A stretch of 64,000 bases of DNA from a virus (IMGVR_UViG_3300024346_000008:64001-128000); one strand, 5' to 3'; positions 1-64,000 are shown, counted from the first letter of the stretch. A program made the numbers and translations. The notes: a model not told the origin generated them from the letters alone.

Positions 1-257
1 ATATATTCTTTAATACAATTCCTGCACCATGATTTGGACGACCTAATAACAAAATTACTACATACATCTTTATATCCCAACGGATGTGTGCCGGTTTTCT
101 TTTTTACATATGAACCATAGTTGTCAGGAATTTTGCATTTACAAGAATGACAGCGAGGGGGAACAAAGAATACATACAGTTTCTTTTTCCACGCACGAAG
201 TTGATATTTTGTCGGAATCCACTTCGGAATTTTAACGGTAATAACTCTAGTATTCAT
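1..257 (-). CDS. Hypothetical protein with CxxC motifs, partial (runs off window start)
   Basis: Manual translation MNTRVITVKIPKW...CHSCKC...WCRNC... is open to the window edge. Its ATG overlaps the TGA of the upstream ORF (ATGA). Confidence 0.6.
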   Translation of the reverse strand, partial: MNTRVITVKIPKWIPTKYQLRAWKKKLYVFFVPPRCHSCKCKIPDNYGSYVKKKTGTHPLGYKDVCSNFVIRSSKSWCRNCIKEY

Positions 258-469
258 GTAGACTCCCATGCCCAGGTTGAGATTATCCAATCTTCAATAC
301 AATCTGTTGTGGAATACTTACTATCAACAATATCTTTTCCGAATTTATAGCACATACGTTCATACCAATAATCCCAATATTCTTTTAGGATTTCTTCTTC
401 TGACAATGTAATGTACATGGGTGTTACATCATGAGAAGAAACTGGTTGAACGTATGTATAATATTTCAT
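254..469 (-). CDS. Hypothetical phage protein
   Basis: 71-aa ORF directly downstream of a sigma70-type promoter. Confidence 0.7.
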   Translation of the reverse strand: MKYYTYVQPVSSHDVTPMYITLSEEEILKEYWDYWYERMCYKFGKDIVDSKYSTTDCIEDWIISTWAWEST

Positions 470-476
470 TTTTAAG

Positions 477-527
477 AAAAAACCCCCGTGATGAGTATAC
501 TTAAATATACACTATCACAGGGGGTTT
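477..527 (-). terminator. Intrinsic terminator overlapping a promoter
   Basis: Imperfect inverted repeat (480-496 / 511-527) with a C5:G5 core, followed by T6 on the minus strand, just after the stop at 556. Confidence 0.65.
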
Positions 528-532
528 GTCAA
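504..532 (-). promoter_or_regulatory. sigma70-type (early) promoter
   Basis: TTGACA-17 bp-TATATT. Confidence 0.8.
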
Positions 533-555
533 GGGGGTCTTATTATAATGTTATA

Positions 556-1224
556 TTACGGTGACCGATAAAAGAATATCCAATTATCGGAAGTTTCCCA
601 TCTGCCAGGAAATCCTCGTAAAGAAGATATCCAACCGGCCCATTCACATGCACCACGCCCACGCCCGTCCGTCCCAACTGCTTGTGTGTCAGAACATCCA
701 ATTACATCATTAACATATCTAGTTTTATATTGTTCTTCAAAATCAAATATAGTAGTTAGTGCCGCACATGCCATTACATATGGCGTACATCGTGTCCATG
801 TAGGAGCAGGAGGCTCGTCTGTATACATCTTGGTTTGCGGCCATCCCTGTGGATATGATTTAATGGTGTTTGTTATTAAAGTGTAATTACATTTCTGGTC
901 AAGTGGCATTCCATCTCGTAGAATACAAATCATATCGGCCCGTTTCTGCCAATATCCCACGTTCTTACGATATTTCTCGGGAAACTTGTTATAATATCTA
1001 ACACAGACAGAATCACTATACATGTCAGTTCGCATTACCATTGAACTATCTTCATACATAAACATAACACAACGTGCCCCAATAGACATTAACAATCTAG
1101 TTACTTCTAAGGGTTTAACTCGTATAAGTGTATTTGTAGTTAATGTGTTTGCTGTAGCAGAAACTTGTGTGGTTCCCGTGTCCACCGATGCGGCTAACAA
1201 TTGTAATAGTAATATCCACTTCAT
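556..1224 (-). CDS. Secreted Cys-containing hypothetical protein
   Basis: Signal-peptide-like N-terminus MKWILLLQLLAAS; multiple Cys residues. Confidence 0.7.
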   Translation of the reverse strand: MKWILLLQLLAASVDTGTTQVSATANTLTTNTLIRVKPLEVTRLLMSIGARCVMFMYEDSSMVMRTDMYSDSVCVRYYNKFPEKYRKNVGYWQKRADMICILRDGMPLDQKCNYTLITNTIKSYPQGWPQTKMYTDEPPAPTWTRCTPYVMACAALTTIFDFEEQYKTRYVNDVIGCSDTQAVGTDGRGRGACEWAGWISSLRGFPGRWETSDNWIFFYRSP

Positions 1225-1228
1225 TGTT

Positions 1229-1579
1229 TTATGGGATTAGTTTAATACAATCAAACCCAACAAACCCATATGACATTCTAAAGTGTGGATAGGTGAGTTT
1301 ATCAATAAATGGTATGCAATATAAATTTTTTTTATATCCTCGTACAATAACTTCAAACGTATCTGTTGGGATACCCTTGAAAATAGTTAACGTGGAATCA
1401 ATTTCCGTATAGGTTAATCTGTAATTCTTATCGTGGATTGTTTTATTCTTATGCTGTACGATAACCATTAAACTATCGTATTGTAATCTATTATAGGAAT
1501 ATACTATCCGAACAGGTTGTGCCGCCAAGGGCATTGCAAATAATAGTAAAAATAGTAATTTCATGGATACCCAATACAA
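1229..1579 (-). CDS. Secreted FN3/Ig-like small protein (start probably at MKLLF, 1564)
   Basis: Signal peptide MKLLFLLLFAMPLAA|Q; beta-rich mature region. Confidence 0.7.
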   Translation of the reverse strand: MYWVSMKLLFLLLFAMPLAAQPVRIVYSYNRLQYDSLMVIVQHKNKTIHDKNYRLTYTEIDSTLTIFKGIPTDTFEVIVRGYKKNLYCIPFIDKLTYPHFRMSYGFVGFDCIKLIP

Positions 1580-2649
1580 AATACTTCACATAAATTCCAG
1601 CCAGGATTTACTGACCACACACGAACTCTACCAATTTGTATAAATTCATTACGTATTGGTTGCTGCCACATAAATCGTCCAATAGATAATCCAATTAATT
1701 TATCAGCGGCAGTATCTCTATTTAAGATGGTTCCTAAGTGTGTGTCATCTATCCATAACGAAATAGATGCACCGTTGGGATGTACACCGTTTGCTGCCTT
1801 AAACCAAAATCTATATCGGTGCCATTGTTTATCAAATCGCATTAACTTGTCAGAAAATACATTCGTATATCGTGCATCTCCTTGAACGTGATATGAACCC
1901 GGTATATTCCACAACCCTCCACCTATTTTATAAGTATAATAGCTGGTGAGTATTCCATATCCACATACATGCCTATCATCTTCGTCAATTTGTTTTGTTG
2001 GTCCACCATCAGAAAAATAACAAGGTTGTCCTATATCTGCTCGCATTGCCCACGGCCATCCAGCACCAAGAGTTACTCCAAATGCCCCAGAAAGATTGTT
2101 GACTCGTCCCATCAATAATACTACACCAGACCCACCATACACACTTGACCAACTAGTATAGGGTTGTTCTGGTGCTGATGCTTTACATGCCGTTGTATCT
2201 GCCGAAGGTCTATGTAATGCAAATGCACTATCCCATTTAACCCATATTTCTACGTATGCTTCCGGTAATTGTTGTGGGAAATCTAAATCATATCCCATAT
2301 AATATTTGTCACATACCGGAGTTACTGGATTCGGGATAAGTGAATATTGTAATGCGTTACATGTTGGTTCAAACCCAATAATAGGAGATTGTGCATAAAC
2401 CTTACTATTCTTGGTAGTGGACGTAAATGATTCAACCGACGTATACGTGTAATTTTCTTCAAGTATTGGCGGTATTGTAGTAGGAGTTGATACACTTACC
2501 AATGTCGTATCAATTATATTACCCGCTGTTGCAATTACGCTAGATGTACGTGGAGTTACACATGCCGAAAACTGTTGAGCGTGTACGGGTATGGCAAACA
2601 ATGTAACCAACGTAAATATAAATTTCATCATTACATCAACGAGGAGCAT
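1561..2649 (-). CDS. Secreted beta-jelly-roll (ConA/polysaccharide-lyase-like) protein (start probably at MMKFIF)
   Basis: Signal peptide ending VHA|Q; motifs YVEIWVKWD, WHRYRFWFK and ISLWID resemble jelly-roll lyase/lectin folds. Confidence 0.6.
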   Translation of the reverse strand: MLLVDVMMKFIFTLVTLFAIPVHAQQFSACVTPRTSSVIATAGNIIDTTLVSVSTPTTIPPILEENYTYTSVESFTSTTKNSKVYAQSPIIGFEPTCNALQYSLIPNPVTPVCDKYYMGYDLDFPQQLPEAYVEIWVKWDSAFALHRPSADTTACKASAPEQPYTSWSSVYGGSGVVLLMGRVNNLSGAFGVTLGAGWPWAMRADIGQPCYFSDGGPTKQIDEDDRHVCGYGILTSYYTYKIGGGLWNIPGSYHVQGDARYTNVFSDKLMRFDKQWHRYRFWFKAANGVHPNGASISLWIDDTHLGTILNRDTAADKLIGLSIGRFMWQQPIRNEFIQIGRVRVWSVNPGWNLCEVFCIGYP

Positions 2650-3257
2650 GTCTCTGGTGTGATGGTCCCACCACCAGTTGTTTTCCAGTTAATACACAAC
2701 TTATCTGCTGCCCGTTGCTTTGCTCCCCCAACCCATTTAGTTGCTGTGGGAAGTGCGTTGTAGTATTGAACACACGTTGGAATATCCTTTTCGCGTTGAC
2801 GAAATAATGTGGTTCCATCATTGAATTTTAAAAACGCACAGAACTGAACACTTTGTCCTGCGTTTACTGTAATTGTATCCTTTGGATATAAGTCCAATCC
2901 TATGGGTTGATAATATACATCGGCATTAAAAAAGTAATTTACATTTGCCGGTAAACTTGCCAATCCTCTACGGATAGATACCAACAAAAACCTATAGGTT
3001 GTCGTATCATCGGGAATACTAAATGATACCGTATCAATTGGCTTTGTTCTCCGATACAATACAGGTACAGTATCTCTGGATAGAAACACAGCAACCATTG
3101 TGCTATCTACTACTTGTGTTTGTGTCCAACTAAGTTTGAAGTTAATCTTCTTAGTTGTACTTGACAAAGTAGCAATAGCCAATGGTTGGCGTGGAGTTCT
3201 TGTTTGTGCGTTCAAAGTAGTTGCACAAACAAGCAATAAACTAAATAACCTTTTCAT
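2631..3257 (-). CDS. Secreted FN3/Ig-like protein
   Basis: Signal peptide MKRLFSLLLVCATTLNA|Q; AGGAG SD; KLSW...YRFLLVSIRR pattern. Confidence 0.7.
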   Translation of the reverse strand: MKRLFSLLLVCATTLNAQTRTPRQPLAIATLSSTTKKINFKLSWTQTQVVDSTMVAVFLSRDTVPVLYRRTKPIDTVSFSIPDDTTTYRFLLVSIRRGLASLPANVNYFFNADVYYQPIGLDLYPKDTITVNAGQSVQFCAFLKFNDGTTLFRQREKDIPTCVQYYNALPTATKWVGGAKQRAADKLCINWKTTGGGTITPETCSSLM

Positions 3258-3274
3258 AAAACACTCCTTATGTA

Positions 3275-3928
3275 TTACTTAACAATTAATGTAATGTAAC
3301 TGTTTGTTCCAACTTTGTATGTGGTCGTTCCATTTTCTTCACGAATAAATAACGAACGATATGCTGCGGAATTATCTATCTCGGATATACTTTTAATAGA
3401 TAATAAGTTTGTAACACTACCCACAGTTGGTGGTGCTTCTGGAAGAACGATGGTATCCACCTTGATTGAATCGGGTGGTGGAGGTGGTCTATCACCACGA
3501 CGAAGAAGCAATGTAGCAACAGCGGGTGAGGTTGAGAGTAATGTTCTACGGACTGACCATACCCGTGATGTTAATGTTACGGTATCGTTCACTAAATTTA
3601 ATTTAATACTTACCGTATCTGCTAATCCGTTTGCCCGTTTTGATGTGGGTAATGGGCCTGTTACTGCGTCAACTACTACTTTAGATGATATCATCGAATG
3701 TAGATAGTATTCTGGTAAACCAAATCCATCATTCGGAGCTTTCCATGTTACACGAATTCTTAATGTGGTATCAGCAACTCCGTTTAATTGTGCTACTACA
3801 GCAAATGCAACCGTTTCGCCTTCTGGTGATGGTGCCGGTGAAAATCCTGGCCCTACGTCTACTGGTTGTGCATCAGAACATCCCATCAATATAAGCGATG
3901 CCATAACCACATACTTCAGATGTTTCAT
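3275..3928 (-). CDS. Lipoprotein with FN3-like domain
   Basis: Lipobox LMG|C after a hydrophobic stretch; RVTWKAP...RVWSVRR...PPPPPD. Confidence 0.72.
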   Translation of the reverse strand: MKHLKYVVMASLILMGCSDAQPVDVGPGFSPAPSPEGETVAFAVVAQLNGVADTTLRIRVTWKAPNDGFGLPEYYLHSMISSKVVVDAVTGPLPTSKRANGLADTVSIKLNLVNDTVTLTSRVWSVRRTLLSTSPAVATLLLRRGDRPPPPPDSIKVDTIVLPEAPPTVGSVTNLLSIKSISEIDNSAAYRSLFIREENGTTTYKVGTNSYITLIVK

Positions 3929-3966
3929 TACTATTCTCAGTTAACATGAACATAACCATGCTTACC

Positions 3967-3974
3967 TATAAATA
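3967..3974 (-). promoter_or_regulatory. Candidate phage late promoter motif TATTTATA
   Basis: The same 8-mer or 1-2 mismatch variants recur in sense orientation in several intergenic gaps. Confidence 0.5.
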
Positions 3975-3982
3975 GTAAACTA

Positions 3983-4864
3983 TCATTTTGTAATACCCAC
4001 AGAACACAATTCTTTTTTACCCTTAAACTTACACCACCGACATGCTTCCTTGCTGGGAGTTGCAGTTTGTTCTGTAATATATTCTCCATTGTCAAAGCAT
4101 GTATCAATAAATTTCTGAAATGAGTTCCATGCTTTGTTTACACTTGGGGCACCATTAGACGGTTCAAACTTACTAATCCGTGGAATAACAAAGTCTGTGT
4201 TTTCCATGATGGTGCGTTTCAGAATAATAAACTCGACGGAAATATTCTTTTCATCAACCCCCAACTGCTGTCCAAAGAAACGCTTGTAGAGCAACAACTG
4301 GCCAATCTTCAGTGGATCACTCTTCTGAGATTGCGTCCATCCAGAACGCGAAGTCTTCAAATCATAGAGAACATATTTCTGTGTTGCTTCGTTATATGTT
4401 ACAATGTCGATATATCCAATATACTGAACCCCTTCACGAACTTCCATTTCCAGTGGAAACTCAATACTATGCAACTTAATGTTTGCCACGGGAAAAATCT
4501 TCTTGTAATTATTCTGTAGATACGATAGAATCAAACACCCATGTTCGTAAAATTCCATCAAAGTTTTCTTATCAGCAAGGAAAACCTTTTCACCTTTGTC
4601 GGATACCGTAGTATTTTCCTTGAAAAGATTGAGCAACTTCTCCTTAAATCCATCGTGAAGGTACATCGTCTTTGCCACATTCTCACTTTGGTTATACAAC
4701 ACATCCAACCATTCTTGAATAGTTTCATGCATAGCTGTGCCGAATATGGTATGAATCGAACTATCGTCCAACTTATGACCATCGACATATTTCAACTGCC
4801 ACGACTTTGGGCAGTTTGCCCACATAGTATACTGAGAATACGAGATACGCTTAGTCGATGTCAT
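3983..4864 (-). CDS. PD-(D/E)XK (RecB/Cas4-like) exonuclease
   Basis: ISYSQ...CP, GTAMH, GYIDIV...DLKT, QLLLY and C-terminal CRWC...C. Confidence 0.88.
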   Translation of the reverse strand: MTSTKRISYSQYTMWANCPKSWQLKYVDGHKLDDSSIHTIFGTAMHETIQEWLDVLYNQSENVAKTMYLHDGFKEKLLNLFKENTTVSDKGEKVFLADKKTLMEFYEHGCLILSYLQNNYKKIFPVANIKLHSIEFPLEMEVREGVQYIGYIDIVTYNEATQKYVLYDLKTSRSGWTQSQKSDPLKIGQLLLYKRFFGQQLGVDEKNISVEFIILKRTIMENTDFVIPRISKFEPSNGAPSVNKAWNSFQKFIDTCFDNGEYITEQTATPSKEACRWCKFKGKKELCSVGITK

Positions 4865-5087
4865 TTAGAATTTTCGTAAAGGTTTTTTGTGTACGTGCGT
4901 TGTATGAATCTACGGGCGTTGTTTTTCCGGCTTCGTCTAGTAAAAGACGAAGAACTTTCATAACGGTATCTAGATCGTTAATTCTATATTCTAGTGGACC
5001 GTAATTTTCCTGTTCAATTAAGATACTCATTTTACCCGTGAATGTCAATCTCAATTCAGGTACAGTTTCTTTCTTTTTGCGTGGCAT
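4851..5087 (-). CDS. Hypothetical protein (start MPRKKK)
   Basis: 3' part of the 105-aa track ORF; ATG at 5087 abuts the upstream stop at 5089. Confidence 0.6.
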   Translation of the reverse strand: MPRKKKETVPELRLTFTGKMSILIEQENYGPLEYRINDLDTVMKVLRLLLDEAGKTTPVDSYNARTQKTFTKILNDID

Positions 5088-5088
5088 A

Positions 5089-5448
5089 TTAAAAGGGGTT
5101 GATTGTTGGACGACCATTTGCATGCGCATCACACAGTGTCTTATACCATCCACCACCACGAAGGGCACCTACCTCTCCACAGGTTTCGCAAAGTTTATAA
5201 CTTTCTGTTTCCAATCCAAGAATAAACTTATCAAATTCGTCGTGCATTGGCGATGAATAAATACGAAGACCGCCGTACTTTTCCTTTACTTGGTCAATAA
5301 GAATAATAATATCGCTAATCGATTCCAACTTATCAAATGCTTTATTGACTAATCCATGCCATCCAATATCAACAGATGCCAGTGCTTGTTCTCTGGTGTA
5401 TCCCGCTGCATAAAAACTAGCGGGTGAAAACTTCGGGATATGTTTCAT
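5089..5448 (-). CDS. Conserved phage hypothetical protein, Zn-binding
   Basis: QVKEKYGGLRIY...CETCG...WYKTLCDAH; AAGGA SD; follows a promoter. Confidence 0.8.
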   Translation of the reverse strand: MKHIPKFSPASFYAAGYTREQALASVDIGWHGLVNKAFDKLESISDIIILIDQVKEKYGGLRIYSSPMHDEFDKFILGLETESYKLCETCGEVGALRGGGWYKTLCDAHANGRPTINPF

Positions 5449-5475
5449 AATTCCTTCCTTATTAAAGTATACTTA

Positions 5476-5504
5476 AATATAATCAATATACCATTAAAAG
5501 TCAA
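5476..5504 (-). promoter_or_regulatory. sigma70-type promoter
   Basis: TTGACT-17 bp-TATATT. Confidence 0.8.
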
Positions 5505-5524
5505 GTGTTTGTGAGAATATATTC

Positions 5525-5532
5525 TATTTATA
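5525..5532 (+). promoter_or_regulatory. Candidate late promoter motif TATTTATA
   Basis: Sense orientation upstream of the only convincing plus-strand gene. Confidence 0.5.
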
Positions 5533-5570
5533 GTGGGAAGTATTAATACCTTAATTATACGGAGTAGTTT

Positions 5571-5777
5571 ATGCCTTGGAAATATTATACAGCAATAATG
5601 CCATCTGGTTCGGTTATCGACACGAACTGGTTAAATCAACTAGGCTCCAACGTTTCACATTCCCTTACCGGTGCTCCTTCGGGCAGTTGGAACTTAACGC
5701 AAGTGGTTCCATTATCAAATATTAGTGGTAACGGGAATGGACAAGCACTATTTTACTTTATCTCTGGTTCGTATTAA
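5571..5777 (+). CDS. Small hypothetical protein, possibly virion-associated
   Basis: GGAG SD at 5561; fills a gap with no minus-strand gene; SGS motifs like those in the structural proteins. Confidence 0.7.
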   Translation: MPWKYYTAIMPSGSVIDTNWLNQLGSNVSHSLTGAPSGSWNLTQVVPLSNISGNGNGQALFYFISGSY

Positions 5778-5992
5778 GCAATAACATCAATCGGGGTATG
5801 CATACTTATTACTTGATTTTCTAATAGCAATATATTTTCTTTTAGAAATTCAATGTTGGGTGGATTTTCAAAATGTTCATAAATAGTATTACTTGCATAT
5901 GTTACCGATATGTGAAACGAAGAGGGAGTATCTTGTCCAATGACATAGGTACTCCCTTTTTCCGTTTTCCCAATTTCTTTAGCGATGAACAT
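5774..5992 (-). CDS. Hypothetical protein (start MFIAKE)
   Basis: Tightly packed ORF overlapping the upstream stop. Confidence 0.55.
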   Translation of the reverse strand: MFIAKEIGKTEKGSTYVIGQDTPSSFHISVTYASNTIYEHFENPPNIEFLKENILLLENQVISMHTPIDVIA

Positions 5993-6293
5993 TGAACTTT
6001 TCCCATTCCATTGCATCCAATTCCCACTTACCACTTAAGTGTGGATATAATTCCCAAAACATTCCAGAACGAACACTTGCTAGATATTCATCTGGTGCGT
6101 CAGTTTGTGATTTCAGTTTATTTGAAAGTTCAGTAATTTCTTTCTGAATACTTTCTACCGTTGCCGCCGTGGGTAATCCACTGTATTCACACATTTCCTG
6201 TGGTGTACTGAATGCCCGTTCCCAATTATCTGAGAATGTTTTCTGGTCAACACTCAATGGGCGTTGCTTATCACCTTTACCGTTTTCACTCAT
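5979..6293 (-). CDS. Hypothetical phage protein (start MSENGKG)
   Basis: GKGDKQRP...NWERAF and SGMFWELYPHLSGKW motifs typical of small proteins of large phages. Confidence 0.7.
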   Translation of the reverse strand: MSENGKGDKQRPLSVDQKTFSDNWERAFSTPQEMCEYSGLPTAATVESIQKEITELSNKLKSQTDAPDEYLASVRSGMFWELYPHLSGKWELDAMEWEKFNVHR

Positions 6294-6411
6294 TTTCAAT
6301 TCCCCAATCTTTAGCGTCTACCCACACAAGTGGATGATAAGGTATATACAGCGGATTCTGTAAAATCTCTTCCATAGTGTAACCCACTGAACTTGATACT
6401 GGATTATTCAT
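6286..6411 (-). CDS. 41-aa hypothetical protein (not in ORF track)
   Basis: MNNPVSSSVGYTMEEILQNPLYIPYHPLVWVDAKDWGIENE; start and stop overlap both neighbours. Confidence 0.55.
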   Translation of the reverse strand: MNNPVSSSVGYTMEEILQNPLYIPYHPLVWVDAKDWGIENE

Positions 6412-6866
6412 GGAGTATCTCCGTAAAATTCAATACTCATTCCTGCTTCAATAAACATACCCACACTACGCATTGCATGTTCGTTCCAACGAGCGTCCTT
6501 TGCGCCGGTACCCATATCATATTCTTCCATAACGATTTTTGTAATACCCGAATTAATAATGGCCCGTGCGCAATCCGCACATGGTGTTCCGCATGTCATA
6601 TACATTGTACATCCCTTCGTAGACACACCAATCCGTGCAGCATTATAAATTGCATTGCGCTCTGCGTGCTCCATCCAATAATACTTTTCAGGACGTTCCT
6701 GTCGTTCAGGCCGATAATCGTCAATTCCTCTAGGGAATGAGTTATATCCCGTGGATACAATTTCATTATCCTTGCCGACAATCACAACACCGATTTGGGT
6801 TGCTTCATCCTTAGACTTTAATTTGACCGTATGTGCTATCGCACGAAAGTATTCTTGCCAGTTCAT
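6408..6866 (-). CDS. dCMP deaminase
   Basis: TGYNSFPRG, HAERNA and PCADC zinc motifs. Confidence 0.93.
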   Translation of the reverse strand: MNWQEYFRAIAHTVKLKSKDEATQIGVVIVGKDNEIVSTGYNSFPRGIDDYRPERQERPEKYYWMEHAERNAIYNAARIGVSTKGCTMYMTCGTPCADCARAIINSGITKIVMEEYDMGTGAKDARWNEHAMRSVGMFIEAGMSIEFYGDTP

Positions 6867-7333
6867 AGTTTTGCTTGCTTAAGTTGTTTTTTATCTACGC
6901 CATATTTTTCACAGAGTTCCCGTAACCCATCTTTATTCTGTGTGTAGTAAATTTCTAGATAGGTGATTGCTTCCACCTTTGATACTTGATAGTATTTAGC
7001 AACTAACTCGACCAACCAGTTTTCATACTTCTCATCTTTAGAACCTTTAATGTATTTATTATATTGTTTCCCACGGGGCAATATGTTCGTAAGAAATTGA
7101 TAATGTGCCCTATCGGGAATGTTTGGATACTTCTGTAACGCATTCACGATAGGGGCATAATTTACATTCATCGAAAGAAACCGATGCATCATATATCGGG
7201 AATACTTATATTTCTTTTTATCCGTATCATTCAACCCATCAAAGAATTGTATAGACTGATCCGTTGTTACGGCGTTCAAAAAATCAAATAACTCGTTTCC
7301 TTTTTCAGATACTTCGGCTTTCTTCTTTGGCAT
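6863..7333 (-). CDS. Clamp loader small subunit (T4 gp62-like)
   Basis: FDFLNAV...YMMHRFLSM...HYQFLTNILPRGKQY; same operon as the gp44- and gp45-like genes. Confidence 0.78.
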   Translation of the reverse strand: MPKKKAEVSEKGNELFDFLNAVTTDQSIQFFDGLNDTDKKKYKYSRYMMHRFLSMNVNYAPIVNALQKYPNIPDRAHYQFLTNILPRGKQYNKYIKGSKDEKYENWLVELVAKYYQVSKVEAITYLEIYYTQNKDGLRELCEKYGVDKKQLKQAKL

Positions 7334-7339
7334 ATTTAA

Positions 7340-7924
7340 TTACTTTAAGTTTTTGACGGAATCTGCGAGATTATATTCCAATGCTTCTTCTGAACTTAAC
7401 CAGATATCCTGTGGCGGGAGTAACTTTTCCCGAATTATTTTCTCACTCAACTTCGTACACTTACGATAATGAGCAATCATACGCTTAGTAGTCAAATCAA
7501 ACTGTCTCTGTGTAGCGATTAGTTCATGTTCCTTCCCATAAGTTCCTGCTGCCCACTGATGTGAGAGGATAGACGTATTCGGTGTAATCAACCGACATCC
7601 AGGTTCACCAGCAATAAACGTCATGAGTCCAGCACTTGCAATCACACCCAACCCAATCGTATGAATAGGAATACTACTACCCCGCATCACATCAATCAAG
7701 GCAAATGCCGACATTAAATCGCCGCCATAACTGGTAATCATTAGCGTAAGGTTTTCAACCTTATTACTGGTCTGAAAATTACTGTCTAAAATCCACGTAA
7801 TAACATCCTTTGTAGTACTCGTATTAAATTCACTTGCGAAATAATATACGCCGTGATCGGACAATGATGGTGGACGAGTGTCCATCATAAATCCCTGTAA
7901 ATCTGGCATGTTGTTTGAAAACAT
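7340..7924 (-). CDS. clpP: ClpP-family protease subunit
   Basis: ITSYGGD, IASAG (Ser), SHQ (His), DIWLSSEEALEYNLAD (Asp). Confidence 0.9.
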   Translation of the reverse strand: MFSNNMPDLQGFMMDTRPPSLSDHGVYYFASEFNTSTTKDVITWILDSNFQTSNKVENLTLMITSYGGDLMSAFALIDVMRGSSIPIHTIGLGVIASAGLMTFIAGEPGCRLITPNTSILSHQWAAGTYGKEHELIATQRQFDLTTKRMIAHYRKCTKLSEKIIREKLLPPQDIWLSSEEALEYNLADSVKNLK

Positions 7925-7925
7925 C

Positions 7926-8186
7926 TTACAGTTCTAACTTCAACTGCGACTTCGCCGGAACGTCAGCGGGGTCTGCAATCTTCACAGGCAAGAACTGCTT
8001 GTTAATAAATCCACATGCATTACATGCAAACGTTGGGATGGGAACAATAGCTTCCTTTCCAGTAGGTGATACAAGAGCAGAAACTCTCTTCATCAAAACT
8101 ACTTCCTGGAATGTATAGTTGCCGCAACTTTCGCATGTAACATCCTGTGCGTTACTTAAATCAATATTCATTGGTTGTTTGCTCAT
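7926..8186 (-). CDS. Zn-ribbon hypothetical protein
   Basis: CESC...CNAC; AGGAG SD. Confidence 0.8.
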   Translation of the reverse strand: MSKQPMNIDLSNAQDVTCESCGNYTFQEVVLMKRVSALVSPTGKEAIVPIPTFACNACGFINKQFLPVKIADPADVPAKSQLKLEL

Positions 8187-8195
8187 ATTATCTCC

Positions 8196-9128
8196 TCAAC
8201 TTGTTAAAATGGTATGTAATACTGTTATAAAATTAATTTCTTTATCAATCACTTGACTGTCCCACCGGCACCCGTCTCCAATTGCAATGATTGCTTGTGA
8301 AATTTTATTGGGGGCATATTGTTCAACATAATCAAATAATACTCGGTATAATTCGGTAAAGTCTTGAATCTGTGCGTCAGCCACAATCTTTCGAATTTCC
8401 GTAACCTTATCCTTCAAAGTCAAATTACTGGTCAGTGCATCCACGACCTTTAGTTTAACATCCTGTCCAATCAGTTCATCAACACTTACTTGCAGTTTTC
8501 CATCACGGGATTGTAACTGTGCAGTATTAATAATCTTTCTAATATCTGGATAATATACATTAACAATCTGTGCAATCGTCTTCGTATCGTATTCCACATT
8601 CTCATTTTTTAGGATATCTGCCAACTTCTTTGCCACATCCTTCTTACTAGGTGGAGTCAACTTATATACCTGCGTTCGACTCACCAGTGGGTCGATAATT
8701 CGTTCCACATAATTTGCCGTCAAAATAAATCGGGTTGATGCCGCATGAGCTTCCATCATATTACGAAGTGCCGGTTGTGCTTCTCGTCCCAAGAAGTCTG
8801 CCTCATCCAATACAACAATCTTTAAAGGTGCAAATCCAACGGTTGACGCAAATCCCTTAATCTTATCACGAACCGTATCAATGCCACGTTCGTCAGATGC
8901 GTTAATAAACATATAATCACAATCAATGTTCTTAACAAGAATTTTGGCGGCAGTCGTTTTACCAGTTCCAGCAGTTCCGTAAAACAGTAGATGTGGAATA
9001 TCCTGTGTTTGGATGTATTGTTCCAATTTTGCTTTAATTACATCATTACCGATATAGTTTTCAAGAACATCGGGTCTATACTTTTCTGTCCAAATCGTAT
9101 GTTCGTTCACACCTTTCTCCATAGCCAC
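8196..9128 (-). CDS. Clamp loader AAA+ subunit (gp44/RFC-like)
   Basis: WTEKYRP, GTAGTGKT, INASDERGID, LDEAD. Confidence 0.95.
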   Translation of the reverse strand: MAMEKGVNEHTIWTEKYRPDVLENYIGNDVIKAKLEQYIQTQDIPHLLFYGTAGTGKTTAAKILVKNIDCDYMFINASDERGIDTVRDKIKGFASTVGFAPLKIVVLDEADFLGREAQPALRNMMEAHAASTRFILTANYVERIIDPLVSRTQVYKLTPPSKKDVAKKLADILKNENVEYDTKTIAQIVNVYYPDIRKIINTAQLQSRDGKLQVSVDELIGQDVKLKVVDALTSNLTLKDKVTEIRKIVADAQIQDFTELYRVLFDYVEQYAPNKISQAIIAIGDGCRWDSQVIDKEINFITVLHTILTS

Positions 9129-10336
9129 ACTGGCTCGGCAAAAATTTTATTAACAGAGTTATCTACTCTGTCCATTGTATCGTCTGTCCATTCGTTCGGC
9201 GCACTTCCTTGTGTCACGGTTCCTGCTCCAGCACTATTCGGTCGTTTGGACATTTCCATTCCAATTGCACCTAGATATTCAAGACCCAATGATTGTAAAT
9301 GATCGTTCATAGGATTGGTAATCTCTAACCATCGTTTCTGTCCTTTCCCTGATGTAGAAAACACATCAGCAATGTTTATTGCCATAATACCACCGACTCG
9401 CATTGCTGGATAAATATTGGTTAATACTTGATGTAAGAACTTTTCATTCCACTCTTCAATAGACTTATATCGTTTAAAACTCTGAGTATCATCCGTACTA
9501 TAATGTTCTACATTAAAATATGGTGGTGAAGTGAATACTATGTCAAAGTACTCATTATACTCTGAAAAGTCAACCCCTTCCGCGGGTAATTCATAGAAAG
9601 TGGTTCTTTTATCGTTCTCAAAAAAACTACTATGTTTTACATAAAATTCTTTTTGTTTTTCATATAATGGGTGATTATCTGTATTGGGGTCCATACCAAC
9701 ATAATGTTCTGTTGTATTTGCCGCATAGAATCCTGCTAACCTATCTCCCCATCCCATTGAAAAGTCCAATACATTTTTAGATTGAAACATATCGTACAAT
9801 GACTTTGCTACATTTGGTCTGAACTGTGAGCAAGTATATTTCCGTAGATGCAAACATCCTCGCAATGTAGACTTATCAATACGAGGAACTTTTAACGTGA
9901 ACAGTGACCCCATGAGACTCACCATTGTACTCTTAGTTCTCCATGTTTTCTCGGGACCAGGCGAACGATTTGAATTTGCTTTCCAACGATTTTCTTGTTG
10001 AAAATAATTTGATGCGGCATTGCCAGTATTACTTTTTGAAAATAACATTGGGTTGTTTTCAAACAATAAAGAATAATTGGAATTCTTTGTCCGTGAAAAC
10101 CATTCCTGTTCTTTAATCCCTTCGTTCCAACGAACACTTTTTAATTGCATATAACTAGTATACGCATCTTCTTCACTGATATCATTGTAGGGAATGGCGT
10201 ACGTCATGCAAACCGTTGCCATACTTTCTTTGATATCATCTACGGAGAACGTTTTTTTAATATATTGCCATTCGTCCGCACTTATTTCTAAGTACGGAGT
10301 CATGGCTAAAAATTTATCGAAATAATTTTGATACAT
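9107..10336 (-). CDS. SAM-dependent DNA amino-methyltransferase (m4C/m6A type)
   Basis: Motif I VLDFSMGWGDRL; motif IV FTSPPYF. Confidence 0.85.
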   Translation of the reverse strand: MYQNYFDKFLAMTPYLEISADEWQYIKKTFSVDDIKESMATVCMTYAIPYNDISEEDAYTSYMQLKSVRWNEGIKEQEWFSRTKNSNYSLLFENNPMLFSKSNTGNAASNYFQQENRWKANSNRSPGPEKTWRTKSTMVSLMGSLFTLKVPRIDKSTLRGCLHLRKYTCSQFRPNVAKSLYDMFQSKNVLDFSMGWGDRLAGFYAANTTEHYVGMDPNTDNHPLYEKQKEFYVKHSSFFENDKRTTFYELPAEGVDFSEYNEYFDIVFTSPPYFNVEHYSTDDTQSFKRYKSIEEWNEKFLHQVLTNIYPAMRVGGIMAINIADVFSTSGKGQKRWLEITNPMNDHLQSLGLEYLGAIGMEMSKRPNSAGAGTVTQGSAPNEWTDDTMDRVDNSVNKIFAEPVWLWRKV

Positions 10337-11587
10337 TTATTCTGTTTCGGTTTCAATATCCACTGAATTAGTACGTTTTACTAGTTTCATATTATATTCA
10401 TTGACCTTTGGTTCTCTAGGAATTCCCTCTTTCAATACCAAATCTTGCTTAAATAACTTAGTATAGGCAATGTGATGATGTGGACGACCATCCTTGTGCA
10501 TTTCATGGGTTAGAGTAACAATTTTTCCCCAATGCTTCTTTAGTTCATCAAACTTTTTCTGATATCCAGAAGTATTGCCACCTTCATAAATGGTATCCGT
10601 GTTTCCACCACGCATGGTACCCGTAGTTTGTTTTCCACTCAATAACGTATTAAAGTTGACTGTGCACAAATCACCAGTGGACAATACTCGTAGAGACAAA
10701 TCGGTATCTTCGTTGTACGTTCCTCTCCACCGTTCTTCTAATCGGGTGTCCAATAATTCAGAATTGATTAGAATGCAACTATATACTCTTGTGTTTTTTA
10801 TAAATTGACTACGACCTGGTTCTGTCGCAGGAACAAATGACATATACTGACATCCAACCAATCCCAAGTTTTCATATCGGTCACTGAAATCTTCCATGAT
10901 TCTGAAAAATACACCGTCTTTAACTTTCTTCTTTAAATTGTTATTCCACCGATAAAATCCAAGAATATTATCATCGACTACCCAATGCTTTTTGTGACCA
11001 TTCTTAACGGCATGATCCCATACAAAATTTCGAACAGGGATACTACCTCTCTTTAATTCACTAAAGTTTTTAGGAAGTTTTATAATCTTCTTCTTGTCTA
11101 CCTTTGCAGCATACGAATCGTATTCTGCGGGTTCCACGCATATATAAAAATCAATTCCCATTTCTTCAAGCGTGTCAATGGTAAAGGTTTTTTCCCATCG
11201 ACCTTTGGTAATTACATATATCGGATACTTTGGGTAAATTTTATGAGTATACGCATACTCATAATCTCTCAATGGATTTTCATTAAGATCATAATGTACA
11301 TAACGACTTGCGTTATTTTCCTTCAAACCAAACGTCTTATATACTATATTACGTTCCATTTGGTTTTTAACAAACACATTGACTATGCACCGTTCCATCA
11401 GATACGGCGACCATACAAATTCGGGCAGATTGAAATAATGTTCGCATTCCAAATCGTACAAATTATGATTTTTATAATCAAATTCATATGAAAGTGTATA
11501 ATCCCAGAAGTCACCTTCAATAAGCGTATTATTTAAAATGTCAGCAACTTTTTCTTTGTGACTTGTGTGGATTTTAATTATTTCCAT
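10337..11587 (-). CDS. GREB1/TET-associated-type (TAGT) glycosyltransferase with N-terminal extension
   Basis: YPIYVITKGR, VEPAEY, RNFVWDHA, HWVVDDNI, RVYSCIL, RWRGTYNEDTDLSLR, MRGGNTD. Confidence 0.82.
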   Translation of the reverse strand: MEIIKIHTSHKEKVADILNNTLIEGDFWDYTLSYEFDYKNHNLYDLECEHYFNLPEFVWSPYLMERCIVNVFVKNQMERNIVYKTFGLKENNASRYVHYDLNENPLRDYEYAYTHKIYPKYPIYVITKGRWEKTFTIDTLEEMGIDFYICVEPAEYDSYAAKVDKKKIIKLPKNFSELKRGSIPVRNFVWDHAVKNGHKKHWVVDDNILGFYRWNNNLKKKVKDGVFFRIMEDFSDRYENLGLVGCQYMSFVPATEPGRSQFIKNTRVYSCILINSELLDTRLEERWRGTYNEDTDLSLRVLSTGDLCTVNFNTLLSGKQTTGTMRGGNTDTIYEGGNTSGYQKKFDELKKHWGKIVTLTHEMHKDGRPHHHIAYTKLFKQDLVLKEGIPREPKVNEYNMKLVKRTNSVDIETETE

Positions 11588-11601
11588 ATGTTATACCTGT
11601 A

Positions 11602-12321
11602 TTAAATAGAAATCTGAACCAGATAATACGTTGATGTATATCCGTTTGCATCAAACTTTACGACCGACAATCCCTTTGAACTAATCTGTAAGGTTCCATT
11701 ATTGATTTCCTTATTTGCCATAAGAATTTCACGAAGATAATCGGCAGAGAAACTAATAGGCGCCACCTTTGTAGCTACGTCGGTTGCCACCGTAATAGAA
11801 ATTCTATTGGTGTTATTAGAAGAATGACCAATCACCACTTCGGCAGTCTTATCGTCACCTGAACTCATCACCGTAAATGTTTCCACATCATTCAACGCAC
11901 CCTTTGCCTTCACGAATGTACCAACGAACTTATCATCCAATAGAATAGTAAAATCTACCGCTGGAAGTTTCTTTAACTCCGGTACTGCGGGAATGACAGT
12001 TGCATCAGCAAGTACAAACGTTGCCTTCGTGGAGTTATCCGTCAGATTCAACCCCGTCATCTTACCATTAGCAACACTGGCATTGACTGTAATATTTTCG
12101 TCCAGTACACCTAGAATCGACCGAAGTTTCTTGGTGTCGTATACGCCGAATTCACCTTCGGGAAACTTAATCTGCTCTGCCGTAATTTCAACAAGAACAT
12201 TCTTGTCAGCGGAAATAGTACGCACGGAGAGATTGTCACCGTCTGACTTCAAGGTAACACTCTCACACGAACCACCCAAATTATACTTACTAATAAACTT
12301 TTCTAGCTTTGACTTTTCCAT
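11602..12321 (-). CDS. Sliding clamp (gp45-like)
   Basis: Size, EFGVYD, C-terminal TYYLV and clamp-loader context. Confidence 0.8.
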   Translation of the reverse strand: MEKSKLEKFISKYNLGGSCESVTLKSDGDNLSVRTISADKNVLVEITAEQIKFPEGEFGVYDTKKLRSILGVLDENITVNASVANGKMTGLNLTDNSTKATFVLADATVIPAVPELKKLPAVDFTILLDDKFVGTFVKAKGALNDVETFTVMSSGDDKTAEVVIGHSSNNTNRISITVATDVATKVAPISFSADYLREILMANKEINNGTLQISSKGLSVVKFDANGYTSTYYLVQISI

Positions 12322-12340
12322 AACCGTTACCTATTAATTG

Positions 12341-12697
12341 TTAATATTGTGTATCTTCATACCACATTTTTGACAGTTTCCCGTCCGTAAATCTTGCAAA
12401 ATAATCACGCCATACATTGTTGCTATGCATACTCTTATAGAACATAATATCCCCGTGGTAATCTGTCAAGTACTCACGACGATAACTTCCTTCTATTCTC
12501 TGTAGATGCCCTTTAAACATATATCCTTCATCTGTTATCCATTCGTTATCCCACCGTTCTTCGTACAATTCACCGTTGGCGGTAATAACATACTTAGCCA
12601 GTGCATTTTCAAGTGACTTAGTTTGGTACCATTCATCGGTAATCTCGGTATTACCGGGGAGTATTTGTTCTATTCTAATTTCATCAAACATGCCCAT
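12341..12697 (-). CDS. Conserved phage hypothetical protein
   Basis: MGMFD...QTKSL...HGDIMFY...ARFTDGKL. Confidence 0.75.
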   Translation of the reverse strand: MGMFDEIRIEQILPGNTEITDEWYQTKSLENALAKYVITANGELYEERWDNEWITDEGYMFKGHLQRIEGSYRREYLTDYHGDIMFYKSMHSNNVWRDYFARFTDGKLSKMWYEDTQY

Positions 12698-12700
12698 AAA

Positions 12701-13207
12701 CTATCTCCATTTATTAATATTGATGCGTAGTCTTTCCCAATTGAAATGGGGTCCTGGATCAATTTTTCTTCCTCTGGGAATTGCAATATCAGAATGTCCA
12801 ATAATTACTTTCGATGTAGAATCATTATATCGTGATTGTAATTGCTTTATAAGCCATCCCGCACTATTATATTGTTTTTCTGTATATGCTTCTGGTGGGT
12901 CATTTTGTAAACAAATACCAATACTATATTTATTTAATCGAAACATTCCCTTATAATAGGAAATACCTGCGTGTGAGGCTTCATACTTGGGATCGATTAA
13001 TTTAATGATAGTACCGTCGCGTTGAATATAATAATGATAACTATTTCTTTTTTTAATTAATGTTCGCCGTGTCGATTTATATGAACCACCATCATCATAA
13101 TGTAATACAATATAATTAGTGGCACCTCTTACTGTTTTCTTTACAGGTAATGGCTTATTTAATAATGTTGGTGCCAACAATTGTGCAATCAATAACATTT
13201 TTAGCAT
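12701..13207 (-). CDS. N-acetylmuramoyl-L-alanine amidase (Amidase_2) with signal-peptide-like N-terminus
   Basis: IVLH, SYHYYI, ASHAG, SIGI, GHSD, RKIDPG; AGGAG SD. Confidence 0.9.
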   Translation of the reverse strand: MLKMLLIAQLLAPTLLNKPLPVKKTVRGATNYIVLHYDDGGSYKSTRRTLIKKRNSYHYYIQRDGTIIKLIDPKYEASHAGISYYKGMFRLNKYSIGICLQNDPPEAYTEKQYNSAGWLIKQLQSRYNDSTSKVIIGHSDIAIPRGRKIDPGPHFNWERLRININKWR

Positions 13208-13222
13208 ATATTTCTCCTATAA

Positions 13223-13345
13223 GCGGCACCAGGGGAGTCGAACCCCGCATAGATTTCTCTAAGTCCTTGGCTAGCATAGTGTGGTCATAACATTGGGGTA
13301 GCAACCCGTCCACTCCTACCGTCGTCCCGCCCGACTGTGGTGCCA
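13223..13345 (-). ncRNA. tRNA-like RNA with non-canonical central region
   Basis: Acceptor GGCACCA/TGGTGCC, D-like arm GTCG-GGCGGGA-CGAC, T arm GGGG-TTCGACT-CCCC. No 7-nt anticodon loop and no encoded CCA. Confidence 0.7.
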
Positions 13346-13350
13346 AAATA

Positions 13351-13686
13351 TTAATTTTTGGGACGATTTAACATCTTTGATAGTTCACTTTGAAACAATG
13401 GTACTACCTTTTGAAGAATACCCTCTACAAAGTCAATCTGTGAGGCACGATATAAATTCTCATCAAATATAACAGAAATATTAATTTTACTAGCAAACGA
13501 GTTGGGGTCAAACACTCTCTCAGCTCTATAATCAAACTTCTTTTTTACTTCTCTATTTAAGTTCTCCCAACGAGCGGATAGTTCATCACGTTCTTTGGTC
13601 AACTTAGTATTATTTTCTTTGAGTAAGGCATTTTGGGCAAGTGCCCGTTCTAATTTTTCCCATATGAAATTGGTTTCTTGTCCCAT
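13351..13686 (-). CDS. Coiled-coil hypothetical protein
   Basis: Heptad-like N-terminal half; coupled to the ligase stop. Confidence 0.7.
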   Translation of the reverse strand: MGQETNFIWEKLERALAQNALLKENNTKLTKERDELSARWENLNREVKKKFDYRAERVFDPNSFASKINISVIFDENLYRASQIDFVEGILQKVVPLFQSELSKMLNRPKN

Positions 13687-14786
13687 TAAAACTCTCCTGG
13701 AAAACGGATAGACACCCCGACCGGAAAGATCGGGATGTTATCACGGCTCAGTTCTTGATAGCGAACCGTCAAATATTTACCTACCAATTCCTTACGAGTG
13801 TTGAATAGTTCCGCTCGATTGCTCTGAGTGCCTTCTGGACGGCAATTGAAACGGTTACCGTCATCTGTTTCCAAGATGAAAATAGCAAGCCCTGCATCAG
13901 AGCCAGCACCATCAACAACATCAACAATACGATATTCTGCATCGACAAAATCCTTGAGTTTAAGTAGTGAATACGAACGCTTACCAATTTCATATTCCAT
14001 CGACGGATTACGAATCATGGTTCCTTCAAATCCTTCTGACACAAATTGTGTATGCTGTTTATAGACTTCGGTTTCATCCATACACTCCACCGTCTTAACC
14101 ATAACTACATTTGGTGGGGCGTTATGCATAAGATCAATAATAATCTGCTGACGCATAGCATATGGAAGTTCATTGTCCACGATATCATATACATGATACA
14201 TGAGTAGAGGTGACAGTTCTGGACGATACTTTTTGATAGCCTTCATGCTTTCCTGCAACAACTGATTATTGGGAAGCATCAGTTCACCATCAAGAATAAA
14301 TCCACCCGTATCAAACCGAAGGTGCTGAATCACTTCGGGGATAATTTCTTTGTTGCCCCGACTCCGTGCTTCTGTACCGTTGAACAACATACGCATACCA
14401 TTCAACTTGGGTTGAATATAGGACGGCCATTCCACCTTGTTCATATGATCCTTGAACTTGTGCGCCAACATCGGCATAGGCCAGCTATCTACCTTCTCAC
14501 CTTCCCGATAGAATCCCTTATCCAACTGCTTCTTGATAATAGCATCGAACTCAAAGAACGCCTGTTCTTCACTGTTACGTTCGTTTGCCCGTCCAATGTT
14601 TGTTGGTGCGGCAAAGTACGGTTCAGACGTTTGCTTCTTGGTTTCACGGCCCGTCTTGGTCAACTGATACCATTCGGTCTGTGTGTAGAAATTGGTATCG
14701 TCTTGAAGGATATGCAACCGCCAGAACTTACGGTTACCGGCCTTGTTTTCAGAAATGAGCAGGTCACTACTTTTAATGATTTTCAT
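13686..14786 (-). CDS. ATP-dependent DNA ligase (start MKIIK)
   Basis: PMLA, QPKLNGMR, LDGEL, YHVYD, FEGTMIR, LLKLK and an OB domain. Confidence 0.92.
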   Translation of the reverse strand: MKIIKSSDLLISENKAGNRKFWRLHILQDDTNFYTQTEWYQLTKTGRETKKQTSEPYFAAPTNIGRANERNSEEQAFFEFDAIIKKQLDKGFYREGEKVDSWPMPMLAHKFKDHMNKVEWPSYIQPKLNGMRMLFNGTEARSRGNKEIIPEVIQHLRFDTGGFILDGELMLPNNQLLQESMKAIKKYRPELSPLLMYHVYDIVDNELPYAMRQQIIIDLMHNAPPNVVMVKTVECMDETEVYKQHTQFVSEGFEGTMIRNPSMEYEIGKRSYSLLKLKDFVDAEYRIVDVVDGAGSDAGLAIFILETDDGNRFNCRPEGTQSNRAELFNTRKELVGKYLTVRYQELSRDNIPIFPVGVSIRFPGEF

Positions 14787-14787
14787 A

Positions 14788-14907
14788 TTAGTTGTTAGAT
14801 TTGCAGGAACACATGCCCTGACACTTCGGGCAATCACATTCACCATAGGAATAGGCCGTACAGCGGCCTGACAACATCTGGAAGTACTTCATACAGTATT
14901 TACACAT
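14788..14907 (-). CDS. 39-aa, 8-Cys miniprotein (not in ORF track)
   Basis: MCKYCMKYFQMLSGRCTAYSYGECDCPKCQGMCSCKSNN; GAGG SD; first ORF after a promoter; stop 1 nt before the ligase ATG. Confidence 0.72.
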   Translation of the reverse strand: MCKYCMKYFQMLSGRCTAYSYGECDCPKCQGMCSCKSNN

Positions 14908-14935
14908 ATTTTGACCTCGGTTGTGGTATACTAGT

Positions 14936-14964
14936 AATATAATCAATCATACCCAAAAAGTCAA
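14936..14964 (-). promoter_or_regulatory. sigma70-type promoter
   Basis: TTGACT-17 bp-TATATT. Confidence 0.8.
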
Positions 14965-14977
14965 GGGGTATTATACA

Positions 14978-15436
14978 TTATTTATTGGATTTAACATATG
15001 CCCCTAGTACAAAGGTAGCGGCAATTAATACCATATTTTTCAATATATATTGACCTTCTAATGTTAATATAAATGGGAAGTATATAAACATTCTTTCTGG
15101 GAAAATGATTAATGGCATCCATGCTCCTATCATTTGCGTCCACAATAGGAACAAGGTAGTGCGTTGAAATATATTACATAGAAATCCTATCCCAATCAAT
15201 GTTTCCCAGACGGCAAGTATTTTAATACTAATATACGATGGAATCATTCCAAAGGTAAGTACATTAATAGTATCAGTTGCTAATGATTCGGCAGGAGATA
15301 CGTTCGGGAAAAACTTCAAGAACCCAAACCAAAAGAATACAATACCAAGAGATATACGCAAGGTATCTAACGCATATCTCTTAAACAACGGTATTAAGTA
15401 TTGGTCTAATTTAGAAGGAAAAGAAGTCAGTCGCAT
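14978..15436 (-). CDS. DoxX-family membrane protein (start uncertain)
   Basis: LRISLGIVFFWFGFLKFF, SPAE, TLEGQYILKN; about 4 hydrophobic segments. Confidence 0.8.
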   Translation of the reverse strand: MRLTSFPSKLDQYLIPLFKRYALDTLRISLGIVFFWFGFLKFFPNVSPAESLATDTINVLTFGMIPSYISIKILAVWETLIGIGFLCNIFQRTTLFLLWTQMIGAWMPLIIFPERMFIYFPFILTLEGQYILKNMVLIAATFVLGAYVKSNK

Positions 15437-17936
15437 TCTGGTTAATTTCTGTTGGGATATTTCCCCACTTAAGAGCAGTATAAAAGTCATCCAACTTATT
15501 CCGCAATTCATTTTCAAATAACGCATCGGTATCAATATACTCCGTAATCATATCCACAATTTGCGGAGGGTCTTGATATCCCTTAATTGCCAATGCATCA
15601 ATGTGCAAAGGATTATCCTTCAGATACACATATTTAATCTTTGCGCCATCGGCAATGGGTTCATATCGTGTTTGAATATTGAAATGCGTCAACAATCTGT
15701 TATACACAATTGCTGCCTTAATATGTGCAGGAGTTCCCTTCTTGAATCTATTAATACCACCGCCGCCCTCACCTGCGGCAAATTGACTAATATTATTTGC
15801 TGAAGTATTTCGTGCCACTTCCAAATAATGACGAGTTTTAATAGATGTTTTCAACGCAAGAATCTTATCATCTAATTCTTGCTTATCTACTCTACCCAAA
15901 ATATCCTTCAACATTTGTGTCATGAACTCCCGAAATGCTTTAGGAAACGATGATCTTACGACATCCAATCCCTTTACAACGAGTTTACTGACATTCTGGC
16001 GGGTTTCCAAGTCATATACCTTATCCAACGCATATCGTTTCTTGGCGACCCAGAATCCCGTCTTGGCGACACTTTCTCCCTTAATGTGGAACTTATGACT
16101 ATCACAATTGAACATACGCTTTGCCATAGAATTATAAAATGTATTCAACGTACTTTCCATTTCATAGGCAATATTAATCGTAGAAGTAAGGTCATCTGTA
16201 CTTCCTTCAACAAACAATGGTTTTGCTGGGAAGTATACCGAGTCAGTGTCAACATATACACAATGATCTTTCTGTTCACCCGTTGCCTTTTCATACTTCT
16301 TATTGATAAACTTTGCAGTAGTCTTAATTACATCTTGTCCCGTCAAAGTTACTGCTGCAGCATTGTCAACGTCATAGAAACGGAATACGGGCAATCCCAA
16401 CACACCATACAATGAATTCAAGAAAATCTTCTGAATGTGCTGACGCTGGTCGTAATATGCTGCTTGGACCTTATCACCTTCATTTGTATACTTCTTCATA
16501 AGATTCTTATATTCTACACGTTTGGCAAACCATTCTTCTAATACCTCTGGAATGATTCCTTTGGCAGTCGTAGTGTATAATACACCGTTAGATGCAATCG
16601 TAAGATTATTTTCTGTTAGGAAATTAACAAATGCGTCATATTCCAATTCCACCGTCGTATCATTACCCATTTCTTGTACAACATAGGCAACAATTTCTTT
16701 ACGGAAATGTTTTTCCATATCAAAGTTCAAGACCTTAGCAATCTTGGTTTCTGGACTGATATTGAGGCTCATAATAATCGATGGATATAGCGATTGTAAG
16801 TCCAATGAATAAATCCAATCATACAATCCAGGTACAGGTTCTTGAACATATGCCCCCGCAAACCCTTCTTCTCCACGATCCAATGCCTCCATCTTTTCCT
16901 TGCTATCCTTTGGTTTATCGGTCACGATAATTCCCTTACGATGTAGATAGGTAACGATAGTTCCTTCAAGGAATCTGGAACTCATACCATAATCCTCATA
17001 CGGCACATGTCCAATGTGACAAATACCACGCACCAAATCGATCAGATTCAGTTTCTTATCTAGATCAACAATAATGCGCACGTCCTGTAAGTTATACTCA
17101 ATGAATTTATCCAAATCATCTCGGAACAAATCATCAAGAGAACCTTCGTAGTCTACCTTGCCCATACCCACTTCCAATCGTCCAATCGTATCAAGACGAT
17201 AGTTGGGTTGTTGGGTATATGTGAACTTCTTATACAGGTCCAAATAATCCAACGACGATACGCCAGCAATTTTATATCGTTCCATGCGTTCAGAATACTT
17301 TACTCGACCAATAGGACTCAATCGATTTGCCGTACCTTTTCCACATACTTGACGAATACGATTATACAGATAGGGCACATCAAATCCGTTACTGTTCCAT
17401 CCACTGATAATGGTTGGACAGATTTGTTCATATGAATTAATAAACTTATGGAGTAGGTCTACCTCATCGGCACAAAAGTGTACGGTTGCTTCGTCCGATT
17501 CACGGTCAGTATACAACTGGCGTTTATCCAACACAAAGACTTCATACTTCTTTACAAGAGGATCATATAACGCAATCGATGTAATTTCATTGTTTGGATT
17601 CTCAGTATTGGGAATGCCATTTTCCATTGACACCTCAATGTCAAAGAATAATGTGATATTTCCCTCAGACGAGGTATCTTCGTTTAGATATAAATCAGTT
17701 AGTACGCGAGTTTCCTTTGGAAGATCGCTCTCAAATACATTAGGATTTCCACGAATGAAACGTCTCGTTTTACTGAGGCGTTCTCCCGTCATACTGATAT
17801 ATTTACCCTTGGGGTCACGAACATATGCGTAATTAAAGTCGGAGAGCGGGAGTGTAATAAGTCCCTGTGCATCATCCCAAATATAAACTGTTTGTTCGTC
17901 GGACGTTGAATCGATAAAAATATTTTGATACGCCAT
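15411..17936 (-). CDS. Family B DNA polymerase (gp43-like)
   Basis: Exonuclease FDIE, GWNSNGFD, YNLQD; polymerase DLQSLYPS, KIFLNSLYG, YVDTDS. Confidence 0.97.
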   Translation of the reverse strand: MAYQNIFIDSTSDEQTVYIWDDAQGLITLPLSDFNYAYVRDPKGKYISMTGERLSKTRRFIRGNPNVFESDLPKETRVLTDLYLNEDTSSEGNITLFFDIEVSMENGIPNTENPNNEITSIALYDPLVKKYEVFVLDKRQLYTDRESDEATVHFCADEVDLLHKFINSYEQICPTIISGWNSNGFDVPYLYNRIRQVCGKGTANRLSPIGRVKYSERMERYKIAGVSSLDYLDLYKKFTYTQQPNYRLDTIGRLEVGMGKVDYEGSLDDLFRDDLDKFIEYNLQDVRIIVDLDKKLNLIDLVRGICHIGHVPYEDYGMSSRFLEGTIVTYLHRKGIIVTDKPKDSKEKMEALDRGEEGFAGAYVQEPVPGLYDWIYSLDLQSLYPSIIMSLNISPETKIAKVLNFDMEKHFRKEIVAYVVQEMGNDTTVELEYDAFVNFLTENNLTIASNGVLYTTTAKGIIPEVLEEWFAKRVEYKNLMKKYTNEGDKVQAAYYDQRQHIQKIFLNSLYGVLGLPVFRFYDVDNAAAVTLTGQDVIKTTAKFINKKYEKATGEQKDHCVYVDTDSVYFPAKPLFVEGSTDDLTSTINIAYEMESTLNTFYNSMAKRMFNCDSHKFHIKGESVAKTGFWVAKKRYALDKVYDLETRQNVSKLVVKGLDVVRSSFPKAFREFMTQMLKDILGRVDKQELDDKILALKTSIKTRHYLEVARNTSANNISQFAAGEGGGGINRFKKGTPAHIKAAIVYNRLLTHFNIQTRYEPIADGAKIKYVYLKDNPLHIDALAIKGYQDPPQIVDMITEYIDTDALFENELRNKLDDFYTALKWGNIPTEINQNATDFFSF

Positions 17937-17966
17937 GTAACCTCTTAAATGAGAAGAACTATCTTA

Positions 17967-17995
17967 AGTATATATCACCACGGTACTTATGTCAA
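17967..17995 (-). promoter_or_regulatory. sigma70-type promoter of the polymerase gene
   Basis: TTGACA-17 bp-TATACT; the -35 element contains the dUTPase TGA stop. Confidence 0.8.
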
Positions 17996-18411
17996 GTCCC
18001 TGTGGAACCAAATCCACCAGTTCCTCGTTCGTCCGCCGACACTAATTCATCTACTTCTTCGACTTTGAAGTTTACGGTGGGGATGAGAATAAGTTGTGCA
18101 ATCTTTTCTCCAACCATAATACGTTCATATCCATCCGTGGAGTTATGTAAGGCAATCATTATTTCTCCGATATATCCATTATCAATTACACCGGCCACCA
18201 CGAATAAATTTCGTTTAGTAGCAACTGATGAACGGTCCCGAAGCAATCCACCATATCCCTCTGGGAACTGGATGGCAATGCCTGTAGATACTAACTTTGT
18301 CTGTCCTGCCATCAAAACCACTTCCTCGGAGGCATACAAATCATACCCCAAATCACCTGCATGTGCCTTATGTGGCAATACTGAGTTTTCTGATAACCTT
18401 TTAGCTTTCAT
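17992..18411 (-). CDS. dut: Trimeric dUTPase
   Basis: GYDL, RSS, GVIDNGYIGE, AQL, RGTGGFGSTG. Confidence 0.96.
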   Translation of the reverse strand: MKAKRLSENSVLPHKAHAGDLGYDLYASEEVVLMAGQTKLVSTGIAIQFPEGYGGLLRDRSSVATKRNLFVVAGVIDNGYIGEIMIALHNSTDGYERIMVGEKIAQLILIPTVNFKVEEVDELVSADERGTGGFGSTGT

Positions 18412-18789
18412 TTATACTGTCTCCTGAAGTTTCTTTAGTGTTTCGTACATAGCATCCTGAATAAATCCTTTCATAGTTTCCTCGTCTCCACCGCCAACTT
18501 TTTCAATTATTTGTTGACTACGACAAAATACCTTGAAATGTGGGACTCCTTGAATTCCCCATGTTTCATTACAATAAATTTTTTGTTTTTCTGGCGCCCA
18601 TGCATTTATCTTAAAGAATTGAATATGTGCGCCTTTTTCTTTATAAAAATTAGCAACCGTTTCGTAGTTCGGCATCGTTGCCTTACATGGCCCACACGTT
18701 TCTCCATAAAACATAATAACATACATATCATTATATGTTTCTAATGAAACTCCGTTGGTCATTTCTTTCATGGTAATTTCAGTAACCAT
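18412..18789 (-). CDS. Thioredoxin-like protein
   Basis: TCGPC active site; GVP cis-Pro motif. Confidence 0.85.
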   Translation of the reverse strand: MVTEITMKEMTNGVSLETYNDMYVIMFYGETCGPCKATMPNYETVANFYKEKGAHIQFFKINAWAPEKQKIYCNETWGIQGVPHFKVFCRSQQIIEKVGGGDEETMKGFIQDAMYETLKKLQETV

Positions 18790-18796
18790 ATTTTCC

Positions 18797-19174
18797 TCAC
18801 TTAATATAACGTTTTAATGCTGCTTTTATATCCTTAATATTATTATTAATTTCATGTTCCCAGAAATATAATACTTTATAACCCAGTTGTTCCAACTCAC
18901 GCTTTCGTTTTTCGTCACGTTTCCAAATTTCTGCTGCAGTTTTTTTCTTTCCACGATTGTAATAATCTGCGGAATATCTGGCTGGATTACAGTGCCAATA
19001 ATCTCCGTAACATTCTATAATATACTTCCCATCAATCAAAAAGTCAACATTGTAATTATTAATTGAAGTTTGTGATTCATATGGAAGATTCATTGAATGC
19101 AATAAACTCATGATTTTTTGTTCAATTGCATTCAACGAACTTTTTTCCTTTTTTACTTCCTTTTTACGCCCCAT
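18797..19174 (-). CDS. DUF559/Vsr-like endonuclease, possibly homing (start MGRKK)
   Basis: VDF...ECYGDYWH...RD...GYKVLYFWEHE. Confidence 0.82.
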   Translation of the reverse strand: MGRKKEVKKEKSSLNAIEQKIMSLLHSMNLPYESQTSINNYNVDFLIDGKYIIECYGDYWHCNPARYSADYYNRGKKKTAAEIWKRDEKRKRELEQLGYKVLYFWEHEINNNIKDIKAALKRYIK

Positions 19175-19433
19175 CTCTCGCTGCATTAATGGCGGCAATA
19201 TACTTTTGTTTTGCTTGTACTCCTACAAATTTTTCAATTAGTACATTATCCTTTTCAATGATAACGGTGGGAACGGTTCGAATAGAATATAACTGTGCAA
19301 TAGACGGCTTCTCTTCTACGTCGATGGAAATAAATGTTGCATCGGGAGTCATGTCCTCTAGCTCCCGAAATACAGGAGCTAGAGCCTTACATGGACCACA
19401 CCACGGTGCGCTGAATTTAGTGATAGTAATCAT
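19164..19433 (-). CDS. trxA: Thioredoxin
   Basis: FSAPWCGPCK, TVPT. Confidence 0.93.
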   Translation of the reverse strand: MITITKFSAPWCGPCKALAPVFRELEDMTPDATFISIDVEEKPSIAQLYSIRTVPTVIIEKDNVLIEKFVGVQAKQKYIAAINAARDGA

Positions 19434-21289
19434 ACGACTTCACACCCGCCGCCACCACAGGCAACTTCACCCGATAAATCAGTTGCATCATCTAATTCAA
19501 CAACCTGACTTAAATCAATGTTATGCAGGTTATTTACCAACTGGTCATACTCTTCTTTAGTGCAATCGGTAAAAGGAGCTTGAATATAAGAGCCACCATC
19601 ATAGGGCAGAACACTTAACGCGGTAAAATTTTCCTTATTCGCCCACATCCATTCTCCGACTTCTTCCCATTCATTTGGTTTAATCGTAACGGTAACAGAT
19701 ACGTTGTTCTTATTTTCGCCCTTACGATGACCGGGCTTCACCCATTCCTTCCATACCTTACTGACACGGGCAAGAAGGTCTAGTGCGGTTTCCTGACGAG
19801 TTACAGCCCCTACTGGAGCCTTCTGTGGAACAGAGATAACAGCCTGTTGATTTGGCTTGAAGTATTCATCTTCCAATAGTTCTGGATGATTGATTAGTAA
19901 ATACGTATAAATGCTTTCGTTCTTACCCACGCGGATACGACGAATATAATAATCATTGTGCCACGCATGAATGCCCGACGAGGAACCTAACACTAGTGAC
20001 GAAGTACCACTAGGCTTGACGGTTGTTGTACGAGCGGCCTTATTGATACCAATCATTCCAGCAACTCGTTCGTTCTCTGCCTTCACCACATTTGCTGCTT
20101 CCTTCATATCCAACTTCAATACTACCCCAGACGCAATACCCGTCATACCGACACCAATCAATGCCTCACGTTCGGTGGTACGTTTCCAGATATCACGAAG
20201 ATAATGGAAATTGGTATAACTTGCCTGCAACGTTCCGATAAATGCCGCTGCCTTTGCACGGGCGTTATAATCGTCTTGGTCAATAATATCCGATGCATTA
20301 ATTTCACAGAGATTACAGAACTGGAACGGACGAAGTGAAATTTCAGCACATGGATTCAATCCCCATGCCGCATCATTCGTAAAGAAGAATCCGGGTTCAC
20401 CAGAACCACTCAATTCAATCTTCTTCCACAAGTCAAGGAAGATTTCCTTTTCAATCTTATGACGAACAATCACCGCAGAATTATTTGCACGACCACGCTG
20501 TGCTTCATTCTCCCACCAGTTGCCGAACTTACAGGTTAGCATATCGTCGTCGTCCAAATCAAACAACGCAATCATTGCCGACCGACGAATACCACCAGAC
20601 AATACTGCATCTGCGATATAACACATAATGTCATGCACTTCCAGTGTGGTGAGTTGTTCACCATTATTCTTACGGTCCAATACCTTTTGAATATTGTGAA
20701 GGCAATCCTTCAACGGTTCAGCGCCTGGCGCCTTCCCGCCGGCCGTAATCAACATTGCACCCTTTGGACGAATGTCACGGAAATCAAACAACGGATATGC
20801 TTTGCCCTTCATATATGCGGTCACCAACACCTTCACGGCGTCCGCCCATCCTTCGATGCTATCCGCAACAAGGTAACGACGAGACTTAGTAGGCTTATTA
20901 ATTTCTGGGAGTTTTTCTACGTGCTGACGTTGCACGGAATACCCGACACCAGTTCCCGACAACAATAGGAACATAATTTCACTGAATGCATCACTATGGT
21001 CTACGGGAAGAAAGCAACAATTGTATAAACGAGTATTGTTTAAATCAACTGGCTTTCCCGCAAACTGTAAGGAACGCATTGACGGGAGAATTTTCTTATC
21101 ATATACAAATTTATATGCGGCATCAATTTCCTCTTTTAACTGAGGGAACTTCTCTAGATGCATGTTTTTGTTTCTATCAACTAACTCTGTCCACGTTTCT
21201 CTACGTTGCTTGTCTGGTACGTACTTTGAGTATTTCATAAAAGTCGTAATGTCCGACAATAATTTTGATTCTAGCTGCATTTCGGGCAA
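19430..21289 (-). CDS. nrdJ: Class II (B12-dependent) ribonucleotide reductase
   Basis: NCC, GTGVG, GGIRRSA, NPCAE, CNL, VKPSGT and C-terminal CGGGGC; no adjacent beta subunit. Confidence 0.92.
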   Translation of the reverse strand: MPEMQLESKLLSDITTFMKYSKYVPDKQRRETWTELVDRNKNMHLEKFPQLKEEIDAAYKFVYDKKILPSMRSLQFAGKPVDLNNTRLYNCCFLPVDHSDAFSEIMFLLLSGTGVGYSVQRQHVEKLPEINKPTKSRRYLVADSIEGWADAVKVLVTAYMKGKAYPLFDFRDIRPKGAMLITAGGKAPGAEPLKDCLHNIQKVLDRKNNGEQLTTLEVHDIMCYIADAVLSGGIRRSAMIALFDLDDDDMLTCKFGNWWENEAQRGRANNSAVIVRHKIEKEIFLDLWKKIELSGSGEPGFFFTNDAAWGLNPCAEISLRPFQFCNLCEINASDIIDQDDYNARAKAAAFIGTLQASYTNFHYLRDIWKRTTEREALIGVGMTGIASGVVLKLDMKEAANVVKAENERVAGMIGINKAARTTTVKPSGTSSLVLGSSSGIHAWHNDYYIRRIRVGKNESIYTYLLINHPELLEDEYFKPNQQAVISVPQKAPVGAVTRQETALDLLARVSKVWKEWVKPGHRKGENKNNVSVTVTIKPNEWEEVGEWMWANKENFTALSVLPYDGGSYIQAPFTDCTKEEYDQLVNNLHNIDLSQVVELDDATDLSGEVACGGGGCEVV

Positions 21290-21330
21290 TCTCCGAGCGG
21301 TTTAGGTTCATTGGTTCTAATAATTATCAC

Positions 21331-22716
21331 TCACTCTTCTGAAAAATCATCGTGGAGTTCAGATAATTTCTTTGCAAGAGTCTTTTTCAACATACCTTCT
21401 CCCGCCTGCATTTGCTTCTTCAACAGAATGCCCTTGGAAGAATTTTCATCATAAATTTCAATCTTTCCAAGACCAGTGTTCATATATACGGGCAACGTAA
21501 CACCATCAACACCGAATCGATTCTTCATAACGTGCGCACGGCCCGTGTGATTTGCTTTATCTTCCAGTTTCCGCGACAATGAAATCACCAAGTCGGCGGT
21601 CATAATTTTCTGATAGGATTCAGCAATCTTATCGGCCTGAATAACTTCATCTTGAATACTACTGCGTTGGGTCTGTGAAGCAGTCCAACATGGAATTCCC
21701 ATTTCACCAGACATACCACGAATTTCTTCGTAGATTGCTCCAAGTTCTTGGTGTCGAGCGTCAACACGATCCACTGATCGCATAAGGTCTGCGTAATCAA
21801 TCAACATCAAATCGGGCTTCAGTTTATTACTGATCAGATGGTCAATGTGTGCCCGAATGGTATGAACCGTAATAGAACGTGCTGGATAATACTTAATGAT
21901 AATATCACCCGTTACACCCTCTACTGCGTCACGAACCATCTGAGGATGCTGTGGAACATTTCCAGGTTCAATACCAGTAAAGATGGTATCATATCGAAGT
22001 CCAACATAATTCTCGTTCAACTCCAAGGTATAATACACCACACGTTTTCCGGCCTTTGCTGCGTTTGCTCCAAGTGTAGCAAGTGCCCAACTCTTACCAA
22101 TACCAGACGGTGCGGCAATAACACCCAGTTCACCAGCACCCAATCCACCGCCAATCAATTGGTCAATAGAATCCCATCCCGTAGGAACTACGATACGAGA
22201 AGTACCAGATAGTCGAATACCAATATCCTCTCTCCAATTATGACCAATATTACGAGGTTGACCAGCCTTCATTGCCCCATCAATCAAACTCTTAATTTCA
22301 CCATACTGTCCCATCTGCAGCAAATCGACAGAACGAATAATAGCAGATTTAATTGCTTGATTTTTTGCAAAGTCTAGAAAACTATCACGAATATATTCCA
22401 AATCATCGTCATTCTTTCGTTGGAATGCCGCTCTCAACTGGTCTTTAATGGCAATCTTTAACACATCATCATTAACCACATCCAACTTCACCTTAAATAC
22501 TTCTAGCGTGGGTAACGCCTTATAATCGGCAAAATAATCTATGGTCGTATCAACAATCCACTGACCCGCATTGGATTCAAAGAATTTAGGATTTAATACA
22601 TCAAGTGATTGCTGTAAAAATTCCGTGGACGACAACAAACTCGCCAATACTTTCGCCTGAAATGTTGGTCCGTATTTTGCGAGATTGTCTACTATCGTAT
22701 CATGCTGTGTTGTCAT
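21331..22716 (-). CDS. Replicative DnaB-like helicase (gp41-like)
   Basis: APSGIGKS, TLEL, IDYAD, ASQ, KNRFG. Confidence 0.93.
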   Translation of the reverse strand: MTTQHDTIVDNLAKYGPTFQAKVLASLLSSTEFLQQSLDVLNPKFFESNAGQWIVDTTIDYFADYKALPTLEVFKVKLDVVNDDVLKIAIKDQLRAAFQRKNDDDLEYIRDSFLDFAKNQAIKSAIIRSVDLLQMGQYGEIKSLIDGAMKAGQPRNIGHNWREDIGIRLSGTSRIVVPTGWDSIDQLIGGGLGAGELGVIAAPSGIGKSWALATLGANAAKAGKRVVYYTLELNENYVGLRYDTIFTGIEPGNVPQHPQMVRDAVEGVTGDIIIKYYPARSITVHTIRAHIDHLISNKLKPDLMLIDYADLMRSVDRVDARHQELGAIYEEIRGMSGEMGIPCWTASQTQRSSIQDEVIQADKIAESYQKIMTADLVISLSRKLEDKANHTGRAHVMKNRFGVDGVTLPVYMNTGLGKIEIYDENSSKGILLKKQMQAGEGMLKKTLAKKLSELHDDFSEE

Positions 22717-23752
22717 TATTAAATCTGCTAAGAGGAATAAAATTCTGCGATAACCAACTATCGTAGTTGGGGAATGCTTGTAGTAATCTAGACTTCATCA
22801 TCAACTTTGTCAAGTCTACCTTCCGCAATGAGGCTTGTGTCGTCTGGAATCTATTGACTACCTTCATTTTAGCATCAATCGACATGATACTTTCGTGGAG
22901 ATTCATTAATGTAATATTTCGTTCAACTATATCTTCATTATTCAGAATATTCTCAATCATCTTGGGAACCTTCTTTATATTTGCATATTTATTGCGAATC
23001 ATGTCTACCGAAATTTCTGCTGTTGGGTCTGCAATTTCTGGTACATACTTTTTCAAGGTAGCTTCCCCAACACCCTTCACTCCATCAATATTATCACTCT
23101 TATCACCATTTAAGGCACGGAAGAAGTGAAAGTGTTTTGGATGAATACCGTAATCTTCCAAAATTACTTGGTCACTAAATGTTTTCTTCTTGATAGGATT
23201 ATATACCTTAATATTTTCTGAGGCAAGTTGGAAGAAATCCTTGTCGGTGGAATAAATAATACTATCTCCACCTTCCGCAGTAACCAACTGCGATAGATAT
23301 GCAATCACATCATCTGCTTCTACATTGTCTAATGCAAAAATAGTAACGGGCAAACATTCCAGCATTTCAACCAGCGACACCAACTGCCATTTCATATTTT
23401 CTTTTTCTTGTTCGTCCGTCGTTAGATCATAACTCCGATTCAATCGAACCGGAGGTTTGCGATTTGCCTTATACTGCGGGTAAATCTTTCTACGACTTTG
23501 GCTCCCACCCTTTCCATCAAAAACAATGATGGTCCGGGTGGGCTTGAACGTGCGAATAGCAAGTCCCAAACTCTTAAAGAATCCAATCATACCACCGATG
23601 TGATTGCCATCTTCATCCATTGAAGGAACTGCTGAATATGATCGGATGAATAGGTTCATAGCATCAACCAACAATACCCGACTGTTATATGTCATGCCTT
23701 GCGGGTCTTCTTCAAACTTCATATTGTGAAAAATATCTTGCAGATTAGCCAT
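22700..23752 (-). CDS. 5'-3' exonuclease/flap endonuclease (T4 RNase H-like; start MANLQ)
   Basis: LVDAMN, FDG, YKANR, EADD, STDKD, GDKSDNIDGV. Confidence 0.93.
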   Translation of the reverse strand: MANLQDIFHNMKFEEDPQGMTYNSRVLLVDAMNLFIRSYSAVPSMDEDGNHIGGMIGFFKSLGLAIRTFKPTRTIIVFDGKGGSQSRRKIYPQYKANRKPPVRLNRSYDLTTDEQEKENMKWQLVSLVEMLECLPVTIFALDNVEADDVIAYLSQLVTAEGGDSIIYSTDKDFFQLASENIKVYNPIKKKTFSDQVILEDYGIHPKHFHFFRALNGDKSDNIDGVKGVGEATLKKYVPEIADPTAEISVDMIRNKYANIKKVPKMIENILNNEDIVERNITLMNLHESIMSIDAKMKVVNRFQTTQASLRKVDLTKLMMKSRLLQAFPNYDSWLSQNFIPLSRFNNDNTA

Positions 23753-24056
23753 GTAGGATTTCTTTATTGGTTGTTGTAATAGTAGGCGGACAGTTACGAG
23801 TATGTGTTTGTGTGCCACCAGTTGTCCATGTGCCCATCAAGTTTGGTGGATTAACTGTGTAGGTGTGCACAACCTCCCCGTCACGCTTTAAGGGTCCGGT
23901 GGGTTTCAACTGAACCTGAGACTCTGTTTGCATTAACAACCGACGAAGTTCTAATTCGAAATCGTCGCGGTACTGCCCAATAGTGGCGGAGCTACTGTCC
24001 CATGACTTATCATACGCAGACAATGCAATCTGTACAATATCTTCTGGATTATTCAT
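23745..24056 (-). CDS. Hypothetical protein
   Basis: Packed between recA and the exonuclease with overlapping ends. Confidence 0.65.
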   Translation of the reverse strand: MNNPEDIVQIALSAYDKSWDSSSATIGQYRDDFELELRRLLMQTESQVQLKPTGPLKRDGEVVHTYTVNPPNLMGTWTTGGTQTHTRNCPPTITTTNKEILHG

Positions 24057-25191
24057 CTTCAGTTGCCGCCATAATACTTACATCTTCAGGATCAAATTCA
24101 CTCTGATACTTCATAATCAGTGAATCACAAATCTCACTGTAGAGTACTTGCTTCCGAATAGGATCTGCATCTAAGAACCCTTGAAAGTCCTTGGATTGAA
24201 ACTTCGTTTCTTCTCCCGTAATAGGATCGACATACGCATACCATGCGCCGGCCTGCTTGATCATTTTGTTTTCCTTCAACACCTTCAACCAACTACCCAA
24301 ATCGTCAATACCACGATTAAAGTAAATTTCAAATTCTGCCGTGCGATGCGGCGGTCCAAGACGATTCTTGACAACATTTGCCTTCACCTTCACACCAATC
24401 ACATCACCACTGGAATTACTAATCTTACCGAGCAACGACAATCGAAGACGAGTTGATGCATGGAACGCAATTGCCTTACCACCCGAAGTCGTCCACGGAT
24501 CAGAGAATGCCATTGCATTCATCTTCTGACGAAGCTGATTGGTGAACACCAGTGCAATCCGTTCACGGCCCAACAATCCCGTAATCTTACGCATTGCCTT
24601 ACTGATAATAATTGCCTTATCAGTTGCATATCCATCCTTCCCGAAGTCTGCTTCCATTTCCTTCTTGGTGGATGCGGCAGCAACGGAGTCTACCACGATG
24701 GTAACCAACTTATCCCGTTTCTTGGGGTCTTTACGCACTTCTTCAATAATGGTCGTAATTGCATCGAAGATTTCTTCAACCGTCTGCAACTGGACATATA
24801 CCAACTTATTCATATCGATGCCGACTGCCTTAAAGAACTCCGCATTGACTGCGGTTTCGGTGTCAATAAGAACCCCTACCCCACCCCTTTTCTGCGTGTT
24901 TGCAATCATCTGTGCCCCTATTAGCGACTTACCAGACCCCTCCAACCCAGTAAGTTCGGTAATACGTCCAACAGCAATTCCCCCGTTCGGACGGTTACTA
25001 ATTGCCACATCCAACATGGTTGCGCCCGTTGAAATGAAATCAGTAAAATCGGTTGGCGTTGATTCTCGTCCATCAAGGAAGAAAGCAACTTGGTCACTAT
25101 CTTTGTTCATCTTATTCAAGGAGATTGCAATAAGTTGTGCCAACTCATCACGATCTGGTTCTTGAATAACCTTCTTATCTGTTTTTGCCAT
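24049..25191 (-). CDS. recA: RecA/UvsX recombinase
   Basis: GLEGSGKS, DTE, VDSVAA, NQLR, TSGG, KNR. Confidence 0.95.
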   Translation of the reverse strand: MAKTDKKVIQEPDRDELAQLIAISLNKMNKDSDQVAFFLDGRESTPTDFTDFISTGATMLDVAISNRPNGGIAVGRITELTGLEGSGKSLIGAQMIANTQKRGGVGVLIDTETAVNAEFFKAVGIDMNKLVYVQLQTVEEIFDAITTIIEEVRKDPKKRDKLVTIVVDSVAAASTKKEMEADFGKDGYATDKAIIISKAMRKITGLLGRERIALVFTNQLRQKMNAMAFSDPWTTSGGKAIAFHASTRLRLSLLGKISNSSGDVIGVKVKANVVKNRLGPPHRTAEFEIYFNRGIDDLGSWLKVLKENKMIKQAGAWYAYVDPITGEETKFQSKDFQGFLDADPIRKQVLYSEICDSLIMKYQSEFDPEDVSIMAATEDE

Positions 25192-25219
25192 AATAGTTTC
25201 CTATAGTATAATAACGTGA

Positions 25220-25263
25220 ATGACCCACTATGTAAATATAGTGGGTCATCCAAGTAAAGTCAA
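25220..25263 (-). promoter_or_regulatory. sigma70-type promoter with a perfect 12-bp inverted repeat over the -10 element
   Basis: TTGACT-17-TATATT; arms 25220-25231 and 25238-25249. Confidence 0.8.
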
Positions 25264-25269
25264 GTGATG

Positions 25270-26064
25270 TTAGTTAAATACTTCGTCAAACTCGTCAATC
25301 ATATCCTTGACTGACGTTGACTTAAGTTCTGCTGACTTAGCTGCCGTGGGTGAGGTGGGCTTTGTAGTAACTTCTTCCTTCACTGGAGCAGCAGTGGGAG
25401 GAGTCTTGGCCGAATCTGGGTCGAGGTATCGTTCCAGAGCAACCTTCAATTCTTCGTATGAGGGTTCCTTGAAAATTGAACGAATGTCGGGCTGATCGGT
25501 GAGAAGCTTCTGAATCTTATCTGCAGAATCCGCAAGTGGCGTCTGATTCGGCTTAGGACGAACCATCGTCTTTGCAAAGTTGGTGTCACTCTTTTCCTGC
25601 GGGATATATTCTACCACAATGTCACGGCCGTTCTGTACGTCAGTGATATCGCCGTAATCGGGGTCAGAGATAATAGACAACAGTTCGGTATATACAATCT
25701 TACCAAACGACATGAAACGAACGCCCTTATCTTCTTCACCACGAACAATGATCGGAACGAATGTACGAAGCTTTGGACGGAACGGACGTGCCTGCTGCCA
25801 ATCATCCTTAGAACCACCTGCCTGCAGTGCGTCTGCAAATTCTACGATGGGGTCACGGTTGCCGTTTGAGGTAGGAGAAAGATGCGTCTTATTACCGAGA
25901 TAATGAAAATATAGTTCAACGAACGGATTTTCCTTGTTATCCTTCCACGGAACAATACGAATAACCGTCTTACCTTCCGTGGGCTTCCATAGCGCATCGC
26001 TACGGTCGTTCTGACGAGTGAACTGGTTGAGCTTAGACTTGAGTGCTGAAATGTTAATTCCCAT
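25270..26064 (-). CDS. Single-stranded DNA-binding protein (gp32-like; start MGINIS)
   Basis: WKP...IRIVP, DPI, DITD...GRD and acidic C-terminus DEFDEVFN; GAGG SD. Confidence 0.85.
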   Translation of the reverse strand: MGINISALKSKLNQFTRQNDRSDALWKPTEGKTVIRIVPWKDNKENPFVELYFHYLGNKTHLSPTSNGNRDPIVEFADALQAGGSKDDWQQARPFRPKLRTFVPIIVRGEEDKGVRFMSFGKIVYTELLSIISDPDYGDITDVQNGRDIVVEYIPQEKSDTNFAKTMVRPKPNQTPLADSADKIQKLLTDQPDIRSIFKEPSYEELKVALERYLDPDSAKTPPTAAPVKEEVTTKPTSPTAAKSAELKSTSVKDMIDEFDEVFN

Positions 26065-26112
26065 ACGTGTGTACCTCTTAGAGTTTAGAATGTTTTGTTT
26101 AGTGAGTGTATT

Positions 26113-26153
26113 GCCCACTTTGTAAAGGTAGTGGGCGAACCTTAGTTTGTCAA
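26113..26153 (-). promoter_or_regulatory. sigma70-type promoter with an inverted repeat around the -10 element
   Basis: TTGACA-17-TACCTT; arms GCCCACT / AGTGGGC. Confidence 0.72.
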
Positions 26154-26163
26154 GGGGGTATTA

Positions 26164-26571
26164 TTATAATTCTATGATATCGGATAATTTAGTATTAACT
26201 ACTTTAAGTTTACCGTATGCGGTAACCAATACAGAATTTTTTAATTCATCCCAATTAATTCGAAATGATTTATCTAACACGCCATTGTTTTTCAATTCAA
26301 TCAATTTATTAATTGCATTAATTGTGTAAATTGTATTTGTTTGTTTTTTTCTATGCACAGAAATTGTTGACGCAGGTGGTAATACATTTGAATGTGTTTT
26401 TGTAATATTATATGTTAATACCAATTGATTAGCATCTTCTATATTTTCTAATAGATATAATTTATTAAATACTAATACATACGAATTTTTTATAATATCA
26501 ATGGTGGCGTCTAACTCATCTACGGATGTGAACGTACACAGTAATTGCGTTTCAGTATTCATATATAACAT
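26164..26571 (-). CDS. Conserved hypothetical protein of large phages
   Basis: LLCTF...TYN...HRKKQTNTIYTINAIN. Confidence 0.8.
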   Translation of the reverse strand: MLYMNTETQLLCTFTSVDELDATIDIIKNSYVLVFNKLYLLENIEDANQLVLTYNITKTHSNVLPPASTISVHRKKQTNTIYTINAINKLIELKNNGVLDKSFRINWDELKNSVLVTAYGKLKVVNTKLSDIIEL

Positions 26572-26600
26572 CCATTAAGGGTATAACAGTATTAATAAAT

Positions 26601-26629
26601 ATTATAAATAAACGTCAAACGACCGTCAA
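26601..26629 (-). promoter_or_regulatory. sigma70-type promoter overlapping a TATTTATA motif
   Basis: TTGACG-17 bp-TATAAT; GTTTGACG occurs twice as a direct repeat. Confidence 0.7.
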
Positions 26630-26641
26630 ACAATAGATATT

Positions 26642-27508
26642 TTACTCCGAAATTGCTCTTCCTTTCAACATCTCCCAATCTTTCTCTGGACGGTCGATTG
26701 TAATATTTCTTGTCCATGCCGCATCTAATACCGGAGTGGGTACATTAAGTTCTCGCGCTACATGACGAATTGCTGAAATATCTTTGGGAAAACACGTACC
26801 GCCAAATCCATTATGACCGTCTGGTCCTGGTACTTGCCAGTGCGATTTACCCATACGAGAATCTTCTCGTACTGTATGTTGCATGGTTTGCCAATCAACT
26901 CCAAGTGCATTAGCAATATTTTCCATTTCATTTGCAAATGCTACCTTGGTGGCAAGAAATGTATTACATACATACTTATACAATTCAGCTTCTTTTGCAC
27001 TCACAACCTGTGCATATTTAACGGAGTTTACAACACTTTTAATTTCGTCTAGCACATCGTGTACCGCACCATCAAACTGTCGGCCGGCACAATGTCCCAA
27101 TAACATAACGTCTTGATTTAAATAATCATTTTTATAATTTGCTTCCGTTAAAAACTCCGGATTAAACATTATAGCATGTCGTGACGGATTTGTTTCTTGT
27201 AATCTATTGGTCGTATTAGGTGGCACCGTGGACTTGATAATTATTATCTTTGGAATCTCACTTTTACAAATATCGTTTACTACCGATTCAACAATAGATG
27301 TATCACATTCACCAGTAGATTTCATTGGCGTTGGAACGGCAACATATATTAGATCGACCAACCCTACCAATTCTTGTAGAGATTTACATGACGGATTTGT
27401 TGCGGGATTTAAATCAAATGTATGCACTGTTCGATGCTTTAAGGTATATGCATTTAATACAGCACCGCCAACATATCCTAACCCAACTATTCCTATTGTA
27501 AAACTCAT
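26642..27508 (-). CDS. ugd: UDP-glucose/GDP-mannose dehydrogenase family, short form
   Basis: GLGYVG, AVPTP, KSTVPP, NPEFL, GFGGTCFPKD. Confidence 0.9.
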   Translation of the reverse strand: MSFTIGIVGLGYVGGAVLNAYTLKHRTVHTFDLNPATNPSCKSLQELVGLVDLIYVAVPTPMKSTGECDTSIVESVVNDICKSEIPKIIIIKSTVPPNTTNRLQETNPSRHAIMFNPEFLTEANYKNDYLNQDVMLLGHCAGRQFDGAVHDVLDEIKSVVNSVKYAQVVSAKEAELYKYVCNTFLATKVAFANEMENIANALGVDWQTMQHTVREDSRMGKSHWQVPGPDGHNGFGGTCFPKDISAIRHVARELNVPTPVLDAAWTRNITIDRPEKDWEMLKGRAISE

Positions 27509-28797
27509 AACCTTATCTCCTTAATATTATTGTATGTAGTTCCAGAATACACACGTACTGGGAATTTTTTGTTTTCTTCTAAAATATCTTGTATCTGATG
27601 CAGGATATTGATGTCCATAGTTTGCATATCCAACAGTATACTGTCATATGTATACAACACCAAATGATTTGTTGTATTTTTTATGAGATTAATAATACGA
27701 GTTAATTTTGGAAGTGTTCTCACCATTTCTAATGATTGTACATAATAATTAAACAGTTTATTTGCACTGGGCGTGTCCACATTTACCGTGATGCCACTTG
27801 GTAGTGTTATCGAAGTTGCAGACGTATATTGTTTTCTATGTTGATGAATCTTTTCAAACAATTCAAAATTATAGGTTTCGGTACTTGAGCCATACATGAC
27901 TTCAAAGGTTCGTCGTTTACTTTCCGTATACATGTCTTCGGTAATGTCCGACGTATTAAAGTAGACCTTCGCAAGTTCGGTATGAATGGATTGTTCACTG
28001 GGTAATATTACTCCCAGTTCATTTGCCATCAATCTTAGATGATATGCTTCAAAGTCCATTTGTACCAGTGACCCAGACGGATATCTACTAATGAAACTAT
28101 CACGGGAACCATCCGACTTATTTAATGCGGCAAAGTTTATCCCTCCAAATCTATTACTCGGACGACCTGTAGCAGTGTATGGATTATATTCTGTATACAC
28201 CATATTATCTTTGAACGCACGTTTTGCATCGGATGAAAAATGTTGTGATAATAATGTTCTGTCTACGCACAGTCCCGCAGATTCAATATCCTTCAATGTA
28301 GACAACAATTCGTACATATACTCGTATTGTGACGGATCATATAATGAAAAGTATAAAATAAATTTATGTAGTATCGTATTATACTTTTCACCAATTGAAC
28401 CCCATGTTGTTAATGGAATAATTCTATTTACGTGACGCATATTGTGAAACATGTTGTGTGTTTCACGAATATACGAGGTAAATATATCTTCTAATGGTGG
28501 GATGGTCATTTGATGAATATACGCAATTGCTGATACGTCCATACATGGTGTATTCATTACTTTACTGTTTGCCGTAAAACACAGTGCATTTCCAACCGGC
28601 ACTTCAAATTGCGGCGCATCATCATGTGAAATGGATACAGTAAAACTTTCACCGTCCATGAATGTTATGCACATGCACAACAATTCATTTTCCATAACAT
28701 GGTAATATACATCACGAAAAATCGGGGTGCAAATATGCACTTCCCGATCCATTCGTAGCTTCAACTCGTTATATTGTTCGTAACTATTAATAACCAT
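27505..28797 (-). CDS. Minimal family A DNA polymerase-like protein
   Basis: TATGRPS, motif A MDFEAYHLR, motif B SKRRTFEVMYG, motif C YTYDS. Confidence 0.8.
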   Translation of the reverse strand: MVINSYEQYNELKLRMDREVHICTPIFRDVYYHVMENELLCMCITFMDGESFTVSISHDDAPQFEVPVGNALCFTANSKVMNTPCMDVSAIAYIHQMTIPPLEDIFTSYIRETHNMFHNMRHVNRIIPLTTWGSIGEKYNTILHKFILYFSLYDPSQYEYMYELLSTLKDIESAGLCVDRTLLSQHFSSDAKRAFKDNMVYTEYNPYTATGRPSNRFGGINFAALNKSDGSRDSFISRYPSGSLVQMDFEAYHLRLMANELGVILPSEQSIHTELAKVYFNTSDITEDMYTESKRRTFEVMYGSSTETYNFELFEKIHQHRKQYTSATSITLPSGITVNVDTPSANKLFNYYVQSLEMVRTLPKLTRIINLIKNTTNHLVLYTYDSILLDMQTMDINILHQIQDILEENKKFPVRVYSGTTYNNIKEIRL

Positions 28798-29205
28798 TTA
28801 TACCTCTTCGGCGAACCAATACTCCAGATAACTTGTAATATACTTCAAGAGGCCACCAAAAGTCAAGTCCACCTCTGATACAACTGTACGATTAGTATCT
28901 TCTACTCCGTACACATATATTCCATTATTTTTTTGAAATGTCTGTTTTTTCCCCACAATTTGCCATTTTATTTTTGCCGTAACAAACCGTGGATTTTCTG
29001 TAAATTCTTCATATTGACTATTATCTACCTCAACAATAAAATTTTTATCGGTAACTTGTCGTACAAAATATCGTATAATAAATCCATTCTTCGCATCGGG
29101 CTGGGTAACAATAGGTAATGACTGTGTAGGCATTTCATCTAAAATACGAGTTAACCGTTGTTCATCGGTTTTATAAAGTTTCTGTAATAATGTCGTATCT
29201 ATCAT
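28798..29205 (-). CDS. Hypothetical protein in the baseplate region
   Basis: GFIIRYF...IKWQIVG...N pattern; ATGA overlap with the upstream gene. Confidence 0.7.
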   Translation of the reverse strand: MIDTTLLQKLYKTDEQRLTRILDEMPTQSLPIVTQPDAKNGFIIRYFVRQVTDKNFIVEVDNSQYEEFTENPRFVTAKIKWQIVGKKQTFQKNNGIYVYGVEDTNRTVVSEVDLTFGGLLKYITSYLEYWFAEEV

Positions 29206-32200
29206 GGCAATGTCTGTGTTGCGGTGGGTATGGCACTAAACTCACTCTTTGCAATAGCTTCTTTCCATTTTTTCCCAAGATAATTAAATCGTGCATGTAT
29301 TTTGGTAGTCCAACCGTCAGTACCGATATTATCTTCAATGCTGATTATTTGGAATGCCCCAAACGCTTTATAGAACGTAGGAATTCTATCAATCCAAAAT
29401 AATTCTCCTACACGTAATCCAGAAACGCCCGGCATAGTTAAATCTGCACTAATACTTAATGCACCAGGTGACGCACCAAACGCATTTGCATCTGCTCCGT
29501 TAGCGGTGTCGGCCATAGCAGCAACCATGTACTCAGGAAACACTTCTATATATCTGAATAAACTTTGTAATCCAAAAAATTCTCGTTGTTTATCTTCGAT
29601 TGTTTTATTAATTTCTTGTAATTTTGCAGTTGATTGATTTAATAACGATTGTTGTTTTGCACACTCATTACACTGCGCATCGGTTGGTCGATTTGCAGCA
29701 GTAGCTGCTTCGTTGGTAGGACCGGTAGTTGGGTCGGGGATTACTACCGCATTCCATTCTATGTGGATGTGGTTACCTGGAGCAACATTAAACTCATCAC
29801 GAATTTCATATCCATTGTATGTAAAGTTACGAGCACTTGCGCCGGTCTTTCCCCAATATTGTAATATTTGTTCAGCATTTGTGGGATTGTGTACTGGTAT
29901 ATCTATAGCTTGATTCGTATAATGTGCAGAACCATTCGAATGTACTCCAACCTCATTATATCCCTTTTCTCCAAATATGTTATTCTGCGTTACCTTAAAT
30001 TCATTTGCGTGAAGGACTCCCTTAGCGTCTGGTAGGTTAGTCCATGTTGCCGCTTTAGCAATATACGCATTTATATCTGTCCGTACTTGGTCCACTGTCT
30101 TTGGTGCAGCGCCCGGTACTGGGTCACGAGTATCGCCATACTTTCCACTTGTAAGTGGAATACATTTATTACATATGTCGTTATTCTTGTCAAGATATCC
30201 CTTCGCCAATGTTTGTACTGCTGCCAAATCTGTATTTTTATCGAACGTCACCGCTGCTAAATCTGTACCATTTGCTTTATTTGAAGTACCGGCAGTTTGT
30301 GCAGTTGTTTGTGTATTTGCGTCACCACATATTCCGTTTGCTTTTAACATGGCGTCACGTTCAGTTTTTGGTAGTACCGTCAAATCTGGTCCTTGTACAA
30401 ACGCACTATATCTTTTATTGTCGCCCGTGCCTACCGTGCCCATCAATGAAGTAATTGCAAACATTTCGCGCATTGCATCGTATGGACTAGATATTTTTGG
30501 AGATTTTGCATAATCAACATCTTCTGCCTTCACCGGTGCGTTAGCAGCAACTGTTTCTGCTTTTATTTCTTCAGTGGTCTTACCGGTATTTGCTACATTT
30601 TGCATATCGGCAGGTTGCACTAATCCCAATGTAGCAATTTGCGAGAACATTAATTTCGGTAACGACAAATCTACCGAACAATCAATTAGTTCCGATCCCA
30701 CCAACTGCCCAAGTTCATTTACTCGTACATATTTGTTGAATACATGAACGTCATTTATAAACTTAGACACCGCTCTATCTGAACTATCACGGAAGTTAGA
30801 ATCCACCACCATATAACTATATGGATGTCCCGAGCCGGTTATTGGATGAGCAATATCCAACGTTAATTGCCAATAGTTTAACGTTGCGGCATTCATACGT
30901 TCTAATAAATTCGTAATACCACGCAGTATGGTATTACCGCTCAGCATACTTTCTATGATGGCTTTATGATTTAACCATACTCCTGCACTTAATAATCCCC
31001 GGTCTTTCTTATCAGCAACGTCCTTAACCTTGGAAATAGAGTTTTCAAATAATGTTTTCCCAGCGGTATCTTCGGTGGGGTCACCGTTATAAAATCGTTT
31101 TGTTTGGTCATTTTTTGCATAAAATATGCCATCCGATCCCGGTGGTTTATATTGTGGATTCTTTTCTGCTGCTTGTGCTGCTTTTTCATTCACAATAATC
31201 ATAGTACCAGGATTAACCGACCGCAAAAATTCATTCATACCAACAAAAGATTCCATTGGATCGTCAATATATGGTTTTTTGCCTAAGTTGGTATTTGATC
31301 GATTTTCATCGGTTGCATAGGGTAATAATATTCCAAGTTTATCCAATTCAGATTGTTGTAATACGGATGAGAAAATAGATTTAATGTCTTTATTTATTAT
31401 TACATTAACAAAAAATCTCCATGTCACAAAGTATGCATCTTCAGTAAATCCATCAGAGTTTTGATTGACATTTGGGTTCGGGTCAGTTGGCGTAGGTTCT
31501 CCTGCCGTTTTATTTCCATGTGGAATAAATTGTACGTGACTTTTCCACTCTCCATTACCGTTCATGGTATTATCTAATGTGGTTTTAAAATTTTTACCTC
31601 CCGTCGTAGTATCAGAAAAATATGAAAATACACTATTAGTATCACGGGAACAAAAATATCTTGCCGATGGGTCTTTTGCAGGAGTTACGGTATTTTTTGT
31701 GGAGTATGCCCACGCATCTTCTGATGGTCCTACAATTTTTACCGTGCAATTAAATGACCCATCAGAATTGGATTTAACACTAAAATTTGCAACTCGACCA
31801 AACATCCACATATATTGGCCTTCTGATTTGTACGCATACTCATTAAGAATTTCTTCCAACCCAATTTGATTCATGGACAACTTTGCAAGCAACTGCTTTA
31901 ATTTAGGTCTATCGTGCCACGGAAACAAATAATCGGCAACGTTTGCACGTTCACCAATGCTCGGTGATAATTCTGGTGCAAACTGTTGCCCCCATTCCAA
32001 TACCATCCCCACACCAGGTACTAAAAATGTTTTATGTAATGTTTCCAATTGAGATAACGACGGCACCGAAATTTCTAATTGTCCATGTGCCAACAACCCA
32101 TTTTTATTTAGTCCAATAGTTACTTTCGTAATACCGGGCGGCGGAATTCGTATAAACTCGTTAGTACTAAATGTGTTAGCTTTCAAATCAAATATACGAG

Positions 32201-32522
32201 AATTCATTACATTTTTGTTCGATGCATATACGCGTGCATTAGTACCTTTTTCAGTGTACGTATACCCGACTAATGGCATATCTCCATCAACCGATGAATA
32301 TATATCCTCATATTTTACATCTTCATTAAACGCATGTAACCCCAACGTAAATCCAATATTACCGTCACCCATATCGATTTTACTTAAATCAAGTGTCGTT
32401 GTTGCTTTTATGAACGGCATGGCAACTTGTACGGTATTATTTAATTCAGACCGTGCATCTAAAATACGTCGTATATTTTTATTTATAACTTTGTAGTCAA
32501 AAGACCCTTTATCGTGTGCCAT
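29202..32522 (-). CDS. Baseplate hub-like protein with an inserted Zn peptidase (M15-like) domain
   Basis: PPPGIT, LEWG, GRVANF; C-terminal LTMPGVSGL...FQIISIEDNIGTDGWTT; HSNGSAHYTNQAID...HIH. Confidence 0.75.
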   Translation of the reverse strand: MAHDKGSFDYKVINKNIRRILDARSELNNTVQVAMPFIKATTTLDLSKIDMGDGNIGFTLGLHAFNEDVKYEDIYSSVDGDMPLVGYTYTEKGTNARVYASNKNVMNSRIFDLKANTFSTNEFIRIPPPGITKVTIGLNKNGLLAHGQLEISVPSLSQLETLHKTFLVPGVGMVLEWGQQFAPELSPSIGERANVADYLFPWHDRPKLKQLLAKLSMNQIGLEEILNEYAYKSEGQYMWMFGRVANFSVKSNSDGSFNCTVKIVGPSEDAWAYSTKNTVTPAKDPSARYFCSRDTNSVFSYFSDTTTGGKNFKTTLDNTMNGNGEWKSHVQFIPHGNKTAGEPTPTDPNPNVNQNSDGFTEDAYFVTWRFFVNVIINKDIKSIFSSVLQQSELDKLGILLPYATDENRSNTNLGKKPYIDDPMESFVGMNEFLRSVNPGTMIIVNEKAAQAAEKNPQYKPPGSDGIFYAKNDQTKRFYNGDPTEDTAGKTLFENSISKVKDVADKKDRGLLSAGVWLNHKAIIESMLSGNTILRGITNLLERMNAATLNYWQLTLDIAHPITGSGHPYSYMVVDSNFRDSSDRAVSKFINDVHVFNKYVRVNELGQLVGSELIDCSVDLSLPKLMFSQIATLGLVQPADMQNVANTGKTTEEIKAETVAANAPVKAEDVDYAKSPKISSPYDAMREMFAITSLMGTVGTGDNKRYSAFVQGPDLTVLPKTERDAMLKANGICGDANTQTTAQTAGTSNKANGTDLAAVTFDKNTDLAAVQTLAKGYLDKNNDICNKCIPLTSGKYGDTRDPVPGAAPKTVDQVRTDINAYIAKAATWTNLPDAKGVLHANEFKVTQNNIFGEKGYNEVGVHSNGSAHYTNQAIDIPVHNPTNAEQILQYWGKTGASARNFTYNGYEIRDEFNVAPGNHIHIEWNAVVIPDPTTGPTNEAATAANRPTDAQCNECAKQQSLLNQSTAKLQEINKTIEDKQREFFGLQSLFRYIEVFPEYMVAAMADTANGADANAFGASPGALSISADLTMPGVSGLRVGELFWIDRIPTFYKAFGAFQIISIEDNIGTDGWTTKIHARFNYLGKKWKEAIAKSEFSAIPTATQTLP

Positions 32523-32528
32523 ATGCGT

Positions 32529-32792
32529 TTAATAGTTTTGAGGTATAGTAATAACTGTTCCCGGTTTAATAAATATAGACCCATTAAGTCCATTGTTCGC
32601 ATTTGCAATAACATACCACAAAGTTGCCGACCCCAAATATTTGTATGCAAGTGTATCCCATCTATCACCCATACGTGCTTTATATGTATATTCTACTTGG
32701 TCTTCTATGGGGTCAACAGGTATTGCGGAGGAATAATATCGTTTCCCTTCGTCGGTTCTTTTTACAATAATATTACGTTGGTATTTTAGCAT
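32529..32792 (-). CDS. LysM/tail-X-like baseplate protein
   Basis: GDRWDTLAYKYLG...WYVIANAN...PG...IP. Confidence 0.85.
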   Translation of the reverse strand: MLKYQRNIIVKRTDEGKRYYSSAIPVDPIEDQVEYTYKARMGDRWDTLAYKYLGSATLWYVIANANNGLNGSIFIKPGTVITIPQNY

Positions 32793-32800
32793 AGTTTATA

Positions 32801-34543
32801 TCACGGGTCAATGGGACGGCCGGCTTCATCAATTCTTTCTCCGGCGGAAATTCTTTCTGCAATAGTTCGTGAGTCTTCATAAGTTACACCCAGACGGCTA
32901 TCTACCTCAACCTCGATTGCGGCAGCAGCCATTGGCGCATCTTCTTTGGAGTTTGTTGTTTTACTTTTCGGGGCAGGAACTGGAATTGTTGGGGAGAATC
33001 CTTTCATAGGCGTTCCTGGAGTACCGTCCGTATTAATACCACCATCCGTTATTCCATAGAATGGTGAATCGGCAATTCGTGTTGCCTTTTCTATCAAGAT
33101 AAATTTAATATCCATTTGTGCTGCAATTGGTACTTGTTTTCCAGTATCAAGTTCCCATGATTCAGAAAGTTCAGTAAAATTAGTACTTAGACTAGTAACA
33201 TATCCAGGTTGATTTACGTAAACATTACCGATAGTCAATCGTGTAATATTAGGTTGCATAATTCCTTGATTAAATCCATACGGAAATACCAATCCAGTTA
33301 AATAGTTAATACGTCTCCACACTATATCCAGTTCATCTCTGGAAAATGCAACAATTCCAAGTTTAAATGAAATTTCTCGTTGAACTCCGACATAGTTAAC
33401 AAATTTTTCCATACGACCAATATATTGATATGCTTTATACTCAGGTGTAGCAGATTGTTGTAAATCTTTAATATATGCTCTAAACTGTACTGGTGAATCT
33501 TTACCCATTGCAAATGAAACTACAATTGCATCTTCAAATGTATGATTAATTGGTTTATATGCTTCTTGTACTTTAGCAAACTTAGAATTTATTTCTTTAT
33601 TGGATGGGTCTTTAATATATGAAAGTTTTTTATTTTTTTTATTCGGTGTACGAGTTACAATGGATGTTCGTGGCCCATCTTTTGCATCGCCTGGGTCTGA
33701 CCGTGTTAATCCATCTGGGGACTCAAAATATTTAATAAACGGTACGGTGTCGAATTCATTTTTAAAAAACTTTGTATATTCTGTGTGGTAAATAGTATTG
33801 GCAACAACTGTCGCATTAACAATACTATTTAATTCGGGCCGTGATTGCTTCCATCCAGATGAATTTGCCGGTGTACCATATCCAAACTTATCGCCAATAT
33901 TTCTTTTTTGAAGTGGACTAAATGCGGATAGCGTTCCCAGTGCAGTTCCTACAATACTTGATACCGCACTAGTTAGTCTGCTGGTCAATGCCCCCAAGAT
34001 ACTTCTTGAACCGGTAACTTTATCAGGACCGGTTTTTCCAGAAATTTTTTGTTGTAAATATTGACTGACGAATGTTGGATCGGGTTTTTTATACAAATTA
34101 TTATATGTTGAAACTTGTAGTTGACCCAATTTTCTAACATTTTCGTATGATGTATCTGTTTTTCCTGCCAATTCATTTAATGGACGCAAGTTTCGTTTAA
34201 CATGTAAAAACGGTACTGCGTTTGCCACTACAAATGCTGGATTCAATGCTCTAGTAAGTTCAAACGTATTTCCCGTTTGTAGTAATTGTTGTTTGGCAAG
34301 AAATAATAATCCAGGTTTACTTAGTTGAAATAACGTTAATCGTTTTACGTCTTGAATCGTACTTTGTACTGGTAATGAACGATCTTCATATTTCGTCCAA
34401 TATCCTTTGCCCGGTGCACGAACAATTAATGGTGCATCTGCTTTTCCATTACTAGCAATACCATTATCAAATTTTGATGTTGAGCCGGCATATAGTTTAT
34501 TAACATTTTCGTTAAACCGTTGTTCCAGATTCTTAAATGCCAT
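32801..34543 (-). CDS. Baseplate/tail-tube initiator-like protein
   Basis: FRAYI...YIGR...Y.G..REISF...RLTIGN...PGYVTSL; located between the TMP and LysM genes. Confidence 0.7.
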   Translation of the reverse strand: MAFKNLEQRFNENVNKLYAGSTSKFDNGIASNGKADAPLIVRAPGKGYWTKYEDRSLPVQSTIQDVKRLTLFQLSKPGLLFLAKQQLLQTGNTFELTRALNPAFVVANAVPFLHVKRNLRPLNELAGKTDTSYENVRKLGQLQVSTYNNLYKKPDPTFVSQYLQQKISGKTGPDKVTGSRSILGALTSRLTSAVSSIVGTALGTLSAFSPLQKRNIGDKFGYGTPANSSGWKQSRPELNSIVNATVVANTIYHTEYTKFFKNEFDTVPFIKYFESPDGLTRSDPGDAKDGPRTSIVTRTPNKKNKKLSYIKDPSNKEINSKFAKVQEAYKPINHTFEDAIVVSFAMGKDSPVQFRAYIKDLQQSATPEYKAYQYIGRMEKFVNYVGVQREISFKLGIVAFSRDELDIVWRRINYLTGLVFPYGFNQGIMQPNITRLTIGNVYVNQPGYVTSLSTNFTELSESWELDTGKQVPIAAQMDIKFILIEKATRIADSPFYGITDGGINTDGTPGTPMKGFSPTIPVPAPKSKTTNSKEDAPMAAAAIEVEVDSRLGVTYEDSRTIAERISAGERIDEAGRPIDP

Positions 34544-34564
34544 GAATAATTCTCAGTACAGAGT

Positions 34565-37411
34565 TTAACGGGATTGTGTACCGAACACACCAACCGTCAT
34601 TGCTGCATCGTTAACGTTAACTAACAGTTTCCCAACCTTGGTACCATCCATATTTACTTGGATGTTGGAAAGTGCGGTAATAAAGTTACTAAGTTTTTGG
34701 TCTAACTTTTGTTCTATTCCCGATGTATTCACGGAAATGTTTTGGTTACCTTCTTGGGAGCCTCCCATCATACCCGACAGCATAGGAAGTCGAGACATTA
34801 ATCCACTCATTTCTGGCATCATTGCTCCCATTGCAGATGCAACCGGCGTGGCTTTCTTTCCAAATAATCCACCCAATTTACCTAATGCACTACCTCCCAA
34901 TTTACCTAATACACTACCTCCCAATTTACCTAATGCACTACCTATTAATTTACTAGGACCACCGGCAATTGAACTTAATGCACCACCTATCAATGGAATT
35001 TTCTTGAGTAGTGGTGCTGCTAAGGAACCTAACATGCCCATCGGACCACCTGCAAGACCGCCGAGTAAGTTACTACCAATACCACCTAATCCCACCTTTC
35101 CGAGTAAGTTTCCAGCAAGGCCTTTCAATCCCCCGCCACTTAGTAATCCCGTAGCTTTTCCAAGTAAATTACCAGCAAGTCCTTTTGGAATAAATTTATC
35201 AAATAATTTATTTGCTATACCGGAACCAGTTAACCCACCGGCTGCCGACCCTAGCACTCCACCTAGAGGTCCACCGGCAAGTGTACCACCGGCGCCACCA
35301 AGGAGATTTCCAAGCAATCCTCCCCCAGTAGAAGTTAGGCCCTTACCAATTCCTCTAAGCACACTATTACTGTTTTTATACTCATCATACCCATCCAGTG
35401 CTCCCCCGATGGCCGATCCAAGTGCTGGGATTGGTTTGGCTATTTTTGTTACCATTGAAGTTACACCGGGGAGTTTTCCCAATACTCGACTTCCCAGTGC
35501 TTTAATAGACATGTCGGTTAAAGTATCCGCATTAAGTTTATTAAGGAACGGCAATCCTAACTTTTTCACCATATCGGCATTTATTACGAATTCGCCGTTG
35601 GACAATCGTGTCGGAATACTATCACTTTTACCCGTACCAGGACCTGTTACAAGTCCACCGGATGCCTTTTTTACTGGAGGAGTTGTTAGTTGACCTCTTA
35701 AGACCGCCTCGTCTGCCAATCTTTGGTTATAACGATCTCCTGAAGTTGCGTGTGGTGCAAATTGAGGAAGTCTGTCTATTCCCGATTCCATCCCCCTAAA
35801 CGGATTACTTGGTCCAATGTTTCCCGGACTAAGTTGTTGTAAACGGTATATATTATTTAATTGTTGTTGTTGGCGGTCACGTTCTTTCACGGCCTCCAAC
35901 CCCGCAATCATCCCCGCCTCAGGCCCCATCATGGCCATATTGGTCATGGTTTCTGGCACCATTGCTTTGTTTACCAATGATGTAGCACCTGCGTAGTCTC
36001 CCCCTATTGCGGCTGTCTTGGCTGCTTCTTTAAGTTTTTTCTGTTCCTCAAACGAATCGGCGGTAAACTTTGCGACGATGGCTGCAATTGCTAAAATTGC
36101 CGCTCCAATTAGTCCTGCAGGAGTTAAGAATGCAAGCGCACTTGCTATTGTACCACCAACACTAAGAACAGTAGCTATTGTAGATAAAGAACCGGCTATT
36201 AATCCTAGTGGAACTGCCAATACCATAACTGCTGTTAAAATATGATTCAATAAACTATTAGTTTCTACTTCAGGTGGAACTGCATTTTCGTCTGGTGTTT
36301 TTCCCGCCAATCGTTGCATATCGGCCATCGATATACCAAATGCACCAGATAACGCCAATTGCTCCGACCGACGCAGTTTAGTGATATCTTTTCCAGTGGC
36401 AGCAAGTTGGGAACGAAGTTCGTTGAATAATGCACCCGTATCACCACTTTCTGCAAGTTGTGCCAAGGAATTGGTATCTAAATTGAATCCCATTGCCCCC
36501 AGTTCCGATGTCTTTTCTAGAAATCCTTCAAAGTCCCCGATGATACTATCGCCAATTTGATCTACTTTACCAAGGTCTACGCCAATTTTCTTTGCATCGG
36601 CTGCAGCACGGGCAAACGAATCGGCAAATCGTAATCCATTCCGTGCCATTAAGTCCGAATATTTTCCGATAGCTTCCATTGCCACAGATGCCGACAATCC
36701 CTTTTCTTGGAATCGTGCCATGAACTGCGATTGTACGTCAGATACTTTACTTAAATCACCCATCGTTTGTGTAACCAATGCACGACGGGCAGTAACTAAT
36801 TGCTGTACTGAAATTCCATTAGTTTTTGCAAATTCTGCTAATGTTTTTCCCGTATCTGCATTTATAGTCCCAAATTCTTTTTGAAGTGTAGAAGTTGCTG
36901 CTCGGATTTCGGTGGGAGTGGCCGGTTGTTTTATGTCGGATACTCCTGCTCTGGATGCTTTTAGTTGATCAGTAGCTTGTAACAATTCCTTCTTTGCATT
37001 GTCAAAATTACCAGTAATTAATTCACCAAGTGCTGAACCGACTGTATTAGAAACGTCACCTAACCCCGTAGTAAGGTCTAACGAGTTAAATGATTCTACT
37101 ATACTTTGTACACTGCCGATAAATGCGTCCGCTTGAATTTGTGCTGCAGTAGCAAGATTTACTCCGAACTGTTTTTGCGTTTCCGTCAACGTAGAAGTAA
37201 GTTTTTCTAGGTTTTTATTGAATCCTGTAAATTTTGCAGTAAGATTATCGAGACTTTTAGCTAAACTAGGTGTGCCACTTCCACCACTTCCACCACTTCC
37301 ACCACTTCCACCGTTCGTTCCCAGTGCCGCAGTATTGGTGGCAAGGTTTGTGGACAACGTGGTTAATGCACTTGTTAAACTTGCAAAATCAGCAGATGTT
37401 GGAGGTGCCAT
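34565..37411 (-). CDS. Tail tape measure protein
   Basis: Long helical Ala/Gly/Leu-rich protein with a hydrophobic segment, ASGGLVTGPGTGKSDSIP...LSNGEFV and C-terminal VNMDGTKVG. Confidence 0.82.
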   Translation of the reverse strand: MAPPTSADFASLTSALTTLSTNLATNTAALGTNGGSGGSGGSGGSGTPSLAKSLDNLTAKFTGFNKNLEKLTSTLTETQKQFGVNLATAAQIQADAFIGSVQSIVESFNSLDLTTGLGDVSNTVGSALGELITGNFDNAKKELLQATDQLKASRAGVSDIKQPATPTEIRAATSTLQKEFGTINADTGKTLAEFAKTNGISVQQLVTARRALVTQTMGDLSKVSDVQSQFMARFQEKGLSASVAMEAIGKYSDLMARNGLRFADSFARAAADAKKIGVDLGKVDQIGDSIIGDFEGFLEKTSELGAMGFNLDTNSLAQLAESGDTGALFNELRSQLAATGKDITKLRRSEQLALSGAFGISMADMQRLAGKTPDENAVPPEVETNSLLNHILTAVMVLAVPLGLIAGSLSTIATVLSVGGTIASALAFLTPAGLIGAAILAIAAIVAKFTADSFEEQKKLKEAAKTAAIGGDYAGATSLVNKAMVPETMTNMAMMGPEAGMIAGLEAVKERDRQQQQLNNIYRLQQLSPGNIGPSNPFRGMESGIDRLPQFAPHATSGDRYNQRLADEAVLRGQLTTPPVKKASGGLVTGPGTGKSDSIPTRLSNGEFVINADMVKKLGLPFLNKLNADTLTDMSIKALGSRVLGKLPGVTSMVTKIAKPIPALGSAIGGALDGYDEYKNSNSVLRGIGKGLTSTGGGLLGNLLGGAGGTLAGGPLGGVLGSAAGGLTGSGIANKLFDKFIPKGLAGNLLGKATGLLSGGGLKGLAGNLLGKVGLGGIGSNLLGGLAGGPMGMLGSLAAPLLKKIPLIGGALSSIAGGPSKLIGSALGKLGGSVLGKLGGSALGKLGGLFGKKATPVASAMGAMMPEMSGLMSRLPMLSGMMGGSQEGNQNISVNTSGIEQKLDQKLSNFITALSNIQVNMDGTKVGKLLVNVNDAAMTVGVFGTQSR
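34872..34943. repeat. 24-bp tandem repeat x3 within the TMP gene
   Basis: CCCAATTTACCTAAT(G/A)CACTACCT x3, encoding GS(A/V)LGKLG. Confidence 0.9.
37275..37310. repeat. 9-bp tandem repeat x4 (GGS linker in TMP)
   Basis: CCACTTCCA x4. Confidence 0.9.
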
Positions 37412-37415
37412 TTAG

Positions 37416-37787
37416 TTACTCAACTAAAGCGTGATAGGTTGCAATAAACAATGTCGTAACGTTACCACTGGGAACGGTTACTAACGGAGAACCAGACAGT
37501 GCAATTCCCTTATATGCTCTACGACTTTCTAATCGTGCCATCGGTGCACCCGAGACTGCATTGCCTTTGAACATTAAATCCCCGACCAAGGTTGCCAATG
37601 GCATGCCGGATACCGAGGTTCCTTTATATAATTTATTACCGACGACGGTATATAACGGAGCACCAGAAATAGCCGACCCTTTAAATGCCCGTCGATCACC
37701 CACTAAGGTAATCAACGGACTGCCGGATACGGCCATTCCTTTGTATGCTCTATCATTTTCTTGTAAAAGATGTCGAAGTAGTATCAT
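37416..37787 (-). CDS. Protein with five ~19-aa beta repeats (beta-flower/propeller-like)
   Basis: (Y/F)KGxxxSGxP(L/M)xx(L/V) x5. Confidence 0.75.
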   Translation of the reverse strand: MILLRHLLQENDRAYKGMAVSGSPLITLVGDRRAFKGSAISGAPLYTVVGNKLYKGTSVSGMPLATLVGDLMFKGNAVSGAPMARLESRRAYKGIALSGSPLVTVPSGNVTTLFIATYHALVE

Positions 37788-37975
37788 CGTTTATTTGCTT
37801 TTTCAAATTGTTTAGTTTCTTCTTCTTTCAATTTTCCAAACTCTTTAATGTAAAAATTTCGAAGATAAACCGGCATTTGGTATAAATCCATTACACTAAA
37901 TGCACCTTTTGAATAATGCGCAACAATCATGATGTTTCGTAACAAATCAATTTTATACTCGGGCGTCAGGCCAAA
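37784..37975 (-). CDS. Probable frameshift extension of the upstream tail/baseplate assembly chaperone
   Basis: +1 frame opens over TTC-TTT-TGG; FGLTPEY...DLYQMPVYLRNFY; no good start codon or SD. Confidence 0.65.
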   Translation of the reverse strand, partial: FGLTPEYKIDLLRNIMIVAHYSKGAFSVMDLYQMPVYLRNFYIKEFGKLKEEETKQFEKANKR

Positions 37976-38726
37976 AGAAGTTAACGCCAATCGGCAACCT
38001 CACCGTTTGCTCAGTTCCACATGTACATTCCACTGATACATTGAAATTGATATCGGGTACTTTGGTTCGATATTGTTCACGAAGATATCGGGCATCTTTA
38101 ACTAATAAATTATCCACAAATGCCCAAATCTTTGCTTTCGACATATCTCCGTTTACCGACTTAATCATTGCCTTTAACCGAGAGGTACTTTCTGATTCTA
38201 CGTCAGAACTAATTTTCTTCAATGCCTTCAGTTCTTTATCGATTGTCAATTCATCGCCGCGGGTTAACAACTTTAACGCCACTTCTGCTTTTGATAGCGG
38301 AAGTATTAATGTAAATTCACTACTTTCCGTTGTTTCCGGTGAATTTTCTGTTTCTAATTCTGATAAGTTTATTACCTGTTCTACCGTACTATTACATGAC
38401 GGACATTCTAATGATACTTCATAATCCTTTCCATATCCAAGAATACGTGCGGCAATCATTACTGCATTTAAATCACCTAAGTACAAGTCTGCCGCTTTCA
38501 CCCCCTTTGTGGCAATTAAAGCGTCAATCAATCGATCCAATACGACACCCTTTTGAATTAAGTTCTGTGAAGTCAAAATATCTTCATGTTTTGCCGTCAT
38601 GTATCGTAATTCAATTTGCCCACTTCTCAGTGGACTATCTTCGGGATAAAATAATCCCTTTGATGGCAAATCAATTGTTTCTGTTGGAAATACATCTACT
38701 GTTTCTGTAACTGGTTGGTCTGTCAT
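37953..38726 (-). CDS. Baseplate hub assembly protein / tail chaperone (T4 gp26-like)
   Basis: LPSKGLFY, MTAKHEDIL, ARILGYG, CPSC, C-terminal FFWP. Confidence 0.85.
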   Translation of the reverse strand: MTDQPVTETVDVFPTETIDLPSKGLFYPEDSPLRSGQIELRYMTAKHEDILTSQNLIQKGVVLDRLIDALIATKGVKAADLYLGDLNAVMIAARILGYGKDYEVSLECPSCNSTVEQVINLSELETENSPETTESSEFTLILPLSKAEVALKLLTRGDELTIDKELKALKKISSDVESESTSRLKAMIKSVNGDMSKAKIWAFVDNLLVKDARYLREQYRTKVPDINFNVSVECTCGTEQTVRLPIGVNFFWPDARV

Positions 38727-38762
38727 AAAACCTCTCGGATAAAAGTATACTCACTATACATA

Positions 38763-40646
38763 TCAATCTTCTATATTTTCTATCTCAAACTGTTGACGAT
38801 AATCCATATTAATTCGTTTTACAAACTCTTTAAACATGGATTTACTACGTTCGGGGGTAACTAATGCTCCATCAACAATCATATCTGCGGTTGCTTGCTT
38901 TTCTTTTAAGGTATCCCGCATGTTTTCATCCACTGTACCTTCACACATCATATAATACACTTGGACTTGACCCTTTTGTCCAATACGATGGGTACGGTCT
39001 TCTGCTTGTTCATGTTCCGCAGGCAACCAGCCCATGTCGATAAAGACCACCGTATCAATTGCTTTTTGTAATCCGTCAATGCCCATACCTGCGGCACGTA
39101 AACTAAACAATCCTACCTTTGCTTCCCCAGAGATTAGTTTATCAATTGATGTTTGCCGTACAGTTCTGTTCATTTCACCAGTTAATAATGCTGCTTTATC
39201 TCCATAGTGTTCTGTTAACAATTTTAACGGTTTTATATAGCAACTGAAGACCAATATGGACCTATCATTATCAATGAACTCGTCAATCATTTCAATTAAT
39301 CGTGGTAATTTCTTTTCGATTAAGAATCCCTGCAATTTCGGCATATGTTGAATCGACGGGCGTCCATCCATCTTCCATTTCCCAAACATTTCTTTCAACA
39401 GTTTGTTATATTCACCTTTTTCGTCCTTGGTGAGTTCCACATATAAATCGTTACGTTGCTTATTTGGTAATTCTTTCAATACTTGGTCTTTTTTTCGTCG
39501 AATTACTAAATCTTTTGTACGATCATGTAAATCTTGTAGATTCATGGGTGCCGCACCTTTCCATCCACCATATCGTTGGGTAAAATGAAAGAAGTTATTG
39601 AATCGTTCTTTATCTAAGAAGTTCAATAAGGCAAACGCTTCAATAGGACGGGACATTACAGGAGTGCCCGTCAAGAAAATTGTATATTTTGTTTTTATTC
39701 CGGGGTACTTTCGTCGTTCTTTCCACGATCCCAAAATACTCTTCGCCCGAATGGTTTGTCGGTTCTTTAAATAGGTTGCTTCGTCACACACTAACAAATC
39801 AAAGTTTTGGTCACGTAACCAATGATTGTTTTTGGCAACGGCATCATAATGCGTGATATGAAATTGGTGGTCAAGGTGTCCATCATAGGTTTTACTATCC
39901 CAGATCGTTGCATCCTTTCCAGTGAATTTTTTGACCTCGCGTTGCCAGTTGACGACCACGCTAAGGGGACATACAATAAGGGTCTTCAAGTTATGTAGTT
40001 GGGCATAAGCAATGGCCTGTACGGTCTTGCCAAGACCAGGAGCGTCGGCAATTAGACACCTTCCACCTGCTCTATCGACAAACTGCACACCCACTTTTTG
40101 ATAACCATACAGGTTTAATTTTAATCCTGGTACCGTGAATGTGGTATCTTCTTGTTCACGGATTTCGTCCAAATCTTCCCGTCGTTCTTGTAATTTCCCT
40201 AACAGTTTTTCTGCAGAACTTGACAAGATTGCATTGGGAAATGTTTTCATCATTTTGGGCAACTGTACCGAAGGAAATTCCCATCGTTTATCGTCCCCGT
40301 TCCATTTTCGTCCATCAATTTCGTACTTAAATTGTGCCAGTAATGTTTTATCATACGGCATGACAACGTAGGCCGTTTTTGCATCCTTTAAATGAATGTT
40401 AATTGGGCCGGTTTGTACTTCTTGGGTTGTCTGTGGGATATGTGACAGTTTAGTGCGAGGCAATGATAAGTCACTTATGTCCGCATCAAGTAATGCCCGC
40501 TTAGATGCTTCTACCCAAACTGCGGGCAATCCTGGTGTGGAGGTGATCCATTGTAAATACTGCGGGGCAGACCGTCTTACATTTCCTAACGTCTGCCCCG
40601 TGTATTTACCCCACGTAAAAATTACTTCGTCTAACGACGGATGCAT
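38763..40646 (-). CDS. SNF2-family helicase with HARP-like domain (SMARCAL1-like)
   Basis: DAPGLGKT, DEAT, LTGTP, QAEDRTHRIGQ; RKWNGDDKRWEF; N-terminal WGKYTG...YLQW module. Confidence 0.9.
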   Translation of the reverse strand: MHPSLDEVIFTWGKYTGQTLGNVRRSAPQYLQWITSTPGLPAVWVEASKRALLDADISDLSLPRTKLSHIPQTTQEVQTGPINIHLKDAKTAYVVMPYDKTLLAQFKYEIDGRKWNGDDKRWEFPSVQLPKMMKTFPNAILSSSAEKLLGKLQERREDLDEIREQEDTTFTVPGLKLNLYGYQKVGVQFVDRAGGRCLIADAPGLGKTVQAIAYAQLHNLKTLIVCPLSVVVNWQREVKKFTGKDATIWDSKTYDGHLDHQFHITHYDAVAKNNHWLRDQNFDLLVCDEATYLKNRQTIRAKSILGSWKERRKYPGIKTKYTIFLTGTPVMSRPIEAFALLNFLDKERFNNFFHFTQRYGGWKGAAPMNLQDLHDRTKDLVIRRKKDQVLKELPNKQRNDLYVELTKDEKGEYNKLLKEMFGKWKMDGRPSIQHMPKLQGFLIEKKLPRLIEMIDEFIDNDRSILVFSCYIKPLKLLTEHYGDKAALLTGEMNRTVRQTSIDKLISGEAKVGLFSLRAAGMGIDGLQKAIDTVVFIDMGWLPAEHEQAEDRTHRIGQKGQVQVYYMMCEGTVDENMRDTLKEKQATADMIVDGALVTPERSKSMFKEFVKRINMDYRQQFEIENIED

Positions 40647-40885
40647 TACGCGTCAGTGGGTTCCGTAAGTTCTTCTTCGGTTTTTGGACGAACATATACC
40701 ATACGTTCCATATCCAACTTCCAACCCGCCTCGGGGGTTAATCGAAGAATCTGCATCATTTGTGAATTTGATTCTTGAATCTGCTGCAGTAGTTCTTGTT
40801 GAAACTTTCGTAACAACTGATTGTTTGTTTGAATCAGTTGCTGTAGTGCCAAGGGTACTTCTAATGTTATTTCTGTGTTACTCAT
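40646..40885 (-). CDS. Small Gln-rich hypothetical protein
   Basis: GAGG SD; packed between its neighbours. Confidence 0.7.
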   Translation of the reverse strand: MSNTEITLEVPLALQQLIQTNNQLLRKFQQELLQQIQESNSQMMQILRLTPEAGWKLDMERMVYVRPKTEEELTEPTDA

Positions 40886-41864
40886 ATAATCCTCGTATGT
40901 TTACTTTATTGTCAATCCACTCAAATGTTTTTTTAATCCCTTCGATCAATGGATAATTCGGTTCCCATTTAAGTAGTTGCCGAATTAATTTATTATCGGA
41001 CGATCTTCCCCGAACTCCCAACGGACCATTGATATGTTTAACACTTAACTGCTTTCCAGAAATTTTCATAATTAAATACGCAAGATCATTGATAGAAATC
41101 ATTTCTTCTGATCCAATATTAATCGGTTGCTTTATATCAGATTGCATCAATTTGATTATACCAGTTATGCATTCATCAATGTATAAAAATGATCTAGTTT
41201 GATTGCCGTCTCCCCAAATTTCAATAGTACCTTTATCTGTTGCCATTGAAATTTTTCTACATAATGCTGCAGGAGCTTTTTCTTTTCCACCATCCCACGT
41301 TCCTTCTGGACCATAAATATTATGAAATCGTGCGATCCGACATTCTATACCATAATTTTTATTGTATGCCATGTACAATCGTTCACTAAATATTTTTTCC
41401 CAACCATATTCACTGTCCGGATGTGCAGGGTATGCAGAACTTTCCTCGCAGTTGGGATTTGCTGAATCTAGTTGGTTTTCCTCTGGATATATACAGGCCG
41501 ACGATGCAAAAAATACTCGTTTAACATTTGCTAATACCATTGCTTGTAGTATATTAATATTTATTAACGAAGAGTTTGACATTATATCTGCATCATGTAC
41601 TCCAGTAAATATATAGTTTGCACCACCCATATCCGCCGCTAGTTGATATATTTCATCAATATCGGATGTTATTAATCTAACAACATCCGTTTGATTGCGT
41701 AAGTCCACAATCGTAAATTTATTTGCATTTGTAGTAGAAAATTCTGGATATTTGATATCTGCTCCGATGACATAGTGCCCTGCCTCTCGCAAACGTGTAA
41801 CCAGATGCGATCCTATAAAACCACCTGCCCCACATACTAATATTTTTTTCATGGCAATTACCAA
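40878..41864 (-). CDS. NAD-dependent epimerase, GDP-mannose 3',5'-epimerase-like
   Basis: GAGGFIG, LAADMGGA, SSACIYPE, YGWEK, EKAPAALCRK, GVRGRSSDN. Confidence 0.9.
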   Translation of the reverse strand: MVIAMKKILVCGAGGFIGSHLVTRLREAGHYVIGADIKYPEFSTTNANKFTIVDLRNQTDVVRLITSDIDEIYQLAADMGGANYIFTGVHDADIMSNSSLININILQAMVLANVKRVFFASSACIYPEENQLDSANPNCEESSAYPAHPDSEYGWEKIFSERLYMAYNKNYGIECRIARFHNIYGPEGTWDGGKEKAPAALCRKISMATDKGTIEIWGDGNQTRSFLYIDECITGIIKLMQSDIKQPINIGSEEMISINDLAYLIMKISGKQLSVKHINGPLGVRGRSSDNKLIRQLLKWEPNYPLIEGIKKTFEWIDNKVNIRGLYE

Positions 41865-42613
41865 TATAAAATTATATTGTCTCCGGTAACAGGTACCTCA
41901 TTCATTTCATGACAAGATATTTGTTGTTTAAACTCTACTCTAGATAAACAATCTACGTCATAATAATGGCAGATATTATTATATGTTATATATCCATTCT
42001 TAGAATTTTTTAAAATTTTATCGATGTATGTTTGCTGTATATTACTGGAACATTCCGAAAATGCGTAGTTGCTTATAACAAGATCATATTGATCTACTTC
42101 TAGTTCATCTATGACAGAATATACTACCGTATCATTTTCACCGATATAACGTTTAGACAAATTCAAAGGTTCTTGTAAATCAACTAACTTATATGAGAGT
42201 GGTTTCCATATTTCATTAATCAATTTACATTGTCCCCCATACCCACCGCCAATTTCTATAATTTTTAATCCATCAAGCGATCCAAATAATTGTTCTAATT
42301 CCAATGCAACTTTTAAATATCGCATAGTACTTGGACATATCTGTGAAAACTCTTCGTCATAATCTACCAATGATGGAAATCCCACCAAATCATTTCGTTT
42401 AGATAGTTCTAAACGCTCCGTGGTAAAATTAGAAGCAGCTTTAATCCAATCTATATAAGATTTTCCAATATCTACACTAACGTGTTCTAAAATAGCCGTA
42501 TACACCGAACTTTGTCTAAACCTACGGAATGTTTCGTCATCCGTTGCTGCCTGTTGGCAAAAATTCTTGTAATCATCATAATCACTTATACTTGTTTTCA
42601 TAGTTGAATCCAA
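41858..42613 (-). CDS. Putative sugar O-methyltransferase
   Basis: RYLK, IEIGGGYG, LVDL, ISNYAFSE. Confidence 0.82.
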   Translation of the reverse strand: MDSTMKTSISDYDDYKNFCQQAATDDETFRRFRQSSVYTAILEHVSVDIGKSYIDWIKAASNFTTERLELSKRNDLVGFPSLVDYDEEFSQICPSTMRYLKVALELEQLFGSLDGLKIIEIGGGYGGQCKLINEIWKPLSYKLVDLQEPLNLSKRYIGENDTVVYSVIDELEVDQYDLVISNYAFSECSSNIQQTYIDKILKNSKNGYITYNNICHYYDVDCLSRVEFKQQISCHEMNEVPVTGDNIILYW

Positions 42614-43395
42614 TTGTTACAGTAAATGTCAGTTGTGTCAAAGTGCGAGTATGCGGGGCCAAACCATATTTTTGGGGCAATTACTATTTTATCTGGGTTA
42701 TTGTTTAACCATGCACCCCACCAACTAAACGTACTGTTGGCTATGATATTGTGATCAGACATACTCAGTAAACACATATCAACGCCCTGTTCATTTGACG
42801 TATAATACGCAGTGGGGATATTTAAATTTGTCTTACACCACTCAATATCATCAGAAATAACAATAAACTGAGGGTTCATATTTTCAAAATATTCTACGGC
42901 AGATGCATAATATGTAGGTGAACATAGTGGATGGTGATTTGGTAAATCTACATAATCCCCTCGGCGCACATGTATTGATACTATCGGCCGATCTTTATTA
43001 AGGGATGATATAATGGTAGTTGCTTTTTCAATTATATCATTTTTAAATGTAAATTCTTTTCTAATAAGATCTGAGCAGTGGGTAAAATATTTTTCTGTTT
43101 GGAAATATCCATCGAAATCCATGTTATCCGCAACTTTTTTAAAAAAGAATCTGTCAAAGTGAAATTGCTCTTCAACATATTTTTTATTAGTATGTATTCC
43201 CGCTTCATGGTAAAAATGAGATAATTTGATGTCAAATATATTTCGTATGGAGAAATTATTATGTGACTTACTATCAATATCCTCATCTATTATAACTCTG
43301 TATCCATGCTTATCGCCAACTCCTATTAACATAGCATATTGAAACATTTGGTTTCCCAATCTTCCTTTGCGTCCAAGAACGTTCATGGTTATCAT
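42598..43395 (-). CDS. GT11 alpha-1,2-fucosyltransferase-like
   Basis: GRLGNQMFQYA, GYFQ, HVRRGDY, SDD, NSTFSWWGAWL. Confidence 0.93.
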   Translation of the reverse strand: MITMNVLGRKGRLGNQMFQYAMLIGVGDKHGYRVIIDEDIDSKSHNNFSIRNIFDIKLSHFYHEAGIHTNKKYVEEQFHFDRFFFKKVADNMDFDGYFQTEKYFTHCSDLIRKEFTFKNDIIEKATTIISSLNKDRPIVSIHVRRGDYVDLPNHHPLCSPTYYASAVEYFENMNPQFIVISDDIEWCKTNLNIPTAYYTSNEQGVDMCLLSMSDHNIIANSTFSWWGAWLNNNPDKIVIAPKIWFGPAYSHFDTTDIYCNNWIQL

Positions 43396-44168
43396 AATAA
43401 CTCCAATTGTATATTAGTTGTCGGAACAAACAAAAAATCACAGTCACTTACTTGTGTAATTGCATATCCCAATTCAAGTAACATAGAAAATTTAGCTGAC
43501 GTAGAATCTATACTAACTTTTCCAAAATGATCATCCCAATTTTCCAACATGATCACCGGTTTACATTTTCTAATTGTATTATATGCACCGAGTATAACAT
43601 TTTGTTCATATCCTTCAACGTCTAACTTAATAAAATCCAATTTATCAAAATTAAACATTTCATCGATAGAAACAAGTTCTATCGGAACTCTTTCATCTTC
43701 AGATAAATCAGTTCCTCCAAAATGTAGAGGTATTCCTAGCGGATTATTTATCAGTCCGGCCCCACCAATATTATGCGAAGGAATAAATCCAAAAGAATCA
43801 AATGATTTTTTATCACTTAGACCACAAGTGTATACTGTTACATTATCACAGTTATTAATCTGTAAATTTTCTTGTAATAATTGCGCAGACGGTTTTAATG
43901 GTTCAAAACAATGTACATGCTTTGCTAATTTTGAAAAAAATATTGTATGTGTTCCTATGTGAGCACCCCCTTCTAATACAATAGAATCTTTATTAATATA
44001 TTTTGCAAACGTTTGATGGTTGTGAAGTTCCCAAGAAACTCCTCTTTGTACAACGTCACTGATAATATCACCCTTGAAAGTTTTAAAAAACGCAGAACTT
44101 CCATTACAGTAATTTTTAACTTCGGCTATTTGTTCAGATATTTCATATTTCATATTTCGTTTATCCAT
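43392..44168 (-). CDS. FkbM-family methyltransferase
   Basis: GAHIG, FEP, IKLDVEGYE, PVIMLE. Confidence 0.92.
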   Translation of the reverse strand: MDKRNMKYEISEQIAEVKNYCNGSSAFFKTFKGDIISDVVQRGVSWELHNHQTFAKYINKDSIVLEGGAHIGTHTIFFSKLAKHVHCFEPLKPSAQLLQENLQINNCDNVTVYTCGLSDKKSFDSFGFIPSHNIGGAGLINNPLGIPLHFGGTDLSEDERVPIELVSIDEMFNFDKLDFIKLDVEGYEQNVILGAYNTIRKCKPVIMLENWDDHFGKVSIDSTSAKFSMLLELGYAITQVSDCDFLFVPTTNIQLELL

Positions 44169-45640
44169 TTTGTATATGAGTTAATTAACACATCTTGATA
44201 ATTTTCATATTGCTGTGTTATACTTGAGTGGGAAGGTCGTTGATTAGCTACCAATGGTAATACGGTGTATATATTATGTGAAAGTTGCCTCTGAAGAGCT
44301 AGATAGTGTTGATCAATTGCAAAATATTTTTTCCAATCAAAATTTAAAATTGTATCATAAAAACGGTTCGAGACAATGTATGCGTGTGCACAAAATGCAC
44401 CAGTTAATATTCCTAAATGTGGACTACATTGTATAATAGGTGATATTGCATTTGCCCCCAAGAATAACATATCCCATTTTGGAAGATATGATAACTCCGC
44501 TGCAGCCCTATCCAATATTGGTAACAATCTATTATCAATAAACTTGCAATCATCTTCCAACACCAACACACTATCCCAATTATTATCTTTTGCTCTTTTA
44601 ATGGCTTCTAAATGAGACATAGAACATCCGAACCTAGACTTGGCAACTTTAATGTCTATTTCAGTAAAAATGTTATTACTTTCGTTAATCAGTTGTTCTA
44701 CAACAGAATCTTCGGGAACGTGTGCATTTATTCTTGAAACAGAAATTGGAAGATTTTTAATCTCATGTTTAATCTCCACGTTTCTATCTTCTCTATGTTC
44801 TAAATTTAAATAAAATCCGTTTGACACTATATCAGTGAATGTTTGAACTTCAAATTTTGTGTTAAACTTATAGTTGTATTGGTATATTAAACTATTTGGG
44901 GAAAAATTTTTTAAATCATCTATATCAATAGTTTCCCCGCACAAATATCTGGTAGCTAATGCATATGGATTATATTCAATCAATTGCTCTACATCGTAAT
45001 AATCTACTCGTGCGACAGTATTTATTGCATTTATAAAACACGGTGACACTGGATAAAAATAGTGCGGTCTATCTACTATATCTACCGTTGATGCGTTTGG
45101 AACAAATATTTTACCATAATATTTAAAGTATCCGCTGTTTGGTACTGATTCAAAACAATGTTCCCCGTTTGGTATTTTAAATAAATGTGCGTAGGAGTCT
45201 CTAGTCCACATATGGACTTGACTGAAAAATCTTTCTTCTAGGCCAATTTGTTCTATATTACAACTTTTTTTCTGACGATTTAATCCTTTAAATAAATCTA
45301 ATACACCATCGTCATCAACTTCATATAAATATTTTAAATCAAAGTCTGTTGTAAAAATGGCGTTATCTGGTAAGACTAAATTATATTGGTCATTAACAAA
45401 ATAGTCTTCGATATTAATGTCTATATCCGAAACTTTGATGAAATTGATATATGAAAAATCGTTTCTAAATTTAAATGTTACATCACGGTGAACCCAATTT
45501 TCATGTTCTTCATCATCATATAGTATTGTTATTTTAACGGGAATGTGTGATTGACTAAAGTAAAAAAACGTTTCAAGTAGTGCTCTTGCTTGAAGATCCC
45601 TGTTTTTGGTCAATATTATTAAATTAATTATTTTTTTCAT
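44150..45640 (-). CDS. Two-domain glycosyltransferase: GT-A-like N-terminal domain plus GT25 C-terminal domain
   Basis: C-terminal YLNLEHREDR, GCSMSH, VLEDD, AHAY, ID; N-terminal TKNRDLQARALLET. Confidence 0.8.
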   Translation of the reverse strand: MKKIINLIILTKNRDLQARALLETFFYFSQSHIPVKITILYDDEEHENWVHRDVTFKFRNDFSYINFIKVSDIDINIEDYFVNDQYNLVLPDNAIFTTDFDLKYLYEVDDDGVLDLFKGLNRQKKSCNIEQIGLEERFFSQVHMWTRDSYAHLFKIPNGEHCFESVPNSGYFKYYGKIFVPNASTVDIVDRPHYFYPVSPCFINAINTVARVDYYDVEQLIEYNPYALATRYLCGETIDIDDLKNFSPNSLIYQYNYKFNTKFEVQTFTDIVSNGFYLNLEHREDRNVEIKHEIKNLPISVSRINAHVPEDSVVEQLINESNNIFTEIDIKVAKSRFGCSMSHLEAIKRAKDNNWDSVLVLEDDCKFIDNRLLPILDRAAAELSYLPKWDMLFLGANAISPIIQCSPHLGILTGAFCAHAYIVSNRFYDTILNFDWKKYFAIDQHYLALQRQLSHNIYTVLPLVANQRPSHSSITQQYENYQDVLINSYTKWINEI

Positions 45641-46290
45641 AACGTATTATATTGAGTTTTAATTTGATGAAACTGCTCTGTTGACAAGTATTGCAGAGGT
45701 TTGTGATATCCCAAGGTTCCTAGTTGGAAAATTGTTTCCACACTAAACTGTGAGGCGACATCACGAGGCGCCAATTTTCCAATATTGAAGTCGTGCATTT
45801 TCTCACAGAAAAAAACATCTTCGCCTTTATTATATTCCCATTTGAATCGGTTAAGTACTTCTAACATTATTTCTGGAGTTCTTAGTGATAACCCACCGTT
45901 ACAACAAAATGGATAATATACTGGATGGTTTGTAGGTAACGGTGCCCCAACAAAATCATATTCATAAAATTCTTCAATCCCATTTCGTAAGAGGCCACTG
46001 TCTCTTTGAAATATTAAAATTTTATCGTAGTTGGTAAAATGTTTCCAAAAAAATTGTCCATCTTCGTGCGTTAATAACATATTATATCCATGCACAGTAT
46101 TATCCATCAAAGTTACAGGTAATACATTTACATTCGGTAATAAAGAAGAATACTGGTTGATATATTTATCATCAGTGAATATAAAATATTCAGTATTTTC
46201 TGGTAGATGTGGTACGTGGTTCTGAAACGTACTTACCATATCTTCGAAAAAACGTGTTTCTACGATTGCTGCACATAATTTAACTGTCAT
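45637..46290 (-). CDS. DUF5672-like (GT-A fold) protein
   Basis: IVETR, LIFQRD, YDFVGAP, NGGLSLR, EDVFF, FSVE, GYHK. Confidence 0.82.
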   Translation of the reverse strand: MTVKLCAAIVETRFFEDMVSTFQNHVPHLPENTEYFIFTDDKYINQYSSLLPNVNVLPVTLMDNTVHGYNMLLTHEDGQFFWKHFTNYDKILIFQRDSGLLRNGIEEFYEYDFVGAPLPTNHPVYYPFCCNGGLSLRTPEIMLEVLNRFKWEYNKGEDVFFCEKMHDFNIGKLAPRDVASQFSVETIFQLGTLGYHKPLQYLSTEQFHQIKTQYNTL

Positions 46291-47252
46291 AAATATGAAA
46301 TATCTGGTCTTCCGGTTCTTGCTCGGTCAGATACCTCTTTGGTTTTAAAATTTATCCCCGCATATTTTTCATATTGTTCAATAGTTCGTTCACTTCCAAT
46401 TCCATAAATTCCCATTGGAATTTCATTTGTTTGCATCAAAAGACTTTCTACTCTTTTAATACTTATATTTTGTAAATGACCCATTTCTCGATAATTGTCA
46501 TCTGAATAAACTTTTCTGTATGCTCGGTCATGTTTATGATATGCCATATTTTGTCTTGTAGCATAATGATTATATCCATGTGTAAAAGATCGAACCGCCA
46601 AGGTAATTTCTTCACCTAGAAAAAACATATCTGGGTCATACGGAACATCTCGTATCCATTTACTAGGCCCAAATAAATTACATGCGGTTAAAAAACTATT
46701 TAATTCAGGTTGTTCTATATTATCTCTGACATCAAACATCTGCAACAATAAACTTCCATAAAACTCCGTTGCTCTAGGAACTGCTCGCTTGGAAGAATCT
46801 CCCGCCCATTCATTGTTACCGTCTGGTGGGTTCCACTGAGATGCTGCACACGATAACAGTGCCTTACTATCGTTCGTTTGATAAAATTGATCAATTAAAA
46901 TTTCATCCCAATTCTTAATCACAGACATGTGTGAATCAATTAACCAAAAAAATTTTTCATCTGTGCGTAGTTCAAACGCTAAACTTCTTGCCCAACACGC
47001 TCCCTTTGATTCTTTTGCTGGAACTTTTATTACTTTCATATTTACACCAAATGAAGGAAGTTTATCAACTTCTTCATCGCCACGTTGCCAACAAATACCT
47101 AACGTAATATTTTCCGGGTACTTGGCATTTTTGACAATCGACTCAATTGTATATGAAAGTAATGGATCACGGTAACTTGCTATATTTACAAATATTTTAT
47201 TAGTTGATTGATCTATCATATTGGTAATATCCTTTCCATACGGTTTATCCAT
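46287..47252 (-). CDS. GT60-like polypeptide/Skp1 alpha-GlcNAc transferase (start probably at MIDQS)
   Basis: IFVNIASYRDP, GACWAR, IDSH, WD, PYDP...GEE, FTHG. Confidence 0.87.
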   Translation of the reverse strand: MDKPYGKDITNMIDQSTNKIFVNIASYRDPLLSYTIESIVKNAKYPENITLGICWQRGDEEVDKLPSFGVNMKVIKVPAKESKGACWARSLAFELRTDEKFFWLIDSHMSVIKNWDEILIDQFYQTNDSKALLSCAASQWNPPDGNNEWAGDSSKRAVPRATEFYGSLLLQMFDVRDNIEQPELNSFLTACNLFGPSKWIRDVPYDPDMFFLGEEITLAVRSFTHGYNHYATRQNMAYHKHDRAYRKVYSDDNYREMGHLQNISIKRVESLLMQTNEIPMGIYGIGSERTIEQYEKYAGINFKTKEVSDRARTGRPDISYL

Positions 47253-48472
47253 CCTTTTGATTTTGAATGGGGCCAGAATATATATTTGTAAGGTTTTTTA
47301 ATTGTATTAAATTCTCTCCAAATTTTAATATATTCTTGACTATTTGTTTTTAATTGCTGTATTTCATCTTCCGATACATCTTTCCGATATAATTCCATTC
47401 CATCAATATCTTCAAACGCTGTTACCCATACATCGTAATCATTTTCTGGCACTTCGTTAAATCCAATATCAATACAATGTTTAAAAATCGTAAGCCACGA
47501 CTTTTCGTATTCCTCTTCTACAGAATACTGCGGATTTGGGGGTAATTTATTATCAAGTGTATATTGTTGAACTGCTCGTTTTTTAAATGAGATTCCGGCA
47601 TATTTTTCATATTCATTCAATGTTCTGATAGTACCGAATCCATATTTCCCAAAGTCTATATTCTGAACTTCGCCATCCATACCAAACAATGTTCTATTTC
47701 GTAAATGTGATGTTTTGTTTAGTTCACCCCACGTTGGATCATCGTCCCATTGCTTAGTTCTTCCTTTTCGTGTATATTCATGCCACGCTATAATTTTGTG
47801 TGGATGGAATAAGTCATATCCATGAGTATATGCTCGTGCAGCAATTGATATTTCTTCTCCATGAAAATAATATTTAGGATCGTGCTGAACTTCGTTTGCA
47901 AATTGACCAAGTGTAAATGCAAAATGCGCAGAATAAAATCTTGCGGGAATTGGGCAGTCCAATTCAGCGTAGTTGTCAATACTGGATGGTAGAAAAAATA
48001 CCGCACCTTCTGGAATGAATCTATCAAAATTCATTTTCCATGGCGTTGCTTCTCTACCAGCGGGGTCATTTTCTGGATTAAATGATGATATATAACTGGT
48101 TAGTAAAGGCTTGGCATATCCTTTTTGCTGAAGTTGCTTTACCATAGTAATACATTCTACGTCCCAGTTTTTTATAAATCTATGGTGGGAGTCTAGTTGT
48201 AATGTATATTTTTCATTATTATATAACTGCTGTATCTTATTTCGTGCCCAACAGGCCCCTTTAGATTCTGTAAATGGGATATCTAATATTTTGAATCTAG
48301 GGTCATCCGCAAATTCTTTTAGTGAATCCCACGTATCGTCAACAGAATGTTGCCACGCAATTCCAAATATTAAATTTTTTGGATATTTTGCGTTACTTAA
48401 ACAATCCTTTATCGTTGGAATTAATTGTGGATCACGATATGATGCAATTTGAATAAAAATTGTATTTTTCAT
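47216..48472 (-). CDS. GT60-like polypeptide/Skp1 alpha-GlcNAc transferase with C-terminal extension
   Basis: IFIQIASYRDP, GACWAR, LDSHHRF, HDP...GEE, YTHG, WHEY. Confidence 0.88.
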   Translation of the reverse strand: MKNTIFIQIASYRDPQLIPTIKDCLSNAKYPKNLIFGIAWQHSVDDTWDSLKEFADDPRFKILDIPFTESKGACWARNKIQQLYNNEKYTLQLDSHHRFIKNWDVECITMVKQLQQKGYAKPLLTSYISSFNPENDPAGREATPWKMNFDRFIPEGAVFFLPSSIDNYAELDCPIPARFYSAHFAFTLGQFANEVQHDPKYYFHGEEISIAARAYTHGYDLFHPHKIIAWHEYTRKGRTKQWDDDPTWGELNKTSHLRNRTLFGMDGEVQNIDFGKYGFGTIRTLNEYEKYAGISFKKRAVQQYTLDNKLPPNPQYSVEEEYEKSWLTIFKHCIDIGFNEVPENDYDVWVTAFEDIDGMELYRKDVSEDEIQQLKTNSQEYIKIWREFNTIKKPYKYIFWPHSKSKGWINRMERILPI

Positions 48473-48517
48473 TTATATAACCTTTTATACTAGTGGAAGT
48501 GATTAATATTTAATCTA

Positions 48518-49480
48518 TTAACAACCGTGTGGACATTGTGAATATCCAAATTGAGGACTATCGCATGCTTCACCTTGATACGCTGATACCTCAAAGCACG
48601 GTGCCAACTCACCCAATTCCGGTTGCACTGTACAACATAATGTAATAAGTGGAATTGTATTAGTTGGTGTGTTAGTTGGTGTATTTGTTGGTGTTGGTGT
48701 GTTAGTTGGCGTATTTAGTGGCGTATTTGTTGGCGTATTTGTTGGCGTATTTTGTGGTGTATTTGTTGGCGTATTTGTCGGTGTATTTGATAGAGTTGGC
48801 GTATTAGTTGGTGTATTAGTTGGCGTTGCCGCTAACGGTGTATTAGTTGGCGTTGCCGCTAACGGTGTATTAGTTGGTGTCCGTGTTGGCGTATTGGTTG
48901 GTGTTGCTGCTAATGGCGTATTTGTTGGTGTTGCTGCTAATGGCGTATTTGTTGGTGTTCGTGTTGGGGTATTGGTTGGCGTATTAGTTGGCGTATTGGT
49001 TGGTGTTGCTCCTGGCGGAGTATTTGTTGGTGTATTTGTCGGCGTTGGTGTATTGGTTGGCGTATTAGTTGGCGTTGCCGCTAACGGTGTATTAGTTGGT
49101 GTTGGCGTATTTGTTGGTGTTCGTGTTGGCGTTGCCGTTGGTGTTGCTGTTGGTGTTGATGTTGGTGTTGGCGTAGCTGTTGGTGTTGCTGTTGGTGTTG
49201 CCGTTGGTGTTGCTGTTGGTGTTGATGTGGGTGTTGATGTTGGTGCGGGTACATAACACAAAAAATAATTGCGTGTTTTTGCTGCAATTAATGTATAATT
49301 TACTTCGGTATATCCACTTGGGCACGACGAGGATGCAATTCCCGCTACACCTGGTTGCCCATATGATGCGGTTAGTGCATAGGCAGGTATCAAGCTTGAA
49401 CTGTCGATGGCATTTACCCGACTTGCTGTTGCTGCATAGGAACTAGTAGATGGAATACCAAATGGAAAAAATATACTCAT
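48518..49480 (-). CDS. Mucin-like Thr/Pro-repeat protein with Cys-rich tip
   Basis: About 200 aa of TPT(N/A/S/R) repeats; 6-Cys C-terminus; no signal peptide. Confidence 0.85.
48655..49250. repeat. Degenerate 12-bp/6-bp coding tandem repeats (TPTN)
   Basis: GTTGG(C/T)GTATT(A/T/G) units with synonymous variation. Confidence 0.9.
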
Positions 49481-49665
49481 ACGAACCCAATCCCCGAAGC
49501 AGAAACTGTTCTTGCTGCGGGACCAGTTGGTCCCACATACGTAATTGAAAATTGTGCAAGTGATGCAGATGCAGGTGTTGGACCCAATAAAGTAGTTGCA
49601 TAACTTGCACTCACTGCATATGAACTACTAAATGGTATACCCAACGGGAAAAAACGAATCGTCAT
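49477..49665 (-). CDS. Small virion-type protein, paralogue of the mucin-like protein N-terminus
   Basis: [16 protein letters not shown]. Confidence 0.75.
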
Positions 49666-49674
49666 ATAAATACT

Positions 49675-49917
49675 CTAATCAAAATTACAAATTTCAACAT
49701 ACCCATCCCCTATTCCTGCTTTTAATATTTCATATTGCGCTGCCGTTATTATACACACACTTTTTCCCCGTGACCCTGATTGTGGGAATAATACGATTCC
49801 TGCTGTAGATGCGGATACGACCGATTTAATAAAACTTGCCGAAATTGCGCAAGATGCGGTCACTGCATAGGATGCGGTATATAACGACCCCGAACCAAAT
49901 GGATACACTGATAACAT
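49675..49917 (-). CDS. Small virion-type protein of the same family
   Basis: YPFGSG...TASYAVTAS. Confidence 0.72.
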   Translation of the reverse strand: MLSVYPFGSGSLYTASYAVTASCAISASFIKSVVSASTAGIVLFPQSGSRGKSVCIITAAQYEILKAGIGDGYVEICNFD

Positions 49918-49918
49918 G

Positions 49919-50767
49919 TTAATTTTCTACTGATAGTACGTGAATTGATGCCGTCATATTTTGTGCTCCACCGGCAGTTGCCATACTTTGAAATATATAG
50001 TATAGTTCATTTGTTCCTTTCGGGACTGTTAATGAACTTAATATTGTGCCCATGTCCGATAAATTTGCTCCAATAATTTTTGGAATAAAATATGTTGTTT
50101 CACTTCCTGTAATAATTGCATCAACAATCAACGATTTCATTTGCGATTCCGTTACAAATGACCTATTTTTTTCGGTTGCATCATTGATAGAAGTAGGCGT
50201 ACTATACAATCGTACACGTGCCGCAGTTGCCGTTGCATTTAATGACGCACTTACTAATAAGTAGGTCTTTGGAATTGTAGTATTAACAATTGACCCACTA
50301 AGTATTTGTCCCACACTTAAATTTCCTGTAATATTTGGTAATGATATTCTATTACTCGTACTTATTACTGAATCTTCCAACAAATATGTGTTGAATGTTA
50401 GATTTGGATATTGCCCCGACCCCGTATTATCTACCCGATAATAGGTCAGTTTTGTATTAGCAGGAGTTACTACCCCGTACATCACAGGATCAATCGTATA
50501 GGTACCGACGCTCATTGTAAAATCACCAATCAATGCCACTGAGCTTGAAATATTTGTATTACCAAAATTTCTACTTTGTTCACCCGAATTATTGAGACTA
50601 TCTAACGTATCATATAATCGAACTCTGCATGGGAAATTTGTTTGAATATTAAGCAATGCATAAGCAGACCCCAACTCCACAGACCCCGAACCAATAATAT
50701 CAGTTTGTGTGGTTGTTGATTGTCTGACTAATTTAGCGCCTAATTTAATGTATTCTTTTAATCCCAT
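49919..50767 (-). CDS. Putative structural protein with internal duplication
   Basis: Y.L(L/V)...RVRLY....N...E..R.F occurs twice. Confidence 0.75.
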   Translation of the reverse strand: MGLKEYIKLGAKLVRQSTTTQTDIIGSGSVELGSAYALLNIQTNFPCRVRLYDTLDSLNNSGEQSRNFGNTNISSSVALIGDFTMSVGTYTIDPVMYGVVTPANTKLTYYRVDNTGSGQYPNLTFNTYLLEDSVISTSNRISLPNITGNLSVGQILSGSIVNTTIPKTYLLVSASLNATATAARVRLYSTPTSINDATEKNRSFVTESQMKSLIVDAIITGSETTYFIPKIIGANLSDMGTILSSLTVPKGTNELYYIFQSMATAGGAQNMTASIHVLSVEN

Positions 50768-50814
50768 ATATAATCAGTATAAGTTCTTTAGTATAACTAG
50801 TTCACAGTTATGTT

Positions 50815-51024
50815 TTAATACGTGGTTGTTACCCATGCCGATCCATTCCAAAATTTTACAGGTTTTGTAACCCATGCTGCGCCTGTCCATACTTTCATAG
50901 GCTTTGCCACAAATGCTGCTCCTGTCCAGACTTTAATTTGTCCGGTGGTTCCGCCAGCATCCGCAAGTGAAATGTCAAAGGTACCCGTACCATTATCGCG
51001 GAGTTGAATGTCAAAGACTGCCAT
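50815..51024 (-). CDS. Small fibre-associated protein
   Basis: K(V/F)W(T/N)GxA(W/F)V x3. Confidence 0.7.
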   Translation of the reverse strand: MAVFDIQLRDNGTGTFDISLADAGGTTGQIKVWTGAAFVAKPMKVWTGAAWVTKPVKFWNGSAWVTTTY

Positions 51025-51027
51025 AAA

Positions 51028-52998
51028 TTATGCCGCACTACCAGTGGCCGACCGACCAATTAATACACTACTTTCCTGTGCTTCTGTATATACCATACCA
51101 ACCTTATCATACCACGGAATATTATATGTTCCGTTTCCTGCTCGCGAGGCAGTCCCAATCACTAAATTGTTTGCATCATCGTGCGCAGTAATTACTACCG
51201 TTCCACCGCCACTATTGGTAATAGTGCCCGCAATTGAAGACGTAATAGCATGATAAGTTGCCATCATATACGATTGAAAAATTGCACCGTTGGTGGTACT
51301 TACTTGTAAATTCGTATCATACCGATAATTTCGGGCAGTTTCAATATCTAACCGATTCGTATCTGGGTCTGTTGGCCACCGTTTCATATCATCTCGGGCC
51401 CGTGCAAACATAACAGAGGGTGATATTTCTGCCACACTTTGGTAGATGAAATTGTAGAATGGACGAAATCCCGCTCCTTCACCTTCTCCTGCTTGCACTT
51501 CTCCGAGAAATGCTGCACCAATTGTTCCTGCTGCTGTGCCAAATGGCATTAAAATTAATTGATATCCTGCACCGGTTAACCAATAATTAGTTTCGGGAAT
51601 AATGGGTGTAGTGGTACTTGCTAATTGAACACGCATACCTACCGTAGTCGTAGTCCATCCCGTAACATATGGCGTAATTCCCCAAATTGTCGTATGGTTG
51701 TGGACCCCATCACCATCCGGATGTATATCACTACTATAATTTAAATATAATAACGCGGACATATTGGATGGAATTGTTCCCAGTGTTGTTCCCGTTGCAA
51801 ACCAATCTACAACCAGTTCACTCTCCTTTCCTCTTGCTAATGTCATTCCTGCAACACCGCCAACACCACCCGCATCAATTCTACGCATATGTGTTACTGC
51901 TCCTGCGCGAGGGCTTGCGGCAGCATGCGCATATACACGACTTGCTTGACTTCCTACACGGAAATCAACGCTCATTGCTCCCGACCCTGCGTATGCCGCT
52001 AAAATACCCGATTGTTCTAAGGTAATTGTGCCCGGTTCTTGAATATTGAATTTACGAGAAAATCGTGATTTGTCATTAGTCGTTGAACCTCCACTTAATC
52101 CAGATTCGTCCGTAACAACAACTTGTATACTATTCATAACTCGGGTACTAGTACTATGGTTATATTCATAGGTTACGACCAATACCCCAGAAAAACATGG
52201 CGTTGGTCGTGCGGTTGCCAATGTACATCTTGCTTGTATACTCTGTGCCGCCGCCGTGGAAAACGAGCCCGAAATTGAATCAATTCTCCGATAGGAAATG
52301 TCGGTGTTTAGTGTTGATGCATATGTTAAATCTGCAAACGTGGTAGTTCCACCGTCATATGATACATCCAAGGTAGAGGTAGTAACCACGGAGGCACCAG
52401 TATGTACCAACATTTCAAAAAATATACTTCGGTACACTTTGCTTGCTTCGGGCAGAAATGTATTTAACGCAGGAATTTGACTTGCTAATCCACCGACGTT
52501 CGCATATGCATTTGTTAACGCACCGTTGTTTCCGTCTATAGGTATTTTAACCGTTTTAATACGAGTGGTTGCGGCACTATCATCGTATTCATAGGTAATA
52601 ATAATTTTAGCAGAAGCATTTTGTGTTACGTTTCCTGTGTTTGTTATACCTACGGTGACCGTTTGACTTGTGCCTGTGAAGTTTGTTTGGAAATATGCGG
52701 TGGCGTCACGCAAAAAATGAAAACTTTGATTTTCACCACTATTCGTAATAGTTTGTGTGACCGTGTTTGCACTAACCGCAACTGCACCAATTTGCACGTT
52801 GGTTAATATTGCGGTTGTACTTGCTGCGGCAGCGCCACCATCTTGCGAAGAAAAATCAACAATAACACTGCGAAATGTTCTGCTGGTTGTTTCGGGAATA
52901 TTCACGGTTATTGCGGTAAATGTTCGCAATGTTGCAGATGCCACTGATGCTGTACTTAATGGAAACGCATATTCAATTGTTTTAGTTCGTAATGCCAT
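51028..52998 (-). CDS. Putative receptor-binding/structural protein with repeated beta-sandwich domains
   Basis: Thr/Ser/Ala-rich; KT(I/V)...RS(V/I)...TYEY repeated. Confidence 0.7.
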   Translation of the reverse strand: MALRTKTIEYAFPLSTASVASATLRTFTAITVNIPETTSRTFRSVIVDFSSQDGGAAAASTTAILTNVQIGAVAVSANTVTQTITNSGENQSFHFLRDATAYFQTNFTGTSQTVTVGITNTGNVTQNASAKIIITYEYDDSAATTRIKTVKIPIDGNNGALTNAYANVGGLASQIPALNTFLPEASKVYRSIFFEMLVHTGASVVTTSTLDVSYDGGTTTFADLTYASTLNTDISYRRIDSISGSFSTAAAQSIQARCTLATARPTPCFSGVLVVTYEYNHSTSTRVMNSIQVVVTDESGLSGGSTTNDKSRFSRKFNIQEPGTITLEQSGILAAYAGSGAMSVDFRVGSQASRVYAHAAASPRAGAVTHMRRIDAGGVGGVAGMTLARGKESELVVDWFATGTTLGTIPSNMSALLYLNYSSDIHPDGDGVHNHTTIWGITPYVTGWTTTTVGMRVQLASTTTPIIPETNYWLTGAGYQLILMPFGTAAGTIGAAFLGEVQAGEGEGAGFRPFYNFIYQSVAEISPSVMFARARDDMKRWPTDPDTNRLDIETARNYRYDTNLQVSTTNGAIFQSYMMATYHAITSSIAGTITNSGGGTVVITAHDDANNLVIGTASRAGNGTYNIPWYDKVGMVYTEAQESSVLIGRSATGSAA

Positions 52999-53013
52999 AG
53001 ATAAATCCCGATA

Positions 53014-53190
53014 TTATAAGGTATCTCTTCGTACTACTTTAATAATGAATTGTGGAACTTCGGTATCCTCGTAGGTGATAATAATTTTCCATAATTCATC
53101 TTCTATATAATCTCTAAACAGTATTGGTGTTGCTGGTGTCAACATTGCTTCATCTACCAACTCCCCAATTTTTTGTGCAAGTAAGCTCAT
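53014..53190 (-). CDS. 58-aa hypothetical protein (not in ORF track)
   Basis: MSLLAQKIGELVDEAM...VRRDTL; AGGA SD; fills the gap between its neighbours. Confidence 0.6.
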   Translation of the reverse strand: MSLLAQKIGELVDEAMLTPATPILFRDYIEDELWKIIITYEDTEVPQFIIKVVRRDTL

Positions 53191-53202
53191 ATATGTGTCC
53201 TA

Positions 53203-55470
53203 TTAATTAGTATCCACCCACAAGTCATTGACTGATGGACTTGCAGGAGCAGTTGTTCCAACGGTAAGTTTTAATGTTGACGGGCTGAAATGTGTTAACG
53301 CTCCAGTAAACGACCCCGTAACCGAACCCGTTACCGATGATGCACTCACACTACCGTTCACGGTTAATGTATTTTGTAAATTTGTCGTAACTCCAATTCC
53401 CACATTTCCACTAGCACTAATAAACATTCGTGTGGTACTATCACTACTTGGTCCACCAGCAAACAATCGCACGTTAGATGACGCAATCGGTGATGCGTTT
53501 CCAAGATGTAATTCACCAACACTTGATGTAAGATACAAGTATCCATCACTTGGTCCACCCACCAATCCACCATTGTACGTGGTACTATTGATACCCATGT
53601 TAATATAGTTACCAAAATCTGTGGTAATATCATTACCCGCTACGAAGTCGGCACTTGCATTATTTCCAGCATTTACATTATTGATTTTTACTTCAAAGAA
53701 ATTATTAATTGAACCCGTGATTGCTAATGGAGTTAATATTGAACTAGAGATTAATAAAGATCCTGTAATAATTGCACTTCCACTAAATGGAAATCCATTA
53801 CCAGACGCACCACCCACAGATGCGGTCGTGAATATTTTATTGGTGGCCGTATTTAATACTAATACTTTATTAGCAGATGTTGTGTCGGTTACATTTACTA
53901 ATTGAACATGTGAACCGGTAATGATAGAGGCAGAAACTATCGGGGCGATTACACTAACACCGGCAATGACGTTGCCATCGGCCGTTATTCCACTGGCTTG
54001 AATGTCGCCACCCGAAATCGCTTCATTTACTTGAAGAATGGTTATACTGTCAACCGCAACAGATACACTACTTGTTCCAAATAACGACCCCGTAAATATT
54101 CCAGTAAATGAACCTGTAAACGAACCAGTATTAATTTGAGATGAACTACTCACTACTCCCTCTGTATTTAATTCTTTCTTCACGCCATCCAAGAAATGAG
54201 CCGAACCAGTGTCCAACGTAATTGTTCCAGTGGATGTTATCGTACCACCAGTTAAACCATCTCCCGCAACTAATGATGTTATACCACTGCCGGGGGCACT
54301 TGGTGCATAAGATGCACTTAAAGCATAACTTGCAGTGGTAGCAAATGAAGCACTAGTGGCAGTCGTTGCACTTCCGCTAAGCGATCCCGTAATTCCCGCA
54401 GTCACCGTCAACGACCCCGTGATTACTGTATTCCCATTGACTTGTAATTTTGGACTTCCCGCAGTAATTGTTGGAATTTTACCAATTCCAATATAACTTG
54501 ACGTATAGAATAAATCACCAGACCCGGTACCAAATATTATCGTACCATCAGACAATGCCTCAAATACAGGATTACCGTCTGATTTAACTGCTGCTAGTAA
54601 TGTTCCTGTTAAATTATCATCGACACTAAACAACTCTCCCGATTTTCCAATTACTCTAAACACCACTGAACCTGTCGAAGACCCGGTGATAAGTAACGAT
54701 CCTGTAATAATAGCACTTCCACTATACGGGAATGCGGCAGCCGTTGGTGCAAAGGACGCAGAGATAGCAACTGACGCTGATTGTGCCCAACTTGCCGTAC
54801 CAAACGTGGAACCACTATGCGTTCCAATAAACGACCCCGTAAAGGAGCCGGTGAACGGCGCCGTTAAGGACGTAAATTGCGTCGAACTAGAAATAACACC
54901 TACTTGCATTGGCGCAAAGGACGCAGAGATAGCAACTGACGCTGATTGTGCCCAACTTCCTGTTCCGGTAAGAGTGCCAATAAACGACCCCGTGAATGAC
55001 CCCGTGTTGATTTGTGCGGAACTACTAACTATACCCGTGGGCAATCCTGTAGGTAATATATACGACGATGTGGTAGCAACACTACTTGTACCAAATAATG
55101 ACCCCGTAATACCCCCAGAATTCATTTGCAATGATCCTGTGATAAATACACTACCACTAATATCTAAATCCGTAGTAGGATTTGCTTTATCTATACCAAT
55201 ACGACTACCAGTGACGACGAGGGTATTTTTATTAAATGACCCCATCACGACTCTATCATCACTAAAGACTTCTAGTATGGGTAATCCTGAAATATCATTG
55301 ACGCTCATCAATGACCCAGATAAGCTATCCGTAATACCAAACAGTGATCCCGAATTACCATAGAACGCAATACTACCCGACGTTTCTACCTGTAGTCGGA
55401 TAGTATTTGCTGCGGAGCCACTGAATTGGATGGATGCACTACCTGGGGTAATTAATATATTATTTGGCAC
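53203..55470 (-). CDS. Fibre-like virion protein
   Basis: TGSFTGS / GTxSWA / SASFA repeats, GNVGIG, C-terminal TAPASPSVNDLWVDT. Confidence 0.8.
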   Translation of the reverse strand: MPNNILITPGSASIQFSGSAANTIRLQVETSGSIAFYGNSGSLFGITDSLSGSLMSVNDISGLPILEVFSDDRVVMGSFNKNTLVVTGSRIGIDKANPTTDLDISGSVFITGSLQMNSGGITGSLFGTSSVATTSSYILPTGLPTGIVSSSAQINTGSFTGSFIGTLTGTGSWAQSASVAISASFAPMQVGVISSSTQFTSLTAPFTGSFTGSFIGTHSGSTFGTASWAQSASVAISASFAPTAAAFPYSGSAIITGSLLITGSSTGSVVFRVIGKSGELFSVDDNLTGTLLAAVKSDGNPVFEALSDGTIIFGTGSGDLFYTSSYIGIGKIPTITAGSPKLQVNGNTVITGSLTVTAGITGSLSGSATTATSASFATTASYALSASYAPSAPGSGITSLVAGDGLTGGTITSTGTITLDTGSAHFLDGVKKELNTEGVVSSSSQINTGSFTGSFTGIFTGSLFGTSSVSVAVDSITILQVNEAISGGDIQASGITADGNVIAGVSVIAPIVSASIITGSHVQLVNVTDTTSANKVLVLNTATNKIFTTASVGGASGNGFPFSGSAIITGSLLISSSILTPLAITGSINNFFEVKINNVNAGNNASADFVAGNDITTDFGNYINMGINSTTYNGGLVGGPSDGYLYLTSSVGELHLGNASPIASSNVRLFAGGPSSDSTTRMFISASGNVGIGVTTNLQNTLTVNGSVSASSVTGSVTGSFTGALTHFSPSTLKLTVGTTAPASPSVNDLWVDTN

Positions 55471-55537
55471 TCATATTCCTCGTAAAAGTCACGTATATAT
55501 ACATATCAGATATACCCACAAATGTCCTTAAAATACA

Positions 55538-55852
55538 CTACGGTTCTGGCGTTGGCTCAGGTGTTGGTTCTGGTGTCGGCGTTGGCGTTGGTTCCGGAGT
55601 CGGTTCTGGCGTTGGAGTTGGTTCCGGTGTTGGTTCTGGTAGATATTCTAATCCCAACGCGTCACATAATTCATCTTCATCCCATGTTGCCTTACCCTTT
55701 ACAACGGCAGCAGCAATTAACGCAGTATCCGATAAATTTGCTTGTGCTTGTAATTGTCCTACATCCGGTACATCGGTATAATAAATAACTTGCACCGCAT
55801 CGGAATTGACATTTTTACTATAATACATTAGGTACTTTAAAAATGTTGGCAT
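55538..55852 (-). CDS. Small protein with a PEPT-repeat tail
   Basis: C-terminal PEPTPEPTPTPEPT...; GAG SD; TATTTATA upstream. Confidence 0.75.
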   Translation of the reverse strand: MPTFLKYLMYYSKNVNSDAVQVIYYTDVPDVGQLQAQANLSDTALIAAAVVKGKATWDEDELCDALGLEYLPEPTPEPTPTPEPTPEPTPTPTPEPTPEPTPEP

Positions 55853-55901
55853 GATATGTCTCTACAAATAAAAGGTTGATACTGACTTATATAAATATTC
55901 T

Positions 55902-56660
55902 TTAAATTCCGAACCGTGACCGTTGTGCGTTAAAATTTTGAAGGATTTCTTGTGGGGACAGACCTCTGTTGTATATAGATACATTCGACAATCTTCCCGT
56001 AAAATAATTTCCAGCAGTATTACGACCAATATTTAAATTATCGGATTGAGTGCCGTATGGTGCACTTTTTGTTATAGTGCCTTGGTCAAGTACACCATTT
56101 ATATAAATTTGTATATCATTTAAATTTGTGGTAGTTGTATTTGTGGTATATACGACGGTGACATGTTTCCAGATATCTGCCAGAGTCATTACCGTTGAAT
56201 TACTTGAATATCTAGTACAACATACGCCTGATGCACCATTTTTAATTTCTGCCTTAAGTGCACTCGCGCTATCAAACAGACTAGGAAACCCCCATCCCCA
56301 TCCACCGGATGTACATCCTTTACTTAAAATATATTGAACATTAAGATTAACGAAGCCGGTCTGAGGCCCTACCCATGCACTTGTTGTAAATGTTGTATTA
56401 GTAAAATCAAATGTCGTGGGATTTTGTATATTTATATACTGAGTTCCTACTGGAGAATTTTCGGCTACTCCTGCAAATTGCAAACTTATCCCAGGTGCAC
56501 TATTATAAACGGTAATATTATTAAGTAAACTTCCACTAGTATTATTTCCACTCAAATCTGTCCATGTGGTACTACCACTAACATATGATTTAGTATTTGC
56601 CGCATCAAGATATACTACTAATCCATCGGTGACTATTTTTGGAGAATGAATAAACGCCAT
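55902..56660 (-). CDS. LamG/ConA-like lectin domain protein
   Basis: IVTDGLVVYLDAAN..SY, WTDLSGN, YINGV, IYNRGLS..EI.QNFNA.R.RFGI. Confidence 0.88.
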   Translation of the reverse strand: MAFIHSPKIVTDGLVVYLDAANTKSYVSGSTTWTDLSGNNTSGSLLNNITVYNSAPGISLQFAGVAENSPVGTQYINIQNPTTFDFTNTTFTTSAWVGPQTGFVNLNVQYILSKGCTSGGWGWGFPSLFDSASALKAEIKNGASGVCCTRYSSNSTVMTLADIWKHVTVVYTTNTTTTNLNDIQIYINGVLDQGTITKSAPYGTQSDNLNIGRNTAGNYFTGRLSNVSIYNRGLSPQEILQNFNAQRSRFGI

Positions 56661-56663
56661 ATA

Positions 56664-57374
56664 TTATACTCCAAATCTGCCGCGAGTGGCGTTAAAGTTT
56701 TGAAGAACTTCGTCGGGAGAAAGTGCTTTATTATAAATTTTTACATTATAAATACTACCACTTAGATACGCGGTTGCGTTGCCTCGTTGACCTATAAAAA
56801 ATGTGTTTGCGTTCACGGTTGCCGCAATAAGGAACGAAGACGCACCTTTATTTGGTGCAGCTATTCCATTAAGATACATTTGATATGTTGATATACCATC
56901 AAACGTTGCGGTCACATGATATATACTTCCAGTGGGTATATTTGCTACTGAATAGTTTACGGGGACGCTCCCTACACTATTCAGTACATAAAATATTCTT
57001 TCTGAATCGGTTGCTATAGCCAATCCCAATTGTACATTTCGTGAACCCGAAGTATATGCTATAATTCTACGGTATGTCGTTGTTAATGCAGACGCAGGAG
57101 TGTCTGTTTTCACCATACACTCCAGTGTAAACGAAGGTGCATTATTAAGTGCAGTTGGATATGAAACATTTACAAAGTCATTCGTTCCATCAAATACAAT
57201 ACTACCACCATTTTCCCCACTAAAGGTTGGTCCGTTTGTTAAACTTCCACTATTATTATTTCCACTTAAATCTGTCCATGTGGTACTACCACTAACATAC
57301 GACTTCCGATTGGCGGCATCTAATGCAAGCACTAATCCATCGGTGACTATTTTGGGACTATATGATGTAGACAT
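56664..57374 (-). CDS. LamG/ConA-like lectin domain protein
   Basis: Same family as 55902; FDGTND, YLNG, IYNKALS. Confidence 0.88.
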   Translation of the reverse strand: MSTSYSPKIVTDGLVLALDAANRKSYVSGSTTWTDLSGNNNSGSLTNGPTFSGENGGSIVFDGTNDFVNVSYPTALNNAPSFTLECMVKTDTPASALTTTYRRIIAYTSGSRNVQLGLAIATDSERIFYVLNSVGSVPVNYSVANIPTGSIYHVTATFDGISTYQMYLNGIAAPNKGASSFLIAATVNANTFFIGQRGNATAYLSGSIYNVKIYNKALSPDEVLQNFNATRGRFGV

Positions 57375-57375
57375 A

Positions 57376-58017
57376 TTATTGACTTCCTTCTATAAGTTTT
57401 CCAACAGGATTTTGTGAAATAATACATAATGATGTTGCATTCGTGGTAGGTATATCTGCTGCAATAAAGTTATCCCCACGGGTTGCACGAACGTTGTCAG
57501 CAATATACATTACCCCAGGTTGCCCAGAAGTATGTGTATTATCCACTATTGATGTGATAAATTGTTTATTTTTATATACAGAAATTACATTTCCAGTTGC
57601 ACGTATTGTTAGTACATCACCCACTGCACTTACCACCCATGTACCGGAGGCCACTTTAACAAACGTACCATTTCCATCACACCGAAGTATTCCTGAATAA
57701 CTTGTATTGAATCCATCAATAGATAATATATATCCCGTAAATCCTACGCCCATTCTAACGCCTGCACCAATGTAATCAAACGCTCCGCGTGTAGTTAAGG
57801 TAAGTGTTGCTTCTTGGTTTGGAGGAAATGTAATTATTTGTGGGTCTACAAAGTTATAACCAGCATTGGTACTAAGTCCCGCCGTATTAGATATAACTTG
57901 TAGAGAAACCCATCCGGCTGCACTAGACGTGAGATAGTTTGACCCTAAATTACCATTTGCTCTATTAAAATTATCAATAAATACATTGGCAGATGCCATA
58001 CTTGCGGATACTGGCAT
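57376..58017 (-). CDS. ConA-like beta-sandwich protein
   Basis: DNFNRANGNLGSN...GNVISVYKN...SGQPG...DNF. Confidence 0.72.
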   Translation of the reverse strand: MPVSASMASANVFIDNFNRANGNLGSNYLTSSAAGWVSLQVISNTAGLSTNAGYNFVDPQIITFPPNQEATLTLTTRGAFDYIGAGVRMGVGFTGYILSIDGFNTSYSGILRCDGNGTFVKVASGTWVVSAVGDVLTIRATGNVISVYKNKQFITSIVDNTHTSGQPGVMYIADNVRATRGDNFIAADIPTTNATSLCIISQNPVGKLIEGSQ

Positions 58018-58043
58018 CTTATTTTACCTTTATAAAAAACATG

Positions 58044-58760
58044 TTATAATCCAAACCGTGCACGGGTGGCGTTATAATTAGCAAGAACTTCTGTTGCACT
58101 CAATGTTCTATTGTATATATGCGCCATATACATACGAAAGGGCGGTGCATTCGGTTGTGCAACATTTCCCCCGATTAAATAATCATTGGGAATATTTGCC
58201 GCGGCATATGTACCACCAGTAGCGTTTGTTCCCACAGATGACCCATTTCTATAAAAAGTTAAAGTGGTTCCATTATATGTCATCATATAATACTGATAAG
58301 TGCTTACTATCCAACTATTTGACGCGCCGGCTTCAGGTGAACCACCACCGGTTTTCATCGTTGCCGCAGCTTGAGTTGTTGATGTTGACCCTTGATATAT
58401 TAATCCTGCCACATTAGTTCCACCAACATTTATGCTAGATGATAATATAAATACGGGGCCTGTTCCACTGGTACCCGTTGGGTATAACCAAATACCCATA
58501 CTAAATGCGCTACCAACGGTAACGCTTCCGGCTACTCCTGTGCATGCATCGGGTTTTGTGGTAAACGCCAAGCCACCACGCGCGTCCGTTGTATAATTAC
58601 TACTGGACATTAATCCATTTGCTCCTCTACCCGTCAAGTCTTTTGCTGTTAGTGTCGATACACCAGACCGATATGAAAAACTGTTTGCCATATCAATTGA
58701 CATGATTAATCCATCATTAATTAAATTACCCGTTGGACGACTTCCTGCATATATTGTCAT
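58044..58760 (-). CDS. LamG/ConA-like lectin domain protein (divergent paralogue)
   Basis: DGLIMSID, DLTG, FYRNG, IYNRTLSATEVLANYNATRARFGL. Confidence 0.85.
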   Translation of the reverse strand: MTIYAGSRPTGNLINDGLIMSIDMANSFSYRSGVSTLTAKDLTGRGANGLMSSSNYTTDARGGLAFTTKPDACTGVAGSVTVGSAFSMGIWLYPTGTSGTGPVFILSSSINVGGTNVAGLIYQGSTSTTQAAATMKTGGGSPEAGASNSWIVSTYQYYMMTYNGTTLTFYRNGSSVGTNATGGTYAAANIPNDYLIGGNVAQPNAPPFRMYMAHIYNRTLSATEVLANYNATRARFGL

Positions 58761-58761
58761 A

Positions 58762-61700
58762 TTATTCTACCGTTTGTAATGTGTCTACGTCTTTACGTGT
58801 TGCTTGTACAAAGTAAAAGCAATCAATTGGGGTATTTGAATTAATAACTACGGTATTATTTTCAATGTTTTGTACATATAATATTTGTTGTGTACCAATT
58901 GGCGTTAATTGTACCGTAATACTATCTGCATCTACTAACCATTCCCATTCTTCTGGTAATTGGATAATATTATTTTTTGTTAACCGTCCCCGCACATATA
59001 CGCCATGTTCTGGACCTTCCAATACACCGTAGATAAGTTTCTTGCCTAACAATATTTGATGGTCAATTTTGAAACTCTTGGTCGTAGCTTGAAATGCTCC
59101 GAGTATTGTTGCCGACCCTGTGATATTTAATGCGTTACTGCCCGTAATGGTTAATGACCCCGTGATGATGGCGTTTCCAGTATATGGGAACGTTGACCCA
59201 ATACTGGACGTAGTAAAGATTTTTCCGGTAGCAGTTTCTAATACCAATACACTATTTGCATTAGTGGTATTGGATATACTTACTAAATTGACATTGGATG
59301 CGGTGATACTACCATTTGTAGCGTTAAGACTGCCCGATACCGTGAGGTTATTACTAAAGTTACCAGACCCCGATACATCAAAATTATAGTTTGGCGTAAC
59401 AATGTTAATACCAACTTTTGCTACCGATGGTGATTGTGAACCAGTAAATTGAACTGCTACATTGTTATACGAGCCGGTGGCAAATATAATTCCGCCAATA
59501 TTAATAGAATCGGTTATGTTACGAGGTAAACCAATACTGTTACCCACAACGATATTGTTTGACCCCATACTATCTACTGAATTAACTACATATCCCGACG
59601 AGTCTCCTATTAATATTGAATATGAGGCACTAACTGCATTATTTCCGGCACGTTTTCCTAAAAATGTTGAATAACGTGCGTTACTTGCACCAAATCCTGC
59701 CCGCAGTCCAATAAAGGTTGAACCGGTTGCGTCCGTGGCAAGTTCACCGGCACGTTCACCAATAAATGTTGAATTACTTGCTCTACTTGCACTAAATCCT
59801 GTCCGCAGTCCAATAAAGGTTGAGTTGTATGGATCAGTGGCGTTCTGACCGGCACTTGCCCCCACAAATGTTGATAATGATGCGGATATTGCCTTATATC
59901 CTGCAAAAGACCCTAAAAATGTTGAAGTATCTGCTTTACTTGCACTAAACCCAGCACTGTCACCAACAAAGGTTGAATTGAATGCAGATCGTGCTGCGAA
60001 GCCTGCTTGGTCACCAATAAATACGACATTGTATGCCCCCGACGCAGAGTATCCCGCTTGATATCCTAGTAAATTTGAATTATTAAAGTTACCCGGGTCA
60101 CCTGCTCCTGCTTCAGACCCGATAAAATTAGAATTAGATGCATTGCGGCCGCCCTGCGTTCCTGCAAGATATCCAATCATGACAGAATCGTTTGATGCAA
60201 CTGCGTCATATGCTACTTGATATCCAATGTATACACTATTATATGAACCGTTACGAGCGGCGGTGGTTCCTATAAATGTTGAATAATCACAATCAAACGA
60301 TGCCGTTCCTGCGCCGAATCCTAAATATGATGCGGAAATTCCAGGTCTACCTATCCCAGAATTTGCTGTTATTAATGAACTTGACGCCCCGGCGGCAAAG
60401 GGATAACTGGATGATATTGCATTACTTGCCCAACTACTCGTACCGAACAATGAACTAGTAATTCCGCCACCGATAACCGTGATACCACTACCCGTCACCG
60501 TCAATGACCCACTAATGACTGCTGCACCAACAAACGGGAATGTAGTTGCCGTCACCCCCGTTAATCCGGTACCATCCCCCTTGAATGACCCCGTAAAGGA
60601 GCCAGTGAATGGGTCACTTAGTGTAGTAAATTGTTGTGAACTAGAGACAACTCCAGCAGGTAATGTTGCAATTGCACTTAATGCGTAGGATGCAGTTGTG
60701 GCAAACGAACTGGATATTGCATTACTTGCCCAACTACTCGTACCGAACAATGATGCGGTAATATTATTGGTGGAGAAGACTTTATTGGTTGCCGTTTCTA
60801 ATACTAAAAGCGTATTTGGACCAGGAGTACCAGAAAGTACTAAGTTCACATTTGATGCGGTAACACTGCCCGAAATATTCAACGACCCACTAATGACTAC
60901 TGGACCCACCGTTGTTTGACTGCCCGTAGTGTATAATGACCCCGATACATCTAATCCATTTGGAAAATTAATATATCCCGTAAAAGATGACGCGGTTGCT
61001 GCCGTGGTGGCAAAGGATGCAGTTGGTGGCGTAAAGGTAATAGACGTTGCTGCGGATGCCGTGGTAGCAAATGAAGATGATACTACATTACTTGCCCAAC
61101 TACTCGTACCAAATACTGACCCACTAAATATACCAATAAACGACCCTGTGAACGATCCTGTATTAATTTGCGAAGAACTGGAAACCACTCCCGCAGGTAA
61201 TGTTACATTTGCACTTAATGCATAACTTGATGTAGTGGCAAATGAGGAGGAGATTGCGTTACTGGCCCAACTGGCTGTTCCAAACGCAGACCCACTATGA
61301 ATGCCAATGAACGACCCTGTAAACGAGCCGGTATTAATTTGTGCAGAACTAGAAACCGTACCCGTTGGTAAGAACGCAATAACTTGTGCAGAACTACTGA
61401 CAATGTTTGCAGGAACATTACTTAGTCCTGTGTAGGATACTTGTCCAGAACTGGATACCGTTCCAGCGGGCAATCCCGATGGAAGTACATAAGATGCTGA
61501 TGTTGCCCAACTACTTGTTCCCGTCAAGGTACCTACAAACGAACCACTAAACGAACCTGTATTGATTTGGGTAGAACTACTAACCAATCCTTCAGGTATT
61601 CCAGTGAGCGATGTCCATGCAGTTGACCCCGTAGCCATCGTGGGTGCCCATGAGGCAGATATTGCAAATGATGCAGTGGTTGCCCAACTAGACGTACCTA

Positions 61701-64000
61701 TTAATGTTCCCGTAAACGAACCGCTAAACGACCCCGTATTGATTTGTACAGAACTACTAACTAACCCCTCCGGTATACCGGTAAGACTTGTCCATGTAGT
61801 TGACCCTGTGGCTTGTGTTGGTGCCCATGACGCAGATAACGCCGAGACTGCAAAGGATGAGGTGGTGGCAAATGAACTGGATATTGCGTTACTTGCCCAA
61901 CTTGCGGTCCCTATTAAGGTTCCAATGATTTGGTTGGTGACATTCAACGAACCTGTTATACCGTAAGACCCTGTGAGTTGTTTGCTGTTAATCCATATAC
62001 TACCACTTTTTACTAATAAATCCCCGTATGAAGAACCAGCTACATTTACATCGTGTAATTCATCCAGTTCATATCCGTTATCTATCTTGACATAGATTGC
62101 CCCCGCCGATGCGTGTACACGTTCAACATATCCAATTTGTACACCGTGATAGGGTGCCTCGGGTCTGGTCTGGGTGTACTCTCCTGCAGATGCACTTAAC
62201 CACAACAAGGCGCCGGGTGTCAGACCAATTGTGTTCAGGCCGTGAACTACACCAACTACAGTGACGAACCCTTCTTGGCCAGAGAGAATGGGTTCGGTAA
62301 CCACTCCAATGGTATTAGATGAACCAAGTTCCGCAGTGGCCGATGCACGACGAACTGCAATTCGGTTTCCCTGTGAACCAGAGATGTAGACTGCCGTACC
62401 GTCAGTAAGTGTGGTTGCTTCAGCATTAAATACACGTGCGACTAATTCTTGTCCAATCTGAAGGGTTGTATTTCCACCCTTCAATCCAAGGTCAAGGGTG
62501 CCGTCACCATCATTCCATACCAATCTACCTGCTGCACCACCAACTACTGCGGTAGTATCAATGTCAATGTAAGATGCCTTTACACTTCCTGTGACGATAA
62601 CAGAGCCGGTAATAATCTGAGTTCCTACAAAAATGTTGGACCCTGTTGAAGCATATGTAGTAGAATCTCTATTGTCCAGTAAATCCGAATTTAATGCGGA
62701 GACTGCGTTATTTGCCCAACTTGCCGTACCAAACATGGTACCAACATTCGTAATATTATTACCGTCCAAGGATAAGGTGCCAGCCATTGCACGGGTTCCA
62801 TTTACTAACAAATATTGTGTATGGTCGTCTGCATTTAATCCTAATAGATTTCCGTGAACAGACGAGGCGTTTACTCCTGCTGCTCTAAATCCAATGATTG
62901 GACGAATGTCCTGTATTTGTGTAATATTTGCAGAACCAGATTGCACATAGACTGCCGCCAATGCAACAACCCCATCATTAAAATATGTTGGAATACTTGG
63001 TAGGTTTGCATTTTCTGCGGCAACTAGCGTTGAATATTGATTGGAATTAATAACAAGGAAATATTTTTCGTCTATTCCTTCACCCACACCATATAATGTA
63101 TGTTTTGTGTATGCAGATGCGGATAATGGAGCCAATACACTTGCGGAAGCATACAGATTGTTTGGAACAATAGACGAGGTATATCGTGCCCATGTTGATG
63201 CACTTGGGTAATATTGAGTAAGATTTATAGATGATGTGCCAGAAGGAGTAAACTTATTTTCTGAGAAGAAATATGTTCCTGCTGTTACATCTAATTTAAA
63301 TGGCGTGGAATCTTCGGTAACGGTAGACCCTGCTGCATATACTGGTCCCAATGCTTCTCTATTAAATGTAGAGAGTTTGTTGGCCATGTGTTCGCCATTA
63401 TATGGCGTTTGGTCAATAAGTTCAATTCCAGTATTATTTGTTACCACTCTACCCAAGATAATATTGGTTTCATTATTCGGAATAGAACCTGCGGCAGTTA
63501 ATACTTCCGTGGAGGTTAAGTAAATGTAATTATTGGAATTTGCGGTTAAGGTTAGATTACCGTTTACCCAATCTATTCTTTTGTATACCGCCGCATCAGT
63601 TGCATCTCGTGCATATCCAAATCCAGACGCAACGGTAATATTAAATCCACTGCCCGTGGTAATATTGCCGTCCTCCATAACACCCATTGGAGAACCCTTA
63701 AAAATAAGAGTAGTTGCATCCGTATGAGTTCCATCGGCGAATGTTACTGCTAAATTACGGGTAATATCATTTTCACCGTCAGTATCATCTAAGAAGTTCC
63801 AAAAGAAATTGTCACTTAAATTATTAATTTTACCATGAGACGCAACACCTTGATACCGACCTTTTGTAGAGGTATTCAATACATCAAAGTCGTATATATT
63901 TGAATTATGAATCATACTACCAACAATTCTAAATTCAGGGGCAGGAGATGCAGCAGGAACTCGTACACCATAATCCCAATTTTGCATCTCTAAGGCTGCG
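58762..64000 (-). CDS. Giant modular fibre/adhesin-like virion protein, partial (5' end outside window)
   Basis: At least 1741 aa open to the window edge; DDHTQY and ELDELHDV modules, TGSF/ASWA repeats, STFxGxxAG beta-roll repeats, C-terminal KSFKIDH...LEGPE...VQLTP. Confidence 0.85.
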   Translation of the reverse strand, partial: AALEMQNWDYGVRVPAASPAPEFRIVGSMIHNSNIYDFDVLNTSTKGRYQGVASHGKINNLSDNFFWNFLDDTDGENDITRNLAVTFADGTHTDATTLIFKGSPMGVMEDGNITTGSGFNITVASGFGYARDATDAAVYKRIDWVNGNLTLTANSNNYIYLTSTEVLTAAGSIPNNETNIILGRVVTNNTGIELIDQTPYNGEHMANKLSTFNREALGPVYAAGSTVTEDSTPFKLDVTAGTYFFSENKFTPSGTSSINLTQYYPSASTWARYTSSIVPNNLYASASVLAPLSASAYTKHTLYGVGEGIDEKYFLVINSNQYSTLVAAENANLPSIPTYFNDGVVALAAVYVQSGSANITQIQDIRPIIGFRAAGVNASSVHGNLLGLNADDHTQYLLVNGTRAMAGTLSLDGNNITNVGTMFGTASWANNAVSALNSDLLDNRDSTTYASTGSNIFVGTQIITGSVIVTGSVKASYIDIDTTAVVGGAAGRLVWNDGDGTLDLGLKGGNTTLQIGQELVARVFNAEATTLTDGTAVYISGSQGNRIAVRRASATAELGSSNTIGVVTEPILSGQEGFVTVVGVVHGLNTIGLTPGALLWLSASAGEYTQTRPEAPYHGVQIGYVERVHASAGAIYVKIDNGYELDELHDVNVAGSSYGDLLVKSGSIWINSKQLTGSYGITGSLNVTNQIIGTLIGTASWASNAISSSFATTSSFAVSALSASWAPTQATGSTTWTSLTGIPEGLVSSSVQINTGSFSGSFTGTLIGTSSWATTASFAISASWAPTMATGSTAWTSLTGIPEGLVSSSTQINTGSFSGSFVGTLTGTSSWATSASYVLPSGLPAGTVSSSGQVSYTGLSNVPANIVSSSAQVIAFLPTGTVSSSAQINTGSFTGSFIGIHSGSAFGTASWASNAISSSFATTSSYALSANVTLPAGVVSSSSQINTGSFTGSFIGIFSGSVFGTSSWASNVVSSSFATTASAATSITFTPPTASFATTAATASSFTGYINFPNGLDVSGSLYTTGSQTTVGPVVISGSLNISGSVTASNVNLVLSGTPGPNTLLVLETATNKVFSTNNITASLFGTSSWASNAISSSFATTASYALSAIATLPAGVVSSSQQFTTLSDPFTGSFTGSFKGDGTGLTGVTATTFPFVGAAVISGSLTVTGSGITVIGGGITSSLFGTSSWASNAISSSYPFAAGASSSLITANSGIGRPGISASYLGFGAGTASFDCDYSTFIGTTAARNGSYNSVYIGYQVAYDAVASNDSVMIGYLAGTQGGRNASNSNFIGSEAGAGDPGNFNNSNLLGYQAGYSASGAYNVVFIGDQAGFAARSAFNSTFVGDSAGFSASKADTSTFLGSFAGYKAISASLSTFVGASAGQNATDPYNSTFIGLRTGFSASRASNSTFIGERAGELATDATGSTFIGLRAGFGASNARYSTFLGKRAGNNAVSASYSILIGDSSGYVVNSVDSMGSNNIVVGNSIGLPRNITDSINIGGIIFATGSYNNVAVQFTGSQSPSVAKVGINIVTPNYNFDVSGSGNFSNNLTVSGSLNATNGSITASNVNLVSISNTTNANSVLVLETATGKIFTTSSIGSTFPYTGNAIITGSLTITGSNALNITGSATILGAFQATTKSFKIDHQILLGKKLIYGVLEGPEHGVYVRGRLTKNNIIQLPEEWEWLVDADSITVQLTPIGTQQILYVQNIENNTVVINSNTPIDCFYFVQATRKDVDTLQTVE

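Follow-up and report, generated by a model that had tools for sequence, protein, structure and literature searches.

The characterised enzymes of family GT60 are polypeptide alpha-GlcNAc-transferases, which act on the hydroxyproline of Skp1 or on Thr/Ser mucin domains (PMC6939170, PMC8724618). GT60a, the enzyme of a T4-like environmental phage that is described here, shares with the protist representatives (Gnt1 of Dictyostelium and Toxoplasma and the pp-alphaGlcNAcTs of Dictyostelium and Trypanosoma cruzi) a PF11397 domain with a DxH motif, and it has no ricin-type lectin domain. Gnt1 is soluble and cytoplasmic, as is predicted for the phage enzyme. The protist acceptors include Thr/Pro-rich mucin-like domains, which resemble the candidate phage acceptor, and the first sugar on Skp1 is extended by steps that include an alpha-1,2-fucosyltransferase, similar to a phage cassette with a GT11 gene. 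Unlike the protist enzymes, GT60a belongs to bacteriophages and bacteria, would work in the bacterial cytoplasm, and carries a C-terminal beta domain of about 100 aa. In further contrast, no prolyl hydroxylase partner was found in the phage, and its putative substrate gene and the enzyme genes form one operon-like block. Among solved structures, the GT60a model comes closest in fold to the animal GT27 polypeptide GalNAc-transferases, which act on dense Thr/Pro tracts and have a sequence identity of 11-17% to GT60a. The GT27 enzymes are anchored in the Golgi as type II membrane proteins and have a ricin lectin domain; GT60a appears soluble and lacks this domain.

Mycobacteriophages encode transferases that act in the host cytoplasm on structural proteins of the phage itself, leaving glycans on C-terminal extensions of capsid and tail tube subunits, and shielding is the proposed role (Freeman et al. 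2023, as cited in PMC12619734). As described, these systems have no long mucin-like repeat substrate, unlike the present cassette. Their virion-glycosylation enzymes are not known to be GT60 members. The serine-rich-repeat adhesins of Gram-positive bacteria are similar in layout to the phage cassette: an initiating GlcNAc-transferase (GtfA/GtfB) and strain-variable extension transferases are encoded in one cluster with the adhesin, which is modified in the cytoplasm before display. Initiation there relies on a GT4 (GT-B) pair, however, the acceptor is Ser-rich rather than Thr/Pro-rich, and export uses an accessory Sec system.

Among cultured phages, GT60a has its closest homologues (48-54% identity) in ORF334 of the Xanthomonas jumbo phage XacN1 (51%) and its counterparts in the relatives Xoo-sp13, CM1, and RAS14. 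These Rak2-like jumbo phages are a separate lineage, in which the GT60a gene adjoins a carbamoyltransferase gene and not a TP gene. Their genomes contain 39-52 Thr/Pro (TP) runs each; several of the 43 runs of XacN1 lie in large ORFs adjoining tail sheath genes. XacN1 has only two glycosyltransferases, one of which is ORF334, and its virions show at least two glycoprotein bands by Schiff staining, the proteins of which were not named; the XacN1 paper did not link ORF334 to TP-repeat proteins or to GT60 (PMC5852040). Our literature search found no paper that describes phage GT60 together with TP-repeat glycosylation, in keeping with the initial annotation, which had known of no GT60-plus-mucin operon.

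Layout of the locus and the Thr/Pro-rich protein

The window, i.e., the whole 64,000-nt stretch of viral DNA that was analysed, carries on the minus strand of positions 40878-49480 the gene of a Thr/Pro-rich protein (TP protein), followed by eight further genes (Table 1). An ORF check found all nine ORFs on this strand at the positions proposed beforehand. The genes had been described as joined by overlapping starts and stops. This is correct from GT60a on, where each junction is an overlap of 4-37 nt, but the TP gene is separated from GT60a by a gap of 45 nt. The island occupies a variable site between structural genes and an SNF2 helicase gene, and the TP gene itself lies among tail and fibre-like genes.

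Table 1. Features of the locus and of related ORFs, in window coordinates.
Feature	Coordinates	Strand	Basis
TP protein, 320 aa	48518..49480	-	ORF, translation, composition; candidate acceptor
Repeat region, TP protein residues 78-275	48656..49249	-	Composition and pattern search
GT60a, 418 aa	47216..48472	-	PF11397 E 2.9e-74
GT60b, 321 aa	46287..47252	-	PF11397 E 3.9e-52
DUF5672 protein, 217 aa	45637..46290	-	Pfam E 1.2e-28
GT2-like + GT25 two-domain transferase, 496 aa	44150..45640	-	GT25 E 1.5e-9; Atlas structure matches
FkbM-family methyltransferase, 258 aa	43392..44168	-	PF05050 E 3.2e-17; phrog_8156 E 9e-29
GT11 transferase, 265 aa	42598..43395	-	PF01531 E 2.5e-31; phrog_2644 E 8.5e-81
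Class I SAM-dependent methyltransferase fold, 251 aa	41858..42613	-	Predicted structure
GDP-mannose 3,5-epimerase homologue, 328 aa	40878..41864	-	SDR epimerase by Pfam; PDB 2c59 E 1.5e-103
Two small genes, 80 and 62 aa	49477..49917	-	Paralogues of the TP protein N-terminal module
104-aa ORF with short TP/EP-rich tail at its end	55538..55852	-	Pattern matches, genome 119548-119612

The TP protein consists of an N-terminal module of about 77 aa, a Thr/Pro/Asn stalk of 198 aa, and a C-terminal tip of 45 aa with six Cys. The stalk is a long and dense Thr/Pro tract of the kind expected in a mucin-type acceptor: it contains 48 TP dipeptides, and its 86 Thr and 51 Pro are accompanied by 27 Asn and only 4 Ser. 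Its repeat units are TPTN, TPTA, and TPLAA, and the underlying DNA repeats imperfectly in tandem, with periods between 12 and 78 nt. The pattern TPxxTPxxTP matched 24 times in the repeat region, and the reversed-pattern control gave 0 matches. By eye, the first 30 residues show no Sec-type signal, as they contain a single basic residue and lack a hydrophobic stretch; this fits the initial description of about 200 aa of TPTN repeats in a protein without signal peptide. No virion domain was recognisable in PHROG, Pfam, homologue, and Atlas searches, as PHROG and Pfam gave a low-complexity match only, the homologue search none, and Atlas none that was usable. The position of its gene among tail and fibre-like genes is the one pointer to a virion component; under the preferred reading, the stalk would probably be displayed on the particle, where it may serve adhesion or shielding.

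The two small neighbouring genes share with the TP protein the start M..FFPFG.P..SSYA..AS (27-36% identity, alignment A2) and are kept in the related phage L083. Besides the TP protein, two further genes of the phage genome bear TP runs, and the third TP-bearing gene, the 104-aa ORF of Table 1, possibly encodes a further acceptor. The TP protein is not the sole candidate substrate in the genome.

The GT60 enzymes and the downstream genes

By their Pfam scores (251 and 178 bits, cut-off 21), GT60a and GT60b are assigned to CAZy GT60 (PF11397). GT60a combines the catalytic domain with the conserved C-terminal beta domain, which its paralogue GT60b (36% identical) lacks. The GT60 motifs noticed at the outset are real, and D94-S95-H96 and H231 were invariant in 36 aligned sequences including GT60b. 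The predicted structure of GT60a (pLDDT 92.2) has GT27 polypeptide GalNAc-transferases as top folds with two aligners: Foldseek gave GalNAc-T2 with E 2.7e-10, and VIA gave GalNAc-T1 with Z 21.0 and T. gondii GalNAc-T3 with Z 19.9, compared to at most 16.8 for other GT-A enzymes. A sequence search of GT60a against the PDB gave no match. GT60a thus shows the GT60 fold features, i.e., a GT-A fold with a DxH metal motif, a downstream His, and GT27 kinship, and it is predicted to be an initiating polypeptide HexNAc-transferase. It has homologues in more than 7,700 clusters. A second GT60 copy occurs only in the present phage and in L083 (91% identity), with one GT60 gene at the other loci, and the two-initiator arrangement is therefore specific to the phage's sub-lineage.

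The initial family assignments of the genes hold, by Pfam for both GT60 proteins, DUF5672, GT25, FkbM, and GT11 and by PDB search for the epimerase. In the proposed GT-A+GT25 fusion, the GT25 part is confirmed and covers residues 276-371 only (PF01755, 38.5 bits, cut-off 24, model positions 5-104 of 199), whereas the GT2-type GT-A half is suggested by ESM-Atlas structure matches of residues 1-250 to GT2 clusters (TM 0.52-0.61). The GT11 protein matches PF01531 nearly end to end (109.5 bits, model positions 32-296 of 298), which by sequence places it in the alpha-1,2-fucosyltransferase family, with GDP-Fuc or GDP-L-Gal as candidate donor. The DUF5672 protein, kept in L083 (81%), is assumed from its context to be glycan-related. 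The product of the gene preceding the epimerase gene had been called a sugar O-methyltransferase. It has no Pfam match, contains an invariant IEIGGGYGG motif, and in its model (pLDDT 81.6) every top PDB fold match is a SAM methyltransferase. These matches support a class I SAM methyltransferase fold but not the sugar label. The GDP-mannose 3,5-epimerase assignment, in contrast, was clear-cut, with the match to PDB 2c59 (residues 7-321) far above the next class, UDP-glucuronate decarboxylase (2.7e-32). Judged by this homology, the enzyme would supply GDP-L-galactose or GDP-L-gulose.

In the related phages L083 and L004, a TP protein homologue and GT60a follow each other in the same order between g282 and the SNF2 helicase gene, with N-terminal identities of 79% (L083) and 56% (L004) for the TP protein. 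L083 is otherwise collinear and has no epimerase gene; in L004, all downstream enzymes are exchanged for different genes of a glycosylation type, namely DUF3431, PLOD-GT-like, and HtrL genes. The extension genes are thus a swappable module that differs among related phages.

Co-occurrence of GT60 genes with Thr/Pro repeats

The initial annotation had suggested examining whether GT60 genes lie near TPT-repeat ORFs more often than by chance, and this was the case. Among loci of IMG/VR phages, 64 of the 80 GT60a-anchored ones being a single syntenic family so that shared ancestry is only partly controlled, a TP/S-rich ORF was present within 10 kb at 27/80 GT60a-anchored loci compared to 1/34 GT11-anchored comparison loci (Fisher p 2.4e-4). 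A stricter TP criterion gave 22/80 and 0/34, with 0 in the reversed-sequence controls. In the large family, the TP genes are far from GT60a at most loci; the TP-positive loci belong to at least 12 synteny clusters. At the genome level, TPxxTPxxTP runs were found in 10/11 phage genomes with GT60a (8-52 each), the three cultured carriers being kin of one another, and in 0/9 without it (p 1.2e-4). Mel-JY01, the nearest cultured relative of the present phage, is among these nine, and the one exception is a GT60a-bearing contig of 54% completeness with zero runs (G012). In the reverse direction, 4/80 viral loci anchored on (TP)5 carried a GT60 gene, where at most 0.06 were expected. In bacteria of many phyla, a TP ORF was found at 24/80 GT60a loci, and 12 of these 24 ORFs were within 1 kb of GT60a, a zone that makes up just 12% of the flanking DNA. 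The pairing of GT60 with TP repeats is not random. The core idea of a GT60 initiator tied to a Thr/Pro-repeat protein is hence supported by a pairing that is kept in L083 and L004, enriched in phages, and recurrent in bacteria.

Proposed pathway and alternative readings

We consider it reasonably probable (roughly 60%) that the phage encodes a mucin-type O-glycosylation of its TP stalks. It is nevertheless conceivable, if unlikely, that the cassette acts on another target, such as capsid or tail tube proteins or a host envelope glycan (LPS, EPS, or S-layer) that is remodelled in the course of infection, that the TP stalk is an unmodified linker, and that the TP gene adjoins the cassette since both belong to a variable part of the structural region. 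The location of the island at a variable site would fit this, and LPS/O-antigen clusters typically contain GT11, GT25, FkbM, and epimerase genes. In addition, GT11+epimerase modules occur at 34 phage loci that have neither GT60 nor TP repeats, so that the extension enzymes of the present phage may serve another acceptor. However, the TP ORFs accompany GT60a specifically rather than GT11, at least 12 synteny contexts show the pairing, bacteria show it as direct adjacency, GT60a is structurally closest to polypeptide transferases, and the characterised GT60 enzymes all act on proteins.

Much less probable is a chemistry of the Skp1 type, in which the repeat Pro residues are first hydroxylated and GT60a adds GlcNAc to hydroxyproline instead of Thr. 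Gnt1, the best-studied cytoplasmic GT60, is indeed hydroxyproline-specific (PMC6939170), and the repeat offers 51 Pro. Thr is favoured over hydroxyproline as the acceptor because no prolyl hydroxylase, i.e., no 2OG-Fe(II) oxygenase of the PF13640 or PF03171 type, was found in the 164-kb phage genome (about 90% complete); moreover, the repeat contains more Thr than Pro, and Dictyostelium and T. cruzi have mucin-type GT60 enzymes that modify Thr/Ser (PMC8724618). As phage glycosyltransferases often modify DNA (PMC12619734), glycosylation of a hypermodified base in the phage DNA was also considered, but it is highly improbable, since neither a hydroxymethylase nor a base-modifying gene is present in the cassette, GT60a is similar to polypeptide transferases rather than to DNA glycosyltransferases, and the link to TP repeats would be left unexplained.

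Under the preferred reading of a cytoplasmic, phage-encoded mucin-type protein O-glycosylation cassette, we infer Thr as the acceptor residue and, along with it, the donor sugars, the glycan composition, and the order of the reactions. During infection, GT60a, as a soluble retaining GT-A enzyme akin to protist and animal polypeptide HexNAc-transferases, would attach the first sugar to many Thr of the repeat in the product of the adjoining upstream gene, and probably in other TP-bearing phage proteins too. By family analogy, this sugar is most likely alpha-GlcNAc, donated by host UDP-GlcNAc. GT60b may fill further sites or serve a second acceptor. The GT2-like/GT25 fusion, the DUF5672 protein, GT11, and the two methyltransferases would then extend and cap the chains, with the GDP-mannose 3,5-epimerase of the phage supplying GT11. 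The O-methylated Fuc(or L-Gal)-Gal-GlcNAc-Thr chain and the match between gene order and reaction order that the initial annotation proposed are conjectural. The cassette would yield a glycan bottle-brush stalk, stiff and resistant to proteases, that carries the six-Cys tip and sits on the N-terminal module common to the TP protein and its two small neighbours. The same enzyme and repeat are found together in many phages and bacteria, which makes it probable that the phage coats its own proteins with sugar.

Gene order and the Thr/Pro-repeat protein

The region is part of a single phage contig of 163,934 bp, bases 64001-128000 of which are covered by the window, and this contig carries replication genes of the T4 type, genes for a terminase, a portal, and a tail sheath, and a tRNA array. 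By its DNA polymerase, the nearest cultured relative is Microcystis phage Mel-JY01, with an identity of only 45%, and a Megablast search of the cassette against cultured phages gave zero matches.

Genes of the Thr/Pro-repeat (TP) protein and the adjoining cassette, in transcription order
Gene product	Position	Strand	Basis or remark
TP protein, 320-aa Thr/Pro-repeat protein	48518-49480	minus	first in transcription order
GT60a	47216-48472	minus	PF11397, Pfam E 2.9e-74
GT60b	46287-47252	minus	PF11397, Pfam E 3.9e-52
DUF5672 protein	45637-46290	minus	Pfam
Two-domain transferase, GT25 in C-terminal half	44150-45640	minus	Pfam GT25, residues 276-371 only
FkbM protein	43392-44168	minus	Pfam
GT11	42598-43395	minus	Pfam
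251-aa protein, class I SAM methyltransferase fold	41858-42613	minus	AlphaFold model
SDR epimerase, GDP-mannose 3,5-epimerase homologue	40878-41864	minus	solved-structure match; last in transcription order

The family names given in the initial annotation were borne out by Pfam for PF11397 (both GT60a and GT60b), DUF5672, GT25, FkbM, and GT11, and its GDP-mannose 3,5-epimerase by a match to solved enzymes with an E-value of 1.5e-103, about seventy orders of magnitude ahead of other SDR classes. For the 251-aa protein, which had been named a sugar O-methyltransferase, Pfam returned no family, and an AlphaFold model (pLDDT 81.6) matched only class I SAM methyltransferases, which supports a methyltransferase fold, with sugar as a putative substrate. 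The GT25 fusion is similar in its N-terminal half to GT2-type GT-A proteins (ESM Atlas, TM 0.52-0.61). The overlap described for the genes holds for all junctions after GT60a (4-37 nt), but the TP gene and GT60a are separated by 45 nt. In a scan of 40000-51500, no minus-strand terminator was called between these two genes, and promoter and terminator predictions were indistinguishable from shuffled sequence. The T4 late-promoter motif TATAAATA was not enriched in the window. An octamer, TATTTATA, lies on the minus strand directly 5' of four minus-strand gene starts (3967-3974, 26603-26610, 49665-49672, and 55890-55897), among them the start of the 62-aa gene that precedes the TP gene; over the whole window, the motif was not enriched, with 10 matches against 9.4 expected.

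Upstream, the cassette is flanked by orphan genes and ConA/Laminin-G-like fibre-type genes, and downstream by an SNF2 helicase, a baseplate-hub-like gene, and a tape-measure-like gene. Further away on the minus strand, four paralogous genes encoding 213-252 aa lie in tandem (55902-58760). One of them is Laminin_G_3/ConA-like (E 2.3e-20), a match to the C-terminus of a "virion structural protein" family in PHROG was obtained for three, and the 213-aa one weakly matches another; these paralogues are probably interchangeable receptor-binding tips. Another nucleotide-sugar gene beyond the cassette (26642-27508, minus) falls into a PHROG family annotated as UDP-glucose dehydrogenase (E 5e-46).

Residues 78-275 make up the repeat of the TP protein and include 86 Thr, 51 Pro, 27 Asn, 4 Ser, and 48 TP dipeptides. 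At the DNA level, the repeat is a degenerate tandem array, and in the protein a six-Cys tip follows at the C-terminus. As had been proposed, the protein has no Sec-like N-terminus, judged by eye. A homologue search with its N-terminal 82 residues found nothing, the PHROG search returned a low-complexity match only, and nothing usable came out of the Atlas feature search, the Atlas model being poor (pLDDT 0.36). Two small genes of 80 and 62 aa (49477-49917, minus) are paralogues of the N-terminal module of the TP protein (49235-49480). The three modules have the start M..FFPFG.P..SSYA..AS in common and are 27-36% identical; all three are kept in the related phage locus L083, and they may represent a shared anchoring or oligomerisation module. 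In another relative, L004, the TP homologue (L004:8542-9966, 474 aa) has four six-Cys modules within its stalk when the Cys-rich tip is counted; three are near-identical, about 35 aa long (C-x6-C-x8-CC-x4-C-x10-C), and spaced along the stalk. The combination of a shared N-terminal module, a stalk, and a six-Cys tip suggests an anchored, extended, and tipped appendage with a putative location on the virion.

Further TP runs occur in two more genes of this genome. A 104-aa ORF (55538-55852) has a short TP tail, and a second TPTN/TPTA-repeat gene lies outside the window on the minus strand (genome coordinates 163228-163932; L239:15226-15933), upstream of a gene for a 1508-aa polyvalent protein and the terminase. 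Its C-terminal domain of about 125 aa is unlike that of the TP protein and had no PHROG or Pfam match. The contig end interrupts this gene, so that the repeat is the probable site at which the assembly broke.

Predicted fold and family of GT60a

Mucin-type O-glycosylation places dense sugars on Thr/Pro tracts, is initiated by a GT27 or GT60 polypeptide HexNAc-transferase, and is viewed as a trait of the eukaryotic secretory pathway. We modelled GT60a on the basis of an alignment of 36 GT60 sequences drawn from the window and viral loci, which yielded a pLDDT of 92.2. When this model was compared with the PDB using Foldseek, polypeptide GalNAc-transferases (GalNAc-T2, T4, T1, T10, T12, PGANT9, and Toxoplasma GalNAc-T3) made up most of the best 50 matches listed, with a best E-value of 2.7e-10, and TarS, GlfT2, and RmlT ranked behind them. 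An independent aligner run against every PDB representative placed GalNAc-T1 first (Z 21.0 over 283 aligned residues) and T. gondii GalNAc-T3 second (Z 19.9), whereas generic GT-A enzymes reached at most 16.8. A sequence search of GT60a against the PDB gave no match, and the relationship was found by fold comparison only. D94-S95-H96 and H231 are invariant in the alignment, GT60b included.

GT60 contains the Skp1-hydroxyproline GlcNAc-transferase Gnt1 and the mucin-type polypeptide alpha-GlcNAc-transferases of Dictyostelium and T. cruzi, and it is related to GT27 but lacks the ricin domain (PMC6939170, PMC8724618). By sequence, motif, and modelled fold, GT60a is assigned to this family, with a predicted enzyme activity. 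Residues of about 320-418 (47216-47515) form an extra conserved beta-rich domain with near-invariant aromatics (W349, F353, W385, F388, W400, and W408) that is absent from GT60b and the protist enzymes; the fold searches were run on the whole model, in which the catalytic domain dominated the matches. A complex prediction of GT60a with Mn and residues 84-125 of the TP repeat, carried out with the same alignment and no controls, scored 0.00 and speaks neither for nor against binding.

Association of GT60a with Thr/Pro-repeat proteins

The proposed link between GT60 genes and neighbouring TP ORFs was examined across phage loci and held. IMG/VR contained 185 contigs with GT60a relatives of 61-80% identity, and a T/P/S-rich ORF was present within 10 kb of GT60a in 27 of the 80 loci that we fetched, in comparison to 1 of 34 GT11-anchored control loci, L083 being left out (Fisher p 2.4e-4). 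Under a stricter Thr+Pro criterion, 22/80 and 0/34 loci were positive, and reversed-sequence controls gave 0. We also counted matches to a DNA pattern for TPxxTPxxTP in whole genomes, regarding five or more as positive. Ten of 11 GT60a carriers were positive (44 matches in this phage, 43, 39, and 52 in the cultured jumbo phages XacN1, Xoo-sp13, and CM1, and 0-39 in seven long IMG/VR contigs), as opposed to none of nine non-carriers (five long GT11 contigs, Mel-JY01, S-H34, S-CRM01, and Sf-CH1b, with 0-1 each; p 1.2e-4), and the reversed pattern matched 0-1 times per genome. In the reverse test, a (TP)5 DNA pattern was searched in 2.9 million viral contigs, and 4 of 80 loci (785 kb) had a GT60 homologue where at most 0.06 were expected; a fifth locus belongs to a contig that is known to have such a homologue. 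Since single linkage at three shared ORFs merged nearly all loci, we grouped them by six shared flanking ORFs, which gave 17 synteny clusters, 12 of them TP-positive, with the window lineage outside the large family of 64 loci.

L083 has 80-91% protein identity to the window and the same block minus the epimerase. In L003/L004, the order of the conserved flanking gene g282, the TP protein, and GT60a is kept (SNF2 81%, GT60a 74%, and TP N-terminal module 56% identical), whereas the genes downstream are all swapped for DUF3431, a weakly PLOD-GT-like gene, an unknown gene, and HtrL/YibB, followed by the same SNF2 helicase. The initiator and the repeat protein thus form a conserved core and the rest a variable island. 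At least eight other phage loci combine GT11 with epimerase homologues of 53-63% identity. In the GT11-anchored loci L084, L085, L089-L091, L094, L097, and L098, such a homologue accompanies two or three GT11 paralogues, without GT60 and TP repeats, which suggests a separate L-galactose/GT11 module.

In five loci, the TP ORF upstream of GT60a is not the window's TP protein and opens with a legume-lectin/ConA-like motif (L047:7228-9942, L077:7207-9939, L058:6891-8405, L071:7061-8503, and L082:6986-8458). These ORFs have no Pfam family and show the motif SF.Y ... SEGFCLFF ... GG.PG.GLGY, then a TP stalk of 100-280 aa. Ten TP-rich ORFs from other loci gave one fn3 and one sub-threshold match in Pfam and nothing else.

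Bacteria have the pairing as well. GT60a relatives with 37-66% identity were found at 301 loci across species-representative genomes, spanning Saprospiraceae, Gemmatimonadota, Verrucomicrobiota, Acidobacteriota, Burkholderiales, and others. A strict TP ORF lay within 10 kb in 24 of 80 fetched loci, and in 12 of these 24 it was within 1 kb, while such close DNA makes up only 12% of the flanks. The adjoining TP proteins are diverse (L289:8442-9989, L308:8436-10010, L319:11497-12132, L291:12273-15134, L263:8438-9232, and L268:9224-9964). By eye, three bacterial TP proteins open with twin-arginine-like signal motifs (RRRFV, RRTFV, and RRQFI), one from Ralstonia is VgrG-spike-like with a C-terminal (TP)n tail, and two from Gemmatimonadaceae are PqqD-like with a TP tail.

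For XacN1, two glycosyltransferases (ORF328 and ORF334) have been reported (PMC5852040), and purified virions gave at least two Schiff-stained glycoprotein bands (PMC5852040, Supplementary Fig. S4). ORF334 is the GT60a homologue (51% identity), and TP runs of XacN1 are located, among other places, in large ORFs adjoining tail sheath genes. As an experimental anchor for glycosylation of TP tracts by GT60a, these bands are suggestive only.

Proposed glycosylation and its alternatives

Overall, what the initial annotation had observed was confirmed, and its interpretation as mucin-type O-glycosylation was supported in part. We consider it probable (about 0.6) that the phage performs such glycosylation, with the predicted GT60 initiator acting on TP tracts. 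Most likely, GT60a would transfer HexNAc to Thr of these tracts in the host cytoplasm during infection, and by family analogy the first sugar would be alpha-GlcNAc. GT60b, which is restricted to this sub-lineage, may add density or serve a second acceptor. Chain extension would fall to the GT2-like/GT25 fusion, the DUF5672 protein, and GT11, the last of these using GDP-L-galactose or GDP-L-gulose from the epimerase, and capping to the two methyltransferases. These extension and capping steps are read from family names, and the enzymes' acceptor could be another target.

It is also conceivable, but in our view unlikely, that the acceptor is a different virion protein or a glycan of the host envelope and the TP stalk stays unmodified; this would leave unexplained why TP ORFs accompany GT60a and not GT11, and why they abut GT60a in bacteria. 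Gnt1-like hydroxyproline-linked chemistry is highly improbable for this phage, as no hydroxylase of the PF13640 or PF03171 oxygenase type is present in its genome, which favours Thr over hydroxyproline as the acceptor. To glycosylation of DNA, we give hardly any credence.

The gene organisation of the cassette is akin to that of bacterial serine-rich-repeat adhesin glycosylation. With protist mucin-type glycosylation, it would have the GT60 initiator and the Thr/Pro acceptor in common. To our knowledge, there are only few known cases of phage-particle glycosylation. Mycobacteriophages are one of them (cited in PMC12619734). We found no paper in the literature that ties GT60/PF11397 to phages or TP-repeat proteins.

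GT60a-type enzymes form more than 7,700 protein clusters. We tentatively propose, at somewhat less than even odds, that together with TP-repeat proteins they constitute a widespread, undescribed prokaryotic and cytoplasmic form of mucin-type O-glycosylation, carried by thousands of environmental phages and by bacteria of many phyla, with which phages would build glycan bottle-brush stalks on their own adhesins. The family might also share ancestry with the eukaryotic GT60/GT27 initiators. If the cassette acts as proposed, many bacteria and the environmental phages of an abundant group would produce mucin-like glycoproteins cytoplasmically, using a compact and swappable gene set. This would explain the long TP "linkers" scattered through large phage genomes and provide a small toolkit for producing such glycoproteins in bacteria. 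The origin of the eukaryotic initiators would gain a testable prokaryotic counterpart, and views of phage surface chemistry, of adhesion to hosts, and of shielding against immune or defence systems would change.
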